Assembly: GCA_964487785.1 (NCBI GenBank)
Contig: CAZASU010000003.1
Location: 353-64,352, forward strand
Reading direction: 5' to 3'
Source of the DNA: an uncultured Gemmatimonadaceae bacterium
GTDB taxonomy: Bacteria > Gemmatimonadota > Gemmatimonadetes > Gemmatimonadales > GWC2-71-9
Length of the DNA stretch: 64,000 nt
In this document: piece after piece, positions 1-64,000 of the stretch
Position numbering within the stretch: position 1 is the first letter of the stretch
Layout: the number at the start of each line of letters is the position of its first letter
Translations under genes and position numbers: made by a program
Notes under the pieces: generated by a model
Databases searched by the model: none
What the model was told of the DNA's origin: nothing
What the model saw: only the letters and a program-made list of their open reading frames with translations

Positions 1-155
1 GGACGCTCGCGGGATCGGTTTGCTTCTTGAACGCCCCAGACATCGTTGACGAAATCGGCGTCATCGAAAGCCTTCTTCTTCCAGACCACTCCCTTGGGCA
101 AGACACTGGCGGCGGGTGGGATGGGTCCGTTCAACGTGATTTTCTTTGCCACCAT
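1..155 (-). CDS. hypothetical protein, N-terminal part only (gene runs off left edge)
   Basis: ATG at 155 lies 2 nt after the TGA (158-160) of the upstream gene. The frame stays open to base 1 (MVAKKITLNGPIPPAASVLPKGVVWKKKAFDDADF...). No motif recognised. Confidence 0.3.
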   Translation of the reverse strand, partial: MVAKKITLNGPIPPAASVLPKGVVWKKKAFDDADFVNDVWGVQEANRSRER

Positions 156-157
156 GC

Positions 158-427
158 TCACGCCATCCTTTTGGTCACCGAGACGCCCCGGAGCGTGTCC
201 TTCTTACCGCCAAGGTCAAGGGGAACCACGGTCCGCACGATGAAGCGGTCCGGAGCTACCCAGATATCGAAACGGGAACCCTGCCCCTGATTGGCCTTGC
301 CGATCATGTCGTAGACGATGTAGGCCGACTTCACCGAGCCACCGGTAAACGCAAAGGGATTCTCCTGGGCGGCCAAGGGGCTCGCGGCCATGAGAAGGCC
401 GAAGGCAACAACGCTATAACGTCGCAT
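158..427 (-). CDS. secreted hypothetical protein
   Basis: ORF track 158..442. The internal ATG at 427 is preceded by GGAG. Signal-like N-terminus MRRYSVVAFGLLMAASPLAAQ. Confidence 0.5.
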   Translation of the reverse strand: MRRYSVVAFGLLMAASPLAAQENPFAFTGGSVKSAYIVYDMIGKANQGQGSRFDIWVAPDRFIVRTVVPLDLGGKKDTLRGVSVTKRMA

Positions 428-593
428 GTGAGAAAACTCCAAACGGGTGGGGGCCCTAAGAGCGGGGCCTTAAGATCGTAGCGTCCACGAGGCCGGCGCA
501 ATACCCTGGCGCCGCCCCTTGGCCGGACGAATCGAGCGGGGATACTTTGGAATTCCCGTAGGAACCATACTCCCCGACACTCGGAGATCCACC

Positions 594-1145
594 ATGCGTC
601 ATAGCGTGAACCTGCTCTTGCCGGCGGCTGTTCTGGCCCTAGCTGCGTGCGGTAAGGGCGATACAGCGACGAGGGCTGCGGGCGGAGAAAGCACGGTCCA
701 GGCACCCCAAGCCACGGGCCCGACGGCAACGACCCTCCACCTGGTTGTCGGGGGCGGACCCCACGCGGGGGCGTACGACGCCAAGTCCCACGATATCACC
801 TGCACCTATGGTTTTGCCGGTAAGGGTTCCTGGGGCAACCAGTACAGCGTGACCGGAAAGAAGCCCAACGAGTTCAGTTCCCTCCAGCTTATCGTGCCCG
901 ACACCAAGGATGCTGCCGACGGCACCGACAAATTCCTGCTCACCGCGGCCTTTGGGGAATTGATGCAGCCCGGCTATACCGACCACACGATTAACACCAC
1001 TAAAGACAACAAAGAAGGTAGCGGTTCAATCACGGTTGACGACAAGGGGAAGACTGGGAAGGTCTCCTTCAAGGGAAAGACCAAGGACAACGTGACGCTG
1101 GAAGGCACCATCGACTGCCACCAGCTGATGCGTAGCGACGGCTAG
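594..1145 (+). CDS. lipoprotein, unknown function
   Basis: ATG 594 follows GGAGA. Lipobox in MRHSVNLLLPAAVLALAACGKGD. Part of ORF 519..1145. Confidence 0.6.
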   Translation: MRHSVNLLLPAAVLALAACGKGDTATRAAGGESTVQAPQATGPTATTLHLVVGGGPHAGAYDAKSHDITCTYGFAGKGSWGNQYSVTGKKPNEFSSLQLIVPDTKDAADGTDKFLLTAAFGELMQPGYTDHTINTTKDNKEGSGSITVDDKGKTGKVSFKGKTKDNVTLEGTIDCHQLMRSDG

Positions 1146-1342
1146 CTCTTCTGAACGATTCGGGACAGCTGTTGCTGGGCGTACTCCTTGCCCCACTCCG
1201 CAGCCGCAGCCACGCACCCCGCCATCGCCAACCGTCCACATCCTGGATCACCGAGGTGGTGTAATCCCGGTCAATCTGATCTTCCATCCGGCTCTGCCGG
1301 GCGCCATTATTCAGTCACTCCAAATCAGCCGAGCTCGAGGCC

Positions 1343-2464
1343 GTGACGCCATTCCTCAAGACCACCCAGATTGCCATCGACGGGGCTAAGACCCTGCCCC
1401 GCCGCTACTACGTCGCCCCGGAGATCTTCGCGGAGGAAACCGACCGGATCTTCACCCGTCGATGGCTGTGCGTTGGGCGGGAGGACCGCATCGGGGCACC
1501 GGGGGACTACTTCGTCCAGCAGGTCGGCAACGAGAGTATCATCGTGCTGCGGGATCAGGGCGGCGCGCTGCGGGCCTACTATAACGTCTGTCGCCACCGG
1601 GGAACCCGCCTCTGTGAGGAGCACACCGGCCGCTTCTCCGAGACCATTCAGTGTCCCTACCACGCCTGGACCTATGCGCTGGATGGACGGCTGGTCGGCG
1701 CCCCCTCGGCTTCCGAGATCGAAGGCTTCGCCAAGGCCGATTATCCGCTGCATCCCGTCGGCATCCAGCGCTGGGAGGGGTTTCTCTTCATCAATCTGGC
1801 GGAGGATCCCGAGCCGTTCGCTCAGGCCTACCAATCGCTGATCGGCCGGTTCGACCGGTTCAACATGTCGAATCTCGCGGTGGCGCGGACCCTCGAATAC
1901 CACGTCAAGGCCAACTGGAAGCTGCTGTTCCAGAACTACTCCGAGTGCTACCACTGCGGTCCGGTGCACCCTTCGCTGGCAAAGCTCACCCCACCCACCA
2001 GCGGCGAGAACGATCTGGTGAACGGTCCGGTGACCGGCGGTTTCATGGTGATCAACGAGGGCCACCAGAGCCTTACCATGAGCGGCCGGTCCTGCGGTGT
2101 CGTGGTCGGCGACCTGCCGGACGAAGATCTCAACCGGGTCTATTACTACGCCATCTTTCCCAACATGCTGCTGAGCCTGCACCCCGACTACGTGATGTTC
2201 CACACCCTGTGGCCCGAGGCACCGGATCGCACCAGAATCTGCTGTTCCTGGCTCTTTCACCCCGACACCCTGAGCAACCCAGCCCACAACCCGGAGGATG
2301 GGATCGAGTTCTGGGACATGACCAACCGGCAGGACTGGCACATCTGCGAGCAGAGCCAGCTCGGGGTTCAATCGCGTGCGTACCAGCCGGGGCCGTATTC
2401 CAAGCGGGAGAGTCTCTCGGTGCAGTTCGATCGGGAAGTGCTGAAGGCGCTAGGGCATCGGTAG
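1343..2464 (+). CDS. Rieske [2Fe-2S] oxygenase alpha-subunit-like protein (GbcA/Stc2/CntA-like group)
   Basis: 373-aa ORF. Rieske motifs CRHRGTRLC and CPYHAWTY. C-terminal catalytic signature NYSECYHCGPVHP. Paralog of 9253..10341. Confidence 0.85.
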   Translation: MTPFLKTTQIAIDGAKTLPRRYYVAPEIFAEETDRIFTRRWLCVGREDRIGAPGDYFVQQVGNESIIVLRDQGGALRAYYNVCRHRGTRLCEEHTGRFSETIQCPYHAWTYALDGRLVGAPSASEIEGFAKADYPLHPVGIQRWEGFLFINLAEDPEPFAQAYQSLIGRFDRFNMSNLAVARTLEYHVKANWKLLFQNYSECYHCGPVHPSLAKLTPPTSGENDLVNGPVTGGFMVINEGHQSLTMSGRSCGVVVGDLPDEDLNRVYYYAIFPNMLLSLHPDYVMFHTLWPEAPDRTRICCSWLFHPDTLSNPAHNPEDGIEFWDMTNRQDWHICEQSQLGVQSRAYQPGPYSKRESLSVQFDREVLKALGHR

Positions 2465-2465
2465 G

Positions 2466-2651
2466 AGGGTCGAGGGTCAGGAGTCGGGAGTCGGGGAGTC
2501 AGGAGTCTGCAACGGTCTCCTCATCCCGAGCAAAGCGAGGGACCTACTGCGCCGGCTTCCGGACGGTACGAAGTGGGTCCTTCGCTGCGCTCAGGATGAG
2601 GACGAATCTTGTGACTGAGGTTCCCGACTCCTGACTCCTGACTCCCGACTC
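2466..2651. repeat. composite palindromic element: tandem GGAGTCRG octamer arms plus GC hairpin core
   Basis: Left arm gggtcaggagtcgggagtcggggagtcaggagtc. Right arm cccgactcctgactcctgactcccgactc (its reverse complement). Core stem tcctcatcccgagcaaagcgagggacc / gggtccttcgctgcgctcaggatgagga. Fills the convergent gap between the stops at 2464 and 2653. Confidence 0.85.
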
Positions 2652-2652
2652 A

Positions 2653-4065
2653 TCACTTCTGCATCTCCTGTACGATTCCCGAGTATAGCCTCAGCCCGAA
2701 CTCGATGTTCTCCAGCGAGAGCCGCTCATTGATGCCGTGGACGCTGTGGCGGTTCTCGTCCAGCTCCACCAGCCAGGGGTCGATACCGTAGCAGATGACA
2801 CCGGCCGACGCGTAGTACGGCCGGTCCGATGCGCCGGCGCTGACCGGTGTGGCGATCGGGACGCCGGGAAGGAGCCGGCGGGCCACTCGCTCGATGGCGT
2901 GAAAGAGCTCGGTATCGAGCGGCGCGTCGTAGCGCGGCGCCATGTCTCCGATGGACTCGAGGGTGATCTTCGGATCGGCGATGATGCCTTCCAGCGTCCG
3001 GCGGAATGCGGTCGTGTCCTGGTCCGGCAGAAGGCGTATGTCCAGCTCCGCCGAGGCCTGCCGCGGAATGCTATTCGTCTTGTCGGATCCGGTCAGCACC
3101 GTGGGCGTGACCGTGTTCCGGAGCAGCGCGTTCCGCTCCGGCTCGCTCAGGATCCAGGCCCGTCCCCGTTTGCTGCGCAACGCGCCCGCGGCATCCGCCA
3201 GCCAGGTCCGCTGCTCGCCCGTCTGGTAGCGGGATTGGGCCTTGAAGAAACGATCCACTGCTGGGGTCAACCGTACCGGCGTCTGCCAGGCTGAAACCCG
3301 GGCCAACGCCTTCACCAGCCGCTCAACAGGATTGTCTCCCAACGGCACCGACCCATGCGATCCGGTGCCCCGCGCGATCAGCTTCTTCCACCAGGTGCGC
3401 TTCTCGCCCACGTCGATCCCGAACCAGAGGGGACGGCCGTTCTCCACTCGAGTGTCAGCGCCTTCGGTGAGGACGTACTCGATGCCACTCACTAAGTCCG
3501 GATGCCGCTCGATGAAGGTGCGCGTGCCCAGCCCGCCGACCTCTTCATCGGCGTTGGCGATGTAGACCAGATCTCGCTTTAGTGAGAGGCCCGCGCGCTT
3601 GACGGCAATGAAGGTGGAGAGCTGAATGATGCCATGCCCCTTCATGTCCAGGGCTCCGCGTCCCCACACGTACCCGTCCTTGGTCTCGCCCCCGAATGGG
3701 TCCACCGACCAGTCGCCCCTGGTGGCAGGTACCACATCCATATGATGGATCAGCGCAATCGCTTTCCCCGGGCCGGTTCCCTTCAACCGGGCGTAGAAAT
3801 TGGCTCGACCGGCTCCCAGCTCGGCCGTGTCGAGGATGTGTCCCTCGATCCCCTCCCTGGCCAGCACCTCCTTGAGCCACCGCGCGGTGGCCAGCTCGTT
3901 CCCCGGCGGATTGCTGGTATTGATCCGGAGATACTCGGAGAGCCGCTGCGCGGTCTCGTTGCGCAGCTTGGCATAATCAAAGGCCGGCGCCTGCGCGGCG
4001 GCGGGCACCGAGAGCGCGAACAGGAGTGCGGCCGGTCGGGTGAGCGGACGGACAAGGCTGATCAT
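2653..4065 (-). CDS. M20/M25/M40 family metallopeptidase, secreted
   Basis: 470-aa ORF. Signal peptide MISLVRPLTRPAALLFALSVPAAAQA. Motifs HHMDVVP, GRGALDMKG and ADEEVGG. Its ATG overlaps the upstream stop (ATGA at 4062-4065). Confidence 0.85.
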   Translation of the reverse strand: MISLVRPLTRPAALLFALSVPAAAQAPAFDYAKLRNETAQRLSEYLRINTSNPPGNELATARWLKEVLAREGIEGHILDTAELGAGRANFYARLKGTGPGKAIALIHHMDVVPATRGDWSVDPFGGETKDGYVWGRGALDMKGHGIIQLSTFIAVKRAGLSLKRDLVYIANADEEVGGLGTRTFIERHPDLVSGIEYVLTEGADTRVENGRPLWFGIDVGEKRTWWKKLIARGTGSHGSVPLGDNPVERLVKALARVSAWQTPVRLTPAVDRFFKAQSRYQTGEQRTWLADAAGALRSKRGRAWILSEPERNALLRNTVTPTVLTGSDKTNSIPRQASAELDIRLLPDQDTTAFRRTLEGIIADPKITLESIGDMAPRYDAPLDTELFHAIERVARRLLPGVPIATPVSAGASDRPYYASAGVICYGIDPWLVELDENRHSVHGINERLSLENIEFGLRLYSGIVQEMQK

Positions 4066-4827
4066 CGAGTCTCCAGAAGCATGCGGCCGGCCAGCTCCTT
4101 GACCAGCTTGGCGCTGACAGCCGCGGTGACCCCGGTCCGATCGGCGGCCGGATTGAACTCCACGAAGTCGGCACCCACCAGCGGTGCCGTAAGCGACTGA
4201 AGGACGGCGAGCGCCTGGCGCACCGAAAAGCCGCCCGCCTCACGGTGGGAGATCCCAGGTACCAGCCCGGGCTCGATCACGTCGAGGTCGAACGACACAT
4301 AGACTGGCGTGTCGAATTCCGGCTTCATCCCATCGCGCCAATCCTTCATCTCGATCACCTCCACCCCAAAGCGCTGCGCCTGCTCCCGCTGGTGCCCTGT
4401 CATCGTGCGGATACCCACCTGGACCAGCCGGTCGGCCAGGCCTTCCTCCATCACCCGGGCGAACGGGCAGGCGTGCGAGTAGCGATCACCCTGGAACTCA
4501 TCGTGGAGATCTCCGTGGGCGTCGAAGTGGAGGATGCTGAGCCGGGGATGAAAGGGCCGAAAGCCGCGCAGGACTGGATAGGTGATCGAGTGGTCGCCGG
4601 ACCTGTGCTGGATCCTCGTCCGCAGCCGGAGTCAGGTCGCCCTCATCATCCAAGGCCGCGGTGCTGAGATCGACGCCGAGCTCGGTCCAGGGATTCCCGG
4701 CTTCAGACCAGAGCGCCTGCCGGATGACCGGCGGCGCTCCCGCCGTGCCTCGCAGATAGGAGGAGCTGCCATCGTAGCAGACGCCGAGCAACGCTACTCT
4801 GGAAGGGGCCACCGCCTTGGGACTCAC
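4062..4827 (-). pseudogene. arginase/agmatinase/formiminoglutamase-fold hydrolase, interrupted by a single frameshift near 4600
   Basis: The N-terminal 76 codons are in ORF 4498..4827. The rest continues in the frame of ORF 4062..4454, which is open upstream to 4631 and encodes SGDHSITYPVL, ILHFDAHGDL and SFDLDVIEPG (metal-site motifs of the fold). The two frames meet at 4599-4605. Confidence 0.8.
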
Positions 4828-6383
4828 TCAGCCAGGGTCCCCAAATGGGTTTGGCGCTCGAGCCGGGTGAACCCCGCCGCAGCCTCAGGTTCGGGCGCCA
4901 GGAGCGACACCAGGATGCCGGCAAGGAAGGACAGCGGCAGGGTCACGAGCGCCGGATTCTTCAGCGGGAACCAGGCGTTACCGTGCCCCAGGATTTCCAC
5001 TTGAATGGTGGGCGAGAAATAAATCAAAGCCAGGGTGGCGAGGGTCCCGGTGGCCATGCTGGTGACTGCGCCGGCAGTGGTGTAGCGCCTCCAGAAGATC
5101 GCGAGCACCAGGGCAGGAAAGTTGGCACTCGCCGCGATGGCGAAGGCCAGCGACACCATGAAGGCAACGTTTTGCCCCTTGAAGGTGATGCCCAGCCCCA
5201 CCGCCACGACGCCGAGCGCCAGCGTTGCGATCCGGGCGACGCGGAGCTGCTCCCGGGCATCGGCGCGCCCTTTCCGCACCACGCTGACCCAGAGATCATG
5301 CGAGAGGGCGGCGGCGCCCGAGAGGGTAAGACCCGCCACCACGGCGAGGATGGTGGCGAACGCGACCGCGGCGATGAATCCCAGAAACGGGGTGCCTCCC
5401 AGCAGCTCGGCAAGCAGCGGAGCGGCCATGTTGCCACCCTTGTCCACAGCCCTGATCGTGTCCGGGCCTATCAGCACCATGGCTCCAAAGCCCAGGATGA
5501 AGGTGAGCAGATAGAAGAGCCCGATGAGACCGGTGGCAATGAAGACCGAGGTGCGGGCCGCGCGAGCGTCCGGCACGGTGTAAAATCGCATCAGGATATG
5601 GGGCAGTCCTGCCGTGCCGAACATCAGGGCCATCCCCAGCGAGATGGCGTCGAGTGGGTTCGATACCAGCTTGCCCGGCGCCAGTACCCCGGCACCGTAG
5701 CGCTCCGCTGCCGCGGCAAACAGCGCGGCAGGACTCATGTGGAACCGCAGCAGCACGAGCAGGGCGAGCAGCAATGCACCGCTCATGAGCAGCACCGCTT
5801 TTACGATCTGTACCCAGGTCGTCGCGATCATCCCGCCGAAGAGTACATATCCGATCATCACGATCCCGACCAGGACGATGGCATGCTCGTAACTGAATCC
5901 GAACATGAGCCGGATCAGCCCGCCGGCGCCCACCATTTGCGCGATGAGATAGAGCGTCACCGTGGCCAGGGTCCCCAGCGCGGCCGCGATGCGCACCGGG
6001 GTCTGCCGCAACCGAATGGCCACCACGTCGGCGAAGGTGTACCGGCCCAGGTTCCGCAGCGGCTCGGCAATGAGGAAGAGCACCACCGGCCAGCCGACCA
6101 GCCAGCCGGTCGAGTAGATCAGCCCGTCAAATCCGGTGGTCGAGACCAGCCCCGCAATCCCGAGGAAGGACGCCGCGCTCATGTAGTCGCCCGCCAGGGC
6201 AAAGCCGTTCTGCCCGGCGCTGATGGTGCGCCCCGCGGCGTAGAAGTGTTCGGTGGTGTGGGTGCGGCGCGCCGCCCAGAACGTGATCCCGAGGGTGATG
6301 CTGATGAAGACAAAGAAGAACGCCATAGCCACGGCGTTGGGTTGCCCGATGGCGGTATCGGCCGCGGCCTGATTTAGGGTCAT
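4824..6383 (-). CDS. actP: cation/acetate symporter ActP (sodium:solute symporter family)
   Basis: Within ORF 4824..6437; start taken at MTLNQAAADTAIGQPNAVAMAFFF, whose ATG overlaps the DUF485 stop. TTEHFYAAGR and GDYMSAASFLG are typical of ActP. Preceded by its usual DUF485 partner. Confidence 0.85.
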   Translation of the reverse strand: MTLNQAAADTAIGQPNAVAMAFFFVFISITLGITFWAARRTHTTEHFYAAGRTISAGQNGFALAGDYMSAASFLGIAGLVSTTGFDGLIYSTGWLVGWPVVLFLIAEPLRNLGRYTFADVVAIRLRQTPVRIAAALGTLATVTLYLIAQMVGAGGLIRLMFGFSYEHAIVLVGIVMIGYVLFGGMIATTWVQIVKAVLLMSGALLLALLVLLRFHMSPAALFAAAAERYGAGVLAPGKLVSNPLDAISLGMALMFGTAGLPHILMRFYTVPDARAARTSVFIATGLIGLFYLLTFILGFGAMVLIGPDTIRAVDKGGNMAAPLLAELLGGTPFLGFIAAVAFATILAVVAGLTLSGAAALSHDLWVSVVRKGRADAREQLRVARIATLALGVVAVGLGITFKGQNVAFMVSLAFAIAASANFPALVLAIFWRRYTTAGAVTSMATGTLATLALIYFSPTIQVEILGHGNAWFPLKNPALVTLPLSFLAGILVSLLAPEPEAAAGFTRLERQTHLGTLAE

Positions 6384-6661
6384 CCGCCCGACTCCAGCAG
6401 TGCCCGAATCTGCGGATCGTAGACCGTGTTGGCCCACCGGACGTAGACCCAGGTGAGAATCCAGGAGGCCACGATCACGAGCGCGCCGAGCAGGATCCCC
6501 AGGCTGAGCCCTGGCACCACCTGGACGGCGAGGACCGGCCCCCCGAACGCCACCAGGGCAATGAACCCGAAGTAGAGCAGGACCGTTGCGCCCGTGAGCG
6601 TCAGGGCCATCCGCCAGCGGGCCCGGTCGAGGTCACGCAGCCGGGAATCAACGCCGGTCAT
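6380..6661 (-). CDS. DUF485 (YjcH-like) small membrane protein
   Basis: Within ORF 6380..6697; start at MTGVDSRLRDL. Two hydrophobic helices. Canonical position directly upstream of actP with an overlapping stop/start. Confidence 0.75.
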   Translation of the reverse strand: MTGVDSRLRDLDRARWRMALTLTGATVLLYFGFIALVAFGGPVLAVQVVPGLSLGILLGALVIVASWILTWVYVRWANTVYDPQIRALLESGG

Positions 6662-8018
6662 GTCCCCTCCGCGCGCCGAGGAGGTAGACCAGGGCACCGC
6701 CGGCGACCAGAAGAATCGTGAGGCCGGCGACCTTGATGACCGCGAGCAGCTTGCCGGGCTCGTCTTCGGCCGGGATCAGCGCGAGTGCAATCGAGATCGT
6801 GGTGACGGTAAACCCGAGCGTTGCCAGGGCCACCGCCACTGGCCGGCCACCGGGAACCCGGATCACCTCGGGGCCGGCGGGCTCCCGCTGGAGTCGGATC
6901 ATCGAAGCGAACATGAAGAGGTAGGGAATGAAGTAGGAGATAATAGACATGCTCACCAGGACGTCATAGGCGCCCTTCACGGTCGTGCCTGCCTGTCCCA
7001 GCAGGATGAATCCGGCGGCGACGGCGGCCTGCGCCAGCAGGCTGACGTGGGGCGATCCGTAACGCGGATGAATCCGTCCGAACGCTCGGGGGAGGAACCG
7101 GTCCAGGCCCGCCACGAAGGGGAGCCGGCCGGCCGCTGCAAACCATGCCCCGGCCTGCCCCAGCCCCCCCACCACGATGAGCACCGCGATCAGCGGAGCC
7201 AGGCCGCCGACATCGAGCCTGTGGCTTACCCTCTCGATCGAAGTCATGAACCCATCCAGATGCAGGATCTCGGCCTGCGGCAGTGCCACCAGCATTGCCA
7301 AGGTTCCCAGCACGTAGAGCCCGGTGATCAGCACACCCGCCACGAGCAGGGCTCGGGGGATGTTGCGCCGTGCGTCGCGTATCTCCTCGCCCATCATCGA
7401 AGCGCTCTCCAAACCGCTCAGAGAGAAGGCGATGGTGGACCAGAAGACGATGTCTTTGAGCCGCGTGCTCGGCACCATGTTCTCGCTGGTGAACGGCGTC
7501 GCCGAGCAAAAACGTACCCAGGCGACCAGGCCGAGTGCCATCAAGAAGAGGCCCGGAATCCAGAGTCCAACCGCGCCCAGGTTGTGCAGCCATTTGCCCA
7601 CCGCCAGGCCGCGCACGTTGAGCCCGGCGGCGAGAGCCAGAGCGAGGAGAGAAAAACCGATGAAATAGAGCGGACGGTCGGCGAGCTGTCTCCACTCCGG
7701 TCCGCCGATGAAGAGGGCGGTTGCGGCGGTGAAGTAGAAGAGACCCGGGAAGTAGGGCAGGTTGGAGGTCCAGTAGGTCCAGCCGGTGATGAACCCAGCG
7801 AAGTCGCCGAAGGCCCGCTTGCTCCAGACGTAGCAGCCACCCTCGTTGGGATACCGGGACGAGAGCTCCAGAACCGTGAACATCAGCGGGATATAGAAAG
7901 CCAGGCATGCCGTCAGCCAGATGACGATCGCGCTCGGCCCTGCGGAAGCCGCGGTGCCGATCCAGCGCACGGTGAAGCCGGTGACCAGGTAGAACAGCAC
8001 CAGATCGCGAAACCCCAT
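6648..8018 (-). CDS. APC-family amino acid permease
   Basis: C-terminal 456 codons of ORF 6648..8663, beginning MGFRDLVLFYLVTGFTVRWIG. Multi-pass membrane protein with ...NEGGCYVWSKRAFG... An alternative GTG at 8081 overlaps the upstream stop (GTGA). Confidence 0.8.
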   Translation of the reverse strand: MGFRDLVLFYLVTGFTVRWIGTAASAGPSAIVIWLTACLAFYIPLMFTVLELSSRYPNEGGCYVWSKRAFGDFAGFITGWTYWTSNLPYFPGLFYFTAATALFIGGPEWRQLADRPLYFIGFSLLALALAAGLNVRGLAVGKWLHNLGAVGLWIPGLFLMALGLVAWVRFCSATPFTSENMVPSTRLKDIVFWSTIAFSLSGLESASMMGEEIRDARRNIPRALLVAGVLITGLYVLGTLAMLVALPQAEILHLDGFMTSIERVSHRLDVGGLAPLIAVLIVVGGLGQAGAWFAAAGRLPFVAGLDRFLPRAFGRIHPRYGSPHVSLLAQAAVAAGFILLGQAGTTVKGAYDVLVSMSIISYFIPYLFMFASMIRLQREPAGPEVIRVPGGRPVAVALATLGFTVTTISIALALIPAEDEPGKLLAVIKVAGLTILLVAGGALVYLLGARRGHDRR

Positions 8019-8077
8019 CGCCCGATGGAGCTGCGCCGGTCCCTCCTGGATCGGGGCGGCGCGGGTGGGGGAAGCCG

Positions 8078-9244
8078 TCACACCATGTAGTTCCTGGGGG
8101 GATTCGCCAGCTGCAGGACGGTGCGGTCGATCTGGAACGGCTCGAGATTGCGCTCGGTGCTGCCGTCGATGGCCAGCTCCGACAGGATCCGTCCAACCAG
8201 CGAAGCGAACTTGAATCCGTGCCCGCCACTGATGGCCACGATCACGTTCGGATGGCCCGGAACGGCATCGAGCACGAAGTCGCGGTCCGGCGTGAGGGTG
8301 TAAAGACAGGTCTTGGTGTAGATGATGGGTCCGAGTGCGCTGGGGATGTACCTCCCGAGAAAGTCCTGTACCCGCCCGAGCGCGGCCTCGTCCGGCTCGA
8401 AGGTCCGCGTGTCGGCGGTGACCTCCCGTCCCCCGGCGTCCTGGCCCACCTTGGGTCCCTGTTCGCCAAAGATGGGGAAGCCGTAGAAGCAGGGGTCGTC
8501 CATCCAGATCCAGATGGGAAAGTGTCCAGGCTGAAAATCCGCGGGGCGGGGTGTGGCGAAGTAGGTCACCTGCTCCTGGGTTACCGTGAGTGGCAGCTGA
8601 ACCCCGAATGGCGCCAGTGCCCGGTTGGACCAGGAGCCGGCCGCGATCACCAGACGCCTGCAACGGTACTGCACTCCACCCGCTTCGATCTCGATCTCGC
8701 CCTTCAGCGGCCGGATCGCCTCCACCGGCGACCGCTCACGCAAGCTGGCCCCGAGCTCCCGCGCCACCCGCTGGTGGGCGGCGTTGCCCCGGGCGGCCAT
8801 CGCGATCCCGCTCTCCGGTTGGAAGAGTCCGTGAATGTCGTCGGTCAGTCGAAACGCCGGCCAGCGGCGCATGATCTCCTCGGCCTCCAGCGCCTCGTAG
8901 CTGACGCCCGCCGCATCCATGCTCCCCGAATAATTGGTCAGCGGGATGGCGCTGACCCGGGGAGCAAAGTCGAGTCCGCCGGTCCGGAGCACGATCTGCT
9001 CACCCGAGTCCTTCTCCAGCTGGGCCCAGGCGCGGAAGGCGTGCTTGGCGAGCTCGACGTAGGCCGGGGTGTGGTACGAAAGCCGGATGATGCGCGAGTG
9101 GTCCTGCGATTCGCCGCGCACGTGCCCCAGCTCAAACTGCTCCAGCCCGAGCACCTCGGCGCCGGCCCGTTTGGAGAGCCAGTACGCCGCAGCGCTGCCG
9201 AAGCCACCCAAGCCCAGCACGATGTACTCATAGTCCCGTTTCAT
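8078..9244 (-). CDS. monomeric sarcosine oxidase / N-methyltryptophan oxidase family FAD enzyme
   Basis: 388-aa ORF. N-terminal dinucleotide fold YIVLGLGGFGSAAAYWL. KTCLYTLTPDRDFVLD (covalent-FAD Cys context of MSOX). SGGHGFKF. Confidence 0.85.
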   Translation of the reverse strand: MKRDYEYIVLGLGGFGSAAAYWLSKRAGAEVLGLEQFELGHVRGESQDHSRIIRLSYHTPAYVELAKHAFRAWAQLEKDSGEQIVLRTGGLDFAPRVSAIPLTNYSGSMDAAGVSYEALEAEEIMRRWPAFRLTDDIHGLFQPESGIAMAARGNAAHQRVARELGASLRERSPVEAIRPLKGEIEIEAGGVQYRCRRLVIAAGSWSNRALAPFGVQLPLTVTQEQVTYFATPRPADFQPGHFPIWIWMDDPCFYGFPIFGEQGPKVGQDAGGREVTADTRTFEPDEAALGRVQDFLGRYIPSALGPIIYTKTCLYTLTPDRDFVLDAVPGHPNVIVAISGGHGFKFASLVGRILSELAIDGSTERNLEPFQIDRTVLQLANPPRNYMV

Positions 9245-9252
9245 TGCTTTTT

Positions 9253-10341
9253 TTAGCCAAGCTTTTCTTTGATATATCTGCGGATGTCGAGGCTCGCGCT
9301 CTCCATTGGTGCATAGTAGCCGTGCTGGAAGACCCGCGACTGCATCCCGCGCTGGACGTTCTCACAGATGACCCAATCCTGGCGGTTGACCAGGTCCCAG
9401 AAGTTCACCGCGTCGGCCGGGTTGAAGTCCGGCAGTTGAATCTCGGACGGATGAAAGAGGAAGTCGCACACCACCCGGGTACGACCCGGTCCTTGCGGCC
9501 ACAGGGTATACGTGGTGACGTGGTCGGCCGAGAGACTGATGAGGAAGTTCGGATAGATCAGTTCTCCCTTGTGGCGGATGCGCTCATCGTCATTGAGCCC
9601 ATCGAACGGGCTGCGGTTGGTCGTTCCACTCTCGGTGAACGTCCAGGCGCCCTCACGGTGCGGGATGCCCCGCTCCCAGTCCAGCTCTGACCCGCCCCCC
9701 TGCTTGAAGGCCGGCACCAGCCGGCACAGCTCGGGATGCACCGGCCCGCAGTGATAGCACTCGTTGTAGTTCTCCAGTAACACCTTCCAGTTGGCCTCCA
9801 CGTCGTACTCGATCCGCCACCCCGAGCGGAGCTGCGCGAGCGGATACCGCCGAAGCCGTTCCGGCACCTCCCCCAGCTGGGACACCAGACCGTAATTGCG
9901 GCTGGACGCTTCGGCAGGCGTGAGGTTGACGAAGAAGAAACCGCCCCAGCTCTCGATTCCCACCGGGTGGAGGCCGAGGCTGGTCCTGGTGAAGCCCTCA
10001 TCTTCATCGAGGTGGGGAGCGGTCCGAAGAGCGCCGTCCAGGGTATAGGTCCAGGAGTGATACGGACAGCGAATCGTGCCCCCCAAGGATCCCCTGGAGC
10101 CCTCGAGCACCAGGCGCGACCCGCGGTGGCGGCAGACGTTGTAGTGGGCCGCGAGCGTGCCCTCCCGGGTCCGCACCACGAGGATGCTCTCACCCGCCAC
10201 CTCGACTACCAGGTAGTCGCCCGCGGCGGGCAGCTCCTCCTCACGACCGGCGCAGAACCATTCCCGGCAGAAGATGCGCTCCTTCTCACGGGCAAAGATC
10301 TCATCCGAGAAATAGAACTCGCGGCCGAGAGTGTGCTCCAT
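9253..10341 (-). CDS. Rieske [2Fe-2S] oxygenase alpha-subunit-like protein (paralog of 1343..2464)
   Basis: Within ORF 9253..10488; start at MEHTLGREFYF, whose ATG overlaps the cupin stop (ATGA at 10339-10343). Motifs CRHRGSRL, CPYHSWTY and NYNECYHCGPVHP. Confidence 0.85.
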   Translation of the reverse strand: MEHTLGREFYFSDEIFAREKERIFCREWFCAGREEELPAAGDYLVVEVAGESILVVRTREGTLAAHYNVCRHRGSRLVLEGSRGSLGGTIRCPYHSWTYTLDGALRTAPHLDEDEGFTRTSLGLHPVGIESWGGFFFVNLTPAEASSRNYGLVSQLGEVPERLRRYPLAQLRSGWRIEYDVEANWKVLLENYNECYHCGPVHPELCRLVPAFKQGGGSELDWERGIPHREGAWTFTESGTTNRSPFDGLNDDERIRHKGELIYPNFLISLSADHVTTYTLWPQGPGRTRVVCDFLFHPSEIQLPDFNPADAVNFWDLVNRQDWVICENVQRGMQSRVFQHGYYAPMESASLDIRRYIKEKLG

Positions 10342-10670
10342 CAGCTCTCCCCGCCCTCCGGGCCGTAGAAGAACACCCACACCGCCAGGTGGTCGGAGAA
10401 TTCCTCGAAGCGGTGCGGCACGCCCGCGGGAACGAAGAGGACGTCGCCGGGGCCGAAGCGATGCCGCTCGTTGCCGTTTTGGAACCAACCCGCACCCTCG
10501 ACGACCACGTACACCTCGTCGCGGGTGTGAGGGGTCTGCGGGTCATGTCCCCGAGGGGCGTAGAGCTCAACGCTCAAGGTCCCATGCTGGAACAACTCGA
10601 CGTACCGCTCTCCCTGCGGGCCAGGCAGCCGCGCGAACGATTCGCGGACCGTCAGCTGGTGCTTCGGCAC
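10341..10670 (-). CDS. cupin domain protein
   Basis: Within ORF 10341..10790. GTG at 10670 lies 7 nt after the upstream stop. Cupin motifs HTRDEVYVVVEGAG and GPGDVLFVPAGVPHRF. Confidence 0.7.
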   Translation of the reverse strand: MPKHQLTVRESFARLPGPQGERYVELFQHGTLSVELYAPRGHDPQTPHTRDEVYVVVEGAGWFQNGNERHRFGPGDVLFVPAGVPHRFEEFSDHLAVWVFFYGPEGGES

Positions 10671-10677
10671 AGCGGCT

Positions 10678-12279
10678 TCAGGTCTTCCGGCGGCGGATGT
10701 CGCGCAGGATCTCGCGCGCAGCGTTGTAGCCACAGGCTCCCATGACCCCTCCGCCGGGATGGGTGGCCGCGCCGCACAGGTAGAGGCCACGGATGGGCGT
10801 GCGGTAGTCGGCGTACCCCGGCACCGGGCGCATGAACGAGAGGCTGCTGAGCGACATCGCCCCCTGCATGATGTTGCCGCCGGTGAGCCCGAAGCGCTTC
10901 TCCAGGTCGGTTGGGGCCAGGACCTGCCTGCCGATCACAGAGCGCCTGAAGTTCGGGGCGTATTCGTTCATGAGGTCGAAGCACCGCTCGGCGTATTTCT
11001 CCTTCTCCTCCTGGAGTGAAAGGCCCGGCGCCAGCTGGTAGGGGAAATACTGAGTGAACATCGACATCACGTGGTTTCCAGGAGGCGCCAGGGTGTCATC
11101 CAGCACCGACGGGATGGTGGCTTCGATAATAGGATGTTCGGAGGGGCAGCCGTACTTGGCGCTGTCGTAGGCCCGCTCGATGTATTCCATGGTGGGCGAA
11201 ATGTGAATCGTGCCCCGGTGCTGCAGGCCGGCCGTCGTGCCGGGGACCGCCTTGAAATCGGGCAGCTCACTGAGTGATATGTTGATCTTGAGACTGGCAC
11301 TGCTGTAATCGATGTTCCGGACCGCTTCGACAAAATCAGGGGGCAGATCCTGGCCGCCGAGCAGTTTCAGAAAGGTCACATGGGCATCCGCTCCGCTGGC
11401 CACCCGCCGCGCCCGGACTTCGGTCCCATCCTTGAGCGCCACCCCGGCCGCCCCGCCGTTCTTCACCAGAATCCGGGTCACTTCGGAGCTGGTATGGATC
11501 TCCGCCCCGGCCTCGAGCGCCGCCGCGGCAATCGCATTGCTGATCCCGCCCATCCCACCACGCACGTAACCCCACACCCCGCGAATGCCATCACACTCGC
11601 CCATGACGTGGTGAAAGAGCACGTAGGCCGTACCCGGCATGGACGGCGAGGCCATGGCGCCGATGATGGCGTCGGTGGCCAGGGTGACTTTCAGCTGCTC
11701 CGATTCGAACCAGCGATCGAGAATTGGGGTTGCCGCTCCGGTGAGAATCTCGATCGCCTTCTGTCCGTCGGTGCCGAGCTTGGCGAACGCCAGACCAAGC
11801 TTGGCCAGCTGGAGCAGGTTCCGGGGATTGAAGGACCAGGGATTAGGTGGAGTCTGGGTGAGCGTGGGCTCGATGAACGCGGCCACCCGTTCCAGCATCC
11901 GCTCGTACTTCGGCAGCGCGTCCGCATCCTTGGCCGAGAATTTCGATATTTCCCGGTGCGTCAGAGCCTTGTTGGGGCCCAGCATGAGCGAGCGACCGTC
12001 GGGGAAGGGCGTGAAGGAGGACGGGTTCCGCGGCAGCATCTTGAAGCCGTGCCGCTTGAGATCCAGATCCCGGATGATCTCGGGCCGAAGCAGGCTGTTG
12101 ACGTATGCGGCCGTGGAGACCTTGTAACCGGGCCACAGCTCCTCGGTGACGCAGGCACCGCCGAGGATCTCCCGCCGTTCCAGGACGAGAACCTTGACGC
12201 CGGCACGGGCCAGGTAGGCGGCGGTGACCAGGCCATTATGGCCCCCGCCGAGGACAATGAGATCGTATGTTGTGGCCAT
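10678..12279 (-). CDS. NAD(P)/FAD-dependent oxidoreductase, phytoene-desaturase (CrtI)-like family
   Basis: Within ORF 10678..12417; start at MATTYDLIVLGGGHNGLVTAAYLARAG (GxGxxG), followed by VLERREILGGA. About 530 aa, the typical CrtI-like length. Confidence 0.8.
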   Translation of the reverse strand: MATTYDLIVLGGGHNGLVTAAYLARAGVKVLVLERREILGGACVTEELWPGYKVSTAAYVNSLLRPEIIRDLDLKRHGFKMLPRNPSSFTPFPDGRSLMLGPNKALTHREISKFSAKDADALPKYERMLERVAAFIEPTLTQTPPNPWSFNPRNLLQLAKLGLAFAKLGTDGQKAIEILTGAATPILDRWFESEQLKVTLATDAIIGAMASPSMPGTAYVLFHHVMGECDGIRGVWGYVRGGMGGISNAIAAAALEAGAEIHTSSEVTRILVKNGGAAGVALKDGTEVRARRVASGADAHVTFLKLLGGQDLPPDFVEAVRNIDYSSASLKINISLSELPDFKAVPGTTAGLQHRGTIHISPTMEYIERAYDSAKYGCPSEHPIIEATIPSVLDDTLAPPGNHVMSMFTQYFPYQLAPGLSLQEEKEKYAERCFDLMNEYAPNFRRSVIGRQVLAPTDLEKRFGLTGGNIMQGAMSLSSLSFMRPVPGYADYRTPIRGLYLCGAATHPGGGVMGACGYNAAREILRDIRRRKT

Positions 12280-12295
12280 GATTCCCTGGGTAAAG

Positions 12296-15118
12296 CTACC
12301 TCGTGAACTGAATCTCCGTCCTCGCGTAAATAAAGCGCCCATTGTATCCGAATGGCGAGGCGGCTGCCCAGGGAAAGGTGCCGAAATTATTGTTGAAGTC
12401 TTTGGCCGGCGTTCCATCGCCGATGTCGACCAGGGAGCTGGGCTGGTCAGGATAGGTATCGAACAGATTTCTGACCCCGATCGAGAGCTTCACGAGGCTG
12501 AAGCGGTACCCCACTTCAGTGTCGACCAGGCTCTTGGCCCCGTAATTGTCGCGACAAAGATCGCAGAAGCCGGGTTGGGCCGAGGAGAACCCACCGTAGT
12601 ACGAGTACCGTCCGAGAGCGGTGAAACGGCCCAGGGAATAGTTGGCTTGCAGTGTGCCCCGCCAATCGGGCCGCTCGTCTTCGATTCCGATGGCGGTCAC
12701 CGAGTCCAGCAGGCCCGATTCGGTCGATCCGGCGTCGATCAGCACCTGGGGCAAGGGATCGACCCGGATGATCTCGTTCTTGGTGAAGTTGACCGACGCA
12801 ATGAGGTCGAGTCTGCCGCTGACTCCCGCCTGGACCCGCAGGTTGACGGTAAGGTCAATGCCCTGGGTTCGAGTGTCGAGTCCGTTGGTGAAGTACTGCA
12901 CTCCCTGGATCGTTCCGAATCCCGCGTTGGTGAGAAGCTGGAGGGTGGCGGCGTCGTCGAAGGTCGCGCCGAGCAGAACGCGGTCATCGATGCGGATGTG
13001 AAAGTAGTCCGCGGTCAGCGTGAGATTGTCGGTCGGGGTTAGTGCCAGGCCGCCGCTGAAGTTGACCGAGGTTTCGTCCTTGAGCGGCCTTGCCCCGAGC
13101 GCCAGGGAAGCGGGGTGGTCGGCCGGGAAAATGCCGAAGTCGATGAACTCGCCGGCGATGACGTTGGTCGTCACCTTGCCGAACGCGACCTGGCTCAATC
13201 CCGGCGCCCGGAAACCGGTGCCGACGGCAGCGCGAAGCGTCAGCCGCGGGGAAGGCTGAAAGCGCAGCGCCGCTTTCCCCGTCAAACGCTCGCCGAAGTC
13301 GCTGTAGGTCTCGAACCGGCCGGCGATGTTGGCCAGAATCTTGTCGCTCAGGTTGGTCTCGGCGTCGGCGTACAGGCCGAAGTTGGTGCGGTGCCGGTCG
13401 GTGGCATCGCTGGGCGTGAAGCCCGGGAAGACGGACGACCCTGCCGGCGCAACGTCCGCGCTGTCCTGATCCAGATGGAATCCATTGACGTACGAGGCAA
13501 GCTCCCCCGGACGGATCGCATAGCGCTCCCTCCGGAACGCGGCACCGAAGGCCAGGTTCACCGGCGCGCGAAGACCCAGCTCCACCGCCTTGGCCAGGTT
13601 TAATCCGGACACGAATTCCTGCCGCAATACCCGGCCGGCGAAAAACGACGTCTTGTTCGGGATACCGGGGTCGTCCGCGGTGCCGAGGATGCGATCCGGC
13701 CCCGGTGCACACGCCACGACGAGGCAGGGACCAAGAGACGCGTTGTTCGTGCTGGTGATGTTGTAGTCGAAGTCGTTGTGCCCGAACTCGGCCCCGAGGT
13801 CGTAGCTCCAGCCGGACACCACGCCGCGGAGTCCGCCTGCGGCGGAGTAGTCGACCGCTTCTCCGCTGATCGTGGGCAGGAAGCCCAGCGGATGAATCTC
13901 CGGCCAGTTGCGGGCGCTGTCGAAATACCGCCGGTAGCCATTGCCGCCGCCGTCTCGATGGCTGTAACCGCCAAAGGCGTAGATCTCGGTGGTGCCCGCC
14001 TCGTTCATCGGCATGCGGAAATTGGCGAGGCCGAGCGCGTCCTGTTCCACACCATCGCCCCAGTGATGGTTCGGCTGAGGCACCGGGTTCCGCTTCTCGA
14101 CCACCTGGCCTTTGCTGTCGATCGAATCGGCCACGCCGATACCGGCCACCGCGGACGGATCGGCCACCTCGAACGGATCGGCCCAGGCCCGGTTGGTAGC
14201 GTTGCGGTCGCGGTACTCACCGAACAACCCGAGCGAGCCCCGGCCTACCTTGATGCCCCAGCCGCCGTTCACGTTGACGGTAGTTCCGTCATCGGGGTAG
14301 TCGCCAGTGGTGTAGCGACCCACATCGCCGTTGAGGAACGGAGTAAACTCGCCCTCTTTGATCACCAGGTTGACCACGCCGGCGATCGCGTCCGACCCGT
14401 ACTGGGCGGAGGCGCCGTCGCGCAGGACCTCGATCCGGTCCACCGCGCTCGCGGGAAGTGCGTTCAAGTCCACGCCGCTGGACCCGGCGCCCATCCCGTA
14501 GGTGAAGTTGTTGACCAGCGCCGTCTGGTGGCGGCGCCAGCCGTTGACCAGCACCAGCGTGTGGTCGGGGCTGAGTCCGCGCAGGGTGAACGGACGCACG
14601 ATATCGCCGGCATCGGTGACGCTCTGGCGGGGGAAGTTGATCGAGGGGGCCACCGACTGGAGGATCGCCGCGGTCTCCATGGTGCCCTGCTGTTGCAGCA
14701 CCTCGGCGGGGAACACGTCTACCGGCACCGCCAGCTCCTCGGAGGCGGTGTGACGGGCCCTGGAACCGATCACGACATCGATCGGCGCCAGCTGTACCAG
14801 GCTTCGGGAGAGGGTGAAGTCCTGCCGGGTCTCGTCGGTTGACACCACGGTGACCGGCGCACTGGCCGCCTGGAATCCGATGAGGCGGGCTCGCACCACC
14901 CGGGTCCCCGCCGGCACGCCGCGGATCTCGTACTCGCCCTGGTTGCCGGACGTGGTCCTGAGCCCGGTGCCTTCGATGGTGATGGAGGCATTGGGAAGCG
15001 GCGAGCCGCTGCTGTCGGCCACCGTCCCCCGTAGCGTTCCAGCCTGCGCCAGCAGGGGTGTCGCTGGGCCGCCGATCACGAGCGCGTAAGCCAGCGTGCG
15101 AACGATGTGTCGTATCAC
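12296..15118 (-). CDS. TonB-dependent receptor with N-terminal CarboxypepD_reg-like domain
   Basis: 940-aa ORF with a GTG start after GGAGGA. Signal peptide. GTLRGTVADSSGSPLPNASITIEG...YEIRGVPAG. Plug segment IEVLRDGASAQYGSDAIAGVVNLV, then a long beta-barrel region. Confidence 0.9.
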   Translation of the reverse strand: MIRHIVRTLAYALVIGGPATPLLAQAGTLRGTVADSSGSPLPNASITIEGTGLRTTSGNQGEYEIRGVPAGTRVVRARLIGFQAASAPVTVVSTDETRQDFTLSRSLVQLAPIDVVIGSRARHTASEELAVPVDVFPAEVLQQQGTMETAAILQSVAPSINFPRQSVTDAGDIVRPFTLRGLSPDHTLVLVNGWRRHQTALVNNFTYGMGAGSSGVDLNALPASAVDRIEVLRDGASAQYGSDAIAGVVNLVIKEGEFTPFLNGDVGRYTTGDYPDDGTTVNVNGGWGIKVGRGSLGLFGEYRDRNATNRAWADPFEVADPSAVAGIGVADSIDSKGQVVEKRNPVPQPNHHWGDGVEQDALGLANFRMPMNEAGTTEIYAFGGYSHRDGGGNGYRRYFDSARNWPEIHPLGFLPTISGEAVDYSAAGGLRGVVSGWSYDLGAEFGHNDFDYNITSTNNASLGPCLVVACAPGPDRILGTADDPGIPNKTSFFAGRVLRQEFVSGLNLAKAVELGLRAPVNLAFGAAFRRERYAIRPGELASYVNGFHLDQDSADVAPAGSSVFPGFTPSDATDRHRTNFGLYADAETNLSDKILANIAGRFETYSDFGERLTGKAALRFQPSPRLTLRAAVGTGFRAPGLSQVAFGKVTTNVIAGEFIDFGIFPADHPASLALGARPLKDETSVNFSGGLALTPTDNLTLTADYFHIRIDDRVLLGATFDDAATLQLLTNAGFGTIQGVQYFTNGLDTRTQGIDLTVNLRVQAGVSGRLDLIASVNFTKNEIIRVDPLPQVLIDAGSTESGLLDSVTAIGIEDERPDWRGTLQANYSLGRFTALGRYSYYGGFSSAQPGFCDLCRDNYGAKSLVDTEVGYRFSLVKLSIGVRNLFDTYPDQPSSLVDIGDGTPAKDFNNNFGTFPWAAASPFGYNGRFIYARTEIQFTR

Positions 15119-15423
15119 AGGTCCTCCACGTGACGCGGTTTGCTGGCCGGCAGGGGGGCCGCCGGCGCACAGGAACTCGACAAGGACGGAAATGCAGAGC
15201 GGTGTTACGGGTAGCTACCTAAATACGGTCCGCGGATGGGAGCGTCAAGCCGCACACCCGCTTTGACAACCGGCCTCCGCCTTTGCACATTGGCGTTGGC
15301 GCCCGCCAGCCATAGGTTGGGGCGGGCGGTCGACTCTTCTGCTCGGCGCTGCCCGAGACCAGTCCGTTGACAGATCAACACAGCGATCCATCGCACAGTC
15401 CTCGCTCGAAGGAGAACTCCCAT

Positions 15424-18400
15424 ATGAGCGCTGGCATTCGTCCGGGTATGGTGGGCGCCGCTCTGCTGCTGGGCGGCCTGATGGCCGGCATTTCCCCCGC
15501 GGCACAAGCCCAGCAGGGCGTCATCGGCGGACAGGTGGTCGATGAAGGGGCTGGAACACCGCTGGAGGCCGCACGAGTCCTCCTCACCGGAACCGGCCAG
15601 ATCGAAACCACGAACCGTGATGGACGCTTCCTCTTTCGCCAGGTCGCCCCGGGAACCTATCAGGTCAGGGTGCTGCGGGTGGGATACAAACCCGCCACCC
15701 AGAGCACGACGGTTGCGGCCGGCGAGACGGCTGCGCTGAGCTTCAGCCTGGCCGCGGCGGTCGTGCAGCTCGATGAGCTGGTGACCACTGCCACCGGCGA
15801 GCAGCGGAAGCTGGAGATCGGCAATGCGGTCACGACCATCGATGCGGCGAAGATTGCCGAGCAGGCGCCGATCACCGAGTTCACCAATCTGATCTCGGGC
15901 CGTGCGCCGGGGGTGCAGGTCCTGAAGAGCAGCGGCACCACCGGCACCGGCACCCGGATCCGAATCCGGGGGTCCAACAGCATCTCGCTGTCCAACGAGC
16001 CGCTGTACTACCTCGACGGTATCCGGCTGGAGAGCAACCCGACCTCGAGCACGCTGGACATCGGCGGCTTCGGCTCGGGAATCGGTGCCGGGCCATCACG
16101 CATCAACGATCTCAATCCGGATGACATTCAGGATATCGAGATCGTGAAGGGCCCCGCCGCCGCCACACTGTACGGGATCCAGGCCTCCAACGGCGTCATC
16201 CGGGTGAGCACCAAGCGCGGCGTTGCCGGCCCCCCGCAGTGGAGTCTCTTCTCCGAGCTCGGCACGGTTTCCGATCCGCATACCTATCCGCTCAACTACT
16301 ACGGGCGGGATACCACTGCCACCGGCATTATCGACGGGTACGACGGCTTCTGCAGCATCCAGAGCGAGCTCGATGGACTCTGCACCCAGACCGCGCTGGA
16401 GACATTCCAGCCGCTCAACGAGCCGGTCAGCCGCCCATACAAGGCCGGGCTCCGGCAGCAGTATGGTGCCAGCGTATCGGGTGGCAGTGAGCAGATGACC
16501 TACTATGTGTCGGGAAGCTACGAGAACGAGATTGGGCCCTTCCGCCTTCCCGATGCGGAGTTCGACTCCGTGGCCTCGGTGCGCGGCGGCCTGGTGCCGG
16601 ACAATCAGGCGCGGCCCAACGCGCTCGAGAAATTCGGCCTGCGGGCAAACCTTGGCGCGAGCGTGTCGAGGACCTTCGAGCTGAGCAGCTCTCTCGGCTT
16701 CTCGACCAGCAATACCCGATTCATCGAGAACGACAACAGCTTCCTGACCGTCAATGGCAGCGGCACCGCCAGTGGGAGCCTGCCTGAAGTCAATCGCGGC
16801 TGGTTCTTCATCCCGGCCGAGCTGTTCGCCGAGCTCGCCAATCAGAAGGCCAATCGCTTCACCGCGGGTATCAGCGGTACCTGGCGTCCGCGGGACTGGC
16901 TCACGGCGCGGGCGGTCGTAGGCCACGATCTCGTCGATCGCACCGACCTGCAGTTCTTCCCCACTGGTCAGGTGGCCGCGTACCTCGCGAACAGGGACGG
17001 CGTAAAGATCCAGAACGCCTTCGATATCTCGCAAACCTCGATCGACCTTGGTGCCTCCGCCCGCTTCCGCCTCACACCCGCAATCGGCTCGCGCACCTCC
17101 GTGGGCGGGCAGTTCTTCCGTGACCTCGCGAACGGCACCTTCGCCAGCGGGCGGGGGCTGCCGCCGGGCTCCGGCACCATCAATGGCGCCAGCGCCATCG
17201 AGGCCGCCGACACGACCGTCGAGGCCCGCTCCATCGGTACCTACGTCGAGCAGGAGATCAACTTTAAGGAACGGCTCTTCGTCACCGGCGCGCTGCGGTT
17301 CGACGACAACAGCGCCTTCGGCCAGAACTTCGACGCAACCCTGTATCCCAAGGCGAGCCTGTCCTGGCTCCTGTCCGATGAGCCGTTCTTCAACACCGGC
17401 TTCCTGAACACCTTCCGCATACGCGCCGCGTACGGCGTCTCCGGGCAGCAGCCCGGAACGGCCGACGCGCTCCGCATCTACAACTCGGTGCCCGGAAAAC
17501 GAGCTGGTATCGGGACCACCGGGGTGTCGTTTGCGAGCCTCGGTAACTTCGATCTCAAACCCGAGCGGTCCTATGAGTTCGAGGCCGGGCTCGACGCCGG
17601 ACTGTTCGATGACCGCGTCTCGGTGGAGTTCACTTTTTACAGCAAGCTCACCCGCGATGCCCTGATCTCCCGTGACATCGCTCCGTCACTGGGCGCCTCG
17701 CAGTCCCAGTTCGTCAACCTCTCACGCATCCGGAACCGGGGCGTCGAGCTCGCCATCAGCACCCGGCTCATCGACAGCCGCAGTGTGGCCTGGGATCTCA
17801 CCGTGAGCGGGTCGACGGCGCACAACAAGATCCTGGAGCTGGGCGAGGGGGTGAGCGATATCTTCGTCGGCTTCTACCAGCGGCACGTGGGCGGCTACCC
17901 CGCGGGAGGGTTCTGGGCTCCCACCCACACCTTTGCGGATGCCAACAGCGACGGCATCATCGATCTCACTGAAGTGGCGCTCAGCGACAGCTCGGTGTTC
18001 CTCGGCACCGCCATCCCCACCCGGGAGGCCTCCCTCAACAGCCAGCTCGCCATCTTCGGCGGGCAGGTGGTGCTCGGCACTCAGTTCGACTATCGCGGCG
18101 GCCATAAGGTGGACAATTCGCTGGAGCAGTTCCGTTGCTTCTCGGTGCAGAATTGCCGGGGAAATTATGACCGTTCCGCCCCACTGGCCGAGCAGGCGAG
18201 GGCCCAGGCCCTGTTCCTTCCCGGCGGGGGGAACTCAGTGGCCTTCCTCGAGCCCGGGTGGTTCGTCAAGCTGCGAGAGCTGTCCTTGACATTTTTCGCG
18301 CCCGACGGTCTGGCTCGGGCGTTCCGCGCCAATCGGCTGAGCCTCACGCTCTCGGGCCGGAACCTCTGGACCATCGATGACTATTCCGGTGTCGACCCCG

Positions 18401-18498
18401 AGGTGAACGCCTTCGCGCAGGACAACTTCGCGTCGTCGGACTTTGAGTCCCAGGCCCAGGTTCGCTACTGGACTGCGCGCCTTAACGTCGGCTTCTGA
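15424..18498 (+). CDS. SusC/RagA-family TonB-linked outer membrane protein
   Basis: Within ORF 15367..18498. ATG 15424 follows AAGGAGAA. Signal peptide ending AAQAQQ, then a CarboxypepD_reg-like stretch. IRIRGSNSISLSNEPLYYLDGI and IEIVKGPAAATLYGIQASNGVIRVSTKRG. Ends ...RLNVGF. Confidence 0.9.
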   Translation: MSAGIRPGMVGAALLLGGLMAGISPAAQAQQGVIGGQVVDEGAGTPLEAARVLLTGTGQIETTNRDGRFLFRQVAPGTYQVRVLRVGYKPATQSTTVAAGETAALSFSLAAAVVQLDELVTTATGEQRKLEIGNAVTTIDAAKIAEQAPITEFTNLISGRAPGVQVLKSSGTTGTGTRIRIRGSNSISLSNEPLYYLDGIRLESNPTSSTLDIGGFGSGIGAGPSRINDLNPDDIQDIEIVKGPAAATLYGIQASNGVIRVSTKRGVAGPPQWSLFSELGTVSDPHTYPLNYYGRDTTATGIIDGYDGFCSIQSELDGLCTQTALETFQPLNEPVSRPYKAGLRQQYGASVSGGSEQMTYYVSGSYENEIGPFRLPDAEFDSVASVRGGLVPDNQARPNALEKFGLRANLGASVSRTFELSSSLGFSTSNTRFIENDNSFLTVNGSGTASGSLPEVNRGWFFIPAELFAELANQKANRFTAGISGTWRPRDWLTARAVVGHDLVDRTDLQFFPTGQVAAYLANRDGVKIQNAFDISQTSIDLGASARFRLTPAIGSRTSVGGQFFRDLANGTFASGRGLPPGSGTINGASAIEAADTTVEARSIGTYVEQEINFKERLFVTGALRFDDNSAFGQNFDATLYPKASLSWLLSDEPFFNTGFLNTFRIRAAYGVSGQQPGTADALRIYNSVPGKRAGIGTTGVSFASLGNFDLKPERSYEFEAGLDAGLFDDRVSVEFTFYSKLTRDALISRDIAPSLGASQSQFVNLSRIRNRGVELAISTRLIDSRSVAWDLTVSGSTAHNKILELGEGVSDIFVGFYQRHVGGYPAGGFWAPTHTFADANSDGIIDLTEVALSDSSVFLGTAIPTREASLNSQLAIFGGQVVLGTQFDYRGGHKVDNSLEQFRCFSVQNCRGNYDRSAPLAEQARAQALFLPGGGNSVAFLEPGWFVKLRELSLTFFAPDGLARAFRANRLSLTLSGRNLWTIDDYSGVDPEVNAFAQDNFASSDFESQAQVRYWTARLNVGF

Positions 18499-18510
18499 GG
18501 GAGTGCCATC

Positions 18511-19878
18511 ATGATCCTCTCACTTCGCTCCCTCCAAGCAGCCGCTGTGTTGGCCCTGCTTCCCCTGGGCGCCTGCGGTCTCCTCGACACCGATCAGCCG
18601 AATATCATCGATCCGGGCGAGATCAACTCCCCCGAGGGAGCCCAGGCTCTGCGGGAGGGCGCCATCGCCGACTTCGGCTTTGCCAAGGACGGGGACGGTA
18701 CCCAGTTCGACGATGGTCTGATCCTGACGGGCGGGCTGCTGACGGATGAATTCATTCACTCCACCACACCGCCCTCGCAGCAGGAAATCGACCAGCGCAC
18801 CACGGCGCTCATCAACCCCACGCTCTCTGACGTCTACCGCAACCTGCATCAGGCGCGCAGGGGGCTCGAGGTCGCCGCCGCCGCGCTCCGGCAGTTTCTG
18901 GTGGCCCCCGATGACACCCCCGATATCGCCGAGACGCAAAGCCTGGCCGGCTTCACCTACGTGTACTTCGGCGAGACCTTCTGCTCCGGGGTGCCTTTCA
19001 GCCGGGTGAGCGGCGACAGCCTGATCTTCGGCGCACCCGAAACCACCCCCCAGATCTTCGATCGCGCACTGGCCTCGTTTGACGCGGCCCTCGCCGAGCC
19101 GGGGCTGGCGAATGACGATGGAACCATCACCAGCCTTGCGTCCGTGGGACGGGCCCGTGCCCTGGTCAATCTGGGCCGGTTTGCCGAGGCGGCCGCGGCC
19201 GTGGCGGCCGTGCCTACCGATTTCGTCTACGCCACGGAGCACGCCGAGTCTCCGCTTCGGCTGCAAAACGCCATCTGGTCGTACACCAACCAGGGGTTGT
19301 GGTCGGTGGCCGATGTGGAGGGCGGCGTCGGACTTCCCTTCTTTTCCGCTGGGGACGCCCGGGTGCCCGCGGATACCCTGGACGACGACGGCGACGGGGT
19401 AGCCGATACCGGGCTGGACCTCATCACCACCCAGGTCAACCTGTTCAAGTATCCCGACGCCGGCGCGGACGTGTCGGTCGCCGATGGCGTCGAGGCACGG
19501 CTTATCGAGGCCGAGGCGCAGCTTCAAGCGAGTGATCTCAGCGGGATGACTACGACGCTCAGTGACCTGCGGGCGGCATTCCCAGACCTGGACCCGCCGT
19601 TGGATCCCCTGGCTGCGCCCGGTACCCCGGCGGAGGGAGAGGACCTCCTCTTCGCCGAGCGGGCGTTCTGGCTCTACGCGACGGGCCACCGGCTGGGCGA
19701 CATGCGTCGCCTCATCCGACCAGTTGCCCTGGGCGGGTACGGCAGGGCCGAGGACACGGTTTTCCCCAATGGTGCGTATCACAAGGGTGGAGCGTACGGA
19801 TCGGACGTGAACCTTCCGATTCCTATCGAGGAGCAGAACAATCCGAATTCGGTGGGGTGTCTCGACCGAAACCCATAG
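18511..19878 (+). CDS. SusD/RagB-like outer-membrane lipoprotein
   Basis: 455-aa ORF starting 12 nt after the SusC-like gene. Lipobox LLPLGAC. Size and position are typical of a SusD partner. No diagnostic motif can be read by eye. Confidence 0.6.
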   Translation: MILSLRSLQAAAVLALLPLGACGLLDTDQPNIIDPGEINSPEGAQALREGAIADFGFAKDGDGTQFDDGLILTGGLLTDEFIHSTTPPSQQEIDQRTTALINPTLSDVYRNLHQARRGLEVAAAALRQFLVAPDDTPDIAETQSLAGFTYVYFGETFCSGVPFSRVSGDSLIFGAPETTPQIFDRALASFDAALAEPGLANDDGTITSLASVGRARALVNLGRFAEAAAAVAAVPTDFVYATEHAESPLRLQNAIWSYTNQGLWSVADVEGGVGLPFFSAGDARVPADTLDDDGDGVADTGLDLITTQVNLFKYPDAGADVSVADGVEARLIEAEAQLQASDLSGMTTTLSDLRAAFPDLDPPLDPLAAPGTPAEGEDLLFAERAFWLYATGHRLGDMRRLIRPVALGGYGRAEDTVFPNGAYHKGGAYGSDVNLPIPIEEQNNPNSVGCLDRNP

Positions 19879-19884
19879 CTCGGA

Positions 19885-20262
19885 TCAGTACACCGTGAAG
19901 CTGGAGTGATCGAGATCGTTCTCCAGCGTCCACGTGATCGTCTGGCCCGGCAGCACCAGGATGGTCTCGGTGGTGTACGACGCCCCTGCCACCGGCAGGG
20001 CTCGGAGCCGGACCCCGCTTCCGGTATTCAGCCGCTGTGAGGGGAAGGCAAGGCTGACGGTGCGGAGCGAGGTGACCATCCCCAGCCGCTGAGGAAGCCC
20101 GCCCGCCATCAGGTAGATCGTGATATCGCTCCAGTTGTGGTTCTCGACTTCGACCGAGACCTCGGATCTGGCAGGAGCTGGATTTTTCGAAGAGAAGGAG
20201 CCGCAGCCCAGGGTCGGGGACGCCAGGGTGGCAACGGCGAAAACGAGGCGAATGGCGAGCAT
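19885..20262 (-). CDS. lipoprotein, unknown function
   Basis: 125-aa ORF. N-terminus MLAIRLVFAVATLASPTLGCGSF (lipobox). Confidence 0.5.
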   Translation of the reverse strand: MLAIRLVFAVATLASPTLGCGSFSSKNPAPARSEVSVEVENHNWSDITIYLMAGGLPQRLGMVTSLRTVSLAFPSQRLNTGSGVRLRALPVAGASYTTETILVLPGQTITWTLENDLDHSSFTVY

Positions 20263-20280
20263 TGGAAACCTCCCCGACGC

Positions 20281-22347
20281 TCAGTGCGTCGCGGCTTGAG
20301 CTCCTTGCTTTGTAAGATAGCGGCTATACCAGCCCAGGTACCGCTGGAGCCGGTCCCGCCGGTAGCTCGGTTTCCGGATCTCGTGAAACTCCCCAGGATA
20401 GATCACCAGCTCGGTTTCGCGTCCCAGGCTCCGGAGCGCCTGGTACATCTGCTCCGAGTTGAGCAGCGGGACGTTGAAGTCCTGGTCGCCGCAGAGGAAC
20501 AGCGTAGGGGTGATGATCCGGTCGGCGTGGAAGAAGGGGAACGAGACCCTGGTATAGGCCTCGGGATTGGTCCACGGTGAGCCCAGCTCCGCCTCGTACT
20601 CCCGAACGTACTGGTCGGTGCCGTAACCGGCGAGCGCATTCGACTGCCCTGCCCCGCTGATGGCCGCCTTGAACCGCCGGTCGCGTGCAATGACCTGGTT
20701 GGTGAGAATGCCACCGTAGCTCCAGCCGCCCACACCGAGCCGCCCGGGATCGGCAACCCCCGCGGCAACCGCGTAGTCCACCGCGGCCAGCACGTCCTGC
20801 CCATCCTTGTTCCCCCAGTCAGCCCAGATGCCGGTGGAGAACTTCTCGCCCCGCCCCGAGCTTCCGCGCGGGTTGGCCGCGACGACCGCGAAGCCCTCGG
20901 CGGCGAGAAGCTGCCACTCCAGGTCGAACTCATTGGAGAACTGGTACACCGGACCGCCATGGATCTTGAGCACCGCCGGGACCCTCGTGCCTACCCGGTA
21001 ATCGACAGGGCGCACCAGGAATCCATGAATCGGGGTGCCGTCGCGGCTCTTGAAGGAGATCTCCTCGACCGGAGCCAGCCGGACACCCGCGAGCCAGTTA
21101 TCGTTCTGCCGCGAGAGCCGCCGGAGCCCTCCACCTTCGATCGCGAACACTTCGGCCGGCACGGTAGGCGTACTGGCCAGCACGGCCACCTTCCCGCCGG
21201 GACCAACGGAGAGGTCGCTCACGAATCCGCGGCCCCGGGTAAGCTGCGCGACCTTACCACCGCCCGACGGCACACTGGCCACATCGGTGACCCGGTCATC
21301 CTCGAGCAGAAAGAGGATCGAGGCGCCATCAGCCGACCACACCGGCGATAGCACATTGCGGTCGAGCGCCGGTGTCAGGACGCGGGCCGGACCGCCCGCC
21401 GCCGGCACCACCGCCACCTTCTGCCCGGCGTAATAGATCAGCTTGAGCGGGCCGCCTTGCACGTATGCCAGCTGCTTGCCATCGGGGCTCCACGAGGGTG
21501 CGCGGCCACCCCACTGGGGATCCAGGTCGGGACCCTCGAAGGTGGTGAGCTGCCGCGGCGAAGCGCCGCCGCGCGCCTCTACCAGGTAGAGATCCCAGTT
21601 GTTGGTTCGGTCGAACTCCGGACGGCGCTTGCTGACGAACGCGATCGAGCGGCTGTCCGGCGACCAGGCAGGCGCCCCTTCGTTGTAATCGCCGGGGGTG
21701 AGGAGCTCGGCCTTGCGGCTCGAAAGATCGAAGAGGTATAGATGGTCCCGCCGATGGTCGAGATAGCCGGTCTCATCCTCCTTGAACTGGAACCGGTTCA
21801 AGACGATCGGCCGTGGCGTGGTCTTGAGGGTGGTATCCGAGGCGGTCGAGTCGGGGTCGGGATCGCTGACGAGCAGGGCCAGCCGCTTGCTGTCCGGTGA
21901 CCAGGCGTAGTCTGAAACCCCGCCCGGCAGATCGGTGATCCGCTCGGCTTCACCTCCCGAGCGGTCCAGCAGCCAGACCTGATCCACCTCGCGCGCATCA
22001 TCCCGATCGGAGAGAAACGTCAGATAGCGCCCGTCGGCGCTCCAGCGCGGCGTGTCCTCGCTCGACTTGCTGGACGTGAGCCGCACGCTCCGGGCTCCGT
22101 CCCAGCTCGTCATCCAGACGTCACTGTCGGCTTGGTCCTCGGACGTGTCCGGCAGGGATACCGTGTAAGCCACCCAGGCCCCATCGGGCGAGAGCTGCGG
22201 ATCGCTCACCTCCCGAAGGCGGTAGACATCATCCAGCTCCATCTTCCGCTGGGCCGGCGCCTGCCCCATGGCTGCCTGGGTTAGGAGAGCGCCCCAAAGA
22301 ACGACCGTAGACACCATGCTCCACATGTGGATCCACCCTTCGGGCAT
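20281..22347 (-). CDS. S9 family serine peptidase (prolyl oligopeptidase/acylaminoacyl peptidase type) with N-terminal beta-propeller
   Basis: Within ORF 20281..22395. Start uncertain (ATG at 22347, 22326 or 22317) but must follow the upstream stop at 22370. Catalytic GGWSYGG, later CGDQDFNVP and PGEFHEI. Repeated propeller-like SPDG motifs. Confidence 0.85.
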   Translation of the reverse strand: MPEGWIHMWSMVSTVVLWGALLTQAAMGQAPAQRKMELDDVYRLREVSDPQLSPDGAWVAYTVSLPDTSEDQADSDVWMTSWDGARSVRLTSSKSSEDTPRWSADGRYLTFLSDRDDAREVDQVWLLDRSGGEAERITDLPGGVSDYAWSPDSKRLALLVSDPDPDSTASDTTLKTTPRPIVLNRFQFKEDETGYLDHRRDHLYLFDLSSRKAELLTPGDYNEGAPAWSPDSRSIAFVSKRRPEFDRTNNWDLYLVEARGGASPRQLTTFEGPDLDPQWGGRAPSWSPDGKQLAYVQGGPLKLIYYAGQKVAVVPAAGGPARVLTPALDRNVLSPVWSADGASILFLLEDDRVTDVASVPSGGGKVAQLTRGRGFVSDLSVGPGGKVAVLASTPTVPAEVFAIEGGGLRRLSRQNDNWLAGVRLAPVEEISFKSRDGTPIHGFLVRPVDYRVGTRVPAVLKIHGGPVYQFSNEFDLEWQLLAAEGFAVVAANPRGSSGRGEKFSTGIWADWGNKDGQDVLAAVDYAVAAGVADPGRLGVGGWSYGGILTNQVIARDRRFKAAISGAGQSNALAGYGTDQYVREYEAELGSPWTNPEAYTRVSFPFFHADRIITPTLFLCGDQDFNVPLLNSEQMYQALRSLGRETELVIYPGEFHEIRKPSYRRDRLQRYLGWYSRYLTKQGAQAATH

Positions 22348-22369
22348 GTAGCGGGCTGGATGGGACGCT

Positions 22370-23665
22370 TTAGGGCGCCTTGTAGACAGTCCCACCCTTC
22401 ATCACAAATCCGACCTTACCGAAGCTTGCCAGGTCCGCCATCGCGTCGCCTTCCACCGCAATGATGTCGGCGTATTTGCCGGCCGTGATAGATCCGACCC
22501 GATCCTCCCAGGCCATCAGCTGTGCGGCCACGATCGTGGCCGACTGGATTGCCGCCATCGGCGTCATTCCATACCGGACCATGTAGGGAAGCTGTTTCGC
22601 ATTCCACCCGTGCGGGTAGACCCCGCTGTCGGTTCCGTAGGCGATCTTTACCCCGGCAGCCACGGCCTTGCGAAAGCCCTGTCGCTGGGCCTCCGTCGTC
22701 TCATCGTTCTTGCGGAGGAACTCGGCCGGCCACTTCTGCTCCCGGCCCACGCTTGCGATGTAATCGCCGTTGTAGATGTCGGCTACGAGGTAGGTACCCC
22801 GTTCCTTCATCAGCGCTATGGCCTGGTCGTCCATCAGCGAGCCGTGCTCGATCGAGCGAACACCCGCTCGCACGGCGTTCTTGATCCCCTCTGCGCCATG
22901 GGCGTGCGCGGCGACGAAGGTGCCATACTGCGCTGCCTGGTCCACCGCGGCCTTGATCTCCTCCTCGGTGAACTCGGAGACCCCCGGTTTGGTCCCCCGG
23001 GTCAGCACCGCCCCGGTCGCCAGGATCTTGATGAAGTCGGCGCCACCGTTGAGCAACGCCCGAACCCTCTGGCGCACTTCAGGCACCGAGTTGGCCACCC
23101 CGAAACGGAAGTCCGGGGGGAGAACCACGTCGGCAGCCATCCCGGTCACTTCACCGGCTCCCGTCGAAACGGTGACGTAGGCACCGGCGACGGCCATTCG
23201 AGGCCCTATGACCGTGCCATCGTTGATGGCATCCCGGAGCGCAGCGTCGACGAACGCGCGATAGGTGCCGATGTCCCGCACGGTGGTGAAGCCCGCCAGG
23301 AGCGTCGCCCGGGCATTGCGCACGCCGCTGAACGCCTCCTGCGGACCGGAGCGCTCCAAGGGTGCCAGAGGAGGGCCGGTAATGTCGCCGATCAGGTGCG
23401 CGTGACAGTCGATGAGACCCGGCACGACGGTGTAGCGGGTAAGGTCGATCACCCGCGCGCCGGCTGGAATTCTGGCCGAGCCGGGCTGCACCGATTCGAT
23501 TCGCTCACCCCTCACCAGCACCAGTTGATCCCGGCGCACTTCCCCTTTTTCCGCGTCCACCAGGCGGCCGGCACGAATGGCCGTCATTTCCTGGGCGGCA
23601 ACCGCCGAGACGGGAGCGACGGTCGCGAGCGCCATCACGGCGAGCCGTGAGGTGAATCGCGTCAT
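22370..23665 (-). CDS. amidohydrolase-family metal-dependent hydrolase, secreted
   Basis: 431-aa ORF. Signal peptide MTRFTSRLAVMALATVAPVSAVAAQ. Metal-binding GLIDCHAHL and AAHAHG. Confidence 0.8.
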   Translation of the reverse strand: MTRFTSRLAVMALATVAPVSAVAAQEMTAIRAGRLVDAEKGEVRRDQLVLVRGERIESVQPGSARIPAGARVIDLTRYTVVPGLIDCHAHLIGDITGPPLAPLERSGPQEAFSGVRNARATLLAGFTTVRDIGTYRAFVDAALRDAINDGTVIGPRMAVAGAYVTVSTGAGEVTGMAADVVLPPDFRFGVANSVPEVRQRVRALLNGGADFIKILATGAVLTRGTKPGVSEFTEEEIKAAVDQAAQYGTFVAAHAHGAEGIKNAVRAGVRSIEHGSLMDDQAIALMKERGTYLVADIYNGDYIASVGREQKWPAEFLRKNDETTEAQRQGFRKAVAAGVKIAYGTDSGVYPHGWNAKQLPYMVRYGMTPMAAIQSATIVAAQLMAWEDRVGSITAGKYADIIAVEGDAMADLASFGKVGFVMKGGTVYKAP

Positions 23666-23762
23666 GGAAACTCCGGGGATATTGAATGAAAGTAAAACCC
23701 CGCGGGGAGAGGCTGACCCGCGGGTGTGCGCAATATATCGCTGGACTTCTTGGAGGGCGAAC

Positions 23763-24001
23763 CTACTCCTTGGGCTTGTTTACCTCGACCTTGGGCAAGG
23801 TCACTTCCTTCTTCTCGGTTCCGACCGTGGGGACGGTGATCGTGTCCTTCACGGTGCCGGTCTCAATGCTCGGCGTGTTCACCGTGTCCGTTTCGGTACC
23901 GATAACCGGCTTCTGAACTTCGTACTGCCCTTCACCCGTCTTCTTGCAGGCGCTGAGCGTTGTTAGCGCAGCCACCGCGACGACCAGCGTGAGCTTGTTC
24001 A
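23763..24001 (-). CDS. small Thr-rich lipoprotein
   Basis: GTG at 24001, six nt after GGAGG. VNKLTLVVAVAALTTLSACKK lipobox. Within ORF 23763..24206. Confidence 0.55.
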
Positions 24002-24324
24002 CGAGCGACCTCCACAGGAGAGACCACACAGTAGTAGAAAATCCGTGCTGAAAGTTTTGCCTAATCCCTCTCCCGGGGCGGTGTTGCGGATCACTTCCAT
24101 ACTGCTCGGACCGGCCGGGGGGGGGGTCTGAGGGGTGTTGTGAGGAGTTATCCTCAAAAAATGTAGACGATGTTGACAGGATTGTTCGTAAGTCATTCTG
24201 TAACAATATCCTTTACAATGGGGCGTGCCAATAAATTTGATAGCGACTGGGCTCACCGCGACCCCTCGTGACTCCAGGTAGACTGCACTGTATTGCATCA
24301 CTCAACCCTGACCGTGAGGTGCTC

Positions 24325-25002
24325 GTGATTGATTCTCTCCGATCTGCTGCTTTCGCCCTAGTCCTCGCCACCGCCGCCGGCACCGGATTGGCCGGGTGCG
24401 CCCGTAATGCGCAGCGCGGTCTGGTGATCGGTGCCGCGGGGGGAGCGGTGGCCGGTGGCATCATCGGCGCGGTGGCCGGCTCGACCGCAAAGGGGGCCAT
24501 CATCGGTGCTGCCGTAGGTGGCGCCGCCGGTGCCATCATCGGCGATCAAATGGACCGCCAGGCAGCGGAGTTGAAGCAGAATGTAAAGGGTGCCAAGGTC
24601 GAGCGCGTCGGAGAAGGAATTCAGGTGACCTTCGCGTCCGGCCTGCTCTATGACTTCGATTCCGACGCGGTGAAGGCCGAGTCGAAAACGAACTTGCGAG
24701 AATTGGCAAACAGCCTCGGCAAGTACCCCGATTCCGATCTGCTCATCCTGGGCCACACGGACAGCGTGGGAACCGCGGAGTACAACAAGCGTTTGTCGGT
24801 GAAGCGGGCGGATGCGGCCGCCGAGTATCTCATTTCCCAGGGCGTGCGCCGCTCTCGGGTTGGCACGGGCGGACTGGGTGAGGAGGAGCCGGTCGCCTCC
24901 AACGACACCGAGTCCGGCCGGGGCCAGAACCGCCGAGTCGAGGTGGCTATCTACGCCAGCGAGAAGCAGCGGAATGAGGCCAGGCGGAAGGCCGGCGGGT
25001 AA
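24325..25002 (+). CDS. OmpA-family protein with glycine-zipper N-terminal segment
   Basis: Within ORF 24268..25002. GTG 24325 follows GAGGTG. Lipobox GLAGC. Gly-zipper GAAGGAVAGGIIGAVAG. OmpA C-like GHTDSVGTAEYNKRLSVKRADAAAEYL and NRRVEV. Confidence 0.85.
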   Translation: MIDSLRSAAFALVLATAAGTGLAGCARNAQRGLVIGAAGGAVAGGIIGAVAGSTAKGAIIGAAVGGAAGAIIGDQMDRQAAELKQNVKGAKVERVGEGIQVTFASGLLYDFDSDAVKAESKTNLRELANSLGKYPDSDLLILGHTDSVGTAEYNKRLSVKRADAAAEYLISQGVRRSRVGTGGLGEEEPVASNDTESGRGQNRRVEVAIYASEKQRNEARRKAGG

Positions 25003-25003
25003 A

Positions 25004-25042
25004 CAGCGGGGCAGCGGGGCAGCATGCTGCCCCGCCGTCAGC
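25004..25042. terminator. GC-rich palindrome built from GCGGGGCA units (putative bidirectional terminator)
   Basis: cagcggggcagcggggcagcatgctgccccgccg sits between convergent stops at 25000-25002 and 25043-25045. Perfect stem gcggggcagc/gctgccccgc around the gcatgc centre. Confidence 0.6.
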
Positions 25043-25939
25043 CTAGTTCTGCACCAGAATCAAGTACTTCGACGGAGACCAGAACTCCTCGGGTGCTACG
25101 ATCTCGACCACGCCCTTCACCTCGCCCTTCGGGTTCACGTCTCCAGACAGGTATTCCGGGCTCTGGCGGGACACAATTTTGTATTTCTTGTCGATCCGGG
25201 GCAGCGCGATTGAAAGCGTCTGGGTCTTGTCGATCGCGGTGAACGCCGCTGGATTCAGGTTACGGGCGGGCTCGAGCCGGGTGCCTCCGAACACGAGGAA
25301 CTTGGAGCCTTCCTTGGTGACGACCCCATTCTTGATCAGCTCATCCCTGGTCCCAACCGCATAGTAGACCGTGTTCTTGTAGGTGATCAGGCTGGCGACG
25401 GATCCTCTGAGCGAGTTTCTCTCCTTGCCCAGCGTGTCGACCTGCCCGGCCAGCAACGCGATCTGGTTCCTTTGGTCCGCGATGATCGCCTCATTTTCCT
25501 CCCGCTGCTGCTCCGCGGCGGTCTTGAGGTCCTCGATGGTCTTCTTGTAGGTCGCGATCTGGGCCAGAAGCCTGGCGTTTCGGATTCTCGCGTTCTTGGC
25601 GCGGGTCTCGGTGGCCGTCAGCTTGGCTTCGCTCTCGTTGAGGCGCGCGATGACCTGCTGAATCCGAGCCAGCGTCGCCTTGCGCTCCTCACGATCCTGG
25701 ATGGCGCCCGGAAGGCCGGGGTCGGCGCCGTCGGAAGTGAGGGCCACGGTCTTGGCCTTGGCCAGCTCGCTGTTCAGGTCACTTACGAACCGGGTCGTTT
25801 CCAGCACCTCGGTCAGCAGGCTGTCCTTCTGCGCCTCTGCCGCCCGGGCCTCGGCCAGGGCCCTGGTCAGCTCCGATTGCCGCCGATCGCATCCGGTGAC
25901 GGTCATGGCGATCAACAAGATCAGGCCAGCGTACCTCAT
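25043..25939 (-). CDS. coiled-coil lipoprotein, unknown function
   Basis: 298-aa ORF. MRYAGLILLIAMTVTGC lipobox, followed by a long heptad-like Ala/Glu/Lys/Leu-rich region. Confidence 0.6.
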   Translation of the reverse strand: MRYAGLILLIAMTVTGCDRRQSELTRALAEARAAEAQKDSLLTEVLETTRFVSDLNSELAKAKTVALTSDGADPGLPGAIQDREERKATLARIQQVIARLNESEAKLTATETRAKNARIRNARLLAQIATYKKTIEDLKTAAEQQREENEAIIADQRNQIALLAGQVDTLGKERNSLRGSVASLITYKNTVYYAVGTRDELIKNGVVTKEGSKFLVFGGTRLEPARNLNPAAFTAIDKTQTLSIALPRIDKKYKIVSRQSPEYLSGDVNPKGEVKGVVEIVAPEEFWSPSKYLILVQN

Positions 25940-26088
25940 CTGGATCCTTTCGCATCTTTTTGACAGTAGGTGACTTACAAAGCTTCAGGACAGCGGGAAC
26001 GGCGCCCGGGCAAAGGACGTTTAGTCCCCTTCAGGAGGAGTATCGGCAGGTGCCAGCCAAAACTGTGCTTCGTGGGTTGGCGGGTATT

Positions 26089-26529
26089 TCAGTCGTCGTC
26101 GTCGCCCTGCCCGCCACCCTTGTTCTTCTTATCCCGCTCGAGCGCGGTCAGGACGAAGGTGGCGTTGAGCGCTGAGGCCGTTGCCACCCGAGCCTGGACT
26201 TGGAGAGTGCCGGTGCTGGTACCGAGGCGGACCTCGGCCGCTGCGAGACCTTCGCTGTCGGTCGTCGCCTCTCGGTCGACCTCTGCATCAGGGACGTCGT
26301 TGGTGAACTGAAATACGACCGAAACCCCAGAGATGGGCCGGGAGCTCGCATTGGTGAGCTTCACGACCAGTGGGTCGTCCAGCCTGCTGCCCACGGTCCC
26401 CTGTTGCCCATCTCCCGACCACGCCCGCAGGGCGGCAGGGGAGCTGTCATCGGGAAGCGTGAGGTCCCCGCCACATCCGGTGAGGGCGGCGGCAAGAACG
26501 ATCGAGAACAGTCGGGAGGGGATGCACAT
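26089..26529 (-). CDS. lipoprotein with Ig-like (Big/invasin-like) domain
   Basis: Within ORF 26089..26580; start at MCIPSRLFSIVLAAALTGCGG. GQQGTVGSRLDDPLVVKLTNASSRPISGVSVVF resembles bacterial Ig-like repeats. Acidic tail GDDDD. Confidence 0.5.
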   Translation of the reverse strand: MCIPSRLFSIVLAAALTGCGGDLTLPDDSSPAALRAWSGDGQQGTVGSRLDDPLVVKLTNASSRPISGVSVVFQFTNDVPDAEVDREATTDSEGLAAAEVRLGTSTGTLQVQARVATASALNATFVLTALERDKKNKGGGQGDDDD

Positions 26530-26613
26530 AGGTATCCATCCTGCTGCAAGACCTTGCATCGCAATGGTATGGACAAACATACGCCGACGACACCAGGCCC
26601 GAAAGGATATGGC

Positions 26614-27399
26614 TCACATACTCCGCATCCGGCGGCCGGTCACCCGGGCAATCAGCCAGCGGGGGGTAAAACGAAGCAGGAGGACGATGAACTTGTAGCG
26701 AATGCTGGGCACGCACACGACCGGCCAGCCCCGCTCGAGCGCTGCCAGCGACGTGTCGACGACGCTGGTGGCCGACAACCACATCCAGCCTGGGATATCG
26801 GCGGCGTTCACCCCCATCCGCCGGTGGAATTCGGAGTGGGTGAAGCCGGGACACAGCGCCTGTACCCGGACCCCGGTACCCGCGAGCTCCGCGGCCAGGC
26901 CCTCGCTGAAGGCCCTCAAGTACGCCTTGGTGGCGCAGTAGTTCACGTTGTTGGCGGAGGACAGGAACGAGGCCACCGAGGAGACGTTCACGATCGCCCC
27001 CCGCTGGTTCTTGAGCAACACGGGGAGCGCGGCCTGGGTTAGACGCATTGGCGCCATGGTATGAAGCTGAAGCATGGCTTCCTGGCGCGCTGGACTCGCA
27101 TCGGCCAGCGAGTCCCGAGTCCCGAAACCGGCGTTGTTCACCAGGACGGCAAGGTTGGGAGATCGCGCGAGCGTCTCTGCCAGGAGGCTCACGTCGGTAT
27201 CGATCGTGAGGTCGGCGGGAAAGACCTCCACCCCCACTCCGTACGCCTGTTCGAGCTCCTGCTTGAGCGCTTGCAGGCGATTGCCGTCTCGGGCCACCAG
27301 CAGCAAATCATGCCCCCGCGCAGCAAACCGCTCGCAGAATACCTTGCCGATCCCGGCCGAGGCTCCGGTTACTACCGCGAGTGGACGGACGTCGTTCAC
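26614..27399 (-). CDS. short-chain dehydrogenase/reductase (SDR)
   Basis: 261-aa ORF. TGASAGIGK cofactor motif, NNAG, and YCATKAY catalytic YxxxK. Start overlaps the upstream stop. Confidence 0.85.
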   Translation of the reverse strand: MNDVRPLAVVTGASAGIGKVFCERFAARGHDLLLVARDGNRLQALKQELEQAYGVGVEVFPADLTIDTDVSLLAETLARSPNLAVLVNNAGFGTRDSLADASPARQEAMLQLHTMAPMRLTQAALPVLLKNQRGAIVNVSSVASFLSSANNVNYCATKAYLRAFSEGLAAELAGTGVRVQALCPGFTHSEFHRRMGVNAADIPGWMWLSATSVVDTSLAALERGWPVVCVPSIRYKFIVLLLRFTPRWLIARVTGRRMRSM

Positions 27400-28661
27400 G
27401 CCTGGAGACCGCTGCGAGCTGCCGGCTCGAACGGACGGGGCGTCACTGGCGCCGAGGACACCGAACCCAGTGAGCGCAGCCTTCGGGCCGCCTCGAGGAG
27501 GATGTCGTCTGTCTTGCAGAAGACGAACCGCACCAGGGAATGCCCTCCCCCATCGCGGAAGAAGCTCGAGCCCGGCACCGGAGTTACCCCAATCTCACGT
27601 GAGAGCCAAACCGCGAACTCGGTATCCGAGAGCGCTGGACCCGAGCCGGCCGGGGTCGAGAGGCTGGAGAAGTCTGAGAGGATGTAGTACGCCCCCTCGG
27701 GAGGAGTGCAGGCAAATCCTGATTCGATCAATGCCCCATAGAGCAGGTCGCGCCGGGCTCGGTAGGCGGCGGCGAGCGCGTCATAGAACATCCGATCCAA
27801 CCCATCGAGCGCGGCCGCTACTCCCTCTTGGAGCGGGGCGGGCGCGCCAACGGTCAGGAAGTCATGGACTTTCCGGATGGCGTCGGTGAGCCCCGCCGGG
27901 GCCAGGATCCAGCCGATGCGCCAACCGGTGACGCTGAACGTCTTCGAGGCACCGCTGATAGTCACCGTGCGGTCCCGCATCCCCGGGAACGTGGCGAGCG
28001 GCAGGTGCTCGCCCTCGAACCGGATGTGCTCGTAAATCTCGTCGGTGACGGCCAGGACGTCGTACCGCACGCACAGATCACGGATCGCCTCCAGCTCGGC
28101 CCGGGAGAGCACCCGTCCCGCGGGATTGCTCGGTGTGTTGACGATGATGGCACGAGTCCTGGGGGAAAACGCTGCACCCAATCGCTCCAGGTCGAGCGGC
28201 CGGCCGGGCTCGAGCGGGACGTACACCGGCTTGGCGTCGGCCAGGATCGTGTCCGGGCCATAGTTCTCGTAGAATGGCTCGAAGACGATCACCTCATCGC
28301 CAGAATCCACCACGGCCAACAGCGTGGCGATCATCGCCTCGGTGGCCCCACACGTGACCGTGATCTCTCGCTCGGGATCCATCTCGAGCCCGTACCACGC
28401 GTGGTATTTCCGAGCCAGCGCCTCCCGGAGCCGCTGTGCTCCCCAGGTGATGGCGTACTGGTTGATGTCGTCGTGAATGGCCCGCGCGGCCGCGTCCTTC
28501 AGCATCTCGGGCGCGGGGAAGTTTGGAAAGCCCTGGGCGAGGTTGATCGAGCCGTACTCGCGGGCCAGGCGGGTCATGCCTCGAATGACCGACTCGCGGA
28601 AACCATGAGTACGTCGGGCGGTATGCAACGGCGGCTCCGCTTCTGGGGATGCCCGCGGCAA
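27396..28661 (-). CDS. class I/II pyridoxal-phosphate aminotransferase
   Basis: 421-aa ORF. NLAQGFPNFPAP, and SGASKTFSVTGWRIGW (PLP lysine context). Confidence 0.85.
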   Translation of the reverse strand: MPRASPEAEPPLHTARRTHGFRESVIRGMTRLAREYGSINLAQGFPNFPAPEMLKDAAARAIHDDINQYAITWGAQRLREALARKYHAWYGLEMDPEREITVTCGATEAMIATLLAVVDSGDEVIVFEPFYENYGPDTILADAKPVYVPLEPGRPLDLERLGAAFSPRTRAIIVNTPSNPAGRVLSRAELEAIRDLCVRYDVLAVTDEIYEHIRFEGEHLPLATFPGMRDRTVTISGASKTFSVTGWRIGWILAPAGLTDAIRKVHDFLTVGAPAPLQEGVAAALDGLDRMFYDALAAAYRARRDLLYGALIESGFACTPPEGAYYILSDFSSLSTPAGSGPALSDTEFAVWLSREIGVTPVPGSSFFRDGGGHSLVRFVFCKTDDILLEAARRLRSLGSVSSAPVTPRPFEPAARSGLQA

Positions 28662-28705
28662 TGGGCGTGTTAAGACTATACCGGCTTGCGTCCTGCGGAA
28701 ATCGG

Positions 28706-28818
28706 CAAGGAGTCATTGCGAGGGCGCTTGGCGCCCCGAAGCAATCCAGCCGCCGGGACTGCGGAGCTGCGGGATCGCCACGCGGGCCTGCGGCCGCGCT
28801 CGCGATGACTGGCTCCCT
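28706..28818. repeat. structured intergenic palindromic element (GTCATTGCGAG...CTCGCGATGAC type)
   Basis: Outer stem gagtcattgcgagggcgc / gcgctcgcgatgactg encloses ...ccccgaagcaatcc... Lies in the divergent gap between starts at 28661 and 28853. Confidence 0.6.
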
Positions 28819-28852
28819 TCAGTTGGCCCGATCGTTGCCTTAGACTCGCTCT

Positions 28853-29650
28853 ATGACCGACTCCAGCTACCCCCCGCTCTCTATCGTAGACCTCCACAGT
28901 CATCTCGTGCCCGGTGTGGACGACGGTACCAGCACGGTGGCCGAGTCGCTCACCGCCCTGGCTGGACTCTATCAGGAAGGGGTCCGGGCGGTGGTGACCA
29001 CGCCGCATCTCCTTGTCCCGCACCTCGGCAGCGAGGCGGCCATCGACAGGGAGCTGGGCCTGCACCGTCGGGCATTCGACGAGCTGTCAGCCGCCTGGAC
29101 GGACCACGACGACCTGCCCTCGATCGCGCTCGGGCAGGAGATCTGGGCGCCCGACGCGGCCGCCGTGCGGCGAGTCGTGAGCCGGAGCGACATCGGATTG
29201 GCGAGCGGCAGGTTTCTGCTGGTGGAGTTCGGTTTTGATCTTCTGGGCAACCACAACGACGTGGTACGTACGGTTCACTGGGCGGGACGGCAGATCGTCA
29301 TCGCACATCCGGAGCGGTACCGCTATCTCGAGGGCCACAATCCTCTCGAGGTGATGCGAACCTGGCAAGAGCTCGGGGCCCTGCTGCAAGTCAACGTGGG
29401 AAGCCTCACCGGCCACTACAACCGTTCGAGCCCCGGATCGGAGCGCCTGGCCTGGCAGATGATCGAGCAGGGTCTGGTGGATGTTCTTGCCACCGATCAC
29501 CACGGTCCCCGGCGGTCTGGAGTCTCCCCTCGCGAAGCCCTCGATACGCTGATCGCCCGCGGCGAGCGGGCGCTGGCCGAACGGGCGATGGCGGAAACCC
29601 CGGGGTTGATCGTGCGGAATGAGGTCGTCGGCTCACGTCTCCCGCGGTAG
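28853..29650 (+). CDS. CpsB/YwqE-type PHP-family protein-tyrosine phosphatase
   Basis: 265-aa ORF. IVDLHSHLVPGVDDG, HPERY and ATDHHG motifs. Confidence 0.8.
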   Translation: MTDSSYPPLSIVDLHSHLVPGVDDGTSTVAESLTALAGLYQEGVRAVVTTPHLLVPHLGSEAAIDRELGLHRRAFDELSAAWTDHDDLPSIALGQEIWAPDAAAVRRVVSRSDIGLASGRFLLVEFGFDLLGNHNDVVRTVHWAGRQIVIAHPERYRYLEGHNPLEVMRTWQELGALLQVNVGSLTGHYNRSSPGSERLAWQMIEQGLVDVLATDHHGPRRSGVSPREALDTLIARGERALAERAMAETPGLIVRNEVVGSRLPR

Positions 29651-30868
29651 TGCGCTCGTCCCGATCGCTTGAAGCAGCAGAGCGGTCGGACCCGGCGAGG
29701 TGGCACCCCCGGCAGCGACGGCGGCCTCGATCTGCTCCTTGATCCGGCGCCGGAGCGCGCCGTACGCCTGGCTGGAGGCCGGATCTTCGAATGCGATAGC
29801 CGTGCCTCTCACCTTGTAGGCGCCCGCCTGAGCATCCAGTACACCCAGAATACTATCGACGGCGACGACCAGCGATCCGCTGACGAGCTCCAGCGTGGGC
29901 GTCTCCTTGCGGAGAGGCCGCTCGTGCCACTCCAGCACATCTTTCGGAGTCCAGCGATGGAGCTTGGAAAGCTGATTCACTGAGTCCTGAAACGCCTCCT
30001 CGATAGCCGCCTGCTGCTGCCGGTAGACCCGGATGAAGTTCACGGCTCCCGCCAGGCTCAGCCTGGTCTCGGTCACACCGCCACCTGGACTGAGCCGACC
30101 CCGCGCGAACAGTCGATTGAGCCGAGCCACTCGCATCCCAGCTCCGAGCTTCGCGCTGACCTCATCGCTGGCGGTCTCATACCCGTGGAGAAGGGCATGG
30201 ACCGTGTTGGCCTTCGCCGGCTTCGAGGCCAGGCCAGCCGGCTGCAATGCCGAACGCAGAGCCTTGGTGCGAAGCCTCGGCGCTCGGGGAAGAGCTGGCG
30301 CCACCTCTTCGGCCGGAGCGGGCAAGGCGATCGTGTGGGACGCCGGCTCCGCCGTCACGGGCCACACGGTTCTGCTGCTGGCAAGTGAGACGAGCTCAAG
30401 GACGTCAGCCCCTCTCTCGGCCCTAGCCGCCGCTGGCTCCCGATGCCGCGTGATGGCCACCGCCCGCCCCTGCCCGGCCCACGGCGGACGCGGACCGGAG
30501 GAGGCGAGCTGGATGCCAAGGACCAGTAACAGGGCGGAAAGACCGAGTCCCATCGGGCGCTTCCAGCGATGCCGCACGCTTCCGGTTGCGGGCTCCCCAT
30601 CCAATGAGGACATCTCGGCCGCTTGGCCCGTCAGCCCGGCGGGGATTAGTCCCCATGCCTTGCGGGCGGGCCGCGCCATGGGCTCGTCCCTCTGTCCCGC
30701 TACGATCGCTTTGTACTGGGGGTGAAGCGTGATCGAGATCCACTTCGCGGTGGCCCGATGATAGATGCGTGAACGCGAGTCCACATCGCCGTCGCGAATG
30801 GCTATGGCCAGATCGTCTCCGGTCCGGTAGAGCTCTTCCTTGCCTGGCCTGAGTTCGACGAGATACAT
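29633..30868 (-). CDS. hypothetical single-pass membrane protein
   Basis: Within ORF 29633..30877 (start MYLVELRPGKEELY). One hydrophobic segment, GLGLSALLLVLGIQL. No catalytic motif recognised. The 3' end overlaps cpsB-like by 18 nt. Confidence 0.5.
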   Translation of the reverse strand: MYLVELRPGKEELYRTGDDLAIAIRDGDVDSRSRIYHRATAKWISITLHPQYKAIVAGQRDEPMARPARKAWGLIPAGLTGQAAEMSSLDGEPATGSVRHRWKRPMGLGLSALLLVLGIQLASSGPRPPWAGQGRAVAITRHREPAAARAERGADVLELVSLASSRTVWPVTAEPASHTIALPAPAEEVAPALPRAPRLRTKALRSALQPAGLASKPAKANTVHALLHGYETASDEVSAKLGAGMRVARLNRLFARGRLSPGGGVTETRLSLAGAVNFIRVYRQQQAAIEEAFQDSVNQLSKLHRWTPKDVLEWHERPLRKETPTLELVSGSLVVAVDSILGVLDAQAGAYKVRGTAIAFEDPASSQAYGALRRRIKEQIEAAVAAGGATSPGPTALLLQAIGTSALPRET

Positions 30869-31291
30869 GGGACACACTCGATTTGGTTCACGAGCCCTGA
30901 CGCGGGAGACGGCGGGGCCCTCGGTAGAGGAGGAAGCTGGACGCTGTCCGGTTACTGGTGTCGCGATTCTGATGAGCCAGATCCGTGCTTATTTGAGTCG
31001 GACCGCCGGTTCGGCCTTGGCCCTGCTCCATCGGCGCTTACTAACCTCAAACGCGGTAACGTATTACCAATACTCAGTGCGCCAGGGCACGGTCCTGATT
31101 GGGTCTTGGAGCGTGGGCATCGCCTCCCCTCGTCGCCAGGGTACGAGGTGCGTTTTTCGACCGTCGGTGGTGTAATGCAAGATGTTTCCTTCCTCCGCTC
31201 GATCGATTAGAGTGCGGGACGTCCCCGTTTTGGACCGGCAGGTCCCAAACGCCATTTTGCCCGATTTCAGCGAGAACTCGCCCCCTGCCGG

Positions 31292-31927
31292 GTGGCGATG
31301 GGAGGGTTCATGATCACACAGCACAGCAAAAGCAACGATCCGACTAACGCCTGGTCCGAAGACGGCGGGCGGAGAGGGCCCGGCGCCGGGTCTCTGCTCA
31401 TGGCCGCGCTTCTCGGGGTGGGCGTTGGCCTGCTCGCCGCGCCACAGCCCGGAACCAAGACCCGCAAGCTCCTCCTCAAGCGTCTCGCTGCTCTCGGTGA
31501 GGGCATGGGGGAGGGGCTGGAAGACGTTCAAGAGGTGAGCAGTAAGGCACGTAAGCGGGTCAAACAACGGCTGGAGAAGTTGCGCGAGGACGCCGGAGAC
31601 GAATGGGAGGATGTGGAAGGTCGCTGGAAGAAGGCCAAGCACCGGATACGGGACCTGGAATTCGGAGAGGAAGAGGACTCGGGGTCGTTCGGCAAGCTGC
31701 TCGCCCTGGCCGCCGGACTGGCGGCAACATACTTCCTGACGAGTGAGCGAACCGCCACCGCGCGCGACCGGGTGCAGGATGTGGCCGCGGATGTCGGACG
31801 CCGTGCCACCGACCAGTGGGACCGGTTCCAGCGTGGCGGAACGCGTGGCCGGCGGGAGAGCAACGAGGGTCGATCCGAAACCCGTGCCGGCTCCTCACCG
31901 TCTGATGAGGCCCCCCAGGCAAGCTGA
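31292..31927 (+). CDS. YtxH-domain protein
   Basis: 211-aa ORF; start ambiguous (GTG 31292, ATG 31298 or ATG 31310). LLGVGVGLLAAPQPGTKTRKLL matches the YtxH signature. Charged coiled C-terminal part. Confidence 0.65.
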   Translation: MAMGGFMITQHSKSNDPTNAWSEDGGRRGPGAGSLLMAALLGVGVGLLAAPQPGTKTRKLLLKRLAALGEGMGEGLEDVQEVSSKARKRVKQRLEKLREDAGDEWEDVEGRWKKAKHRIRDLEFGEEEDSGSFGKLLALAAGLAATYFLTSERTATARDRVQDVAADVGRRATDQWDRFQRGGTRGRRESNEGRSETRAGSSPSDEAPQAS

Positions 31928-31999
31928 GGCGGCGGTTTTCGGCCTGCCAGTGAACGGCCCCGGGATGCGGGGCCGTTTCTTTATCCATAGCCGAGGGGC

Positions 32000-34099
32000 A
32001 TGATCGACTGGCACAGACCCATCGAGTGGCTGGCGCAAGGCGAGCGGAGGTGGCGCCGCCTCGGGTTACTAATGCTGGGACTCGGGCTGACCTTCGTCCT
32101 GGTGCTGATCTCGTGGGTGGGCACCTGCGGCTTTTATGGTTGCCCCTCGACCGCCCAGATTCAGGCGTTCCGGCCAAGCGAAGGTAGCCGGGTCCTGGAC
32201 CGCTCGGGCAAGCTGATCGGGCGGCTCACCTATGTGCGCCGCATCAACGTGCCGGTCAATAGCGTACCCCGATCGGTTCGCGCTGCCTTCGTCGCCACCG
32301 AGGATCGCCGTTTCTACTATCACGGCGGCGTCGATTGGCGAAGTGCCGGTCGCGCGCTGGTTCGGAATCTCTCCGAGATCAGCGTACGCGAAGGATTCAG
32401 CACCATCACCATGCAGCTAGTGCGTAATGCGTTCCTGCCCCACCTCTCGAACGAGCGCAGCCTCCGGCGGAAGCTCATCGAGCTGGAGCTGGCGCGGCGC
32501 CTGGAACGTACCCTCACCAAGCAGCAAATTCTCGAGACGTATCTCAACATCATCTATCTCGGAAACGGGACCTACGGCGTCGAGGCCGCCAGTCGTGATC
32601 TGTTCGGCAAGAGCGTCGGCCGGCTCTCGCTGGCGGAGGCAGCGACGCTGGCCGGTCTGGCGAAAGGTCCATCGTTGTACGCCCCTCGACGCCATCCGGA
32701 TAGAGCGCGGGCGCGGCGCGACCTGGTCCTGTCACTCATGGCGCAGGAGGGCTACATCACGTCCGAGCTGGCGGCGCGCACCCGGCAAGAGCCTCTCCGA
32801 CTGGCTCGGGCGGAATGGCGCCCACCCCAGAATCAATCGTACGCACTCGACCCCATTCGCCAGGCAGTCGATTCGGTGCTGGGCCGCGACGCCGCAACCG
32901 CTGGAGACCTCGTCGTTCACTCGACGCTCGACGCTGAAGCCCAGCAAGCGGCCGAGCGCGCAGTCCGAATACAGGGAGCCGCCATCCAGCGGCAGGCTTT
33001 GCGCTCTCGCTCCAAGGCGGAGATCGAGGGCGCAGTGGTTGCGTTGGATCCGCGCACCGGTGAGATCCGAGCCCTGGTCGGCGGACGGCGGTCGGTTCGC
33101 CGCGGCTTCAACCGAGCGCTGGCTGCCCGGCGGCAGCCGGGATCGGCCTTCAAGCCGTTCGTCTACGCGGCAGCGCTCGCTGCCGGCTACAGCCCCGCCA
33201 CCATCCTCGATGACTCGCCGGTCGAGGTCGAGGATGTCGGCAGGATCTGGCGACCGGAAAACTTCGGTGGCGAGTACGGAGGTCCGCTGACGTTGCGCAG
33301 GGCACTGATGCGCTCCGCCAATGCCGCAACCGTACGGCTGAGCCAAGCGGTAGGGGAGAAGCGGGTGGCCGCGCTCGCGCACCGATCAGGCATTCAGAGC
33401 CGAATGGACGCGGTCCCCTCCTTGGCGCTCGGCGCGCTCGAGGTAACCCCGCTGGAGCTGGTGGCCGCCTATGCGCCCTTCGCCAACGGAGGCGTCAGAG
33501 TGCAGCCCTCCATCGTGAGCCGGATCGAGGCCGCCGATGGCACTGTGCTGTGGCGAGCGCCTTCCAGGGAGGCGGAGCAGGTGCTCGGCCGCGCCGAAGC
33601 ATTCCAGATCACTTCCATGCTTCAGTCGGTGGTCGATGGGGGCACCGGCCGCGTGCTCCGCCGGATGGGGGTACGCGGACCGGTGGCGGGGAAGACAGGA
33701 ACCACCAACAACGGTGCCGATGTCTGGTTCATCGGCTACACCCCGACACTGGTAGCGGGCTTCTGGTTCGGATATGACTCACCCCGGCCGATCTCATCCA
33801 ACGCCTCGGGGGGCCGCCTCGCGGCGCCGGCATGGGCGACGTTTTATCTGGACGGATGGCACGAGCGGTCGCCAGCCGGATCCTGGCGCCCGCCGGCCGG
33901 TTTGATCGAACGCAGCATTGATGCCTCAAACGGCGAGCTGGCCAATGAATGGTGCCCCGACACCCAGCGAGAATGGTTCAAGGCCGGTACCGAGCCGACC
34001 AGCATCTGCCGGACCCACAATGCTCCGCTCCTCGACCAGCTCGAGGAGCTCGGCCGCAGGATCGGTAAGGTATTGGAGCGGATTTTCGAGGGACTTTAG
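32000..34099 (+). CDS. class A penicillin-binding protein (PBP1A-type glycosyltransferase/transpeptidase)
   Basis: 699-aa ORF. GT51 motif ATEDRRFYYHGG. Transpeptidase motifs GSAFKP (SxxK), RSAN (SxN) and KTGTT. Confidence 0.9.
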   Translation: MIDWHRPIEWLAQGERRWRRLGLLMLGLGLTFVLVLISWVGTCGFYGCPSTAQIQAFRPSEGSRVLDRSGKLIGRLTYVRRINVPVNSVPRSVRAAFVATEDRRFYYHGGVDWRSAGRALVRNLSEISVREGFSTITMQLVRNAFLPHLSNERSLRRKLIELELARRLERTLTKQQILETYLNIIYLGNGTYGVEAASRDLFGKSVGRLSLAEAATLAGLAKGPSLYAPRRHPDRARARRDLVLSLMAQEGYITSELAARTRQEPLRLARAEWRPPQNQSYALDPIRQAVDSVLGRDAATAGDLVVHSTLDAEAQQAAERAVRIQGAAIQRQALRSRSKAEIEGAVVALDPRTGEIRALVGGRRSVRRGFNRALAARRQPGSAFKPFVYAAALAAGYSPATILDDSPVEVEDVGRIWRPENFGGEYGGPLTLRRALMRSANAATVRLSQAVGEKRVAALAHRSGIQSRMDAVPSLALGALEVTPLELVAAYAPFANGGVRVQPSIVSRIEAADGTVLWRAPSREAEQVLGRAEAFQITSMLQSVVDGGTGRVLRRMGVRGPVAGKTGTTNNGADVWFIGYTPTLVAGFWFGYDSPRPISSNASGGRLAAPAWATFYLDGWHERSPAGSWRPPAGLIERSIDASNGELANEWCPDTQREWFKAGTEPTSICRTHNAPLLDQLEELGRRIGKVLERIFEGL

Positions 34100-34107
34100 T
34101 TGCGGTC

Positions 34108-34818
34108 CTACAACGTCGGCGTCACCCGTGCGGAAAGAACCTTGAGCTGCCGGGGAGGCAGGTAGTGAAGCAGCTGTTGGCGGACGTCCGCTGCCTCGCG
34201 AAGTACTTTGCTGGGGTACTGCCTGCAGCTTGGAGTAGCCCTGCTACGGATGCAGCCATTGTAGCGTAAGAGCGCCGAGCGGACATCCTTGGTTCGCTTC
34301 AGATAGCCGGCGAAGACGCGGGCCCCGTGGCAGATGTTGGCTTCCACCTGAAGCAAGTCGTCGGAGTCGCAGTCGAATACGCCGGCGTGAAAGCGCATTA
34401 CCTGCATCAGCCCGACTGCCCCCTTGTTGCTCACCGTCTCGGGCTCCAGCCGCGCGTTCTCCGTAATGAGCACACCGGCCAGCAGGCTGGGGGGAATGTG
34501 GAGCTCCCGGGCTTCCTTCACGATGGCCCGTGCGACGCGGTTCGCGATCTCCGGCCCTGTCCGACGCCGGAAGATCTGGGCGAGCGGAAGGTGATCGTAA
34601 CGGCTGACTACCTCGCCTTCCAGCGTGGCGCTGTCCACCTGAACCGTCGGCACCGCCGTCGCGTGTGGCGCCAGGATGCCGGCAAACGGCGACGAGTCGA
34701 GTTGCGCCGTTGGCGTCAACAGCAACGCGCCGGCGAACCCCGCGGCGGCCAGGAACGTCACGAACGGCCGGCTGGGTGTCCGAAGCGGACGGAGGAAAGC
34801 GGAACTGGGTCTGTTCAT
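34108..34818 (-). CDS. lytic transglycosylase (SLT domain) protein
   Basis: Within ORF 34108..34878 (start MNRPSSAFL). ITENARLEPETVSNKGAVGLMQVM, with the catalytic Glu and GLMQ motif. Confidence 0.75.
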   Translation of the reverse strand: MNRPSSAFLRPLRTPSRPFVTFLAAAGFAGALLLTPTAQLDSSPFAGILAPHATAVPTVQVDSATLEGEVVSRYDHLPLAQIFRRRTGPEIANRVARAIVKEARELHIPPSLLAGVLITENARLEPETVSNKGAVGLMQVMRFHAGVFDCDSDDLLQVEANICHGARVFAGYLKRTKDVRSALLRYNGCIRSRATPSCRQYPSKVLREAADVRQQLLHYLPPRQLKVLSARVTPTL

Positions 34819-35024
34819 GGTGCGGTCCAGGTATGCAAAATCCGGGCACAGTAGACTACGGGAACCCAGACGGAACAATTCATCTTCTGTGCATCAAATG
34901 ACTTAGCCGTCTGCAGCGGATGACATCACGGGCGATGTGCGGGGTCAAACGGGAGAGCGGGATGCGGACCCGGCAGGAGGATCTGCCAGAGGTGGGGCGA
35001 GCCGCGGTGCCGTGGTGGCGGGGA

Positions 35025-35942
35025 TCAGTCGGGCTGCATAGACCGCAAGAGCTTCATCATGGCCAAGTCATAGGGATCCGGCGAGGCATCGTCTTCCGCA
35101 ATGTCATAGTTCTGCTGTGGGGTCTCCAGGATGAGCGGTATTCCCGCAGTGCGCCGGTCGCGGAGCAGCCACTGGAAAGACTGGCGGCCGATCTTTCCGT
35201 CACCAATCAGCACGTGCCGGTCCTTGTTGGAGCCGAGTGCGCCCTCGCTGTCATTCAGATGAAAGAAGGAGGGCGCCATACCGGTGGCTTCCTCAAACTC
35301 GTCGAGCACCCGAGTGAGGTCCCGGTCTGAGCGCGTGATGTCATGTCCCGACGCGAGGAGGTGGCAGGTGTCGAGGCCATAGCCGGTACGAGGGCGGAGG
35401 CGAGCCGGCACGGAATGAAGGATCGCTCCCACTTCCGCGGCGGTCCGGCCGAGCGTCATGCCGGCGCCGGCGGTGTTCTCCACCAGGACCCGAGTGCCCC
35501 CCTCGACCGCCTCGAGCGCATCCGTGATGGCGCTCGCCACCCGCTCCGCCGCGGCTGCCCGGTCGCCGGAAGTCGCCGCACCCGGATGAAAGCAGACGCT
35601 TCCCACGCCTAAAGCAGTCGACCGCTCCAGCTCCTTGCGCAGGCCGGCGCGGGCGCGGGCCAGCTTGGTTTCGTCCTCCGTAGCCGTATTGAGCACATAC
35701 GCCCCGTGCACCACCACGTGCTCCGGAGCGATTTTCGCCTGGGTCAATGCCGCCCGAAAGCGCTCGATGCGCTCCGGCCGTATGGACGCCTTGTCGCCAT
35801 AGTATTGCGGTGGCGCGGTGAAGATCTGCAGGGCCCGCATTCCGGCATTGCCCGCCCGGAGAGCCGCCATGTGGATCCCGCCATTCGCCACCGTGTGTGC
35901 CCCAATGAACTGGTCCACCAGCATCTCCTTTCCCGGCCGCAT
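35025..35942 (-). CDS. nfo: endonuclease IV (AP endonuclease family 2)
   Basis: 305-aa ORF. Motifs HGAYVLN, FHPG, VENTAG, LDTCH and HLNDSEGALGSNKDRH..IGDGKIG. Confidence 0.85.
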   Translation of the reverse strand: MRPGKEMLVDQFIGAHTVANGGIHMAALRAGNAGMRALQIFTAPPQYYGDKASIRPERIERFRAALTQAKIAPEHVVVHGAYVLNTATEDETKLARARAGLRKELERSTALGVGSVCFHPGAATSGDRAAAAERVASAITDALEAVEGGTRVLVENTAGAGMTLGRTAAEVGAILHSVPARLRPRTGYGLDTCHLLASGHDITRSDRDLTRVLDEFEEATGMAPSFFHLNDSEGALGSNKDRHVLIGDGKIGRQSFQWLLRDRRTAGIPLILETPQQNYDIAEDDASPDPYDLAMMKLLRSMQPD

Positions 35943-36022
35943 TCGTGACGGTCGCCACAGACGACAGGGAGCAAAACCGCGATTATGCAGTAATTAGGAG
36001 CGCTACTTCAGAGGAGGTTAAC

Positions 36023-36631
36023 GTGGCCAGGGACAAGAACGAAGCCGTCAACAGCTACATCACCGACATGCTCGCGCTCGAGGATCACATCGAGAAGGCC
36101 CTCCGGGGACAGCTGGAGGACCTGGAGGACTATCCCGAGGTGGTCCGCGAGCTCAAGCCGATTCACCAGAAGATCGAGCACCACATCTCTGACCTCAGGA
36201 AACTGAGTGAGCGGCGAACGGCGAGCGGTCCGGCGGACATCATCAAGCGGGCGGGCTCGGCGGTGCTGGGACTCGGGGCCGCGGCCATCGACCTGGTGCG
36301 CCGCGAGGGGCTACCGAAGAATCTGCGGGATGACTACACGGCCTTCAGTCTGGCCACGATCGGGTACGTGATGCTCTACACCACCGGACTGGGACTCGAT
36401 GATCGGGAGGTGGCTGAGCTCGCCAAACAGCACTTCGCGGACTACGCCGAAGCCGTCACCCGGCTACACAACATCATACCGGCGGCGGTGATTCGGTTCC
36501 TCAAGGAAGACGGCTTACCGGTACGCGAGGACGTGCTGCCCGAGATCAGCCGGGCAATAGAGGCGGTGTGGAACTCGGAGTCAGCTCAGGCGCCACGGGC
36601 TGAAGAGGTATCGATCGGCCCGCGCCGTTAG
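36023..36631 (+). CDS. hypothetical helical protein (possibly ferritin-like/DUF892-like)
   Basis: GTG 36023 lies 5 nt after GAGGAGG, in frame with ORF 35945..36631. NSYITDMLALEDHIEKAL... No firm family assignment. Confidence 0.5.
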   Translation: MARDKNEAVNSYITDMLALEDHIEKALRGQLEDLEDYPEVVRELKPIHQKIEHHISDLRKLSERRTASGPADIIKRAGSAVLGLGAAAIDLVRREGLPKNLRDDYTAFSLATIGYVMLYTTGLGLDDREVAELAKQHFADYAEAVTRLHNIIPAAVIRFLKEDGLPVREDVLPEISRAIEAVWNSESAQAPRAEEVSIGPRR

Positions 36632-37292
36632 TGCGCTGACCGTTCCTCTCGCCATTTGCCCGATCGGGGTGATGCCGGCAAAAGAATAACCGTGCCGGCA
36701 TCACGTTCAGCGGCTCGAAGTCCTGGCGCACCAGGCCAAAGACCTGCTGAAGGTACGGCAGCACGGTGCGGGTGAACTGATAGACCAGAAACGCGCCGGT
36801 GGGGTGTAGCATCGAATGGGTCTTACGAAGGATGGTCTCCCGCACATGGGGCGGCATGGTCGTGTATGGGATACCGGAGATCACGTAGTCGGCCTGACGC
36901 AGGTTCAGGCGTGCCAACGCGGCATCGGCGTCGGCCGCCGAGCCGTGAACGACATGCAGCCGTTCGTCCCGCACCCTACCCCGCAGAAACCGGACAAAGT
37001 CGGCGTTCGTCTCCAGCGCAATGAGCACCGCGTCCGGCCTCATCCGCCGGAGGATCTCGGTGGTGAAGGTGCCGACCCCGGGCCCGTATTCCAGAAATAC
37101 CCGAGCCCGGGCCCAGTCAACTTCACTCAGCACCTTGTTGACGAGAAAGCGGGAGCTGGGGATCAAGCTACCAAGCATCTTCGGATGCTTGATGAAGTTG
37201 CGACTGAAGAGCAGGATCTGCGCCGAACGCGAGGTGTGCTGTGCGGGCACGGTGAGAGGTCTGCCTTTCACGAAAAGTCTTGCCCGACCCAA
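36546..37292 (-). CDS. class I SAM-dependent methyltransferase (COG3963 phospholipid N-methyltransferase-like)
   Basis: 248-aa ORF (TTG at 37292; GTG alternatives at 37271 and 37250). FIKHPKMLGSLIPSSRFL and SAM motif VFLEYGPGVGTFT. The last 86 nt overlap the convergent gene. Confidence 0.7.
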   Translation of the reverse strand: MGRARLFVKGRPLTVPAQHTSRSAQILLFSRNFIKHPKMLGSLIPSSRFLVNKVLSEVDWARARVFLEYGPGVGTFTTEILRRMRPDAVLIALETNADFVRFLRGRVRDERLHVVHGSAADADAALARLNLRQADYVISGIPYTTMPPHVRETILRKTHSMLHPTGAFLVYQFTRTVLPYLQQVFGLVRQDFEPLNVMPARLFFCRHHPDRANGERNGQRTNGAGRSIPLQPVAPELTPSSTPPLLPG

Positions 37293-37358
37293 CTGCCCGG
37301 CGCCGGACTCAGCCGGCGCCGGCGGGCGGATGAAGTGTGCGACGCGCCCGGAAGGAAA

Positions 37359-37574
37359 CTAGTGGTTCTTAGCAGTGTCCCTCTTCAGATCGCCTTCCTT
37401 GCTGACGGTATCCGCCCGGATCGTGGTGTCACTGGTGATGATCGTGGTGTCCTGGGTCGACCGGGTGGTGACGGTCGTATCGACCGATTCGGTCCGGCCT
37501 GAGTCCTGGCCGCGCCGGCTGTCACACGCGCTCAGCCCGACCACAAGCGCTAATCCTGCCAACAGCGTCTTCAT
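37359..37574 (-). CDS. small Thr-rich lipoprotein
   Basis: 71-aa ORF. MKTLLAGLALVVGLSAC lipobox. DTT(V/I)T-type repeats. Confidence 0.55.
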   Translation of the reverse strand: MKTLLAGLALVVGLSACDSRRGQDSGRTESVDTTVTTRSTQDTTIITSDTTIRADTVSKEGDLKRDTAKNH

Positions 37575-37787
37575 TTGCCCCCCTCGATGAGTTTGCTCCT
37601 GCCCAGACTTGGGCCATGCTTCCCGAGTCCGCCCTGTCGGACGGACTCAGATGGTGCAACCCAGCCGGCAACCGCCGCAGTGATTTGTCTCACCATTGTT
37701 TCCGTTGGTCGGTACCCGAGGGGCCCGCAAGTTTAGCCCGGAACCGGCGTCCCTGCAACGGTATACTCTCGAACGACCGGCCATTTC

Positions 37788-38357
37788 TCAATCCTCTACC
37801 CAACGGGTCAGCTCCGCCGCGGGCTTCCGGCGCCGGGGCGGATCCAGTTCGGCCGGATAACCGAGCGAGATAAGGCCTACCACCCGGAACCCCTCTGGAA
37901 CTCCAGTCAGCTCAACCAGCTCCGGGTCCCGCATCACGCCACCGGATTTAAGGTAGGTACCCAGGCCCAAAGATTCCGCCGCGATCATGAGGTTGGCAAC
38001 GGCCATCATCGTCGCGGCGTAGTCCTCCTCACGGGTAATCTCATCCGGATTGACCGCCGCCATTGCCACGATATAAACCGGGATCTCCCGAGCCTCCCGC
38101 CGTACCTTGTCGGCGCCGGCCAGGGCCTCTGGTGTGGCAGGATCGGAAAACCGCTTGAGCCGGTGCTTCGCCTGGATCTCGGCGAACCGGTCCTTGGCCC
38201 GGCCGGTGAGCACCGTGAAGCGCCAGGGCTCGGTGAGCTTGTGGTTCGGGGCGCGCACCGCACTGTCGAGCAGCCGCTCGACGACCTCACGCGGCACCGG
38301 GTCGGATCGAAAACGGCGCACCGACGTGCGCTGATTGATCGCGGTGATGGCATCCAT
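37788..38357 (-). CDS. nitroreductase family protein
   Basis: 189-aa ORF. AINQRTSVRRF...AVRAPNHKLTEPWRF is typical of the nitroreductase fold. Confidence 0.8.
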   Translation of the reverse strand: MDAITAINQRTSVRRFRSDPVPREVVERLLDSAVRAPNHKLTEPWRFTVLTGRAKDRFAEIQAKHRLKRFSDPATPEALAGADKVRREAREIPVYIVAMAAVNPDEITREEDYAATMMAVANLMIAAESLGLGTYLKSGGVMRDPELVELTGVPEGFRVVGLISLGYPAELDPPRRRKPAAELTRWVED

Positions 38358-38395
38358 GAATTGAATCTACCCCTGGAACGGCAAGTGCCGGAGGG

Positions 38396-38821
38396 CTAAT
38401 TCCGATTGCGATACAGCCGTGCCACATAGTTCAGCGCCACGACATCGTAGACTGCGTGAGCCACGATCGGCGCGGTCAGGCTGCCCTGAAACAGAAACAG
38501 ACCTCCGAGATACAGTCCCGCCAAACCGGCCAGGAGGGCATAGGCCGGGGTGATGAAGTGAGCCAGGCCGAACGCGGCACTGGCAACCACCAGCGCCCCC
38601 CCTTCCGGCAGCACACGAGCGAGCCCGACCTGCACCACGCCGCGAAAGAGAACCTCTTCGGCAACTCCGGCTAGAGCGGCCAGCAGGGCCAGCTCCACCA
38701 GAGAACGCGGGGCCAGCAGCGGCCCGAGCTGCTCGACAACCAGCGCCACCAGGCGGCGCATGGATTTCGCGCTGGTGCGCAGAGTCCAGCGGAGCCCCAG
38801 CAGCAGCGGCACCGCCGCCAC
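38396..38821 (-). CDS. CPBP (CAAX/Abi) family intramembrane metalloprotease; 5' end uncertain
   Basis: ORF 38396..38821 (GTG start). Motifs AEEVLFRG, FGLAHF and HAVYDVV. The frame is open a further 195 nt upstream and encodes another hydrophobic helix, but that stretch has no ATG, GTG or TTG. Confidence 0.7.
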   Translation of the reverse strand: MAAVPLLLGLRWTLRTSAKSMRRLVALVVEQLGPLLAPRSLVELALLAALAGVAEEVLFRGVVQVGLARVLPEGGALVVASAAFGLAHFITPAYALLAGLAGLYLGGLFLFQGSLTAPIVAHAVYDVVALNYVARLYRNRN

Positions 38822-38988
38822 GATCCCGGTCCCGAAGGCGGCGGGAGCAGGCTGGAGCTGATCCAGTGGCGAGATGTCGAGCCAGCGTCCCGCGCCCCAC
38901 GCCAGCAGCAGCAGTCCCGCCTCTCCGGCAATGGCGAGTCGAAGAAAGCCCGAGCCCTCTGAGAGGGATGAGCCCCCGTGAGGAGTGG

Positions 38989-39546
38989 CTACTTGGCCCG
39001 CTCGAGATACACGCCATCACGAGGATTCACCCGCACCCGATCCCCCTCGCTGATGAACTCGGGAACCTGGATTGTCACGCCGTTGCTCAATTTGGCGGGT
39101 TTGGTGCTCGCCGTCTTCGTGGCGGTCTTCATGACCGGGGCGGTCTCGATCACCTCCAGCTCCGCCGTGGACGGCAGCTCGATCGAGATCGGCCGCCCAT
39201 CCAGCCAATCCGCCTGGAAGTTGACTCCTGACTCCAGCCACTGCGCCTGATCTCCCGCGGTTTCCAGGTCGAGCGTGTATTGCTCGTAGGTTTCCGCGTC
39301 CATGACGTGGACCCCGTTCACGTCACGGTAGAGGACCTGCAGGCGCTTGGTATCCAGCCGGGCCTCATCCACGAACTCGGTGGCGCTGAATCGGTGCTCG
39401 AAGGTCGAGCCGGTGTGCAGATTTCTCATCCGGGCCTGGACGAAAGCCCGCAGATTTCCCGGCGTCCGGTGGGTGAACTCCATGACCCGGCAGGGCTGGC
39501 CCTGGAAGAAGATCACATGACCCCGGCGTATATCGGTGGCCTTCAT
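38989..39546 (-). CDS. efp: elongation factor P family protein (non-lysine loop variant)
   Basis: 185-aa ORF. C-terminal IETAPVMKTATKTASTKPAKLSNGVTIQVPEFI matches the EF-P/EfpL family. The functional loop reads THRTPGNLRAF instead of KPGKGQAF. Confidence 0.85.
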   Translation of the reverse strand: MKATDIRRGHVIFFQGQPCRVMEFTHRTPGNLRAFVQARMRNLHTGSTFEHRFSATEFVDEARLDTKRLQVLYRDVNGVHVMDAETYEQYTLDLETAGDQAQWLESGVNFQADWLDGRPISIELPSTAELEVIETAPVMKTATKTASTKPAKLSNGVTIQVPEFISEGDRVRVNPRDGVYLERAK

Positions 39547-39708
39547 TGCGTCCGAGCTCCCTCTCGATGACGGTGGGCGGGGCTCCGCCCCGTATGCACT
39601 GGAAAATACACGGCATCCAAGGCTTTGGAGTGGGCGACCCTAGACACATCAGCGGCATGCCTGTTGTTTCTACCTTTACGTAAGCTTAGCCGCATCCGCA
39701 GGCCCACA

Positions 39709-40737
39709 TTGATGGCCGTTCAAGCGGCCCCGAGACCGACCGTATCGCCATTGGCCAACCCCGCCGATTTTGGCCTGACACGCCACGATGACGACGAGCG
39801 GCTCCGCCTGGACGCGTGGCGCCGCAACGTCGGCGCGCAGGTTGCTCTCGATCTGACAGACCCTCAGGCCACCCAGAGCGCCCCCAGCCCTGGCAGTCTG
39901 GTGGTGCTGAGCTGGAACGTCTGGATTGGCCGGGGCCGCTTGCGCGAGGTCGTCTCCCGGATTCGGAATGGAGACTACGTCGGCCTCGGCGCCGACCCTG
40001 GCATGCCGCTGGTGGTGCTCGCGCAGGAGGCCTACCGGAGCGACTCATCGATCCCACAGCATCAGAATGGGCAGTCAGGACGAGTTTTGATCGCTCAGCT
40101 GGGGCCGCCGGAAGACGTGGTGGAAACGGCGCAGGCGCTCGGCATGAACCTGCGCTACGCTCCTTCGATGCGGAACGGCTCCGATCAGAGCGACCGGGGG
40201 AATGCGATCCTCTCGACTCTGCCGCTCGAGGCCGCGCACGCGGTCGAGCTGCCGCTGGTGTTGCAACGTCGCGTAGCGGTCGCCGCCACTACGACCCTGG
40301 GCGACACCAGACTCCGGCTGGTAAGCGCTCATCTCGACCCGCGCGGCCCCCCGGGACACAAGTGGCTCGGAGCTTCAGGGCGAGCGCTGCAGGCTCAACA
40401 TCTCATCGCAGCGGTCGAAGACGACACCGCCATCCTCGGTGCCGACCTCAACCTGGGTCGGGGCAGGTACGAGCGCGCCTGGCAACTGCTGGGCGAGGCG
40501 GGCTTCACCTTCGGCGTCCCGCCCTCCCTTCCCCGCTGGCGACACACCTTTCACGCCCTGCCACGGCTGGTGCTGGACTATCTCCTCGTGCGTGATCGGG
40601 GTGGTGCCATCGCTGAGGCCCGTGTGCATCGGCTCGACGAGCATCCTCAGGACCGGGGCGCACGCGTCTTTGGCTCCGACCATCATCCGCTGCTGGCGCG
40701 GATCGATCTCCAACCCTCCAGCCGAGAGTCTCAGTGA
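39709..40737 (+). CDS. endonuclease/exonuclease/phosphatase (EEP) family protein
   Basis: Within ORF 39625..40737 (start taken at MAVQAAPRPT). LSWNVW..., LAQE, GNAILS, SAHL, GADLN and SDHHPL motifs in EEP order. Confidence 0.75.
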   Translation: MMAVQAAPRPTVSPLANPADFGLTRHDDDERLRLDAWRRNVGAQVALDLTDPQATQSAPSPGSLVVLSWNVWIGRGRLREVVSRIRNGDYVGLGADPGMPLVVLAQEAYRSDSSIPQHQNGQSGRVLIAQLGPPEDVVETAQALGMNLRYAPSMRNGSDQSDRGNAILSTLPLEAAHAVELPLVLQRRVAVAATTTLGDTRLRLVSAHLDPRGPPGHKWLGASGRALQAQHLIAAVEDDTAILGADLNLGRGRYERAWQLLGEAGFTFGVPPSLPRWRHTFHALPRLVLDYLLVRDRGGAIAEARVHRLDEHPQDRGARVFGSDHHPLLARIDLQPSSRESQ

Positions 40738-42035
40738 GCGAGTTGCTAGGGTTAGGATCCGATCTGTCCTGGTGGGCCTGGACCCTGATGGCTATCGGCG
40801 TCATTGCCATCATCGGAGTGTTCGGCGCCCTTTTCTTGCCCGACTGGCCCAGCGACGATTTCACGATGGGGTTCGAGGCCGATCCGGGCTCGGAGACATT
40901 CGTGGAGTGGATTTCGTGTTACCTGAACAGCCCGATCTTGCAGGGAGGTGAGGTCACCATCCTTCAGAATGGCGACGCGTTCTTTCCCGCGATGCTGGAG
41001 GCGATCCGGAAAGCCAAGGATTCGGTCAATTTCGAGGTCTACATTTTCGAGCCTGACGAGATCGGGCGCCAGTTCATGGATGCGTTCAAGGACCGGGCGC
41101 GCGCGGGGGTGGAGGTCCGGCTGCTACTCGACGGCTTCGGTGGCATCAAGATGACGAAGCGCTATCGGGCGGAGCTTCGCGAGGCGGGTGTGACTGTCGC
41201 CCGCTTCCGCCCCTTTGGGCTGCGTAGTCTGGTGCGGTTCTATAAGCGGACCCACCGGCGGGCGATCGTCATCGACGGCCGGATAGGCTTCACTGGCGGC
41301 GCGGCGGTGTCGAAGAAGTGGAAGGGTAACGTCAGCAACCCGCATGAGTGGCGTGACAGCATGACCCGCGTGATGGGGCCCATGGTCGCCGGCATCCAAT
41401 CGGCCTTTGCGATCAACTGGGTCCACTGCTGCGGCGAAGTGATCGCCGGACCTCGCTTCTTCCCCACCTTCGAGCGCGGTCCTGGACCCTGCGGTCTCTC
41501 AGTGGTGAGCTCTCCATCCGACGCGATGCAGCCCATTCGCCTCCTCTTCTGGGTCAGCTTCATCAACGCGAAGCGGCGTCTCTGGATCTGCAACTCCTAT
41601 TTCATTCCTGACAACCGATTACGAAATGCCGCCATCGAGCGAGCCAAGAGCGGCGTGGACGTACGGGTCCTGGTGCCAGGCAATAATACCGACGCGCTGC
41701 CGGTTCAAGCGGCCGGGCGGAGCTACTACGAGGAGCTGCTCGCGGCCGGCGTCCGGATCTTCGAGTTTCAACCCGCGATGATGCATGCCAAGACCACCGT
41801 GGTGGATGGGGCCTGGTCCATCGTGGGGTCGGCCAATCTGGACGAGCGCAGCATGGAGCTCAACGAGGAGAACGTACTGGGGATCGCGGACAAAGACTTT
41901 GCCCAGGCTATCGAGCGGGGAGTGACGGCCGACTACGCGCGATCGCGGGAGATCCTGCTGGAGGAATGGCGGAAGCGCTCGATTTTTCGCCGCGGCGTGG
42001 AGCGGGTTTGTAAGATCTTGATCGAGCAGTATTAG
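40734..42035 (+). CDS. cls: cardiolipin synthase-like phospholipase D family protein
   Basis: 433-aa ORF. The GTG start overlaps the upstream stop (GTGA). Two PLD motifs: THRRAIVIDG...GG (Lys replaced by Arg) and MHAKTTVVDG...GSANLD. Confidence 0.8.
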   Translation: MSELLGLGSDLSWWAWTLMAIGVIAIIGVFGALFLPDWPSDDFTMGFEADPGSETFVEWISCYLNSPILQGGEVTILQNGDAFFPAMLEAIRKAKDSVNFEVYIFEPDEIGRQFMDAFKDRARAGVEVRLLLDGFGGIKMTKRYRAELREAGVTVARFRPFGLRSLVRFYKRTHRRAIVIDGRIGFTGGAAVSKKWKGNVSNPHEWRDSMTRVMGPMVAGIQSAFAINWVHCCGEVIAGPRFFPTFERGPGPCGLSVVSSPSDAMQPIRLLFWVSFINAKRRLWICNSYFIPDNRLRNAAIERAKSGVDVRVLVPGNNTDALPVQAAGRSYYEELLAAGVRIFEFQPAMMHAKTTVVDGAWSIVGSANLDERSMELNEENVLGIADKDFAQAIERGVTADYARSREILLEEWRKRSIFRRGVERVCKILIEQY

Positions 42036-42038
42036 GAC

Positions 42039-42139
42039 GAAGGCTATAGGCTATAGGCTATTGGCTCTTGGCTGATTACCTCTTGGCTCGTAGCTATGGT
42101 GGGGCTGCTCATGTCATAGCCCATAGCCAATAGCCTTCT
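42039..42139. repeat. palindromic element with tandem GGCTATWG octamer arms
   Basis: gaaggctataggctataggctattggct ... catagcccatagccaatagccttc are inverted, imperfect arms. Lies between convergent stops at 42035 and 42142. Confidence 0.8.
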
Positions 42140-42141
42140 CA

Positions 42142-42402
42142 TCACACCGGCCCGTTGAACGCCGGGTCGCAGACTCGGGTTCGGAGGTCCGTTTCCTGTC
42201 CTCGGTACCAGCCCCCCCGGAACTCGAAATGCCGCTCGTCCAGGAGGCGCGTGCCAAGCGCGTCTGTTCCCCGCTGCTGAACCTGCCAGAGTAGCACCCG
42301 GGCGCCCATTTCGGCAGCCGGCTCCCAGATGTCAGGTGTCAGGGGAGGGTACAGGCCCGCAAACTCCGGCTTCAATCTGGCCTGCCGGGCTGTCGAATCC
42401 AT
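42142..42402 (-). CDS. hypothetical protein
   Basis: Part of ORF 42142..42573; start guessed at MDSTARQARLKPEF. No motif recognised. Confidence 0.3.
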   Translation of the reverse strand: MDSTARQARLKPEFAGLYPPLTPDIWEPAAEMGARVLLWQVQQRGTDALGTRLLDERHFEFRGGWYRGQETDLRTRVCDPAFNGPV

Positions 42403-42660
42403 GCCCCCTCCGGGGTCTTCAGGTTTGGCGCGGGAGTACCCGCAGGTTGGAAGGCAGAGATAATGCGCGGTTGTGCGCGACTTCACCAGGGGTTGCGAGC
42501 CCAATTCCGAATTCCACCGCAACCCCTGGGCCGCGACCGATTCAAGGCGGTGCAGCCAGCCATACGGGTCCATCGTGGTCTACAACTCTGCGTATCATGG
42601 GATGGCGGTTTCAGATGGGATAACCGCGACCAACCAACTGATGCGGTGCTGTTCGACGGA

Positions 42661-44154
42661 CTAGTCCACGACCTCAATCTCGTTCCCGCCGCCCATGTGA
42701 GTCTCCAGCGCACCAGTCAGGTCGACACCTTCGGCCCCGAGCAGTCGGAAGAGCTCCCATTCGGCCGCACGGGCAGCGTGAATCCGCCGTCCGTTGTACA
42801 TGAGGGAGATCACAAGCACGCCATCGCGCCGGCCGAGGTAGCCTGCCAGGGTGGCCACGCGATCCAGGGTGCCGGTCTTGGCGTGTACTACACCGCGCCC
42901 CATTCCATGGCGCAGCGTCCGCAGCGTGCCGACCCCATTGGCGGGAAGGAGCAGCGGAAAGCGCTCCGCCCCACGGAGTTGGGGATAGCGGGCCAGATAG
43001 AGCATCGTGGTCAACGGGCTTACCCGATCGAGCTCGCTCAGCCCGCTACCATCTACCAGGTGCACCCGGGCCTGGGGCCCGACCACATCGCGAACGTGCT
43101 GAGTAAGCAAGGCGGGACCCAACGTCTGGCTGGCCGAGGCCCACTGCAGCACCAGTTCGGCGCCAATGTTCAAGCTGCGGCGATTGATCTCCACCGCCAC
43201 GCTGTCGAACGGGGCAGACTCGACTTTGGCCAGCACGGACGGAAGCGCCGGCCAGATTGCCGGGGGCGCCGTCCGGTTGATCCAGCGGATGCCGGCATGC
43301 TCGAGGGCCGCGGACCAGGCGTAGCCCAGCACGCTCACCGGGTCGTGCGCCACCGCAGAGATTCCGGCCACTCTCGAGTCGATGCCGATGGTGCCTGCCA
43401 GAGTCCAGCCGCCCTCATTGTTGGCAATCAGAGCGAGCCTGCGACGGCTGCCGCCTACGGTTGTCGCACTCATGCGCACCAACCGGTCGACACCAGCCGG
43501 GTACGCCCAGATGAAGCTGGGTGGCGAGCCGACGTCTCGACCAGGCCGGAGGTTCAGCGAGATCGTGTTCTCATGTAGTGTGACCGGCCCGACCGGAGGG
43601 GCATAGAGCTGGCCGGCGAAATCGGTCGACCAGACTGTCGGATAGCTCGATGATGCGGGCCCGGTGCGGCTGGTCAGCAGGAGCGGACCCTCGAGGATGT
43701 TGATTCCGCGCTCACGAAGCTGCCGTGCGAGCGCACGCAGATTGGGCCCTGCCCTGCCCGAGCGTTCCAATGTCGGGTCCCCGCCCAACTCCAGTTGCCA
43801 GCCGCCCTGCCAGCGTCCGGTAGCCGAATCGAGTTGGCCGCGACCGATCACACGGGTGGCAATGCGTGCCCCACCTCCCGCGCGCGCCCGGGAGAATCCC
43901 ACAGTGAACACCTTGGCGGTGGAGGCCGGAATCAGCTCCTGATGAGGATGCAGACTCCAGAGGACCCTACCATCCATCGAGCCGATGGCGATGCCCCACT
44001 GCCCATCGCCAGTGCGCGCGGAGGTGCGGCGGAACCAGTCCTCCACTCGGGCCAGCTCTCCGGCGGTCAGTGTCTGGGCGGCAACGATCCCGGCGGGTTT
44101 GAGACCGCTCAGGGAAATAGCGAAGACCAGCGTCGTGATCAGACGTTGGTGCAT
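42661..44154 (-). CDS. dacB: D-alanyl-D-alanine carboxypeptidase/endopeptidase (PBP4, S13 family)
   Basis: 497-aa ORF with a signal peptide. Motifs PASTAKV (SxxK), DGSGLS and HAKTGTL (KTG). Confidence 0.85.
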   Translation of the reverse strand: MHQRLITTLVFAISLSGLKPAGIVAAQTLTAGELARVEDWFRRTSARTGDGQWGIAIGSMDGRVLWSLHPHQELIPASTAKVFTVGFSRARAGGGARIATRVIGRGQLDSATGRWQGGWQLELGGDPTLERSGRAGPNLRALARQLRERGINILEGPLLLTSRTGPASSSYPTVWSTDFAGQLYAPPVGPVTLHENTISLNLRPGRDVGSPPSFIWAYPAGVDRLVRMSATTVGGSRRRLALIANNEGGWTLAGTIGIDSRVAGISAVAHDPVSVLGYAWSAALEHAGIRWINRTAPPAIWPALPSVLAKVESAPFDSVAVEINRRSLNIGAELVLQWASASQTLGPALLTQHVRDVVGPQARVHLVDGSGLSELDRVSPLTTMLYLARYPQLRGAERFPLLLPANGVGTLRTLRHGMGRGVVHAKTGTLDRVATLAGYLGRRDGVLVISLMYNGRRIHAARAAEWELFRLLGAEGVDLTGALETHMGGGNEIEVVD

Positions 44155-44370
44155 GGAGCAGCTCGATTCGGCTGACGGTATGACTGCTCTTATGTAAACG
44201 GGACGCCTAAAATAAGAGCAATCGCTGAGCCACTAACCAAGTGACGTAAACCCAACGAGTTAGTGAGTTTCAACCGGCAGAATGACGGGCATTTCGCGGG
44301 GGTCGGTGAAGTCACGCAAGACTAGAGCCGGACTAGCGTTACATGCTCGACTCGTGGATCTTGCTGCCCT

Positions 44371-45408
44371 ATGCGCATCGCAGTCGTTTTTGACACCCCG
44401 TACTCGGGCTGGGATCATCCCGAGCACGAGCTCCAGATGGAGAAGGACATCGCCGCCTGGAAGACGGACGAGCCCGACATGGAGTATCAGATCGCGCACG
44501 CACTCCATGAGCGCGGCCACGAGATCCAGCTCATCGGCGTGCGCGACGATTTGCAGTACCTGGTCCGGTGCCTTTCTGAGTGGAAGCCGGATCTGGTGTT
44601 CAATGGCGCCGAGGCCTTCAAGGGCAACGAGGCGCTGGAATACCTGCTCCCCGGGCTGCTCGAGGCAGAGGGGTACCGCTACACCGGCGCTCCACCGCTG
44701 GCGCTCCAGGTCACCCGCAACAAGGCCATCAGCAAGATGGTTCTGGCCTATGTCGGAATCCGGGTGCCCGGCTTCACTTCGTACCGTCTGCAGGAGAAGG
44801 TCGAGGCCACTCCCGACCTGAGGTTTCCCCTCTTCGTAAAGCCGCTGCAGGCAGATGGCTCAGCCGGGATCGCTCAGGCCTCCGTGGTGCAGGACGTTGC
44901 CTCCCTGGCCGACCGGGTCACCTTCATTCAGGAACGGTTCGGCCAGGGAGCCATCGCCGAGGAGTTCGTGGACGGAAGGGAGCTGTACGTCGGCGTCATC
45001 GGCAACGATGACTCGCTCGAGATCCTGCCGATAATCGAGATGGTGTTCGACAAGCGAAAGACCCGCCCCGAGGAGCGGATAGCCACCCAGTTTGCCAAGT
45101 GGGACGAGGCCTACCGGGAGCGCAAGGGAATCCGCAACGTGGTGGCTCGCCCGATCTCCAAGGCGGCGCGCGCCCGGATCGAGGAGACCTGTCGAACCGC
45201 CTGCCGAGCTCTCTGGCTCCGGGACTACGCCCGGCTCGACCTTCGTCTCGCGCCCGACGGGCAGGTTTGGGTTCTCGAAGCCAACGCCAACCCCTTCATC
45301 AGCTACGGTCACGATATGGCCAATGCGGCCGCGAAGGCGGGGATGGAATACTACGATTTCATCCAACGCATCGTGGATGCGGCGATCGCGCGGTATGAGC
45401 GCTCGTAG
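44371..45408 (+). CDS. D-alanine--D-alanine ligase-like ATP-grasp protein
   Basis: 345-aa ORF. Ddl-like layout (MRIAVVF..., NGAEAFKGNEALEYLLPGLLE, TRNKAISK, FPLFVKPLQADGSAGI, WVLEANANP). Confidence 0.75.
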   Translation: MRIAVVFDTPYSGWDHPEHELQMEKDIAAWKTDEPDMEYQIAHALHERGHEIQLIGVRDDLQYLVRCLSEWKPDLVFNGAEAFKGNEALEYLLPGLLEAEGYRYTGAPPLALQVTRNKAISKMVLAYVGIRVPGFTSYRLQEKVEATPDLRFPLFVKPLQADGSAGIAQASVVQDVASLADRVTFIQERFGQGAIAEEFVDGRELYVGVIGNDDSLEILPIIEMVFDKRKTRPEERIATQFAKWDEAYRERKGIRNVVARPISKAARARIEETCRTACRALWLRDYARLDLRLAPDGQVWVLEANANPFISYGHDMANAAAKAGMEYYDFIQRIVDAAIARYERS

Positions 45409-46414
45409 GCGCCGGCCTTCAACCTGGCCCCGCGACCAGCGGTGTGTCTGCGGTAATATCGTGCAGCGTTACCGGGACTTCTGCTCTGCCTGTGGCCGGG
45501 CTCAGCGATGGAATGACCTCGGCGGGGTCACCGGCGCTGACTGCTACAAGTGCGGGTGGGCGGTGTCGGAGAAGTTCGCCCACTGCCCTTGGTGTGGCGC
45601 CAACATCCACGAGGAGGGGTACTCCAGCGCGGAGCCGCTCAAGGCGCCCCGCGGATTCCGCATGGACGCCCGCTGCGATTGGGGCTGCGGTGGCGGCGTG
45701 CAGTACCCGATGCGGTATTGCCCGTGGTGCAGCCGGCCGCAAAGCTGGAATGAGGACAGATACTTCGAGGGCGGGTGCCCCCATTGCAGCCGGGGCGTGG
45801 ACGACCGAATGAATGCCTGTCCCTGGTGCGGCGGCGACCCGACCGGTCGCGACCTCATTCCCCGCGCCCTGACCCGGGTGCGCCGACTCCTCCTCGTTTC
45901 CAGGATCAAGGATTGGGGTTATCGGGTGCTCCTCCGCCCCGGCGTCTCCGGCGTCGACCCACTCTATCCCGGCATCGTGGAGATCGAGCAGCGCTACGTG
46001 GTGCGCCGACGCCGGCGGGACGAGATCTCCTGGACCATGCTGGTGGGCCTCCTTACCCACGAACTGGGACACAGCTTCCTCTATCATCACTGGGACTGGA
46101 CCCGCACCCGGCAGTTTCGAAGGGCATTCGGCGAGGTGGACAAGGCCTACCGGGGGATGGACAACACCTGGGTATACTTCCAGCGCCGCCGGATAGCCAT
46201 CGCCCCCACCAACTTCGTCAGTGCCTACGCAGCCAAGCACCCGCAGGAAGATTTCGCGGAGACCTTCCGGTTCTACGTCACCCGGCGCGGACGCCTGCGC
46301 GACCTCTTCGGCGAGTTCGGACGGAAGCGCAAGGGCGTCATCCTCTACGAGAAATTTCTGGTCCTTCACGACTATGTCCGTGCCCTCCGTGGCTGGGGGA
46401 GCAGTTCCGCTTGA
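45395..46414 (+). CDS. four-zinc-ribbon protein with C-terminal HExxH putative zinc metallopeptidase domain
   Basis: ATG 45395 overlaps the ATP-grasp 3' end by 14 nt, in the frame of ORF 45092..46414. Four CxxC...C(P/S)(W/A)C(G/S) pairs: CVCG..CSACG, CYKCG..CPWCG, CDWGCGG..CPWCS, CPHCS..CPWCG. Then LTHELGHSF and EDFAETF. Confidence 0.7.
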   Translation: MSARRRRPSTWPRDQRCVCGNIVQRYRDFCSACGRAQRWNDLGGVTGADCYKCGWAVSEKFAHCPWCGANIHEEGYSSAEPLKAPRGFRMDARCDWGCGGGVQYPMRYCPWCSRPQSWNEDRYFEGGCPHCSRGVDDRMNACPWCGGDPTGRDLIPRALTRVRRLLLVSRIKDWGYRVLLRPGVSGVDPLYPGIVEIEQRYVVRRRRRDEISWTMLVGLLTHELGHSFLYHHWDWTRTRQFRRAFGEVDKAYRGMDNTWVYFQRRRIAIAPTNFVSAYAAKHPQEDFAETFRFYVTRRGRLRDLFGEFGRKRKGVILYEKFLVLHDYVRALRGWGSSSA

Positions 46415-46444
46415 CACCTCGGAGTTGGCGCCGGACTTACCCTG

Positions 46445-46897
46445 GTGCTTGGCTGCAAAGGCAGGAACAACGGCAGCCCCGGCACCGAGTCGGCCGTGGT
46501 GGCGTTGCCGGGTGACAGCTCCGCCTCGGCGCCCCGCCGGGATCACCGCTCGGTCGCGGAGAAAGTCGTAACCCAGAGCGCCGGTGTGAAACAGGGTGAC
46601 GGACTGGAGCCATTGCAGTCGGCCTACGACGCAGCCGGTCCGGGTAAGGACGTGCTCGGGGTTATCGATATAGGGATCAACCCGGGGATCAAGTCGCCCG
46701 AGCGCAGTCCGGTGCACGTGTGGGGTAAAGCTGGCACCGTCACCGTGCTGGTGGGCAACAACACGTGGGCGGGCGGCGATAACCAGGTGAGGTTCGGCAT
46801 CCCGGCGTATTCGCCCGGCAGCACCCTGACCGTAGACGGTAAGCCGCTGGTCCAGGAGGGAAGGCTTGTAGCAGCGGAGGACGTCGCCGACCGCTAA
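46445..46897 (+). other. possible 5'-truncated gene fragment (lipoprotein remnant; weak M29-aminopeptidase-like C-terminus)
   Basis: ORF 46445..46897. The frame opens directly at the upstream TGA (46412) and reads HLGVGAGLTLVLGCKG, a lipobox-like LVLGC with no usable start codon before it. The C-terminal GINPG...NNTWAGGDNQ only loosely recalls M29-type peptidases. Confidence 0.3.
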
Positions 46898-47020
46898 GCG
46901 GATTGGAACGCGTAGCCGGCATCACAGACGGATCTCTATCCGACCTCGCAGATTGGAGGCAGATTAGAGTACAGGCGCCGCGGCTGTCATCGCGGCGCAC
47001 CCGTTTCCGGCGAGGTATTT

Positions 47021-47533
47021 GTGCGGCGCACTCTGACATTGGCGGGATTGGTGACTCTGGCTCTCAACCTGGCCAGCTTTGGTACTGGGACAATGCCCCT
47101 AAGGACCGACACCAGCAGCGCCGCGCTGATCAGCCTGGGCCAGGAGTACGGTGACCTTCAGCAGTGGGCGACGGCGATAGCGGAAGCCACCGACACCCTG
47201 GAGAGCGCCGAGCGGGCCCAAGCGCTTGCCCACCAGTTGGCGCGGGTGATGGGGCCGCTGGAACAGGATTTCGAGAAAACAACGGCATCCCTGTCCACCG
47301 CTCAGCTGGAGCAGATCCTCCCGCTCTGGGAGAGCATGGTGTTCGCCCACGCCGGGGTTGCCCTCCTGCAGGAGCGGGCCTCGACCCTGGGACTCGACCC
47401 GTCTATCGACCCGTCCGAGCTTCACGACCTCGCGTTTCAGCTCTCGGTGGTGCTGGATATTGCAGCGGAGATCCAGCGACGGGCCCTGACCGAGCTCATC
47501 ACCCCGCCACCAACCCCGGTTCGGGTGAGCTGA
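47021..47533 (+). CDS. secreted hypothetical helical protein
   Basis: 170-aa ORF (GTG start). Signal-like [21 protein letters not shown]. No motif recognised. Confidence 0.45.
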
Positions 47534-47539
47534 GTCAGT

Positions 47540-47837
47540 CTATTTGGGAGGAGACTGGAACCGGGCCACATACTCGCCGTAACCTTCCTCCTCCAACCGC
47601 TCGACCAAGAATGAACCGCAGCGCGGCGGAGTTCATGCAATAGCGAAGGCCGCTCGGTGCCGGAATCGAACTTGTCCTGCGAGCTGAACAGCACCTCGCC
47701 TGAGACCACGTCCACGTAGATCCCCGGACGCTTGTTGTCCCAGTACTCGTTCTGGAATGGCGGCTCCGTCCCCTCCTTCTGGGTGACCCTGTACTGCAAG
47801 GGCGTCGTGCTACCCCTTCCCTCACGGTTGTCGTCAT
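47540..47837 (-). pseudogene. msrB: methionine-R-sulfoxide reductase MsrB remnant (internal deletion plus frameshifts)
   Basis: Three frames each carry consecutive MsrB pieces: [48 protein letters not shown] (to 47656), [14 protein letters not shown] (47651-47610) and [22 protein letters not shown]-stop (to 47540). The GWPSF...HLGHVF segment expected between pieces 1 and 2 is absent. Confidence 0.8.
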
Positions 47838-47886
47838 ATCGTAGATTACAGCCGGCTAAACCCCACTCCTAGGCGCAGGGTTCCCG

Positions 47887-49065
47887 ATGACCCACCGACT
47901 CTATTATATCGACTCATACCTCCGCGATTTCGAGGCAGCGGTCATAGAGCGGTCGGACGATTCCCGCCGCATCTACCTCGACCAGACCGCCTTCTACCCC
48001 ACTTCCGGTGGCCAGCAGTTCGATGTCGGCCAGCTGGGGGGAATCGAGGTCACCGATGTGGTAGACGAAGGCGAGCGGGTTGCGCACCTGCTTGCGGCTC
48101 CCCTAACCGGCGAGCGGGCCCGGGGCCAGATCGATTGGGACCGACGCTTTGACCATATGCAACAGCATACCGGCCAACATCTGCTCTCTGCCGTCCTGGC
48201 CGGGCTTACCGGCCACTCCACGGTCGGAGTCCACTTCGGTGGCGCAAGCTCGACCCTGGATCTGGACGCTGCGGCCCTCACTCCGGATCAGGTATCCGAA
48301 GCCGAGGAGCGAGCCAATGCGATTGTGGTTCAGAATCGCCCGGTCGAGGTGAGCTTTGAAGCGGCGACGGCGGCCGACGGGCTGAGGAAACCCACTGAGC
48401 GAGAGGGAACGCTCCGGATTGTCACCATCCAGGGCCTCGACCGGAGCGCGTGCGGCGGAACCCACGTACGAGCCACTGGAGAGATAGGCCCAATCCTGAT
48501 CCGGAAGTTGGAGCGGGTCAGGAAGGGAGTGCGAGTCGAGTTTCTCTGTGGCAGCCGGGCCACCAGGCGGGCTGGTACCGACTACGGGCTCCTCTCGCGG
48601 CTTGCCGCCGAGTTCTCGGCCACGGCCGAGGAGCTGCCTCGGCTGATCGTGAGCCACCGAGACGAGATCAAGGAGGCCAACGCAACCAACCGGGAGCTGC
48701 AAGGGAAGCTGGATCTCTGTCGCGCTCGAGAGTTTTACGCCGCCGCCACGCCGGAGAGCACCGGGATCCGCCGGGTAACGGTCTGGGAGAACGGGACGGC
48801 AGCGGACACCCTTCGGGGATTGGCCCAGGCGTTCAGCTCGATGCCACTGGCGGTTTTCGTCGGGGCGGTAGCCAGCCCTCCCGCAGTGGTGCTGGCCGCG
48901 TCAGAGGACACGGGGATCGATGCCGCGAGCCTCCTCAAGAGCCTCCTCACCAGCGTGGGTGGGAGGGGAGGCGGTTCCGCCCGGCTAGCCCAAGGGATAG
49001 TGCCGGGACGCGCTCAACTGCAGACGGTGGTTGAGAGTCTGGGGTCGAGGGCTAGTGCATCCTAG
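47887..49065 (+). CDS. alaX: alanyl-tRNA editing protein AlaX-L type
   Basis: 392-aa ORF. FYPTSGGQ, HTGQHLLSAV and ACGGTHV zinc motifs of the AlaRS editing domain, plus a C-terminal DHHA1-like part. Confidence 0.85.
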   Translation: MTHRLYYIDSYLRDFEAAVIERSDDSRRIYLDQTAFYPTSGGQQFDVGQLGGIEVTDVVDEGERVAHLLAAPLTGERARGQIDWDRRFDHMQQHTGQHLLSAVLAGLTGHSTVGVHFGGASSTLDLDAAALTPDQVSEAEERANAIVVQNRPVEVSFEAATAADGLRKPTEREGTLRIVTIQGLDRSACGGTHVRATGEIGPILIRKLERVRKGVRVEFLCGSRATRRAGTDYGLLSRLAAEFSATAEELPRLIVSHRDEIKEANATNRELQGKLDLCRAREFYAAATPESTGIRRVTVWENGTAADTLRGLAQAFSSMPLAVFVGAVASPPAVVLAASEDTGIDAASLLKSLLTSVGGRGGGSARLAQGIVPGRAQLQTVVESLGSRASAS

Positions 49066-49089
49066 ACCCTCGACTCTAGACCCTCGACT
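49036..49089. terminator. hairpin plus tandem 14-mer (ctagaccctcgact x2) at a convergent gene junction
   Basis: ggtcgagggctag (49043-49055) pairs with ctagaccctcgac (49062-49074). The 14-mer is repeated at 49076-49089. Sits between the alaX stop (49063-49065) and the sigma-factor stop (49095-49097). Confidence 0.5.
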
Positions 49090-49094
49090 GCAGA

Positions 49095-49985
49095 TTACGC
49101 AGCAAGTTCTCGAAGCTTATCCCCGTGCTCCTCCTTGAGCTGACGAAGGGCACGGTCCCGCAGCTGACGAATCCGCTCCCGGGTGACTCCCATCATGCGG
49201 CCGATCTCTTCCAGAGTGCGGCTGGTGTCATCGTCCAACCCGAAGTAGAGCCGGAGTACCTTGGCGTCCCGGGGCTGGAGCGCGGCAAGTGCCGCCTCCA
49301 AGTCGCTGGTTCGGCTGCTGGCGAGGGTCGAGGCATCGGTCCCTTCCTGCGTCAACGGAACGAACCGGTCCAGCCGGCCACGGTCTTCACCTTCCCGCAT
49401 GGGCTGGTCGAGCCGCAGCGCCTCCATATGCAGGGCGCCGAGTGAGCGTACTGCCTCCGGGGTAAGGCCGGTGGCCCTCACCAACTCCTGGGAGGTGGGG
49501 ACCCGTCCCAGCTGCTCGGTGAGCAGGGTGGTGACCCGCCCCAGCCGGCTCAGATCGGCGGTGCGATTGAGCGGGAGCCGGACCGGACGGCCGTGCCGCG
49601 CGATGGCCGCCTGGATGGCCTGCCGGATCCACCAGACCGCGTAAGAGATGAACTTGACCCCCCGGTCCGGATCGAACTTCCGAGCCGCGGTCATCAGGCC
49701 CACGTTCCCCTCCCCGATCAGGTCCATGAGAGGAACTCCCCGGTTCTGGAACTTCTTGGCCACTGAGACCACGAAGCGCACGTTGTGCCGGGCGAGCTTC
49801 TCCTGGGCTTCGACATCGCCCTTGATGGCGCGCTTGGCCAACGCCGTCTCCTCCTGCACGGTGAGCAGGGGGATGCGGCTGATGTCCTTGAGGTAGAAAT
49901 CCAGGCTCTCGCGCCCTTCGTCGACCGCCTTGGCCATGGTGGCCGGCTTGGCCCGGCGCCGACGCTTGCCCTTGGTAACCGCCAC
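49095..49985 (-). CDS. RNA polymerase sigma-70 family factor (RpoD-like, regions 1.2 to 4)
   Basis: Within ORF 49095..50081. A GTG at 49985 follows GAGGGA (alternative ATG 49937). YLKDISRIPLLT, region 2 NVRFVVSVAKKF..GLMDLIGEGNVGLMTAARKFD, YAVWWIRQAI, and region 4 EIGRMMGVTRERIRQL. Confidence 0.85.
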   Translation of the reverse strand: MAVTKGKRRRRAKPATMAKAVDEGRESLDFYLKDISRIPLLTVQEETALAKRAIKGDVEAQEKLARHNVRFVVSVAKKFQNRGVPLMDLIGEGNVGLMTAARKFDPDRGVKFISYAVWWIRQAIQAAIARHGRPVRLPLNRTADLSRLGRVTTLLTEQLGRVPTSQELVRATGLTPEAVRSLGALHMEALRLDQPMREGEDRGRLDRFVPLTQEGTDASTLASSRTSDLEAALAALQPRDAKVLRLYFGLDDDTSRTLEEIGRMMGVTRERIRQLRDRALRQLKEEHGDKLRELAA

Positions 49986-50160
49986 GTCGCTACTCCCTCG
50001 GTGAGGCCCGAAACTATGGGCCGGAAAGCTTTTGTTGACTGAACGATTAACAGTTCTGCCAGCCCGCTGGTTCCCCAGCATCCGGGGCTGATTCCTGCTA
50101 GGTGTCTAGACATACATACTGCCTGAGGACGCCATCGGGTCGCAGATAGACACCACAATG

Positions 50161-50197
50161 CCAAGAGGGCCGAACCCGGTCGGGTCGGCCCTCTTGG
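50161..50197 (-). terminator. GC hairpin downstream of the 50216 gene
   Basis: ccaagagggccga...tcggccctcttgg (13-bp stem) lies 19 nt after the stop at 50216. There is no clear U tract. Confidence 0.4.
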
Positions 50198-50215
50198 TGG
50201 GAAAACCCCGTGGTT

Positions 50216-51346
50216 CTACCAGCTTATGGTGTACTGCCCTCCTATCATGTAGTACGTCTCAGTGGCCCGAAGATCACTGCTCTTGTCCTCGGTTGGCCAG
50301 CTGCTCCGGTGCGTAGTCATCCCCAGACGCAGAGCGAAGTTACGCACCAGATCAAGACCCAGCGTGAGGCGTTCGAGCGTGTCCCGCCGGCGGGGAATGA
50401 GCGGCTCGCCCCCGAAGGCGAAGGTCTTTTCCAGCGTCACCGTGACCGGGGTCCGAACTTCGGTGAGCCCTCCGTTGAGGGACACAAAGGTGCTCACTTC
50501 CTGCAGCGTCTCGCGCCCGTCGGTATAGATCCCCAGCTGCGAGCTTGCCGTTAGCCCCTTGATCATGATGCTGGGCCCGATGCTGGCCCGATAGGCTGTA
50601 CCCTTGGTCAGAATGGCGTTGCGTTCGGTTGGAAGCCACTCCGCGTGGGTGGCCGCCAACCGCATTGCCAGGCCATAGCTCATCCCGTCTCCGAGTCGCT
50701 TGATCTCATGGGAGAGGTCCAGTGAGCCACCGCGCTCGTCGGCGCCATAGAACCCCTGGAGCCGTCCGCTCAGCCCTCCGGTGGCCACCTCGGCCTGGAG
50801 GTTCCAGACGGTATGGCTGAGCGCCTCTTTCAGGAGAACCAGCTTGTCCCGCCCGGTGACGGCGCGCTTGGTGAACGCCGTGTTCCACCCACCAGTCACG
50901 GCGACCGAGCGCTCGTTGCGCTCCGGGAGCTTGACCGGAAGCTCGTGGTAGTAGCCCCGGCAGCGGCCCTTGCGGCAGACCACCACCTTCATCGGCTTCT
51001 TGAGCACGTCGAACAGCTGCCCCTTCTCCCGGGCCGCGTAGCGCACGCCCGGCACAGTGTCGCCGAAGTCGCCCCCCACTCTGGTGGTCAGAGTGGAACC
51101 GTTGCCCCAATAGCGGTCCAGTCCATCCACCGACTCGATGGCGATGCTATCGGATGCGGGGCTTGTCACCTTCAACTCCACCGAGCCACCCGACTGCGCG
51201 ATCGCCGGGGTCATGGTAAGCTCGACAGGCTCGGGCCCGGTGGTGAGGTTGACCGTCGATGTGGAGATGCCACAGCCCTGGAGGCCCAGCGCCACGCACA
51301 CAGGCACGGCGATGGGGGAGAATGCTCTACGAAACGTGTGATTCAT
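50216..51346 (-). CDS. lipoprotein / outer-membrane-like protein, unknown function
   Basis: Within ORF 50216..51466; start at MNHTFRRAFSPIAVPVCVALGLQGCG (lipobox). The C-terminus alternates beta-strand-like residues and ends ...GGQYTISW. Confidence 0.55.
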   Translation of the reverse strand: MNHTFRRAFSPIAVPVCVALGLQGCGISTSTVNLTTGPEPVELTMTPAIAQSGGSVELKVTSPASDSIAIESVDGLDRYWGNGSTLTTRVGGDFGDTVPGVRYAAREKGQLFDVLKKPMKVVVCRKGRCRGYYHELPVKLPERNERSVAVTGGWNTAFTKRAVTGRDKLVLLKEALSHTVWNLQAEVATGGLSGRLQGFYGADERGGSLDLSHEIKRLGDGMSYGLAMRLAATHAEWLPTERNAILTKGTAYRASIGPSIMIKGLTASSQLGIYTDGRETLQEVSTFVSLNGGLTEVRTPVTVTLEKTFAFGGEPLIPRRRDTLERLTLGLDLVRNFALRLGMTTHRSSWPTEDKSSDLRATETYYMIGGQYTISW

Positions 51347-51798
51347 TGAAACCGCCGGTATTCTGATCGTACGGGAGCTTCCCCGCCGGAGCACGCAAGG
51401 CGGCTCGGCGGCAACAACGGACTCACGCGCATATTGTTGCGCTGTGTGTCCCATGAGGTTTCGCAAGGAGCGTACCTCGACGAGGCGACTCGATTGTGTA
51501 ATTGGGATGGCGGTTCGGAGAGTCGGCCGCCGTATTTTCTACTATAGCCCCGCCGATAGCAGACCGCTAGGTGACCGGCGCCACTTCTTCGACGGCTCTG
51601 AGTACTTACCATGAGCCTGATGACCAAGCTCCGTGAAGCGGAACCGGTCTCGATCGGATCGCGACCCCCTTCATTCCACCGAATCCCACTCTGCCAAGGC
51701 TGGGGAAGGCAGTGCTGCGGGCTCGGGATGGCGGACGGGAACGAGCACGGTGGGGGTTTGTGGCCGATCCGAAGTGGGTGGAGGCATCCCTGCGGCGC

Positions 51799-51842
51799 CC
51801 AAAAGCAAAAGTGGCCGGCTCGCGTTGAGCGAGCCGGCCACC
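51799..51842 (-). terminator. Rho-independent terminator of csp
   Basis: On the minus strand, ggtggccggctcgctcaacgcgagccggccac is followed by ttttgcttttgg, 27 nt after the csp stop. Confidence 0.75.
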
Positions 51843-51868
51843 ATTTGCAGCAAATCCGGGTTAGCGGG

Positions 51869-52081
51869 TTACTGCGCGAGCTTTCTCACGTTCTCCGCGG
51901 CGGGGCCCTTCTGGCCCTGCACGACGTCGAATTCCACGCGCTCACCCTCGGCCAGGCTCTTGAATCCTTCGGCCTGGATCGCGGAATGATGGACAAAGCA
52001 GTCCTTCTGACCATCCTCGGGGGTGATAAAGCCAAACCCCTTGGCGTCGTTGAACCACTTGACCGTGCCAGTGGTGCGCAT
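51869..52081 (-). CDS. cspA: cold-shock protein (CspA family)
   Basis: ATG 52081 follows [41 protein letters not shown] (RNP1/RNP2). 70 aa, within ORF 51869..52159. Confidence 0.95.
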
Positions 52082-52359
52082 TGTTCCTACTCCTTGAAAA
52101 ATGGGTAATCGGAGTCCGGACATGCCACACCGGCCGACTACGGTTGCGCGTGAATTCACCCATCACGCAGGGTACCGCTGCCATGGCACGTCTGTAGTAG
52201 AGCGGCAGCAATGAAAATAGGGCCAGCGACAGCGCCGGCCCTTCTGATAACAGTCGAGTATCGGCAGCCCGGGTAGGCCCCGATGCTGGCAACAAGATAC
52301 CTTGGTAGCGCCGGAAGAGCAACCCCGGCCCGCGTCGAACTCCACCTACGGAGCTCAAA

Positions 52360-54162
52360 GTGATCGGTAAGCTGCTGGCGAGGCGGGGCATCCTGTCGAA
52401 GCGGGAGCAGGAAATCCGAGTTCGCGAGCAGGAGCTGCTCCAGCGCATGGCCACCGCTCTCGAACGCTTCGGATCCGATGTGGCGGCAGACGACCTGCGC
52501 CGCTTTCAAGAAGCCCGGGAGCAGCTCAACGGCCTCTTTCTCCTGGTCATAGCGGGGGAGTTCAACTCGGGAAAATCCAGTTTCATCAACGCTCTGCTGG
52601 GGGAGCGCGTGCTGCCCGAGGGGGTCACCCCCACGACCGACCGCATCAACGTCCTTCGACATGGCCCCGAGGTATCCGAACAGCTCCGGGAGGCGTACCT
52701 GCTCGAGCGCACCCACCCGGCCGAGGTCCTCCGCGAACTGAACATCGTCGACACGCCGGGCACCAATGCGATCATCCGGCGCCACGAGGAGCTGACCCGC
52801 GATTTCGTTCCCCGCTCCGACCTGGTGCTGTTCGTCACTTCAGCTGACCGCCCCTTCACCGAGAGTGAGCGCGGCTTCCTGGAGCAGATCCGGGAATGGG
52901 GCAAGAAGATCGTCTTCATCGTCAACAAGATCGACATCCTCACCCGCCCCGAAGAGCGGGACGAGGTCATCCGCTACGTTCGCGATAACGCCACCGGGCT
53001 CCTGGGCGAGACGCCGGAGATCTTCCCTGTCTCGGCTCGCCAGGCAATGGAGGCGCGCGGGGAAGGCGGTCAGGCGGTCGGGCGAACAGGCGGAGAGGCA
53101 GGTGAACGGGAGAAGGAGGTGTGGGACAGCAGCGGGTTCGGAGCGGTGGAAGACTACCTGCTCAACACCCTCGATCAGCAGGAGCGGGTCCGTCTCAAGC
53201 TACTCAACCCGCTTAATGTCGGGCTGCGGCTCGCCTCCAAGTATAAGGAGGCGGCTTTCGAGCGGCTCAAGCTGCTGACCCACGACGTGGAAGCGATCCA
53301 GAACATCGACCAGCAACTTGCGCTTTTCCACGAGGAGATGCTGCGCGACTTCGAGCCGCGGCTCGCTCGGCTGGATGTCCTTCTCGGCGACATGGAGCGC
53401 CGGGGCATGCGGTTCTTCGAGGAAACCATCCGGATCGGCCGGATCAAGAGCCTGATGGACAGTGAGGGAGTAAAGCGCACGTTCGAGCGGGAGGTGATCG
53501 GGGAGACGCCGCGAGAGATCGAAGACGAGGTCGGCCGGGTCATCGACTGGATCGTCGAGCGAAACCTCAAGCTTTGGCAGGATATCAGCGGCTACATCGA
53601 GCGGCGCCAGCTGACCCGCCATCGGGAAGGGATGATCGGTGACGTGGGCTCGAGCTTCAACTACAACCGCCAGGCCCTCCTGGATTCGATCGGCCGGGTT
53701 TCTGGCGAGGTAGTCGGGAGCTACAACCGGGAAGAAGAGTCGCGCACGATCGCCAACGAGATCCAGGGAACCTTCGCCACGACGGCGCTGGCCCAGGCCG
53801 GAGCCATCGGATTGGGCACCCTGGTGGTGACTTTGGTCAGCAGCGCCGCGGCCGACGTCACCGGCATACTCCTCGCCACCGCACTCGCGATCGGGGGGTT
53901 CTACGTCATACCCCGGCGGCGGCGGCAGGCAAAGCTCGACTTCGAGCGGCGGATCAACCAGCTTCGTACTCACCTCAAGGACGTCCTCACCCGCCAGGTG
54001 CACCTGGAGCTGGAGCAGTCCACCGCCCGGATCAACGAGGCGATAGCGCCGTACCGCCGGTTCGTGCAAAGCCAGCAGCAGCATCTCAACGAGGCCAGGG
54101 GCGAGCTGGTGGCCACCGAGGATGCGCTGCTCCGGCTGAGAGCCGACCTCGAGAAGCGTTAG
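52360..54162 (+). CDS. bacterial dynamin-like GTPase
   Basis: 600-aa ORF (GTG start). P-loop GEFNSGKSSFINALLG, TPTT, DTPGTN and NKID, then a long helical stalk and a hydrophobic paddle-like segment GAIGLGTLVVTLVSSAAADVTGILLATALAIGGFYVI. Confidence 0.85.
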   Translation: MIGKLLARRGILSKREQEIRVREQELLQRMATALERFGSDVAADDLRRFQEAREQLNGLFLLVIAGEFNSGKSSFINALLGERVLPEGVTPTTDRINVLRHGPEVSEQLREAYLLERTHPAEVLRELNIVDTPGTNAIIRRHEELTRDFVPRSDLVLFVTSADRPFTESERGFLEQIREWGKKIVFIVNKIDILTRPEERDEVIRYVRDNATGLLGETPEIFPVSARQAMEARGEGGQAVGRTGGEAGEREKEVWDSSGFGAVEDYLLNTLDQQERVRLKLLNPLNVGLRLASKYKEAAFERLKLLTHDVEAIQNIDQQLALFHEEMLRDFEPRLARLDVLLGDMERRGMRFFEETIRIGRIKSLMDSEGVKRTFEREVIGETPREIEDEVGRVIDWIVERNLKLWQDISGYIERRQLTRHREGMIGDVGSSFNYNRQALLDSIGRVSGEVVGSYNREEESRTIANEIQGTFATTALAQAGAIGLGTLVVTLVSSAAADVTGILLATALAIGGFYVIPRRRRQAKLDFERRINQLRTHLKDVLTRQVHLELEQSTARINEAIAPYRRFVQSQQQHLNEARGELVATEDALLRLRADLEKR

Positions 54163-54317
54163 GCTCGGTCCGAAGGTCTTGACGGGACCCGATCTAAGTG
54201 GTAGCCTAGCATGGCGATAGTCCTTTACTCCCCTTGTGACGAACCTCCTCAGTCTTTCCGTAGCGCTACCACCGGCGCGGAGAGATGTATGTAGTCCTCT
54301 TCCGTCGGAGGTGGCAC

Positions 54318-54803
54318 ATGGACGTGCTCGTCGCGCTTGCTATTAGCATTGGAATCCTGATCGCGGGCTGGACCTATGTTGCGTTGGGTGTCGCCGCGCT
54401 GCCGGTGTGGGCGGGGATCGTAGCGTGGGGTTGCTTCTTCGCCGCGGGCGGGAAGACGACAGGGCTCACCAAGACGATCGCCTCGAACCTCTCCGGCGTG
54501 GTGTGGGCGTTTCTCGCATTGGAGGCCGCGCGTCGATTCGGCGGCGGCTTGCCGGTCTTGTCCCTCATGGTTGGGCTGGCGGCCTTCTTCATGGTGCTCC
54601 AGTCCAAGATTCCGGCTCTCTCGTTTATCCCAGGCGCGTTCCTCGGCGCAGCGACAGCGGTGAGTGTGGTGGTAGGAGCGGGCACCACCTTCCCCCACCC
54701 CTGGGTGAAGACGATCGTCGCGCTGGTGGCGGGAGCGGTGCTGGGATACGTCTCGGAAATGCTGGCGGGCAGTATCGGTGGCCGGAAACGGGCCACAGTG
54801 TAG
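54318..54803 (+). CDS. multi-pass inner membrane protein (DUF1097-like)
   Basis: ATG 54318 follows GGAGGTGG. 161 aa with about four hydrophobic helices. The family assignment is tentative. Confidence 0.55.
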   Translation: MDVLVALAISIGILIAGWTYVALGVAALPVWAGIVAWGCFFAAGGKTTGLTKTIASNLSGVVWAFLALEAARRFGGGLPVLSLMVGLAAFFMVLQSKIPALSFIPGAFLGAATAVSVVVGAGTTFPHPWVKTIVALVAGAVLGYVSEMLAGSIGGRKRATV

Positions 54804-54882
54804 ACCAAGCCGCTCAGCTGCAACTTACAAGAATCCGGAGCCCGTCCTGGGCTCCGGATTGCTTTTTCAGGGTGGGGTCGTT

Positions 54883-55761
54883 CTAGTTGGCGGCCTGATC
54901 CAGATCTCCCAGCGCCTTGAGCACGGCGTCGGGTTGCTCCTCGTGTACGTATTGACCCGACCCGGCCACGCTTTCGAGCGCAAAGTCGGGGAGCTTGTCG
55001 GCCAGCAGCTCCCGCTCATCGGTCTTGACCCCGCTCGGGTGTGTAACCCCGCCCACCAGCAGACGGACCGGCACGCGAATCTCGTCGAGCTGGTCCCGCA
55101 GCGACTCGGTTTCCTTCGACTTGGACATGCTGCGGAACGCGTCGATAGCGCCGTCCACGTCGGCTGCCTGCCCGGCGGTGTACTCCCGGACCACCTTCTG
55201 GGTCACCCAGGTAGTGTCCCCCGAGTTCTTCACGATCTCCTTGCGGACATCGTGCCTCAGCTTGCCCTCGTTGACCGCGAGCTTGGTGATGAACCCGCCC
55301 AGGCGGAATGCCTTCTTCAGTCCGGGGGTGGCCGCACTCTCGGCCGGGCCGCCGTCTATCGACAGGATGCCCCGAACCAGATCGGGGTGAGCGAGCGCCA
55401 GACGGAGAGTGATCGAGGCGCCGGTGGAGTTGGCGATGAAGAGGGCCTGGCGTATGCCGAGGCTGTCCAGCACCTGGCCTACCCGTTCGGCCTGGGCCGT
55501 GAAGGAGTAGTCGGCACCGTCCGGATGCGATGACCGGCCATAGCCCAGCGGCTCGATCACGATGCAGCGGTAGCCACGCTGGACCAGAGGACCAACGATC
55601 TTCCGATAGCCGTAGGACCCCCCGAAAATTCCGGGAATGAGGACCACAGGCTCGCCTGACCCGGTGACGGTAGTGCGGAGGATTTCGCCCGGCGCGACCT
55701 GGATCTGGCGAACCACCGCGCTGTCGAGCGAGGCGGCGAGCGCCAGGGTGAAGAGCATCAT
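54883..55761 (-). CDS. alpha/beta hydrolase
   Basis: 292-aa ORF with a signal-like N-terminus. VVLIPGIFGG, and nucleophile elbow ANSTGA. Confidence 0.75.
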   Translation of the reverse strand: MMLFTLALAASLDSAVVRQIQVAPGEILRTTVTGSGEPVVLIPGIFGGSYGYRKIVGPLVQRGYRCIVIEPLGYGRSSHPDGADYSFTAQAERVGQVLDSLGIRQALFIANSTGASITLRLALAHPDLVRGILSIDGGPAESAATPGLKKAFRLGGFITKLAVNEGKLRHDVRKEIVKNSGDTTWVTQKVVREYTAGQAADVDGAIDAFRSMSKSKETESLRDQLDEIRVPVRLLVGGVTHPSGVKTDERELLADKLPDFALESVAGSGQYVHEEQPDAVLKALGDLDQAAN

Positions 55762-55783
55762 TTAGGTCCCACCGACTCCCGGC

Positions 55784-55984
55784 TTACCAGGAGTCACCAG
55801 TGACCTTCTTCTTCCGCTTCCGGCGAAGGGCGGCGGCGGTCTTGATGGCACGCGCTTCACTGGGTTTGACGTAGTGTCTGCGGCGCCGGAGCTCTCCAAA
55901 GAGTCCCGACTTCTGCAGCTTGCGCTTGAACAGCTTGAGCGCGCGCTCCAGGCTGTCTTCGTCGCTCAACCGAACTTCGGTCAT
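55784..55984 (-). CDS. rpsU: 30S ribosomal protein S21
   Basis: MTEVRLSDEDSLERALKLFKRKLQKSGLFGELRRRRHYVKPSEARAIK... 66 aa, within ORF 55784..56143. Confidence 0.9.
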   Translation of the reverse strand: MTEVRLSDEDSLERALKLFKRKLQKSGLFGELRRRRHYVKPSEARAIKTAAALRRKRKKKVTGDSW

Positions 55985-56066
55985 CCCGCTGTCCTTGTCG
56001 TTGAGATGAAAAGAGGGGGCCGACACCTGTGCCAGCCCCCCTGGGATCGGTCGGATTTCGAATAGG

Positions 56067-56480
56067 TTACCGCTCCGATGCCGAGAGAAGCATACCCCGG
56101 GATTCCTCGAACCACAAGGCGAGCGCCGCAGCGGCCCCGCCACCAGATGGTGACTGAGGCCCTGTTGGACGGGCCCCCTCGGTAAAGGTAAGCACTTCCC
56201 CCTCGGTCACCTCGGGCCGGCCAAGCTCGAAGACCAGCGGGTTTCTGAGGGTGTATTCGGCCGCGTATCGATTGGACTCAGCCGAGCCCTCCTTCGTCTC
56301 GCAAAAGCTCAGCGTTATGAGCTCGCGATCGCCGACGCTCAGGACGTAGTACCCGACGAAGCCGGGGATCTGCTGCACGAGCGAGAGAAACTCGTCCTGG
56401 AGTTGTCGGCGGAGAAGCTGCAGCGAGGCCTTGTTGACAGCCCCGTTCTTTGGGCTGTACCTGCGGATGGTGACAAACAT
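56067..56480 (-). CDS. ABM (antibiotic-biosynthesis-monooxygenase-like) fold protein, hypothetical
   Basis: Within ORF 56067..56504 (start MFVTIRRYSP). The pattern ...FVGYYVLSVGDRELITLSFCETKEGAE... is typical of the dimeric alpha-beta barrel fold. The low-complexity tail may not be real. Confidence 0.45.
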   Translation of the reverse strand: MFVTIRRYSPKNGAVNKASLQLLRRQLQDEFLSLVQQIPGFVGYYVLSVGDRELITLSFCETKEGSAESNRYAAEYTLRNPLVFELGRPEVTEGEVLTFTEGARPTGPQSPSGGGAAAALALWFEESRGMLLSASER

Positions 56481-56540
56481 GTGTTCCTCTGAAGCCCTGC
56501 CCATTCATGAGATCGACTGCACAACGATAGGTCAACATAA

Positions 56541-56621
56541 TCGGGCGGACGGGCGGACGGGCGGTCGGTAGAAGCGGGGGGCGACTACCTGCCCCGCCGC
56601 CCCGCTGCCCCGCCTTCTTCC
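56541..56621. repeat. palindromic element with tandem octamer arms (GGGCGGAC x3 / TGCCCCGC x3)
   Basis: gggcggacgggcggacgggcggtcgg ... tgccccgccgccccgctgccccgcc, with an inner stem cggtagaag / cttctaccg. Lies just downstream of the SDR gene stop at 56625. Confidence 0.65.
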
Positions 56622-56624
56622 CTT

Positions 56625-57431
56625 CTACCGGCTGAGCAGCCCAGCGTCGATCACGAACGGAGATCCGGTGACATACCGGGCGCGGTCCGATGCCAGATAG
56701 AGCACCGCGTGGGCCACATCCTCCGGCTCGATCCAGGGCACCGGCAGCAGGTTACCCGCCGACCGTTCCGCGATCTCTTGGGGAGTGAGCCCCTCGAGGG
56801 CCGCCAGGCCATCGTTCATCGGGGTGTTGACTCCGGTAGGATGGATCGAGTTCACCCGGATTCCGTACTGGGCCAGCTCGATGGCCCAGGACTTAGTGAG
56901 ACCGGTCAGCCCCCACTTCGAGGCCGCATAGTGACTCAGCCGCCCCATGCCTCGGAGTCCGGCGACCGATGAGTTATTGATGATGACCCCTGCCCGCTGC
57001 CGGATCATCAGGGGAATCACCCGCCGCGCCACCAGCCAGGCACCCTTCAGGTTGATGTCGAGCATGGCGTCCCAGGCGTCCTCGGTCAGCTCGTGGGCCA
57101 GGCCATACCCGCAGATACCCGCGTTGTTGAAGAGGATGTCGATCCGGCCAAACCGCTCCACCGTGGCGGCGACCGCGCTGGTAACCGCCCCATCGTCCCG
57201 CACGTCGCCCACAAACGTCAGGCACTCGGTTCCGAGCTCGCTGCAGGTGGCAGCCAGGGACGCCAGCTCATCGCTCGACCCCATCTCGTAGCCGGGATAG
57301 CTGAGCGGCCGGGCTACGTCGAAGGCCGCGATCCTGGCTCCCTCCCGGGCGAGCGCCAGGGCGGTGGCCCTGCCCTGCCCGTGGGCAGCCCCGGTAATGA
57401 ACGCGACCTTGCCGGCAAACTCGCCCTTCAT
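56625..57431 (-). CDS. SDR family oxidoreductase (carveol-dehydrogenase-like subgroup)
   Basis: 268-aa ORF. TGAAHGQGRA cofactor motif, NNAG, and YAASKWG catalytic YxxxK. Confidence 0.85.
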   Translation of the reverse strand: MKGEFAGKVAFITGAAHGQGRATALALAREGARIAAFDVARPLSYPGYEMGSSDELASLAATCSELGTECLTFVGDVRDDGAVTSAVAATVERFGRIDILFNNAGICGYGLAHELTEDAWDAMLDINLKGAWLVARRVIPLMIRQRAGVIINNSSVAGLRGMGRLSHYAASKWGLTGLTKSWAIELAQYGIRVNSIHPTGVNTPMNDGLAALEGLTPQEIAERSAGNLLPVPWIEPEDVAHAVLYLASDRARYVTGSPFVIDAGLLSR

Positions 57432-57985
57432 CCCTGCCTGCTTGCCGAGGCGGCCTCTCGCACTCCCTTCCGGTAGGGCTGGAGGTACTCGTCCAGGTCG
57501 ACATCGAGCGCGTTGTTGAACACGTTGGTGGCCACCATGAGCGCGCCGAAGGCGGTCAACGCGACCAGCTGGGCGGGCTGAAAATGTGCCGCCAGCCGCT
57601 GGTACACCTCCTCCGGCACCTGAAAGGGCGACGCGGCTAATGCCCGTCCGAACTCCACCACCGCCGTTTCCCGCTCATCGAGCTTCAGGCGTTCAGGGTT
57701 CTCACCGGTCTGGATCAGCATGCGCCGGAAGAAAGTGGAGCAGATGAGGCAGTCGGTTTCGGCCGAAATGGCGTGGGCGAACAATGTGGTGAGCCGCTCC
57801 CCCAGAAACGGCTGCACCGTATCGCGGAGGGGGTACCACTCCATCAGCGCACGAAACGCTGGCAGCGAGTGGAGCAGCGTCCGCTTCATGTTGGTCATGC
57901 GGGCGTGACCGCGCACGTGAGCGTCCGCCGCGGCCCGGGTATCGGCCGGCGCGGTGTCGGTGTCCAGGGGCGGAATACGGGGCAT
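57428..57985 (-). CDS. carboxymuconolactone decarboxylase (AhpD-like) family protein
   Basis: 185-aa ORF. ...FAHAISAETDCLICSTFF... (CxxC-like AhpD core). The stop overlaps the SDR start. Confidence 0.65.
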   Translation of the reverse strand: MPRIPPLDTDTAPADTRAAADAHVRGHARMTNMKRTLLHSLPAFRALMEWYPLRDTVQPFLGERLTTLFAHAISAETDCLICSTFFRRMLIQTGENPERLKLDERETAVVEFGRALAASPFQVPEEVYQRLAAHFQPAQLVALTAFGALMVATNVFNNALDVDLDEYLQPYRKGVREAASASRQG

Positions 57986-58044
57986 GCGGGATGGCTCCGT
58001 GCTTAGGGGCGATCCGGCAATCTAGAGCGGGAAAGCCTTGTGTG

Positions 58045-58464
58045 TCAGAGGACGCGCCGGGATGCCACGTGGCGGGCCAGGTACCCCTTGCCGCGCGGGG
58101 TCGACAGGTCGTCGTATACCACCCCGCCGGCCCCTGCACTCGAATGAATGATGCGGTTGTTGCCGGCGTAGATAGCGACATGGTCCACCCCCCGCCCCTT
58201 GCTGGAGAACAGCATCAGGTCGCCCGGGCTCGGCCGGCAGTTGCCTGCTGGCGGGAAGTGCGGGGCAGGGTGACGCCGTGCCGCCCAAACACGTACTGCA
58301 CGAATCCGGAGCAATCAAAGCCGACACCCGGCTTGGCGCCTCCATAGCCCCAAGGTAGCTCGCACGGCGGGACGGCCAAGCCTGGGAAGAGAGAGATTGA
58401 CCTGCGCAGGCAGCACGCTCGGAAGCCCCGCCAGGAGCGGCAGAGTACAAGCGATGAGCTTCAT
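58045..58464 (-). pseudogene. NlpC/P60 cell-wall peptidase, split over three frames (two frameshifts)
   Basis: Frame 1 from ATG 58464: signal peptide MKLIACTLPLLAGLPSVLPAQ. Frame 2: LPWGYGGAKPGVGFDCSGFVQYVFGRHGVTLPRTSRQQ (catalytic Cys), ending at TGA 58215-58217. Frame 3 (ORF 58045..58314): PGDLMLFSSKGRGVDHVAIYAGNNRIIHSS (catalytic His). Confidence 0.8.
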
Positions 58465-58478
58465 GGTGACCTCACTCA

Positions 58479-61412
58479 CTAAATGACCGGGGCACCCAAT
58501 GCAGGCGGTATGCCAAGATGCTCCAGAACCAGACCCGCCTCCGTGATAAACAGATGACCCTGAGCGCGGTTGCCCCCCCGTTGCTCGGCGTGGGTGAGCA
58601 CCAGTCGGGCCTTGGCTCGGGTCATTCCCACGTAGAGAAGGCGACGGGCCTCCTGGATTTCGTCGTCCTGGTCCTCCTGGATAGCCCGCCAACCGGGGAG
58701 GACCTGGTTCTCGACCCCCACGATGTACACCCGGGAGAATTCCAGACCCTTGGTCGAGTGGAGCGTCAGCAGATTCACACGGTTGGGATCGGTCTCAGCC
58801 CCTTCGCTGCTCGAGAGCGCCACCCGGCACAACATATCGTCGATGTGCTCCGCGAGAGTGTCTCCGGCACTCGCCTGTATCAGCATACGGAGGCGCTCAA
58901 CGGAATCCGGATAACGCTCGTTCACCGGCCGATCCGCACGCAGGCGCTCCATCAGGGCGCGTCCACCCAGCCGCTCGATAACCTCCTCGAGGCCGAGCGC
59001 TCCCTCGGCCCCGCCGGCCAACTCGGCCGCATAAATGTCGAGGCAGTCGCTGTAGCGGCCGAGGGTGAAGGGTCGGGTTATTTCGCGGAAGAGAGCCTCT
59101 TCCTTGGACGGCGACGACTGCTGATCGAGCGCCAGGGCCAGGCCCAGCTGATCCAGGAGATGGACCAGGGCGATGGTGCGGGCGCGACGTAGCCTCAGCT
59201 CGTTGAGCTTGGGCACCACGGCGGCAAGCATGAGCGCATCGTCAAGCGCGTGGTGCGCTCTCCCAATCTCGACATTGTACCTCTGGGCGAGAAACGAGAG
59301 CTTGACGCTGCCATCGACCACGGCGCGAGCAAGTGGGAGAGTGTCGTAGAAAACCAGCTCATCGAACCCCTCGAGGCCACCGCAGGCGCGCCGCAGCACC
59401 GGAACATCGAATTCCTGCCCATTGTGGGCGACGACGAGGTCGGCTCCCACGAATTCGCGGAAGCGCTGCCACACTTCAGACATCGGAGGCGCTCCGATCA
59501 GGTCCCGATCGGTGTAGCCATGCACATCCGTGGCCTGCGCGGAGATGCTGCGCGCGCACGCCACCAAGGTATGGAACCGATCCACCACGACGTTGTCCCG
59601 AACCCGTACAGCCGCAATCTCGACGATCTGGGACGATTCGAAATCGAAGTCGCTGGTCTCGATGTCGAAGGCGACGAAATCGTCGAAATCGGCCTTCAGG
59701 TTGCGGGTATGAACCAGTTGAAGCGCCTTGAAGAGCCGGAGTGGCAATCCACCGTCCAGGCTTTGCCCAGCCCGTAGAACCACATCATCAGCCGCGGGCA
59801 TCTCATGCGGCATGAGCCGGTGGACCTTGGTTATCCCGGCCCCTCGGAGCATGGCGATCAGAGGGATCTCGACCCCGCCGCTCGGCTCGACCCAGACCCG
59901 GCCTCCGGAGACGACGCAGTGCGCCAAGCGTTTCGCCAGGGCGGCAGCGCCGGGATAGAGCGACGGCTCTCTCAGGTCGTGATGGTACTCCTCCAGGGGA
60001 TTGCGGCCGGCGCCGATGGGCCGCGCGAGCAGCTCATCCACCAGGCCGGATAGTGATTGGTGAGACCGGCCCATCCCCCTCAGGTTCTCCAGGTGGTAGA
60101 TCAAACGCCACACGCGCCTGCGGTCGGCGTCTCCCTTGGGACGCTGACTGGCAAAGGCCCGGAGGTTTCCAAGGAAGTCCTTCTCCCTGGATGAAGCCTT
60201 TCGAACTTCCTGACGCAGGGCGGGGTTGAGGGCAAGCTCGGCCAGCGCTCCGACCAGAATTGGGTCGTCGGGTGATCGGATGACCCGCAAGGATGCGATG
60301 ACCCAGCCGACCACCTTGTCGTCGACCAGGGCCTGGCCCCGCGCCATCCGGCACGGAATTCCCGCGCAAATCAGCCGCTTCTCCAGGTCTCGCCCCATCG
60401 AGCGGTACCGGTAGAGTACGGCATAGTCGCCCCAGCCCATCTGTGCCATGGCGCGATCGCTCAGAATGTCCCGGATGAGCCAATCGGCCTCGGCCTCCTC
60501 GTTGTCGAAGCCACACGCCACCACGTCGAACGGCGATTTCAGGGTGCTGTCAATCTGCTTTTCGAAGAGCACCGGATTACAGGCGATCAGGCGCCGGGCA
60601 GACTCCAGAATCTGGACCGAGCATCTCCGGTTTTCATCGAGGACGATCGGCTCCCGCAGGGTGAAGTCCTCGCGGAACCGGCCCATGATGCCCGGGTCGG
60701 CTCCAGTCCAGGAGAAAATGGATTGCTCGTCGTCTCCCACGCCGAAGAGGCACCGATGCCCGTCGGCCAACCGGCGGACGATGCCATACTGAGTCGGGCT
60801 CAGATCCTGGAACTCATCTACCAGCACATAGTCCCAGCGGGAGCGCAGCTCGGCGGCCGCGCTCTCATCGGTACGGAGAAGGTGCTCCGTCAAGGTGATG
60901 AGGTCGTCGAAGTCCACAAGGTTTCGAGATCGCAGGGCTTCCTGGTACTGGCCAAAGAACGCCATGCCGCGGTCGCTTAATGTCTTGCTCCGCAGCCGGT
61001 GGAGACTGAATTGGGCCAGCGCCTGGGAGACTCGCCTGGCGGGAATCCGGAGCCGTCGAAGCACCTGCTCCTGGTACTCGCGGTCCGCCACCCCGAAGCC
61101 TGGACGGAGGCCACAGCGTTCGGCGAAGTCCCGGAGAATCATGAGGCAGATCGCGTGTAGTGTGCCGCGAGTGACATCCGCCGCGGTGATCCCGCGGGTT
61201 TCGTGCAACCGGGTGGCAATCTCTTCCGCGGCCTTGTTGGTAAAGGTCACCGCGAGGATCCGCCGTGGGGCGATGCCCAGCGTCCCGATCAAGTGCTGGA
61301 TGCGATGGATCAGGCAGTACGTTTTTCCGGCTCCGGGTCCGGCGATGACGAGCGCAGCGCCGAGCGGGGCCTCGATGGCCTGTCGTTGTTGCCGGGTAGG
61401 CTCGTAGCTCAT
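58479..61412 (-). CDS. UvrD/PcrA-family SF1 helicase with embedded DnaQ-like DEDDh 3'-5' exonuclease domain
   Basis: Within ORF 58479..61577. ATG 61412 overlaps the upstream stop (ATGA). Helicase motifs GPGAGKT, AVTFTNKAA, VLVDEFQD, GDDEQSIF, LHSTKGLEF and YVGMTRAK. Between them: FVAFDIETSD, VAHNGQEFDVPVL and HHALDDA. Confidence 0.85.
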   Translation of the reverse strand: MSYEPTRQQRQAIEAPLGAALVIAGPGAGKTYCLIHRIQHLIGTLGIAPRRILAVTFTNKAAEEIATRLHETRGITAADVTRGTLHAICLMILRDFAERCGLRPGFGVADREYQEQVLRRLRIPARRVSQALAQFSLHRLRSKTLSDRGMAFFGQYQEALRSRNLVDFDDLITLTEHLLRTDESAAAELRSRWDYVLVDEFQDLSPTQYGIVRRLADGHRCLFGVGDDEQSIFSWTGADPGIMGRFREDFTLREPIVLDENRRCSVQILESARRLIACNPVLFEKQIDSTLKSPFDVVACGFDNEEAEADWLIRDILSDRAMAQMGWGDYAVLYRYRSMGRDLEKRLICAGIPCRMARGQALVDDKVVGWVIASLRVIRSPDDPILVGALAELALNPALRQEVRKASSREKDFLGNLRAFASQRPKGDADRRRVWRLIYHLENLRGMGRSHQSLSGLVDELLARPIGAGRNPLEEYHHDLREPSLYPGAAALAKRLAHCVVSGGRVWVEPSGGVEIPLIAMLRGAGITKVHRLMPHEMPAADDVVLRAGQSLDGGLPLRLFKALQLVHTRNLKADFDDFVAFDIETSDFDFESSQIVEIAAVRVRDNVVVDRFHTLVACARSISAQATDVHGYTDRDLIGAPPMSEVWQRFREFVGADLVVAHNGQEFDVPVLRRACGGLEGFDELVFYDTLPLARAVVDGSVKLSFLAQRYNVEIGRAHHALDDALMLAAVVPKLNELRLRRARTIALVHLLDQLGLALALDQQSSPSKEEALFREITRPFTLGRYSDCLDIYAAELAGGAEGALGLEEVIERLGGRALMERLRADRPVNERYPDSVERLRMLIQASAGDTLAEHIDDMLCRVALSSSEGAETDPNRVNLLTLHSTKGLEFSRVYIVGVENQVLPGWRAIQEDQDDEIQEARRLLYVGMTRAKARLVLTHAEQRGGNRAQGHLFITEAGLVLEHLGIPPALGAPVI

Positions 61413-62089
61413 CGGTGAGCCTGGCCCAGGATTTGGGATCGCACCCACTGCACGATCGAGTCGGCCAGCTCGTCGAGTACCGCGGCCGCTGTGCGGCCGG
61501 AGCTCTTGAGGACGCCGAAGGAGTGGTCGGCTCCCTCCACCGGGTGCAGCGTGGCCCGACTCCCCAATCGTTGACACACTCCGGTCATCAGCTCGGGCTG
61601 GGCAAACTGGTCACGGGTGCCCTGAAGGAAGAGCATGGGCAGCTCTACCCGGACGAGGTGATCGGCGCGACGGGTGCCGGGGCGGCCCGGCGGGTGGAGC
61701 GGAAAACCCAGGAAGACCAATCCTCGCACTCCGGGCAGCGAGCTCGCAGCCGCACCGGATGTCATGCGGCCGCCGAACGACTTGCCGCCGGCGATCAGCG
61801 GAAGGCCGGGCGCCACCTTCGCGGCCCAGGTCACCGCCGCGCGCACGGTTGCTTCGGCCACGGCTGGAGAATCCGGACGGCGGCCACCGGCTTCCATATA
61901 GGGGAACTGGTATCGCATGGTAGCCACGCCGCGGGTGGCGAGCGTCGCCGAGATGGACGTGAGGAATCCGTGCCGCATGCCGGCGCCGGCGCCGTGGGCA
62001 AGGACATAGAGGAGCCAGGCATCAGGTGGACGCTCGAGGAGGGCGGAGACCAAACCGAGGTCACCTAAATCCAGGTTGAGCTCTGTCAT
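61409..62089 (-). CDS. alpha/beta hydrolase of the COG3571 (KANL3/Tex30-like, dienelactone-hydrolase-related) type
   Basis: 226-aa ORF. VLAHGAGAGM, GGKSFGGRM (nucleophile elbow), LFLQGTRD and GADHSF. Confidence 0.7.
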   Translation of the reverse strand: MTELNLDLGDLGLVSALLERPPDAWLLYVLAHGAGAGMRHGFLTSISATLATRGVATMRYQFPYMEAGGRRPDSPAVAEATVRAAVTWAAKVAPGLPLIAGGKSFGGRMTSGAAASSLPGVRGLVFLGFPLHPPGRPGTRRADHLVRVELPMLFLQGTRDQFAQPELMTGVCQRLGSRATLHPVEGADHSFGVLKSSGRTAAAVLDELADSIVQWVRSQILGQAHR

Positions 62090-62126
62090 TCCGAGGATCC
62101 CTGAACGAGGTGAAGGTCCGAGGAAT

Positions 62127-64000
62127 CTACTCCCCTCGCTGAGTCAACCGCTCCAGCACGCCGCCCAGGTCCGGTGTGGTGGTCAGTACCTCCCGCAGCG
62201 GGTCGCGCTTCAGCTTCCTCATACGGGCCACCGCGTTCTGGATAGTGTAGCTCCGGATATCCAGCTTCGAGTTTACCTCGCTCCAGCGAATCGGCATGGA
62301 TACCGGAGCGCCGGGCAACGGCCGCACGCTGAACGGGGCCACCAGTAGCCGCCCGGCCCCAATCTGCAGGTAGTCGATATACACCTTCCCCCCTCGGCGG
62401 GAGACCTGTCGGGCGAGGGTCGTGATGTCAGGCAGCTCCGCCACGATCACCCGGGCGAGGAGCTCACCCAGACTACGCGCCTCGTTGTAGCGGCACTGGC
62501 CGCCAAGGGGGATCAGTACGTGGAGGCCGGACGAGCCGCTGGTCTTCACGAAGTTGGGCAACCCGATCTCCTCGCACAGCGCGTGGGTGGTCTGGGCAAC
62601 CCGGATTACATCGCTGAACGGCGCGTCCTTGGGATCCAGATCCAGCACACACCAGTCGGGACGGTCGATGCTCGATGTTCTGCTGGCCCACACATGGAGG
62701 GGGATGGTACCGAGGTTGGCCAGGTAGAGCAGGCCGGCTTCGTCATCGCAGACGAAGTAGTCGATCTCTCGCTCGGCCTGCTCACTCCACATCCGCTCGG
62801 TCCGGATCCAGTCGGGCACGAATCCGGGCGCGTCCTTTTGGAAGAATGACTTTCCGTTCACTCCATCGGGATATCGGGTGAGAACCACGGGCCGGTCGGC
62901 CAGGTAGGGCAGAATCCAGGGGCCTACGGCCCGGTAGTACTCGATCAGGTCGCCCTTGGTGTAGCCCTCGTCCGGCCAGAAAATCTTGTTCACGTTCGTG
63001 AACTCGGTGCGGGGCAGCGGGGCAGCGGGGCGGCTCGGCGGTACCCTCTGCTGCCCTCCCTTATGGGAAGGCTTCCTCGGTGAGCGGGCCCTGAGCGAAG
63101 CCGAAGGGCTCAGGGTGACACGTTCCTCCGGACCTGCTAAGTCTGCCCGGCCGCCCCGCTGCCCCGCCGCCCCGCTGCCGACGCACTCCTCCGGCTGCTT
63201 GTCGTCCCGAAACCGCAGGAACACCGGCTGCCGCAGAAGCCCCTCCTCGGTCCACTCGGTGAACTCCACCTCACACACCAGCCGCGGCTCCGTCCAGGTG
63301 GTCCCCTTCTCCTTTGGAACCGGCCCGCCGCAGGGTGGGTCAGCGCGCCGTATCTCGTCGAGCGTGGCCCGCACCTCGGCGAGCTGGACTCCGGTGAAAC
63401 CGCTCCCTGCCCTGCCGGAATAGATGAGGTCGCCCTCCACGTACTGGGCCAGATGCAGGGCCCCGAAGCCGGCGCGCGCACCTTTGGGGGCCGAGAACCC
63501 CACCACCACGAAATCATCAGCGCGGCGGGTCCTGACCTTGATCCAGGAGGACGATCGGCCCGCTCGATAGGGGGAGTCGGCACGCTTGGCCACTATTCCC
63601 TCGAGCCCCAGCTTCCGAACCTGCTGATAGAGGACCTCGCCCTCGCCCTCGAAGTGATCCAAAAAACGGATGAGGCCCGTCGGCGGCAGCAGCCTTCGCA
63701 GGAGCTCCTTCCTTGTCACCAGCGGCAACGGCCGCAAGTCGAAGTCTTCGGCGGCCAGAAGATCGAAAGCGAAGAAAGTGACCGGGTTCTCCACCGCCGC
63801 CCGGCGGATATCGAGTGCCCGTGTGAGCTTTGCCCGCTGCTGCAGCCGCTGAAAGCTGGGACGTCCAGACTCATCGAGCGCCACTACCTCGCCGTCCAGC
63901 AGCAACCGGCTCAAAGGCAGCGCGTCCACCGCGCGACTCACCTCGGGAAAAGAGGACGCCAGGTCGTTCCCATTGCGGGAGAAGAGGCGGGGTGGGGCGC
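62127..64000 (-). CDS. ligD: ATP-dependent DNA ligase LigD (ligase then polymerase/primase domains); 5' end outside window
   Basis: ORF 62127..63941, and the frame stays open to base 64000 (...LFSRNGNDLASSFPEV). Ligase/OB part: EGIVAKRADSPYRAGRSSSWIKVR...LRQPVFLRFRDDK. Pol domain: FTNVNKIFWPDEGYTKGDLIEYYR...SGSSGLHVLIPL. Confidence 0.9.
   Translation of the reverse strand, partial: APPRLFSRNGNDLASSFPEVSRAVDALPLSRLLLDGEVVALDESGRPSFQRLQQRAKLTRALDIRRAAVENPVTFFAFDLLAAEDFDLRPLPLVTRKELLRRLLPPTGLIRFLDHFEGEGEVLYQQVRKLGLEGIVAKRADSPYRAGRSSSWIKVRTRRADDFVVVGFSAPKGARAGFGALHLAQYVEGDLIYSGRAGSGFTGVQLAEVRATLDEIRRADPPCGGPVPKEKGTTWTEPRLVCEVEFTEWTEEGLLRQPVFLRFRDDKQPEECVGSGAAGQRGGRADLAGPEERVTLSPSASLRARSPRKPSHKGGQQRVPPSRPAAPLPRTEFTNVNKIFWPDEGYTKGDLIEYYRAVGPWILPYLADRPVVLTRYPDGVNGKSFFQKDAPGFVPDWIRTERMWSEQAEREIDYFVCDDEAGLLYLANLGTIPLHVWASRTSSIDRPDWCVLDLDPKDAPFSDVIRVAQTTHALCEEIGLPNFVKTSGSSGLHVLIPLGGQCRYNEARSLGELLARVIVAELPDITTLARQVSRRGGKVYIDYLQIGAGRLLVAPFSVRPLPGAPVSMPIRWSEVNSKLDIRSYTIQNAVARMRKLKRDPLREVLTTTPDLGGVLERLTQRGE
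63009..63179. repeat. composite palindromic element (GCGGGGCA octamer arms plus hairpin core) inside the ligD reading frame
   Basis: Left arm gcggggcagcggggcagcggggcgg. Right arm ccgccccgctgccccgccgccccgctgcc. Core ccctgagcgaagccgaagggctcaggg. 171 nt, translated as GSGAAGQRGG...RPAAPLPR between the Lig and Pol domains. Confidence 0.8.

Follow-up and report, generated by a model that had tools for sequence, protein, structure and literature searches.

The window analysed here is a 64,000-nucleotide stretch of DNA from an uncultured soil bacterium of the order Gemmatimonadales. Near its start, at the junction of a Rieske oxygenase gene and an M20 peptidase gene, it contains an element at positions 2465-2651 in which two kinds of repeat are nested. 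Two GAGGGTC heptamers (2465-2478, plus strand) adjoin the TAG stop codon of the Rieske oxygenase gene (2462-2464); they occur on the left side only and have no partner in the right arm, and a strain variant (L001) carries four copies at this site. They are followed by a G-rich left arm of four GGAGTCR units, one of them 8 nt long (2479-2507, plus strand), which was delineated by TRF, an inverted-repeat search and folding. The C-rich right arm consists of four GACTCCY units (2622-2651, plus strand) and stops 1 nt short of the M20 peptidase stop codon (2653-2655, minus strand). Between the arms lie two REP hairpin units, the first of which (2516-2552, plus strand; covariance-model score 42.0 bits) has a CCTC tag, an ATCCC stem and a GAGCAAAGCGA centre, while the second (2568-2604, minus strand; 44.8 bits) is inverted relative to it. 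The two units form a REPIN-like doublet, i.e. a 34-nt core stem (2518-2551/2569-2602). Folding of the segment 2462-2655 gives a z-score of -11.0 relative to shuffled sequences. The arm repeats of this element and of the one at 42039 were originally read as the octamers GGAGTCRG and GGCTATWG; TRF returns a period of 7 in both arms here (2476-2507 and 2622-2651), and the units are actually the heptamers GGAGTCR and AGGCTAT.

Similar arrays lie at other gene ends in the window. At 42039-42139, the left arm (42039-42089, plus strand; TRF period 7 at 42041-42066) is composed of three AGGCTAT units followed by degenerate TGGCTNT heptamers and begins 4 nt past the stop of a PLD-family gene (42035), and the right arm (42115-42139, plus strand; TRF period 7 at 42115-42135) contains three ATAGCCN units and terminates 2 nt short of the stop codon of a 143-aa convergent ORF (42142). 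An independent assembly (L087) contains this element without any change, and the segment 42033-42144 folds with z = -3.6 against shuffles. A minimal palindrome of GCGGGGCA units (25004-25042; TRF period 8 at 25004-25023; z = -3.0) occupies the whole gap between the stop of an OmpA-family gene (25002) and that of a convergent ORF (25043). The hairpin at 49035-49089 (z = -3.45) is built from heptamers of the GAGGGTC type, the unit also found at 2465-2478, and contains a duplicated 14-mer (CTAGACCCTCGACT twice; TRF period 14, two copies, 49062-49089); it overlaps the stop codon of an AlaX-like gene (49063-49065), and its end falls 5 nt short of that of a sigma-70 gene (49095). Finally, an array of 3.4 copies of the octamer CGGGCGGA (56542-56568, plus strand; TRF period 8) is followed by three copies of GCCCCGCY, the reverse complement of GCGGGGCR (56591-56614, plus strand; TRF period 8). 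The initial annotation had treated 56541-56621 as a pair of inverted arms, but the two arrays are not complementary and neither of two alleles folds better than its shuffles (z = 0.0 and -1.05), which rules out a palindrome at this site. Strain variants were found here as well: one (L092) has an extra unit in the first array, and in two others (L091 and L095) the second array and the centre are swapped for an unrelated stretch of ~70 nt.

Repeats of both kinds are also associated with the ligD gene. A GCGGGGCR octamer arm (63009-63041, plus strand; TRF period 8 at 63009-63031) lies in frame within the LigD linker, together with a complementary YGCCCCGC arm (63143-63179, plus strand) that was identified by TRF (period 8), the inverted-repeat search and folding. 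The centre of this element holds a degenerate REP-like hairpin (GTCACCCTGAGC...GCTCAGGG; 63079-63123, minus strand) that matches the covariance model weakly (17.8 bits, E = 0.04), and the segment 63000-63190 folds with z = -5.9 against shuffles. A REP-like variant with a longer central insert (TGTCATTCCGAG...CGAGGAATCT; 62081-62135, plus strand; 27.5 bits, E = 2e-5) is located in the gap that separates the LigD stop from the next gene's start. The covariance model was derived from the core motif, and these matches, together with those to the two units at 2516-2604, bear out the earlier proposal that several loci have a core motif in common. An inverted doublet of a variant REP (GTCATTGCGAG...CGAAGCAATCCAG, GTCATCGCGAG...GGCGATCCC) was read directly in a divergent intergenic region at 28712-28809, where it has no array arms; covariance model R1 gave no match to it. 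A further match at 58658-58712, inside a UvrD-like gene (19.9 bits), was taken as chance.

All six loci named in the initial annotation are present in the window, and the arrays and their inverted partners far exceed what is expected by chance. In 300 second-order Markov simulations of the window, arrays with a period of at least 7 and at least 2.5 copies occurred with a mean of 0.04 (maximum 1), as compared to five in the window itself; similarly, three window arrays have an inverted partner of two units within 250 nt, as compared to none in any simulation. Three pairs of arms (2469/2623, 42039/42116 and 63009/63145) came out of the inverted-repeat search, as did the core stem of 2518-2551/2569-2602. 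Because the elements at 2466, 42039 and 56541 were found again in independent JGI and Logan assemblies, they are not assembly artefacts. Rfam yielded no matches in the whole window at gathering thresholds, and the microRNA-precursor and RAGATH-10 matches returned by a permissive scan of 2400-2720 were far below threshold and were dismissed as spurious. A literature search on Gemmatimonadetes repeats returned nothing specific.

To place the arrays in a wider setting, the window was combined with 80 LigD loci into a comparison set of 1.31 Mb that yielded 899 TRF rows; these loci were picked through LigD, so that the LigD cases are not independent of each other. The LigD proteins nearest to that of the window all come from Gemmatimonadales MAGs. 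Arrays of period 7 (64) and period 8 (70) are as common in this set as those of the coding periods 6 and 9, whereas periods 5, 10 and 11 are represented by only 7, 11 and 6 arrays, respectively, and a strict inverted partner was found only for arrays of period 7 or 8. The Gemmatimonadota loci contain 51 arrays per Mb of each of these two periods, as compared to 11-19 per Mb in other phyla. The units are diverse, with 88 distinct units in 127 arrays, many of them without G-runs, which upholds the earlier claim of a recurrent architecture whose arm sequence is specific to the locus. The claimed placement directly past stop codons, mostly at convergent junctions, held up as well: as judged from crude, GC3-based gene calls, convergent junctions make up 26% of the background but account for 10 of the 12 paired arrays in intergenic DNA (P = 5e-5), and at most of these junctions the arms begin at, or at most 14 nt from, the flanking gene ends. 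The elements also have a polarity: of the 19 that could be scored, 18 have the G-rich arm on the 5' side (P = 8e-5), and this is true of both strands.

The core hairpins are ~30 nt long and conform to the consensus TGTC-ATCCY-GA-GCGNAGC-GA-RGGAT-CT, with the unit also written TGTC-ATCCYGAGCGNAGCGARGGAT. Every one of the 17 aligned units carries a tag, which is mostly TGTC; L012 and the two units of the window have CCTC, and L025 has CGTC. The stem ATCCYGAGC / GCGARGGAT encloses GNA; 94% of its cells are paired across the 17 sequences, although the outermost pair is formed in only ten of them. Compensatory changes affect four of the seven stem pairs and include T-A to C-G in 7 of 17 sequences and A-T to G-C in 3 of 17. 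The 3' tail of the main type is CTG or CTT rather than CCA, while the variant at 28712-28749 ends in CCAG. The loop GCGNAGC, in which N is free, is the DNA mini-hairpin consensus, and this points to a single-stranded-DNA stage in the life cycle of the core. A literature search for the core motif GAGCGAAGCGA retrieved unrelated primers only. In the 1.31 Mb, the covariance model has 42 matches, including tandem and inverted clusters (L051, 5868-6049; L059, 6517-6631). Cores occur without arrays in L051, L059, L027 and L052 and also in Calothrix and Phocaeicola records, where they form inverted doublets. Conversely, arrays occur without cores at 42039, at 25004 and in most elements of L039, and where the two co-occur, the core sits on the inner side of the array. 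The initial annotation had grouped the elements into one composite class; arms and cores do recur, but they constitute two independent layers that sometimes nest, each of which is also found alone.

The LigD linkers of ~18 Gemmatimonadales orthologs contain inverted repeat arrays or REP doublets, which encode VIPSEARDL, VTLSAAKG and similar peptides. The array unit varies by lineage (GCGGGGCR, GGGGAGT, GGGGAAW or GGGRATG), and the arms stay complementary. Were a hairpin in the sense mRNA under selection, G-U pairs should favor the sense fold over the antisense fold. When sense and antisense RNA folds were compared for 19 LigD-linker elements, differences of both signs and no consistent gap in stability were obtained, so selection on the sense mRNA hairpin is unsupported. 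Such strand-symmetric folding fits a DNA-level process better, though selection for the hairpin could instead be the reason why perfect arms are kept in the LigD linkers across the order.

Comparison of orthologous sites reveals how the arrays turn over. Relatives had been proposed as a place to look for empty sites, and the junction of the M20 peptidase and Rieske oxygenase genes is indeed empty in two of them (L110 and L111; TAG|CTA, 0 nt) and measures 10 nt in a third (L112); overall, this junction spans 0 to ~330 nt among relatives. One relative (L109) contains a single CGTTCAC that overlaps the Rieske stop codon, another (L113) has about four heptamers per arm, and a left arm of even greater length is present in L106, which gives a series that runs from an empty site through one heptamer to about four to ten units per arm. 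At 87% amino-acid identity, L123 has the window's first unit, AGTCGGGAG, while the remaining units of both of its arms read CTGGGAG in place of TCRGGAG. Even where the flanking proteins of strains are 100% identical, the arrays differ, in one case by two additional GACCCTC units and in another by one additional CCGCCCGT unit. Within arrays, variation clusters at certain positions of the unit (P = 0.0002), a pattern that duplication of variant units would produce. An error-prone joint position, i.e. a special synthesis step, was considered and set aside, as duplication of variant units explains the clustering equally well. Some units recur within a genome: GCGGGGCA is present at three loci and GAGGGTC at two loci of the window, and four units recur in L039. 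Together with the wholesale replacement of arm and centre in L091 and L095, this recurrence suggests some copying between loci, beyond a purely local model.

We think it rather probable, judging from sequence comparisons, that two known kinds of repeat are nested here, namely arrays that expand at their own sites through slippage and fold-back copying, and REPs that insert into them. Replication slippage would first duplicate in tandem a short sequence that lies at or overlaps a stop codon. Fold-back or template-switch copying across the nascent palindrome would then produce the inverted arm and keep it matched, and further gain, loss and conversion of units would spread variants over all units of both arms; we infer both slippage and template switching from the states of alleles and orthologs. 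The outcome would be a unit particular to each locus and lineage within the same architecture, in which inverted pairs of period-7/8 SSRs would allow either strand to fold into a long hairpin. Arrays would last where extra DNA is tolerated, i.e. in convergent gaps, in the last codons of genes and in the disordered linker between the LigD ligase and polymerase. The REP cores, for their part, are scattered without regard to the arrays and occur singly, clustered or as inverted doublets. Transcription of the hairpins is probable, and it may have a stabilising or attenuating effect on 3' ends, which would be a by-product and not the reason for their existence. Growth in place gives no account of the 7-8 period or of the G-first polarity. 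Seeding on purine-only stop codons would fit the polarity at some loci (L113 and 42039), but not that of the LigD arrays. The idea that a 7/8-nt unit provides stop codons in all three frames was discarded as a general explanation, since this holds for AGGCTAT and GTGAACG but not for GGAGTCR or GCGGGGCA.

The elements might alternatively be selected as bidirectional terminators or 3'-end stabilisers of convergent genes, in which case the arms would vary since only the hairpin matters. The location of the paired arrays at convergent junctions and near stop codons is in line with this idea, as are the very stable predicted hairpins and the complementarity kept by the arms while their sequence changes, and the window has five convergent junctions with a gap of >20 nt, of which four hold such an element. 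However, no U-tract follows and no A-tract precedes the hairpins, and the window has canonical hairpin-plus-U-tract terminators elsewhere (54832-54860, 51842-51810, 56041-56014 and 52242-52219). Moreover, the empty or 10-nt orthologous junctions of L110, L111 and L112 manage without an element, hairpins of -50 to -120 kcal/mol lie within the intact LigD reading frame in many species, and the 56541 element lacks a fold better than its shuffles. We therefore consider selection as terminators unlikely.

A bolder proposal is that a dedicated process common to several phyla, neither transposition nor ordinary microsatellite slippage, builds these arrays; we regard this as doubtful. A candidate would be hairpin-primed (fold-back) reiterative synthesis at gene 3' ends, possibly triggered by REP processing or by break repair between convergent genes. 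If this were true, Gemmatimonadales, Xanthomonas and Nostocales would share a process that makes and homogenises G-first inverted arrays with 7-8-nt units at their sites. One enzyme system, which phylogenetic profiling could find, would then have left its signatures in the constant period, in the G-first polarity of both strands, in the agreement between the arms and in the unit types that are occasionally transferred between loci.

It is still less probable that arms and core together constitute a mobile element of the MITE or REPIN type, with the tandem-repeat arms as terminal inverted repeats recognised by a transposase. The core is a doublet of REP hairpins, which is believed to be the mobile form in REPINs (PMC3116915), some units occur at several loci of one genome, an allele exists in which arm and centre were replaced wholesale, and metagenome contigs break within the element, as they do at dispersed repeats. 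Against this, no two loci have both arms and centre in common, a finding that agrees with the earlier statement that simple copy-paste transposition does not explain the arms. The number of distinct units, the stepwise expansion at one orthologous site and the independent occurrence of arrays and cores are likewise at odds with mobility of the composite, and neither 2466/2651 nor 42039/42139 is flanked by a target-site duplication. A Pfam scan of ~50 ORFs in the window detected no transposase (Y1 included), RAYT, reverse transcriptase or integrase. Least credible of all is that the G-rich arrays are G-quadruplex regulatory elements (with an i-motif on the C-rich strand), as proposed for Xanthomonas GGGAATC. 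G3-4 runs with the right spacing do occur in GCGGGGCA, GGGGAGT, GGGGAAT and GGGAACA, and the G-rich strand is the coding strand just past the stop, as in Xanthomonas (PMC4692102). However, many units have no G-run (AGGCTAT, AATTGCT, AGCCGTT, GCGTTCG and GTGAACG), several arrays have fewer than four G-runs, and a quadruplex would face competition from the duplex or hairpin formed with the complementary arm.

Returning to growth in place, the window and its relatives provide two natural time series, the expansion at the convergent junction and the LigD linker arms that change together across the order, through which array growth and arm complementarity become testable. The elements are also of practical consequence, as they break metagenome assemblies, alter gene 3' ends and stop codons, and put translated junk into proteins; annotation pipelines should recognise such inserts.

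The core hairpins fit the superfamily of CGTC/TGTC/CCTC-tagged REPs, to which Rickettsia RPE-4 and RPE-6 belong (Di Nocera et al. 2013, PMC3733652). These have a 5' tag CGTC, often TGTC or CCTC, a stem of 8-9 pairs that starts with A-T and T-A, a loop of 4-5 nt and a 3' tail CCA, and they occur as singles, as head-to-head or tail-to-tail dimers, sometimes within larger palindromes, and in clusters (PMC3733652). In-frame copies are found preferentially in genes for DNA replication and repair, among them one for a DNA ligase, and the family is reported without an associated RAYT and has no known dedicated transposase (PMC3733652). The window core resembles them in its tag, stem and short loop and in its singles, inverted dimers, clusters and in-frame LigD copies. 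It departs from them in its tail, except in the 28712 variant, in the tandem G-A mismatches of its stem around the GCGNAGC mini-hairpin, and in its encoded peptides, which are VIPSEARDL and VTLSAAKG here and VIPAKAGI in the CGTC REPs. The family list in PMC3733652 is without Gemmatimonadota, without Cyanobacteria (Calothrix) and without the core sequence type. RAYT transposases mobilise the REP doublets known as REPINs (Bertels and Rainey 2011, PMC3116915). Here too, two inverted REP hairpins and a short spacer form one long hairpin (2516-2604, and in L022, L025, L027 and L038), whereas the tag is TGTC/CCTC instead of GTAG and no RAYT gene was seen in the window.

The arrays have counterparts in two other groups of bacteria. 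In cyanobacteria, knowledge of heptamer arrays dates back to 1990. Those of heterocystous species, the STRR heptamers, were reportedly described by Mazel et al. in 1990 and Vioque in 1997, and Elhai et al. in 2008 are said to have described small dispersed repeats nested in heptamer repeats. The cyanobacterial STRRs are dispersed, intergenic 7-bp tandem repeats capable of forming hairpins (PMC2670836); Gemmatimonadales differ from their hosts in phylum and in GC content. On the Nostoc punctiforme plasmid pNPUN01 (L100), we found four inverted heptamer elements (964-1088, 1559-2001, 44801-44883 and 46627-46818) that, like those of the window, have locus-specific units, the G-rich arm first, and either a long centre or none, and one of them is built from the window's own unit TCAGGAG. 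Unlike the window elements, the Nostoc examples lie between co-directional genes, one pair brackets a whole gene, and no octamers were seen; a 50-kb region of a Calothrix PCC 7716 plasmid contained 9-mer arrays and no heptamers.

Inverted heptamer pairs have been known in Xanthomonas since 2015. The GGGAATC repeats of X. campestris and X. axonopodis are tandem 7-nt units, usually in 3-6 copies, that are mostly intergenic and lie 0-50 nt from a stop codon with the G-rich strand as the coding strand (Rehm et al. 2015, PMC4692102). Each genome has 70-75 convergent pairs, with one array per strand and the possibility of stem-loops or cruciforms, and positions are conserved between species while length and sequence vary (PMC4692102). 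Long heptanucleotide SSRs are said there to be over-represented in bacteria generally (Mrazek et al. 2007, cited in PMC4692102), and the 7-nt period is attributed to the footprint of DNA polymerase, the sole published idea as far as that account reports (cited in PMC4692102). The window arrays are alike in their 7-nt tandem units, their convergent pairs near stop codons and their G-rich coding strand, and the GC content of the host is ~65% in both cases. The architecture, which the initial annotation called unusual, has thus been described before, in Xanthomonas (PMC4692102) and cyanobacteria (PMC2670836), and is also seen in pNPUN01. The differences are that nearly every Gemmatimonadales locus has its own unit, whereas Xanthomonas has one dominant, G-quadruplex-capable G-tract unit, that octamers are as common as heptamers in the Gemmatimonadales set, and that convergent junctions hold 10 of the 12 pairs here as compared to 16% in Xanthomonas. 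The Gemmatimonadales arrays, moreover, also encode the LigD linker and host REP doublets. Gemmatimonadales are hence a third, unrelated lineage with arrays of the heptamer type, and one in which the diversity of units is unusually high.

By Pfam annotation, the window is an ordinary chromosomal region (GC 63-66%) in which none of the ~50-60 ORFs encodes a transposase, a RAYT, a reverse transcriptase or an integrase, and its proteins are found in soil-type metagenome assemblies. The 80 LigD loci closest to that of the window in the genome collection are mostly from Gemmatimonadales/Gemmatimonadota MAGs, as are all of the nearest ones, with identities of up to 84%. The initial annotation described one family of composite palindromes with inverted tandem-octamer arms at six loci, and all six are present in the window. 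Tandem Repeats Finder (TRF) delimits period-7 arrays at 2476-2507/2622-2651 and 42041-42066/42115-42135, period-8 arrays at 25004-25023, 56542-56568/56591-56614 and 63009-63031/63143-63179, and a perfect 14-mer duplication at 49062-49089; the short-period arrays and inverted pairs are real, but two of the “octamers” are heptamers. An inverted-repeat search pairs the arms and reveals a 34-nt core stem at 2518-2551/2569-2602. Five arrays with a period of at least 7 were observed, whereas 300 simulated windows from a second-order Markov model averaged 0.04; three of the observed arrays had an inverted two-unit partner, which no simulated array had. Relative to shuffled sequences, the folding z-scores were -11.0 (2462-2655), -5.9 (LigD element, 63000-63190), -3.6 (42033-42144), -3.45 (49036) and -3.0 (25004). 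The palindrome proposed at 56541 has to be abandoned, as its two arrays are non-complementary and fold no better than shuffles. Independent assemblies also carry the elements, which are therefore not assembly artefacts. Several short-read metagenome contigs stop within or at the border of repeat elements (the ends of L003, L004, L005 and L006; also L088 and L093), so the elements fragment assemblies.

As had been reported, the elements lie mostly at convergent gene ends. Element 2466 fills the interval from the stop codon of a Rieske oxygenase gene to that of an M20 peptidase gene convergent with it. Three others likewise have convergent genes on either side: 25004 an OmpA-family gene and an ORF, 42039 a PLD-family gene and an ORF, and 49036 an AlaX-like gene and a sigma-70 gene. 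Element 56541 separates two co-directional genes, and the LigD element (63009-63179) is part of the linker that joins the ligase domain to the polymerase domain, in frame and without stop codons. Two genes from LigD, a UvrD-like helicase (58479-61577, minus strand) has its helicase domains separated by an inserted exonuclease domain of RNase_T type. Elsewhere, the 4-kb block at 4001-8000, which contains minus-strand sodium:solute symporter and amino-acid permease genes, has an AT skew of 0.20 versus ~0 in the rest of the window. A 130-residue arginase-family ORF (4062-4454, minus strand) matches only the C-terminal half of its Pfam profile (143-277 of 280) and may be a truncated gene, as other assemblies have a gene call of the same short length.

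A TRF census of 1.31 Mb (the window and the 80 LigD loci with flanks) recovered 64 arrays of period 7 and 70 of period 8, so that both match the coding periods, 6 and 9, in frequency; periods 5, 10 and 11 are far rarer. For each of periods 7 and 8, density is ~51 arrays/Mb in Gemmatimonadota loci as compared to 11-19/Mb in other phyla (0.26 Mb), and a strict inverted partner was found only for arrays of these two periods. The units are diverse (88 distinct units in 127 arrays), and some are repeated at several loci of the window genome (GCGGGGCA at three window loci, GAGGGTC at two). Four units recur between loci of L039 (MAG MFD02242, contig_34747), which also contains mosaics of unit types. 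Its 5700-21700 region is exceptionally dense, 22 kb holding at least 10 7/8-mer arrays; several unit types adjoin one another, and AGCCGTT, GGAAGGAC, GCTGATT and AGGCGAC recur at separate loci. Intergenic paired arrays lie between convergent genes in 10 of 12 cases, against 139 of 541 background junctions (P = 5e-5), and at most such junctions the arms start at, or no more than 14 nt from, the flanking gene ends. Of 19 elements that could be scored, 18 carry the G-rich arm on the 5' side (P = 8e-5), a polarity that belongs to the element and not to the strand read, as it is unchanged by reverse complementation.

Rather than forming one element family, arrays and cores are two separate layers, each of which is also found alone. 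Core-less arrays include 42039, 25004 and most L039 elements, whereas array-less cores are found as single copies, paired in inverted doublets or clustered in tandem (e.g. at the retrieved loci L051 5868-6049, L059 6517-6631, L027 and L052); where both co-occur, the array(s) lie to the outside and the core to the inside. The core consensus is TGTC-ATCCY-GA-GCGNAGC-GA-RGGAT-CT. Its stem flanking the GAGCGAAGCGA centre is bimodal in length (0-3 or 4-5 pairs) and covaries (T-A replaced by C-G in seven of the 17 sequences and A-T by G-C in three); the 17 aligned sequences were preselected for pairing, so weight is placed only on the bimodality and pair types. A covariance model yielded 42 matches in 1.31 Mb, including new variant copies at 62081-62135 and 63079-63123, and an inverted doublet of a related core variant is located at 28712-28809. 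A weak match (19.9 bits) falls at 58658-58712, in the 3' part of the UvrD-like helicase gene. The loop GCGNAGC, in which N is free, equals the consensus of an unusually stable DNA mini-hairpin, which hints at a single-stranded-DNA stage.

The arrays turn over between strains whose flanking proteins are 100% identical to those of the window: strain variant L001 has two additional GACCCTC units in element 2466, L092 has one additional CCGCCCGT unit at 56541, and L091 and L095 carry ~70 unrelated nt in place of one array and the centre of 56541. Differences also appear at the M20-peptidase/Rieske junction of 22 metagenome relatives (59-87% identity). In L110 and L111 no nucleotide separates the two stop codons, and in L112 10 nt do; a single CGTTCAC overlaps the Rieske stop codon in L109, L101 has only a core doublet, and L113 has about four GTGAACR/YGTTCAC heptamers per arm. 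The longer left arm of L106 runs into the peptidase reading frame and provides its stop codon; in both L106 (1615-1700) and L113 (1806-1850), arrays that supply the stop codon reach into the peptidase 3' end, and the repeats therefore rewrite protein C-termini. L123 (87% identity) has its first unit, AGTCGGGAG, in common with the window, whereas its remaining units in both arms are CTGGGAG/CTCCCAG versus TCRGGAG/CTCCYGA in the window. L117-119 have TGGTNGC arms, and L104 and L120 have G-rich octamers and ~ten GTTCCGCC units, differing in copy number, around a core doublet. The LigD linker is ~45 residues long in Pseudomonadales and Myxococcota and 50-92 in many Gemmatimonadales, where its DNA contains inverted arrays of lineage-specific units whose arms are kept complementary (GCGGGGCR/YGCCCCGC, GGGGAGT/ACTCCCC, GGGGAAW/WTTCCCC, GGGRATG/CATYCCC); core doublets make up the linker DNA in other lineages. 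The linker elements have predicted folds of -44 to -119 kcal/mol.

Several observations argue against the elements being the organism's standard terminators, the bidirectional role first proposed for them: the flanks of the repeat hairpins contain no U-tract or A-tract, relatives lack any spacer at the M20-peptidase/Rieske junction, and the same hairpins lie within the intact LigD reading frame. The organism has ordinary terminators beside them, with a 10-14-bp GC-rich stem followed by a T-tract (54832-54860, plus strand; 51842-51810, 56041-56014 and 52242-52219, minus strand). A weaker effect on 3'-end stability may be compatible with the evidence. Folding the LigD elements in sense and in antisense orientation gives no systematic difference, which fits a strand-symmetric DNA-level process better than selection on mRNA. 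Such a process could begin with slippage that tandemly duplicates a short sequence at a gene end; fold-back or template-switch copying would then make and correct the inverted arm, unit gain, loss and conversion would spread variants over both arms, and REP hairpins would insert independently. This mechanism accounts neither for the period of 7-8 nor for the polarity with the G-rich arm first, nor for the unit types that seem to have moved between loci.

Both layers resemble known repeats. The core agrees in all described points except the tail with the CGTC-tagged REP superfamily (Di Nocera et al. 2013, PMC3733652), whose tag is frequently TGTC or CCTC and whose members have 8-9-pair stems starting with A-T pairs, short loops and a CCA tail, form dimers and clusters, with some dimers within larger palindromes, lack a dedicated transposase, and include in-frame intragenic copies enriched in replication/repair genes, among them a DNA ligase (PMC3733652). 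The core motif spans phyla, as it also forms inverted doublets in a plasmid of Calothrix and in a Phocaeicola record. The Calothrix PCC 7716 plasmid region has 9-mers, not heptamers: tandem arrays (TTCTTTGCG, AACGGATGT and others) flank genes (L097 520-550; L099 35905-35930, 36906-36932 and 38451-38477), and one adjoins a REP doublet.

The arms belong to an already known kind of repeat, as comparable arrays occur in Xanthomonas and in cyanobacteria, Nostoc among them. Xanthomonas genomes contain 70-75 convergently oriented pairs of GGGAATC heptamer arrays, which differ in length among species (Rehm et al. 2015, PMC4692102); the same work cites a general over-representation of heptamer simple-sequence repeats in bacteria and the idea that DNA polymerase has a 7-nt footprint, which favours slippage. 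Cyanobacterial STRR heptamers are able to fold into hairpins, and no function is known for them (PMC2670836). Four inverted heptamer elements were found in Nostoc punctiforme pNPUN01 (L100), each locus with its own unit and with the G-rich arm leading. One has the unit TCAGGAG, as in the window: the equivalent GGAGTCA at window 2479-2507 is identical to the unit at L100 964-997 and 1559-1611, which could be coincidence or reflect a favoured unit; it includes a Shine-Dalgarno-like AGGAG. At L100 1559-1614/1963-2001, inverted TCAGGAG/CTCCTGA arrays enclose an entire 366-nt gene (1617-1982), annotated “four helix bundle protein”, in the position of the core. The arms are set apart from these known heptamer repeats by their high unit diversity, octamers, concentration at convergent junctions, order-wide presence in the LigD linker and nesting with CGTC-type REPs.

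Follow-up and report, generated by a model that had tools for sequence, protein, structure and literature searches.

Bacterial end joining is commonly described as a minimal system of Ku and LigD, and its resection step is poorly understood because the PE domain of LigD removes only 3'-phosphates and ribonucleotides; the POL domain favours rNTPs. WRN is an SF2 RecQ helicase with an N-terminal DEDDy exonuclease and is stimulated by Ku70/80. Among bacterial helicases, the mycobacterial UvrD1 is activated by Ku (bioRxiv 10.1101/2023.09.29.560180), and the 2B domain of UvrD-family helicases acts as a switch that regulates them (PMC13646824, PMC13238157). The DnaQ-DinG proteins of Firmicutes (S. 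aureus, B. subtilis) consist of a helicase fused to a DEDD 3'-5' exonuclease (PMC12345164, PMC12525004). An ATP-dependent ligase gene is found with helicase and nuclease genes in the LigB-Lhr-MPE-exonuclease cluster (PMC10140301), and next to ligD a noncanonical PolX gene can encode a further 3'-5' exonuclease (PMC9226535). DUF72 (Tm1631) is a predicted endonuclease IV-like repair enzyme (PMC3828134).

When a 64,000-nucleotide stretch of DNA from a Gemmatimonadales soil bacterium (the window) was analyzed, its end-joining genes were all found on the minus strand at the window end, in the order ligD, hydrolase, helicase. The window is best explained as carrying the distal half of a predicted Gemmatimonadales non-homologous end-joining locus. 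In the literature searched on COG3571/PF20408, UvrD-DEDD fusions, DUF72 in NHEJ and Gemmatimonadetes NHEJ, this cluster was not described.

Layout of the predicted ligD operon

The following features were located, ligD being cut by the window edge:
62127 to 64000, minus strand: ligD, 3' part, 1874 nt, with stop codon TAG at 62129-62127
About 63180 to 63989, minus strand: ligase adenylation and OB domains of LigD (profile matches)
About 62199 to 62960, minus strand: primase-polymerase domain of LigD (profile matches)
62090 to 62126, minus strand: 37-nt spacer between the ligD stop and the hydrolase ATG
61409 to 62089, minus strand: Abhydrolase_11 hydrolase, 226 aa, with ATG at 62089 and stop TGA at 61411-61409
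61409 to 61412, minus strand: ATGA, 4-nt overlap of hydrolase stop and helicase start (helicase ATG 61412-61410)
58479 to 61412, minus strand: helicase-exonuclease, 977 aa, SF1A UvrD-family with an embedded DEDDh 3'-5' exonuclease
58048 to 58464, minus strand: NlpC/P60 gene, disrupted, separated by 14 nt from the helicase stop upstream of it

The 623-aa LigD fragment passed the equivalog threshold of TIGR02776 (508 bits; cut-off 373), and PF21686, PF01068 and PF04679 were found in it, which places LIG and POL on one polypeptide. Its frame is open to the window edge, with codons from 63998 reading APPRLFSRNGNDLASSFPEV; thus, the listed 604-aa ORF, which starts at GTG 63941, was rejected as a window-end artefact. 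The in-window part aligned to residues 251-840 of the 841-aa LigD of relative L006 (81 % identity), so about 250 codons (about 750 nt) lie beyond 64000, where the PE domain and the ligase motif-I lysine fall. In relatives whose helicase is 68-88 % identical, ligD encodes a full PE-Lig-Pol protein. Ku had been suggested as a possible gene just upstream of ligD, and wherever the contig of a close relative extends far enough (L006, L007, L008 and L128), LigD_N (PF13298) is present and ku (PF02735) lies directly upstream of ligD in divergent orientation. A DUF72 gene of the relatives is also upstream of ligD and divergent from it. Exact-protein look-ups for the window returned only short contigs ending inside ligD, and ku is therefore shown in relatives alone.

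Both junctions agree with the original prediction, which had placed the ligD stop at 62127, followed after 37 nt by the hydrolase start at 62089, and had the hydrolase stop overlapping the helicase ATG; the latter is a 4-nt overlap. No terminator-like or promoter-like site was found when the 37-nt spacer was scanned. The same junction in L006-L008 has a gap of 1 to 4 nt or a 1-nt overlap. The ATGA-type overlap is kept in L007, L008 and L014 and suggests translational coupling of hydrolase and helicase. The longest ORF of the helicase begins upstream at GTG 61577, and all homologues align from the Met at 61412. Together, the 37-nt gap and the 4-nt overlap show ligD, the Abhydrolase_11 gene and the helicase-exonuclease gene to be packed into one predicted transcription unit.

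Synteny in other genomes had been set as a test, and ligD, hydrolase and helicase proved syntenic in relatives down to 68 % helicase identity. Because it is seen again in independent assemblies as well as in these relatives, the arrangement is, on sequence grounds, more than chance. The coupling of all three genes in one operon is a derived arrangement, limited to a single subclade.

The NlpC/P60 remnant downstream is split into three pieces over two frames and lacks residues 40-92; the same truncated call is present in the independent assembly L001. The gene is intact in L006-L009, L128 and L153, where it lies 5-17 nt from the helicase gene.

Domain architecture of the hydrolase and the helicase-exonuclease

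The LigD, hydrolase and helicase-exonuclease domains named in the original prediction were all confirmed by profile matches. The hydrolase matched PF20408 (Abhydrolase_11) with 170 bits (cut-off 27), and its JGI product name, 'predicted alpha/beta-hydrolase family hydrolase', is consistent with the COG3571 type. The AF2 model has a pLDDT of 88.6, and in a PDB fold search the fold resembled the lid-less serine hydrolases 2o2g, 2fuk and 3trd, which are generic hydrolase matches. The catalytic triad is as follows:
61778 to 61780, minus strand: S104
61610 to 61612, minus strand: D160
61523 to 61525, minus strand: H189

These three residues are invariant in alignments of 23 and 28 sequences. The hydrolase, its predicted triad intact, is probably a real enzyme, and it travels with either the helicase or ligD. 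Its substrate could be a block of the ester, acyl or peptide type at a DNA end, or else an acyl mark carried by a repair protein. We know of no end-joining pathway in which a protein, peptide or acyl block is removed by a serine hydrolase. Orthologues that are 49-60 % identical are found on proteobacterial plasmids, in unrelated contexts and not beside repair genes.

The helicase matched PF00580 (217 bits) and PF13361 (113 bits), with PF00929 (RNase_T; 85.9 bits, cut-off 24) embedded at residues 580-732. When it was aligned to Rep, residues 9-385 and 866-945 corresponded to Rep residues 7-400 and 540-615, which gave the insertion point and the following parts:
60258 to 61412, minus strand: N-terminal 1A/1B/2A part, aa 1-385
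58818 to 60257, minus strand: insertion of about 480 aa in place of the canonical 2B domain, in the order helical segment (aa 386-502), alpha/beta unit (aa 506-568), exonuclease, second helical segment (aa 750-865)
59175 to 59681, minus strand: DEDDh exonuclease within the insertion, aa 578-746
58482 to 58817, minus strand: C-terminal 2A part, aa 866-977

The canonical 2B domain (about 170 aa) is thus absent, and the chain stops about 30 aa past motif VI with no C-terminal domain. The secondary structure of the insertion was taken from the AF2 model (pLDDT 85). In the PDB search the helicase fold matched Rep, PcrA and UvrD, and no structure with such a 2B insert was found (best TMq 0.48 or less). 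Among the equivalog models for UvrD, Rep and PcrA, the best score was 338 (cut-off 951), which does not indicate orthology with any of them. Walker A, DExQD, motif III and motif VI are intact, and G27, G29, K30, T31, D199, E200, Q202, D203, D227, Q230 and R932 are invariant. In the exonuclease, D583, E585, D669, H720 and D725 are invariant in clade A; when the distant fusions are added, D583 and D669 stay invariant and E585, H720 and D725 are at least 90 % conserved. All predicted catalytic residues of the hydrolase and of the helicase-exonuclease were thus shown to be intact.

The RNase_T family of the exonuclease domain, together with a match to the Rv2179c-like exoribonuclease model PF16473 (34 bits, E = 2.6e-08), raises the question of an RNA substrate: the protein could act on RNA or RNA-DNA hybrids, either trimming ribonucleotide tracts laid down by LigD POL or processing stable RNA. 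The general preference of LigD POL for rNTPs and the trimming of ribonucleotides by LigD PE would fit such a role. However, the best NCBIfam matches of the domain are proofreading exonucleases of the DNA polymerase III epsilon/PolC type, and the motor has the typical make-up of SF1A helicases that act on DNA. No RNA gene or RNA-processing gene was seen among the neighbours. We therefore consider action on RNA very unlikely.

Gene neighbourhood across Gemmatimonadota

The first homologue searches with helicase and hydrolase yielded Gemmatimonadales alone, none below 67 % identity; relatives this close are syntenic over the entire 20 kb and so say nothing about linkage. Linkage was assessed with a 50 %-clustered library and two collection scans for distant homologues. 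In the helicase-pattern scan of genome contigs, about 12 of 80 loci among the matches listed were true fusions, and the others were plain UvrD/PcrA. UvrD-DEDDh fusions were found in Gemmatimonadota, in a Candidatus Poribacteria MAG and in metagenome contigs.

As a control, 25 genes around the L006 helicase were followed. Only DUF72, Ku, LigD and Abhydrolase_11 recurred in loci whose helicase is 40-48 % identical. In more distant Gemmatimonadota as a whole (helicase 39-50 % identical), about 20 other flanking genes are lost and these four alone are seen again close to the helicase-exonuclease gene, where at least six gene orders share this membership (the hydrolase is unseen in one):
(a) DUF72<-ku<- ->ligD->hydrolase->helicase: the window type
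(b) helicase->hydrolase, then DUF72<-ku<- ->ligD: L018, L103, L104
(c) helicase, then DUF72<-ku<- ->ligD->hydrolase: L101, L102
(d) hydrolase->helicase, then DUF72<-ku<- ->ligD: L014, L019
(e) helicase and ku separated by 3.6 kb: L021
(f) helicase, then DUF72<-ku<- ->ligD, hydrolase not seen: L022, L023, L111

Membership retained despite lost synteny and permuted orders argues for a functional cluster. The Ku/LigD-linked loci are spread over several deep branches of the helicase tree, a neighbour-joining tree without support values; they all come from one phylum, in which inherited proximity is not fully separable from selection.

Linkage is not found throughout the fusion family. A large sister subclade, whose helicases share 47-54 % identity with that of the window, showed no ku, ligD or hydrolase nearby, and L149, L155, L175 and L170 are still unlinked with 5-9 kb visible on both sides; some members of this subclade have a LigB-type ligase instead. 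L015, L017 and L020 are also unlinked. Fusions that are 31-36 % identical (four contigs) lie beside holC/recJ, a metallophosphoesterase gene, or NurA/BamA. On a plasmid of a cultured Gemmatirosa, ligD is divergent from ku-DUF72 (ligD<>ku-DUF72), and neither helicase nor hydrolase was found within 11-15 kb.

These loci could point to a general-purpose repair or replication helicase, UvrD/PcrA-like with a proofreading-type nuclease, which would act in excision repair, at forks or in recombination; its place next to ligD would be accidental and the hydrolase a passenger. The unlinked lineages, and the holC and recJ neighbours with their functions in replication and recombination, favour it. So does the operon of the relatives, which runs on into the unrelated secreted NlpC/P60 gene, so that sharing this operon does not strictly imply a shared function. 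In Proteobacteria, moreover, the hydrolase family is unlinked to repair, and if the genomes with the fusion lack a canonical uvrD, the fusion may be their housekeeping UvrD. Such a role does not account well for the retention of ku, ligD, DUF72 and hydrolase around the helicase through the loss of about 20 other neighbours and through the permuted orders, nor for a hydrolase that adjoins ligD in one lineage and the helicase in others. It is also at odds with equivalog scores so far under cut-off. We regard this reading as possible but doubtful.

A defence function was considered as well, since PADLOC gave many GajB matches to the helicase and a CRISPR-associated DEDDh match to the exonuclease, as might be expected of an anti-phage or mobile-element module with a Gabija- or Nhi-like helicase-nuclease. 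GajB models, however, match any UvrD-like protein, and the hydrolase, LigD and DUF72 have no PADLOC match. Composition is even (GC 0.63-0.68 throughout, with no anomaly), and close relatives have the locus on the chromosome, conserved by vertical descent among housekeeping neighbours that include S21 and a sigma-70 factor. A defence role thus appears extremely improbable. Gabija membership, in which GajB stands beside the OLD-family ATPase-TOPRIM nuclease GajA, was rejected, as only the generic GajB matches were obtained and no GajA/OLD-type partner is adjacent. A plasmid or mobile origin was likewise rejected: the fusion is carried by no plasmid, and the plasmid orthologues of the hydrolase stand in unrelated contexts.

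A regulatory motif shared by the spacers between ku and ligD and the sequences upstream of the helicase gene was sought. The intergenic regions, 2-702 nt in length, could not be aligned. The sole recurring element was a TGTGAT-N15-20-ATCACA palindrome, which is present only between ku and ligD in L101, L102 and L104.

A candidate accessory end-joining module and its comparison with known systems

With moderate confidence, we propose that the helicase-exonuclease cluster serves Ku/LigD end joining as an accessory module that processes ends, in analogy to WRN. In such a module, the break would be bound by Ku, which would recruit LigD. The helicase would load on a 3' tail or frayed end and translocate 3'-5' as SF1A motors do, and its built-in 3'-5' exonuclease would trim 3' ends that are mismatched, damaged or flapped, which would allow microhomologies to pair. 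The gap would then be filled by LigD POL and sealed by LigD LIG. The predicted exonuclease would thereby add deoxynucleotide resection to LigD's own PE domain. Because the exonuclease sits in 2B, the autoinhibitory switch of UvrD-family helicases on which partners act, binding of a partner (possibly Ku) could gate helicase and exonuclease together. The extended end-joining module of the original prediction gains from the recurrence of ku, ligD, DUF72 and hydrolase in permuted orders and loses from the unlinked sister subclade, the distant fusions and the proteobacterial hydrolases.

A fuller version would be a five-component Gemmatimonadota end-joining machine made up of Ku, LigD, DUF72 as an endonuclease-IV-like end cleaner, Abhydrolase_11 and a WRN-like UvrD-DEDDh protein, whose motor and nuclease Ku would both gate by way of the 2B switch that bears the exonuclease. 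The hydrolase would free DNA ends or a repair factor of a protein, peptide or acyl block. We consider this complete assembly unlikely.

The helicase-coupled exonuclease, the intact serine hydrolase and DUF72 are concrete candidates for the missing end-cleaning activities, and the cluster would give a first functional context to three uncharacterised families, the UvrD-DEDDh fusions, PF20408 (Abhydrolase_11) and PF01904 (DUF72). A nuclease within the regulatory 2B domain of an SF1A helicase would be a new architecture for switching by partner proteins. In dry soils, where Gemmatimonadota abound, desiccation causes breaks that give end joining an ecological relevance.

When compared with canonical Ku + LigD end joining (Pseudomonas PE-LIG-POL), the locus shares LIG and POL, and its relatives share PE and the divergent upstream ku. 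It differs in three extra clustered genes (Abhydrolase_11, UvrD-DEDDh and DUF72), two of which are inside the ligD operon in the subclade of the window.

The mycobacterial UvrD1 has the same UvrD-family 3'-5' motor, and the core of the protein aligns to Mtb UvrD1 (9dci; E = 2e-57); a link to Ku is proposed for both. However, UvrD1 retains a canonical 2B domain, in which a redox cysteine serves dimerisation, carries a C-terminal Tudor domain and no nuclease, and is not encoded beside ku/ligD, whereas the protein here has the exonuclease-bearing 480-aa insert for 2B and lacks the C-terminal domain. The Ku-UvrD1 pair, taken as precedent in the original prediction, is thus an analogy, and the protein is not a UvrD1 orthologue.

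AddAB, RecBCD and AdnAB also couple a UvrD-like SF1A motor to a nuclease for double-strand-break ends, but they are heteromeric, carry a C-terminal PD-(D/E)xK nuclease and feed homologous recombination. The AddA, RecB and AdnB models gave a weak, motor-only match far below cut-off, and the nuclease here is DEDDh and internal, which places the protein outside these families. DinG is a 5'-3' helicase of SF2 whose exonuclease is N-terminal; it acts in replication stress and has no NHEJ linkage. Its model TIGR01407 matched the exonuclease domain only. The LigB-Lhr and PolX systems have SF2 Lhr and nucleases of metallo-beta-lactamase and PHP folds, with no alpha/beta hydrolase or DUF72.

The eukaryotic WRN likewise unites a 3'-5' helicase and a DnaQ-superfamily 3'-5' exonuclease in one polypeptide, with the Ku-dependent end-joining association that is proposed here. 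Its motor differs from the SF1A UvrD motor of the window protein, in which a DEDDh exonuclease lies inside the 2B region, and the likeness to WRN is convergent, not homologous.

The ligD, hydrolase and helicase-exonuclease genes

The three genes were checked for open reading frames and junctions in the window, and the coordinates given in the original prediction were exact.

Layout of the three genes in the window
62127-64000, minus strand: 3' part of ligD, stop codon TAG at 62129-62127, continuing past the window edge
62126-62090, minus strand: ligD-hydrolase spacer of 37 nt, between the TAG and the ATG at 62089
ATG at 62089 to TGA, minus strand: hydrolase ORF of 226 aa, its TGA overlapping the next ATG
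61412-61409, minus strand: ATGA, the 4-nt overlap of hydrolase stop and helicase start
Met at 61412 to 58479, minus strand: helicase ORF of 977 aa, start chosen from homologue alignment

Neither a terminator-like nor a promoter-like site was found in the 37-nt spacer. The ligD frame is open up to the window edge (codons from 63998 read APPRLFSRNGNDLASSFPEV), and a 604-aa ligD ORF with a GTG start was thus rejected as an edge artefact. A longer helicase ORF from GTG 61577 was disfavoured because every homologue aligns from Met 61412 and the 4-nt overlap is kept in relatives.

The ligD fragment contains the ligase adenylation, OB and LigD primase-polymerase domains and, though truncated, scored 508 bits against the NCBIfam LigD equivalog cut-off of 373. 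It aligns with residues 251-840 of an 841-aa relative; thus about 250 ligD codons, including the PE domain, lie past 64000. All contigs carrying the exact window proteins end inside ligD. The source names of the close homologues are Gemmatimonadales. In the relatives with helicase identities of 88, 79, 70 and 68 % (comparison loci L006, L128, L007 and L008/L009, respectively), ligD is complete and codes for 841-862 aa with PE, LIG and POL domains. Directly upstream, in divergent orientation, comes ku (PF02735) and then a DUF72 gene. In these relatives ligD and the hydrolase gene overlap by 1 nt or are 1 to 4 nt apart, and the hydrolase and helicase genes share the 4-nt overlap seen in the window. 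The suspected position of ku just upstream of ligD was therefore seen in close relatives, and by synteny the ligD start should be near 64750 (window coordinates) with ku just beyond.

The middle gene encodes a PF20408 Abhydrolase_11 protein (170 bits) with conserved catalytic residues (GxSxG serine S104, D160 and H189). Its AlphaFold model is confident (pLDDT 88.6), and in a structure search the fold was nearest to small lid-less serine hydrolases/esterases (2o2g, 2fuk and 3trd) with no DNA-specific feature. Two subtypes with a mutual identity of 38-42 % were observed, and the gene adjoins the helicase in some lineages and lies directly 3' of ligD in others. The hydrolase is a member of the cluster and is predicted to be a genuine enzyme. 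No adjoining ku, ligD or helicase was found for its orthologues on Burkholderiales plasmids (49-60 % identical) or its homologues on Rhizobium plasmids (36-38 % identical). On Variovorax paradoxus plasmid CP063167.1 (L094 8165-9681), an Abhydrolase_11 orthologue (49 % identical) has a 4-nt overlap with the stop of a TatD-family hydrolase gene. As the TatD family consists of 3'-5' DNases, Abhydrolase_11 is here coupled to a 3'-5' nuclease for the second time.

The third gene product is a UvrD-family helicase of the SF1A type. Its residues 9-385 and 866-945 match residues 7-400 and 540-615 of E. coli Rep, so that about 480 residues occupy the place of the Rep 2B domain (approximately 170 aa). 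This insert holds an RNase_T/DnaQ-type DEDDh exonuclease (residues 578-746). An alignment of 15 sequences (39-72 % identity) shows no variation at D583, E585, D669, H720 and D725 or in any helicase motif. In the AlphaFold model (pLDDT 85, pTM 0.66), the exonuclease is flanked on both sides by helical segments and preceded by a small alpha/beta unit; a structure search found no comparable insert in solved structures (best TMq 0.48). The UvrD, Rep and PcrA equivalog scores were far under cut-off. On sequence grounds, we place the protein in the UvrD superfamily as the orthologue of no named enzyme.

Clustering with ku and ligD in part of the helicase family

As the entire 20 kb is collinear in the close relatives, their synteny proves little, and divergent helicase-exonucleases were therefore sampled from a 50%-identity representative library, a GTDB species genome scan and a JGI metagenome contig scan that took the exonuclease region as its seed. 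On all loci, tblastn was used to locate ku, ligD, DUF72 and the hydrolase. The L006 helicase has 25 genes around it, and just four of them (DUF72, Ku, LigD and Abhydrolase_11) turn up again close to helicases of 40-48 % identity; the other approximately 20 neighbours (NlpC/P60, SDR, S21, dynamin-like GTPase, UDG, sigma-70, DUF892 and others) are not retained there. Membership of ku, ligD, DUF72, hydrolase and helicase is kept in at least six gene orders.

Gene orders of the cluster
(a) DUF72<-ku<- ->ligD->hydrolase->helicase: window, L006-L009, L128, L153
(b) helicase->hydrolase, then DUF72<-ku<- ->ligD: L018, L103, L104
(c) helicase, then DUF72<-ku<- ->ligD->hydrolase: L101, L102
(d) hydrolase->helicase, then DUF72<-ku<- ->ligD: L014, L019; L113 partial
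(e) DUF72, helicase, 3.6 kb, MerR-TPR gene, ku<- ->ligD: L021
(f) helicase, then DUF72<-ku<- ->ligD, hydrolase not seen: L022, L023, L111, L121

Within the Gemmatimonadota clade of a neighbour-joining tree, loci linked to Ku/LigD are found on several deep branches. Shuffled order, kept membership and lost flanking synteny usually point to a functionally coupled cluster. Synteny of the three genes in other genomes thus stood in part: they cluster with ku in divergent Gemmatimonadota, but the single ligD-hydrolase-helicase operon is a derived layout of one subclade, and other subclades are unlinked.

In a large sister subclade, which comprises L013 and most of L114-L178 and whose helicases are 47-54 % identical to that of the window, ku, ligD and the hydrolase were never seen, including at L149, L155, L175 and L170, where 5-9 kb are visible on either side. 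L015, L017 and L020 are likewise unlinked, with unrelated neighbours, and ligD was not found in the 8 kb upstream at L152, a tree neighbour of the window's subclade. Some members of the unlinked subclade have a LigB-type ATP-dependent ligase (PF04675, PF01068, PF04679) on the opposite strand 0-5 kb away (L013 6023-7510, minus strand; L127, L130, L132, L138, L142, L151, L160-L162, L165, L174 and L177); this could reflect either a second association with a ligase or just inherited local synteny.

More distant fusions built in the same way (31-36 % identical, about 1000-1090 aa) were found on metagenome contigs, and there appears to be one in a Candidatus Poribacteria MAG (L039). None of the four contexts sampled had end-joining genes: two near-identical contigs read holC->fusion->recJ, another has a metallophosphoesterase neighbour and another NurA/BamA. 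At L010/L011 9520-14670, a 31 % identical UvrD-RNase_T fusion has holC (DNA polymerase III chi) upstream and recJ downstream with a 4-nt overlap, a setting that suggests replication/recombination and not end joining. The fusion was found on no plasmid in the searched collection. A megaplasmid of the cultured Gemmatirosa kalamazoonensis has ligD<>ku->DUF72, with helicase and hydrolase absent within 11-15 kb.

The recJ/holC settings, the unlinked subclades and the unrelated NlpC/P60 gene that ends the operon in relatives all favour a general repair or replication helicase, with its position beside ligD having no dedicated meaning. Set beside the membership kept through six or more gene orders, we consider this main alternative possible but rather unlikely. 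The ku/ligD-helicase association is real, yet restricted to part of one phylum.

Other genes and sites at the loci

In nearly all of the sampled Gemmatimonadota loci, DUF72 (PF01904) directly adjoins ku, sometimes with a MerR-TPR gene between.

Loci with the ku-DUF72 pair
L006 5036-5758; also L007, L008, L014, L018, L019, L021-L024, L101-L104, L111, L113
L179 14995-15666, on the Gemmatirosa kalamazoonensis megaplasmid

Structure-based computation has predicted that DUF72 (Tm1631) is a DNA repair enzyme resembling endonuclease IV (PMC3828134, PMC4939058). Its place beside ku fits an end-cleaning role, and the pairing would support that prediction. The gene for a MerR-HTH and TPR protein, a candidate regulator of the locus, adjoins ku at L007 4827-5651, L008 4847-5671 and L021 15602-16420. 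A TGTGAT-N15-20-ATCACA inverted repeat is present in the ku-ligD divergent spacer of three related loci (L101 7838-7868, L102 11843-11874 and L104 4521-4547) and was found only once elsewhere among 178 loci scanned (the unrelated L059); the repeat could act as an operator or form a hairpin. On one contig, a GNAT acetyltransferase gene (L024 813-1625) lies between the helicase-exonuclease and DUF72, which is of possible interest since mycobacterial Ku is reported to be under acetylation control.

Two further observations concern the DNA 3' of the helicase in the window.
58048-58464, minus strand: broken NlpC/P60 gene in three fragments and two frames, residues 40-92 missing
56625-57985, minus strand: pair of a 185-aa ORF with no Pfam match and a short-chain dehydrogenase gene, whose start the ORF overlaps by 4 nt

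The NlpC/P60 gene is directly 3' of the helicase in relatives and has the same truncated call in an independent assembly (L001); it is either a strain pseudogene or an assembly error. The 185-aa ORF and short-chain dehydrogenase pair shows 85-88 % identity in L007 and L008 (reference L006) and is lost in divergent lineages.

A possible role in end joining

The comparisons show how the operon is built, that its catalytic sites are intact and that clustering with ku and ligD is conserved. SF1A UvrD-type motors move 3'-5' on single-stranded DNA, DEDDh domains take nucleotides off free 3' ends, and LigD PE acts on 3'-phosphates and ribonucleotides only. In the most likely mechanism, Ku would bind the break, and the helicase-exonuclease could then open or fray the end and trim unpaired, mismatched or damaged 3' termini. 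Such trimming would expose microhomology, yield a clean 3'-OH for LigD POL and LIG, and complement LigD PE. The hydrolase might clear DNA ends of an ester, acyl or peptide block, or take an acyl mark off a repair protein. The UvrD-family 2B domain is an autoinhibitory switch acted on by partner proteins (PMC13646824, PMC13238157). Since the exonuclease is built into that region, one partner could, speculatively, gate both activities together.

A helicase-exonuclease role on RNA or hybrids is weakly supported and seems very improbable. We also disfavour a defence system, as the GajB matches are generic only with no GajA partner, the other genes had no PADLOC matches, base composition is normal and the neighbours are housekeeping genes.

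Judged by comparative genomics, the locus would add new accessory enzymes to bacterial end joining; in full-text literature searches, neither a UvrD-DEDDh fusion nor a repair role of PF20408/COG3571 nor this Gemmatimonadota cluster was found described. The closest functional analogy is WRN, which like the window protein has a helicase and a DEDD exonuclease, and which is stimulated by Ku. The closest bacterial precedent is mycobacterial UvrD1, a UvrD-family helicase activated by Ku (bioRxiv 10.1101/2023.09.29.560180). Extra factors at a ligase locus are found in the LigB-Lhr-MPE-exonuclease cluster (PMC10140301), and noncanonical PolX exonucleases are encoded beside ligD (PMC9226535); both differ from the window locus in fold and composition.

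Follow-up and report, generated by a model that had tools for sequence, protein, structure and literature searches.

Introduction

Rickettsia palindromic elements (RPEs) are palindromic sequences of ~100–150 nt that lie both between genes and in frame within unrelated protein genes, with the host protein kept (PMC10969869). REPINs are inverted pairs of short repeats with a variable spacer, whose arms belong to one sequence group and which form mostly extragenic hairpins that persist within a lineage (PMC3337134). The window analysed here, a 64,000-nt stretch of DNA from a member of the Gemmatimonadales, carries a 171-nt palindrome in ligD that resembles both systems. Like an RPE, this element belongs to dispersed families and sits in frame with its ORF kept, and members of these families also occur in frame in six other gene families. 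However, its host is not a Rickettsia but a bacterium of another phylum, and a sequence relationship is not expected. Its arms are tandem arrays of 7–9-nt units and its interior is not conserved, whereas an RPE family is conserved in both sequence and peptide. Furthermore, ~10% of copies here are in frame, by a crude count among the matches listed, whereas in three RPE families nearly half are intragenic.

The likeness to REPINs lies in inverted, matched arms around a non-conserved spacer that together form a long hairpin, and the mosaic of two repeats, array arms and a pair of the hairpin motif that we call hpA, is similar to that of BIMEs. In contrast to REPs, which are imperfect palindromes of ~16–25 nt, the arms here are direct tandem arrays in which we read no internal palindrome. 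REPINs fall into few sequence groups per genome, whereas we find at least 12 unit sequences, and a crude Y1/RAYT motif scan of a small sample (six-frame translations of ~1.4 Mb) gave no match to a RAYT transposase. MITEs are likewise small, non-coding and dispersed with terminal inverted repeats, and they sometimes make in-frame fusions, but the elements described here show no target-site duplication, conserved interior or parent insertion sequence. Contingency loci also place a tandem repeat with a unit that is not a multiple of 3 in an ORF; in contrast, the arrays here have few units, show no frameshifted alleles, form inverted pairs and appear to lie mostly outside genes. Our search of the literature on Gemmatimonadetes palindromic repeats, repeat strings and hairpins of tandem arrays in convergent gaps gave no relevant result. 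Nor did we find, in the literature or Rfam, a description of the architecture itself, in which the G-rich arm comes first and both arms of an element are tandem arrays that match each other.

Results

The palindrome is translated within the ligase–polymerase linker of LigD

The C-terminal 623 codons of ligD lie on the minus strand of the window (62127..64000), as identified by Pfam domains and by 100% identity of the translation to P0001, a full LigD of 873 aa with the domain order PE-Lig-Pol. The ORF (62127..63941, stop codon 62127–62129) is unbroken and extends beyond the window end. Pfam recognises DNA_ligase_A_M, DNA_ligase_A_C and LigD_Prim-Pol (1.3e-85) in the window translation, and the domains precomputed for P0001 comprise PF13298, PF01068, PF04679 and PF21686. 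The host gene thus encodes the PE domain (LigD_N), an ATP-dependent ligase with its OB domain and a Prim-Pol domain in one intact polypeptide. In relatives, Ku is adjacent to ligD, in the order Ku-LigD-abhydrolase-UvrD.

The element spans 63009..63179 on the minus strand and was delimited by repeat search, folding and translation. Its 171 nt are exactly 57 codons with no stop, and they encode the peptide GSGAAGQRGG...RPAAPLPR, as a sequence-only reading of this DNA had described. The placement given there, between the ligase OB and polymerase domains, is borne out by the Pfam boundaries. The element covers residues 274–330 of the 623-aa partial translation, or G524–R580 of P0001, and so follows DNA_ligase_A_C (the OB domain), whose last residue is 267, and precedes LigD_Prim-Pol, whose first is 347. 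An AlphaFold2 model of P0001 built with 60 homologues had a mean pLDDT of 53, with values of 25–31 in the linker; because the adjoining OB domain also scores below 50, this model cannot demonstrate disorder specific to the linker. Only two of the six frames are open through the element, including the one used; within the spacer, stops interrupt both remaining sense frames.

Anatomy of the 171-nt element

The element is bounded by inverted repeat arms of 31 nt (63009–63039 and 63145–63175), which are 90% complementary, lie 105 nt apart and consist of tandem GCGGGGCA octamers. In the sense direction, the 5' arm is a G-rich octamer array, GCGGGGCR, on the minus strand at 63143..63179, where TRF finds an 8-nt unit repeated 4.6 times, and it encodes GSGAAGQRGGRA. 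This arm also holds the only canonical G-quadruplex motif that a regular expression finds in ligD (63146–63173, sense strand). The 3' arm (63009..63039, minus strand; inverted repeat search and TRF) is the C-rich inverse array and encodes PPSRPAAPLPR; read on the plus strand, it is GCGGGGCA x2.9 (TRF, 63009–63031) followed by GGCTCGGC. The octamer arrays are free of stops in all six frames.

Between the arms lies a central hairpin (63089..63119, minus strand) that derives from hpA, as judged by stem pairing and a match to the hpA core, and encodes VTLSPSASLRA. All eight positions of its stem pair (63089–63096 with 63108–63115), and on its sense strand GTCACCCTGAGC runs directly into an hpA core in inverted orientation (CCTTCGGCTTCGCTCAGGG). 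A second small hairpin, GCCUUCCC-AUAA-GGGAGGGC in the sense direction, appears at 63053..63072 (minus strand) in both the minimum-free-energy and centroid structures. The RNA sense strand of 63000–63190 folds with −123.2 kcal/mol (z = −5.9), and none of 200 shuffles was equally stable; the DNA fold has z = −4.9. There is no T-run (U-tract in the RNA) directly after the long stem, as an intrinsic terminator would have, and a terminator scan of the region gave 2 sites, no significant excess over the expected 0.8 ± 1.2. Past the element, at 63003–62988, the scan flags a separate 6-bp hairpin that has a T-run and resembles a terminator. Rfam gave nothing at E ≤ 1 in 62000–64000 besides a chance miRNA match, and no match at gathering score in the whole window.

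We saw no target-site duplication at 63009/63179, a feature that the sequence-only reading had asked to be looked for. One direct repeat (63117–31 and 63180–94, 12/15 positions, PEERV and PEECV) was considered as a candidate and rejected, as it flanks the 5' arm alone and is absent from the orthologue L204; we treat it as chance or as likeness between acidic stretches of the linker.

Related copies in the window lie between genes

The window holds four to five further copies of these repeats in addition to the in-frame one. All are between ORFs, and three occupy gaps between convergent genes; most of the flanking ORFs have Pfam domains that extend to the ORF ends. The 15-mer GCGGGGCAGCGGGGC occurs eight times with up to two mismatches, against 1.85 ± 1.47 in shuffled sequence (0 of 100 shuffles reached 8), and octamer arrays occur at three loci. 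The full architecture is seen at 2465..2652, where (GAGTCRGG)n, hpA, a loop, inverted hpA and (CCYGACTC)n follow one another in the gap between convergent Rieske oxygenase and M20 peptidase genes; this copy folds with −127.7 kcal/mol and its hpA pair is at 2520–2600. A hairpin built on a GCGGGGCA array fills 25003..25042, between an OmpA-family gene that ends at 25002 and a convergent ORF that ends at 25043. Similarly, arrays and folding identify an array-armed palindrome of heptamers, (AGGCTAT)n and (ATAGCCN)n, at 42036..42141, between a PLD-like gene (end 42035) and a convergent ORF (end 42142). The hairpin at 56567..56629, also recognised by arrays and fold, contains a (GCCCCGCY)3 array, is adjoined by a (CGGGCGGA)3.4 array at 56542–56568 and is flanked by two minus-strand genes, an SDR gene (end 56625) and an ORF (start 56504). 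Finally, an hpA-like hairpin, GTCATTCCGAGG...CCGAGGAATC (62087..62128, −14.7 kcal/mol), lies in the short gap that separates the ligD stop codon from the start codon of the abhydrolase gene that comes next.

Two dispersed repeat families in Gemmatimonadales

The ligD element is a composite of two dispersed families, array-armed palindromes and hpA. In an array-armed palindrome, a G-rich tandem array of 7–9-nt units on the 5' side is followed by a non-conserved spacer and by the C-rich reverse complement of the array on the 3' side. The hpA motif is GTCAYYCYGAGCGNAGCGARGRR, and its usual form is an inverted pair of ~80–100 nt; within 1.44 Mb, we counted 33 hpA copies that lie outside LigD linkers, and inverted pairs are frequent among them. 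The exact 23-nt octamer pattern occurs in at least 120 stretches, and by record titles 74 of the 120 listed belong to Gemmatimonadales/Gemmatimonadota MAGs, as do all nine paired arrays and all eight in-frame cases among the matches listed. The Gemmatimonadales host, the share of listed matches in that lineage and the lack of an Rfam match place the element outside the RPE sequence families.

Inverted pairs of tandem 7–9-mers numbered 29 unique elements, among which we distinguish at least 12 unit sequences. Arms of the same element matched at a mean of 15.1 of 16 positions, compared to 9.8 of 16 for arms of different elements, and the G-rich arm was the 5' one in 27 of the 29 (p = 1.6e-6), an order to which the ligD element conforms. 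Spacers and interiors were unrelated between copies, and the flanks inspected for 10 paired elements showed no target-site duplication. The genome scan for arrays is biased to the GCGGGGCA unit, and coding and non-coding sites in other genomes were called by a crude GC3 rule that leaves many array sites unclassified. By this rule, 8 of 77 evaluable sites in other MAGs read through in frame, among the matches listed; elsewhere, as in the window, the repeats appear to be mainly in non-coding DNA.

One in-frame relative, from a crude scan of other MAGs, lies in an interdomain linker of NadE, reading SGAAGQRGGR...VPPSRRPAAPL, and the ends of its arms are nearly those of the ligD copy. The scan also found in-frame octamer arrays in DnaE-like genes of two MAGs, in an ImuB-like gene between the IMS and IMS_C domains, and in AlaRS, RNase HII and radical SAM genes. 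A search of a protein collection with the 57-aa peptide gave one candidate sharing words and nothing that scored; the word index probably copes poorly with such low-complexity sequence, so this result does not speak for absence. The analogy to RPEs that the sequence-only reading had drawn thus holds for behaviour, with the same families lying between genes and in frame elsewhere, and fails for membership of the RPE sequence families.

These data also bear on whether the linker arose on the spot, through expansion of an octamer microsatellite, with no dispersed or mobile element involved and with the palindromy possibly produced by local template switching or for reasons at the protein level. 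Such arrays are classic substrates for slippage, their unit sequences vary by locus as local generation would predict, spacers are not conserved, and neither a target-site duplication nor a transposase was found. In addition, the change from VTLSAAKG to VTLSPSA.LRAGSAKG among linker variants resembles a nested inverted duplication. However, many MAGs have the GCGGGGCA unit, together with the common inner end GCGGGGCGGCCG, at many unrelated loci, the GGAGTCAG unit is present both in the window and in L031, hpA is dispersed and conserved in sequence, and the NadE arm ends nearly match those in ligD. We regard a purely local origin as unlikely.

LigD orthologues share parts of the element at the same site

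We compared 110 LigD orthologues, using regular expressions to flag the parts of the element. The 5' array was present in 77 (~70%), at the same position across carriers, an hpA-type motif in 51 (~46%) and the 3' array in 24 (~22%); both arms were present in 17. The tail RPAAP(L/P)PR, two residues ahead of the Pol domain, occurs in 24 of the 110, and the majority consensus of 60 sequences is GSGxAGQRGSG. The closest relatives (P0002/L204 and L015) agree with the window copy in having a 5' array and a central hairpin, but are missing the 3' arm. Their inverted hpA core, like that of the window ligD, has two mismatches, and L003 has a forward hpA; L001, L002 and L053 carry a complete, in-frame 81-nt hpA pair, the size of the intergenic copy at 2520–2600. 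LigDs at ≤65% identity have linkers of 27–70 aa without repeat motifs, and the linker of P0019 is 25 aa long. The same linker organisation in dozens of independent assemblies led us to reject an assembly artefact.

This comparison does not agree with the proposal that the element is a private, single 171-nt unit with clean boundaries, which would be a selfish element recently inserted into a repeat-free linker. Its exact length of 57 codons, its symmetric arms and the lack of a 3' arm in the closest relatives would fit such an event. However, relatives at 87–93% identity and beyond share both its 5' array and its central hairpin, the only direct repeat is the rejected one described above, and no second copy of the interior was found in the window. 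The orthologue comparison already largely refutes a recent clean insertion, and we give this account hardly any weight. What does stand from the sequence-only reading is palindromic repeat DNA translated in frame in the Lig-Pol linker, as the DNA in frame does belong to the repeat families. We also considered and rejected a gene fusion across a former intergenic lig/pol terminator, because distant LigDs are already fused and have short linkers free of repeats.

All 110 near-full-length homologues are in frame, and shorter database LigD entries are consistent with truncation at contig ends, with the N-terminal domain missing, rather than with frameshifts. This bears on a further proposal, that of phase variation at the octamer array: adding or dropping a single 8-nt unit would take translation out of frame downstream of the ligase and turn the polymerase off, and the other array could compensate by a change of its own. 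The length of the unit is indeed not divisible by 3, the arrays lack stops in every frame, and two of them surround a hypervariable spacer. Nevertheless, arrays of only 3–5 units, the stops in the spacer in the other two sense frames and the uniformly in-frame homologues make a switch of this kind very improbable.

Another proposal is that the palindrome is a functional cis-element of ligD, a hairpin or G-quadruplex acting at the RNA or DNA level, possibly as an attenuator or pause site, as an internal 3' end yielding a PE-Lig-only product, or as a stability element tuning NHEJ expression. Apart from the very stable fold (−123 kcal/mol, z = −5.9) and the sole sense-strand G-quadruplex motif of ligD, this would be in keeping with arms that are near-perfect across diverged orthologues whose spacers are not, with intergenic relatives at expected terminator positions, and with the small terminator-like hairpin after the element. 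However, among 24 orthologous linkers that we folded, z was below −5 only in the window, L002 and L004 and above −1 in 15, so that most fold no better than shuffles. Both arms are present in only the 17 orthologues, the 3' arm is missing in the closest relatives, the long stem has no U-tract right after it and the terminator scan is at background (2 vs 0.8 ± 1.2), and the same arrays are in frame at unrelated positions, for example in AlaRS and RNase HII. Because most orthologues are without the hairpin and their linkers fold like shuffles, we do not favour a role in LigD expression and consider a cis-element unlikely.

Discussion

Our results suggest that the ligD element is probably an in-frame, partly decayed composite of the two dispersed short repeat families, similar to REPINs and RPEs in its behaviour and tolerated in a variable linker. 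Since related species share the repeat at the same spot, it would be an old tolerated passenger rather than a recent insertion, and because the site is common to the whole LigD clade, its persistence would be long in evolutionary terms. The usual home of these repeats would be the gaps between genes, where their hairpins might lie at transcript 3' ends and the intergenic copies could have a terminator-like role. A copy may have entered the variable Lig-Pol linker by insertion in an ancestor of the LigD clade and then been remodelled in place, with octamers that slipped, an hpA pair that collapsed or underwent nested duplication, and a 3' arm that was gained or lost. It could have persisted as a neutral addition because the linker accepts changes in length and sequence and because the stop-free arrays encode Gly/Ala/Arg-rich or Pro/Ala-rich peptides; the survivors would be variants that remain open in frame and whose length is divisible by 3.

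Two observations complicate this account. Spacers are unrelated even between LigD orthologues that have both arms, so a single ancient insertion followed by simple decay does not account for everything; repeated re-insertion at the ligD site, or growth in place, is possible. Furthermore, the octamer arrays are near-perfect in orthologues whose proteins differ by 20–25%, a divergence at which a neutral relic would have blurred, so slippage, homogenisation or selection is needed.

A broader and more speculative proposal, to which we assign a low probability, is that Gemmatimonadales carry an undescribed class of repeat that is defined by architecture, with locus-specific units, matched arms and a strict G-rich-5' polarity on both strands. 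If true, a dedicated process would generate or maintain these repeats; candidates are an enzyme system and hairpins that grow by templating where convergent transcription units end. Under the same proposal, near-perfect arrays in the linkers of LigD, DnaE2-like and ImuB-like proteins could point to selection on a hairpin or G-quadruplex in DNA-damage-response genes, as opposed to passive tolerance.

Translated hairpin-forming repeat DNA in essential and repair genes now extends beyond Rickettsia to a free-living soil phylum. The LigD Lig-Pol linker accepts 27–75 residues of almost arbitrary sequence, and the array-armed architecture will mislead gene callers, assemblers and predictions of domain boundaries in Gemmatimonadales MAGs. 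At the level of single peptides, AGQRGSGA, RPAAPLPR, VTLSAAKG and VIPSEARNL in Gemmatimonadales are translated repeats rather than protein motifs.

A palindromic repeat is translated within the LigD linker

The 171-nt element (63009-63179) lies in a minus-strand ORF (62127..63941) that is uninterrupted, stays open to the window end and is identified by Pfam as LigD. In the partial translation of 623 aa, DNA_ligase_A_M and DNA_ligase_A_C finish at residue 267 and LigD_Prim-Pol starts at residue 347 (E = 1.3e-85), which places the element, residues 274-330, after the OB fold and ahead of the polymerase domain. The Pfam boundaries thus agree with the sequence-only reading, which had assigned the element to the Lig-Pol linker, and the peptide given there is identical to the frame -0 translation of the 171 nt. 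The palindrome that it described is also real, with inverted 31-nt arms that are 90% complementary (63009-63039 and 63145-63175) and a core stem in which 8/8 positions pair (63089-96/63108-15). The arms consist of tandem octamers with the unit GCGGGGCA. The sense RNA of the element has a folding energy of -123 kcal/mol (z = -5.9), a stability reached by 0/200 shuffles, and the window contains 8 occurrences of the octamer 15-mer compared to 1.85 expected. The inverted repeat exceeds chance, and the observation of a 171-nt in-frame palindrome in the LigD linker is confirmed.

Several smaller features were seen around the element. An imperfect 15-nt direct repeat (63180-63194 and 63117-63131, 12/15 positions), coding for PEECV and PEERV, flanks only the 5' octamer arm; because it was not seen in L204, the locus of P0002, one of the nearest-relative LigDs, it is unlikely to be a target-site duplication. 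Directly after the element is a 6-bp hairpin (63003-62988, minus strand) that resembles a terminator, has a T-rich tail and sits within the conserved FTNVNKIFWP codons; such sites are no more numerous in the region than expected from shuffles. The 64-kb window has six canonical G-quadruplex motifs, every one of them on the minus strand (63146, 40518, 30463, 26398, 7148 and 2268).

Orthologous linkers are assembled from recurring pieces

The full LigD protein, P0001, has 873 aa and the domain order PE-Lig-Pol, and where a relative has a named source, the annotation is Gemmatimonadales. The gene order in relatives is Ku, LigD, abhydrolase and UvrD-exonuclease, the last three of which are covered by the window. 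We compared the linkers of 110 near-full-length LigD homologues, 74-93% identical over conserved columns. These linkers are hypervariable (25-75 aa), yet they are assembled from recurring pieces. Immediately downstream of PEECV, regular expressions detected the peptide of the 5' octamer array, as AGQRGSGA or GEAGKRVS, in 77/110 orthologues, and its majority consensus in a 60-sequence alignment is GSGxAGQRGSG. A central motif (VTLSAAKG, VTLSPSA.LRAGSAKG or VIPSEARNL...IPRSARNDR) is present in 51/110, and a 3' tail, RPAAP(P/L)PR, two residues ahead of the Pol domain, in 24/110; the 5' and 3' arms occur together in 17/110. More distant LigDs (≤65% identity) have linkers of 27-70 aa with none of these motifs.

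The nearest relatives, P0002/L204 and the related locus L015, carry the 5' array and central hairpin as in the window but no 3' arm, and the element is therefore neither private nor cleanly bounded. Thus the part of the earlier interpretation that holds is the presence of in-frame palindromic repeat DNA in the linker, while the orthologue comparison does not support a clean unit private to this genome. A role of the element in ligD expression is disfavoured: the majority of orthologous linkers are no more stably folded than shuffles, with z below -5 in only 3/24, and the long stem is not followed by a U-tract.

Two more distant LigD orthologues (65-66% identity) have other repeats at this point of the linker. 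L013 (within 3001-5580) carries a tandem array of roughly 10-nt units (ACGGGAGCRG), and in L017 a purine-rich arm pairs with a pyrimidine-rich arm (z = -2.1), and so the site attracts repeats beyond the GCGGGGCA clade.

The linker pieces are dispersed repeats

At the DNA level, the pieces of the LigD linkers are (GCGGGNNR)n on the 5' side, the reverse complement of this array on the 3' side and, in the centre, GTCAYYCYGAGCGNAGCGARGRR, a motif that we named hpA. Outside LigD linkers, hpA is a dispersed repeat: 33 copies were found in the 1.44 Mb of DNA retrieved, frequently arranged as inverted pairs that span 79-135 nt. One inverted pair in the window (2520-2600) is 81 nt long, as are the pairs lying in frame in the LigD linkers of L001, L002 and L053. 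In the core of the window ligD element, the initial 12 nt of a forward hpA are fused to an inverted hpA core; L204 and L015 share this fusion and L003 retains a plain forward hpA. The octamer arrays are likewise dispersed repeats. They recur in the window at 25003-25042 and 56567-56629, and an exact 23-nt pattern matched at least 120 genome stretches, 74 among the matches listed being from Gemmatimonadales or Gemmatimonadota MAGs, as judged from their titles. No description of octamer-array/hpA repeats was found in the literature or Rfam. A separate tandem array, (CGGGCGGA)3.4 (56542-56568), lies directly upstream of the (GCCCCGCY)3 array at 56567-56629, within one intergenic region.

Array-armed palindromes share an architecture and a polarity

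A 188-nt nested palindrome at 2465-2652 consists of a (GAGTCRGG)n arm, hpA, a loop, inverted hpA and a (CCYGACTC)n arm; its RNA folds at -127.7 kcal/mol, and stop codons interrupt every one of its six frames. Another, with (AGGCTAT)n and (ATAGCCN)n as its arms, lies at 42036-42141 and is built like the ligD element, though from an unrelated unit sequence. Inverted tandem-array pairs were sought in 1.14 Mb of Gemmatimonadales DNA with a custom scan, which gave 29 unique pairs of 7-9-nt arrays, with at least 12 different units and unconserved inter-arm gaps of 17-300 nt. Arms match at 15.1/16 positions within one element and at only 9.8/16 between different elements. The G-rich arm is 5' in 27/29 unique elements (p = 1.6e-6; Gemmatimonadales loci L001-L204 plus the window), including 12/14 with units other than GCGGGGCA. 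This arrangement is identical on either strand, and the ligD element conforms to it.

Three window elements exactly occupy convergent-gene gaps, namely Rieske oxygenase/M20 peptidase (2465-2652), PLD-like gene/ORF (42036-42141) and OmpA/ORF, and a fourth lies between two tandem genes; from these positions we infer a putative hairpin role at transcript 3' ends. An hpA-like hairpin, GTCATTCCGAGG...CCGAGGAATC (62087-62128), is in the short gap between ligD and the downstream abhydrolase gene, overlapping both the ligD stop codon (62127-62129) and the abhydrolase ATG (62089). The longest inverted repeat in the window (1893-1978 and 9727-9812; 86 nt, 79% complementary, arms 7.7 kb apart) may stem from two paralogous genes that face opposite ways, or it may mark the termini of an element.

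Origin of the linker palindrome

We consider it fairly probable that repeat DNA normally resident in intergenic gaps entered the permissive Lig-Pol linker as one copy in the ancestor of this LigD clade. Slippage, hairpin collapse or duplication, and loss or gain of arms would later have remodelled it, with an open frame as the sole constraint. Growth in place, or repeated re-insertion, is a possible alternative because the spacers are unrelated even among orthologues having both arms, the octamer arrays are near-perfect despite 20-25% protein divergence, no target-site duplication was found at the ligD element or in the flanks of 10 array pairs, and a crude motif-based RAYT scan of a small sample (six-frame translations of about 1.4 Mb) found no transposase candidate.

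In organisation the elements resemble REPINs, which have inverted arms of one group and variable spacers and are mostly extragenic (PMC3337134), as the copies here may also be. They do not belong to the REPINs, as the arms here are direct tandem arrays rather than imperfect palindromes. The ligD element differs from MITEs in having neither a target-site duplication nor a conserved interior.

In-frame copies occur in other genes

By a crude test (no stop codon and a coding-like GC3 signal on both flanks), 8/77 evaluable Gemmatimonadales array sites are read through in frame. In-frame loci, at L142 3921-4028, L117 6294-6644, L145 660-680 and 2538-2558, L118 5251-5271, L121 5079-5099 and L120 2339-2359, comprise octamer arrays or whole arm pairs. 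Besides NadE, the hosts confirmed by Pfam are AlaRS, RNase HII, a radical SAM protein, DnaE-like polymerases from two MAGs and an ImuB-like Y-family polymerase whose copy separates the IMS and IMS_C domains. The NadE peptide, SGAAGQRGGR...VPPSRRPAAPL, which links the CN_hydrolase and NAD_synthase domains, strikingly resembles the window ligD peptide. Several hosts are DNA-repair or replication genes, in numbers too small for enrichment to be called. We regard the repeat family defined by its architecture as most worth pursuing, together with the G-first polarity and the reappearance of such repeats in the linkers of DNA-repair genes.

Rickettsia palindromic elements, in-frame palindromic repeats in unrelated genes (PMC10969869), had been proposed as an analogue, and the likeness in behaviour is borne out by these copies. 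Judged by lineage, which is not Rickettsia here, it does not extend to membership. The octamer arrays have no stop codons in any of the six frames and are therefore easily tolerated in genes.
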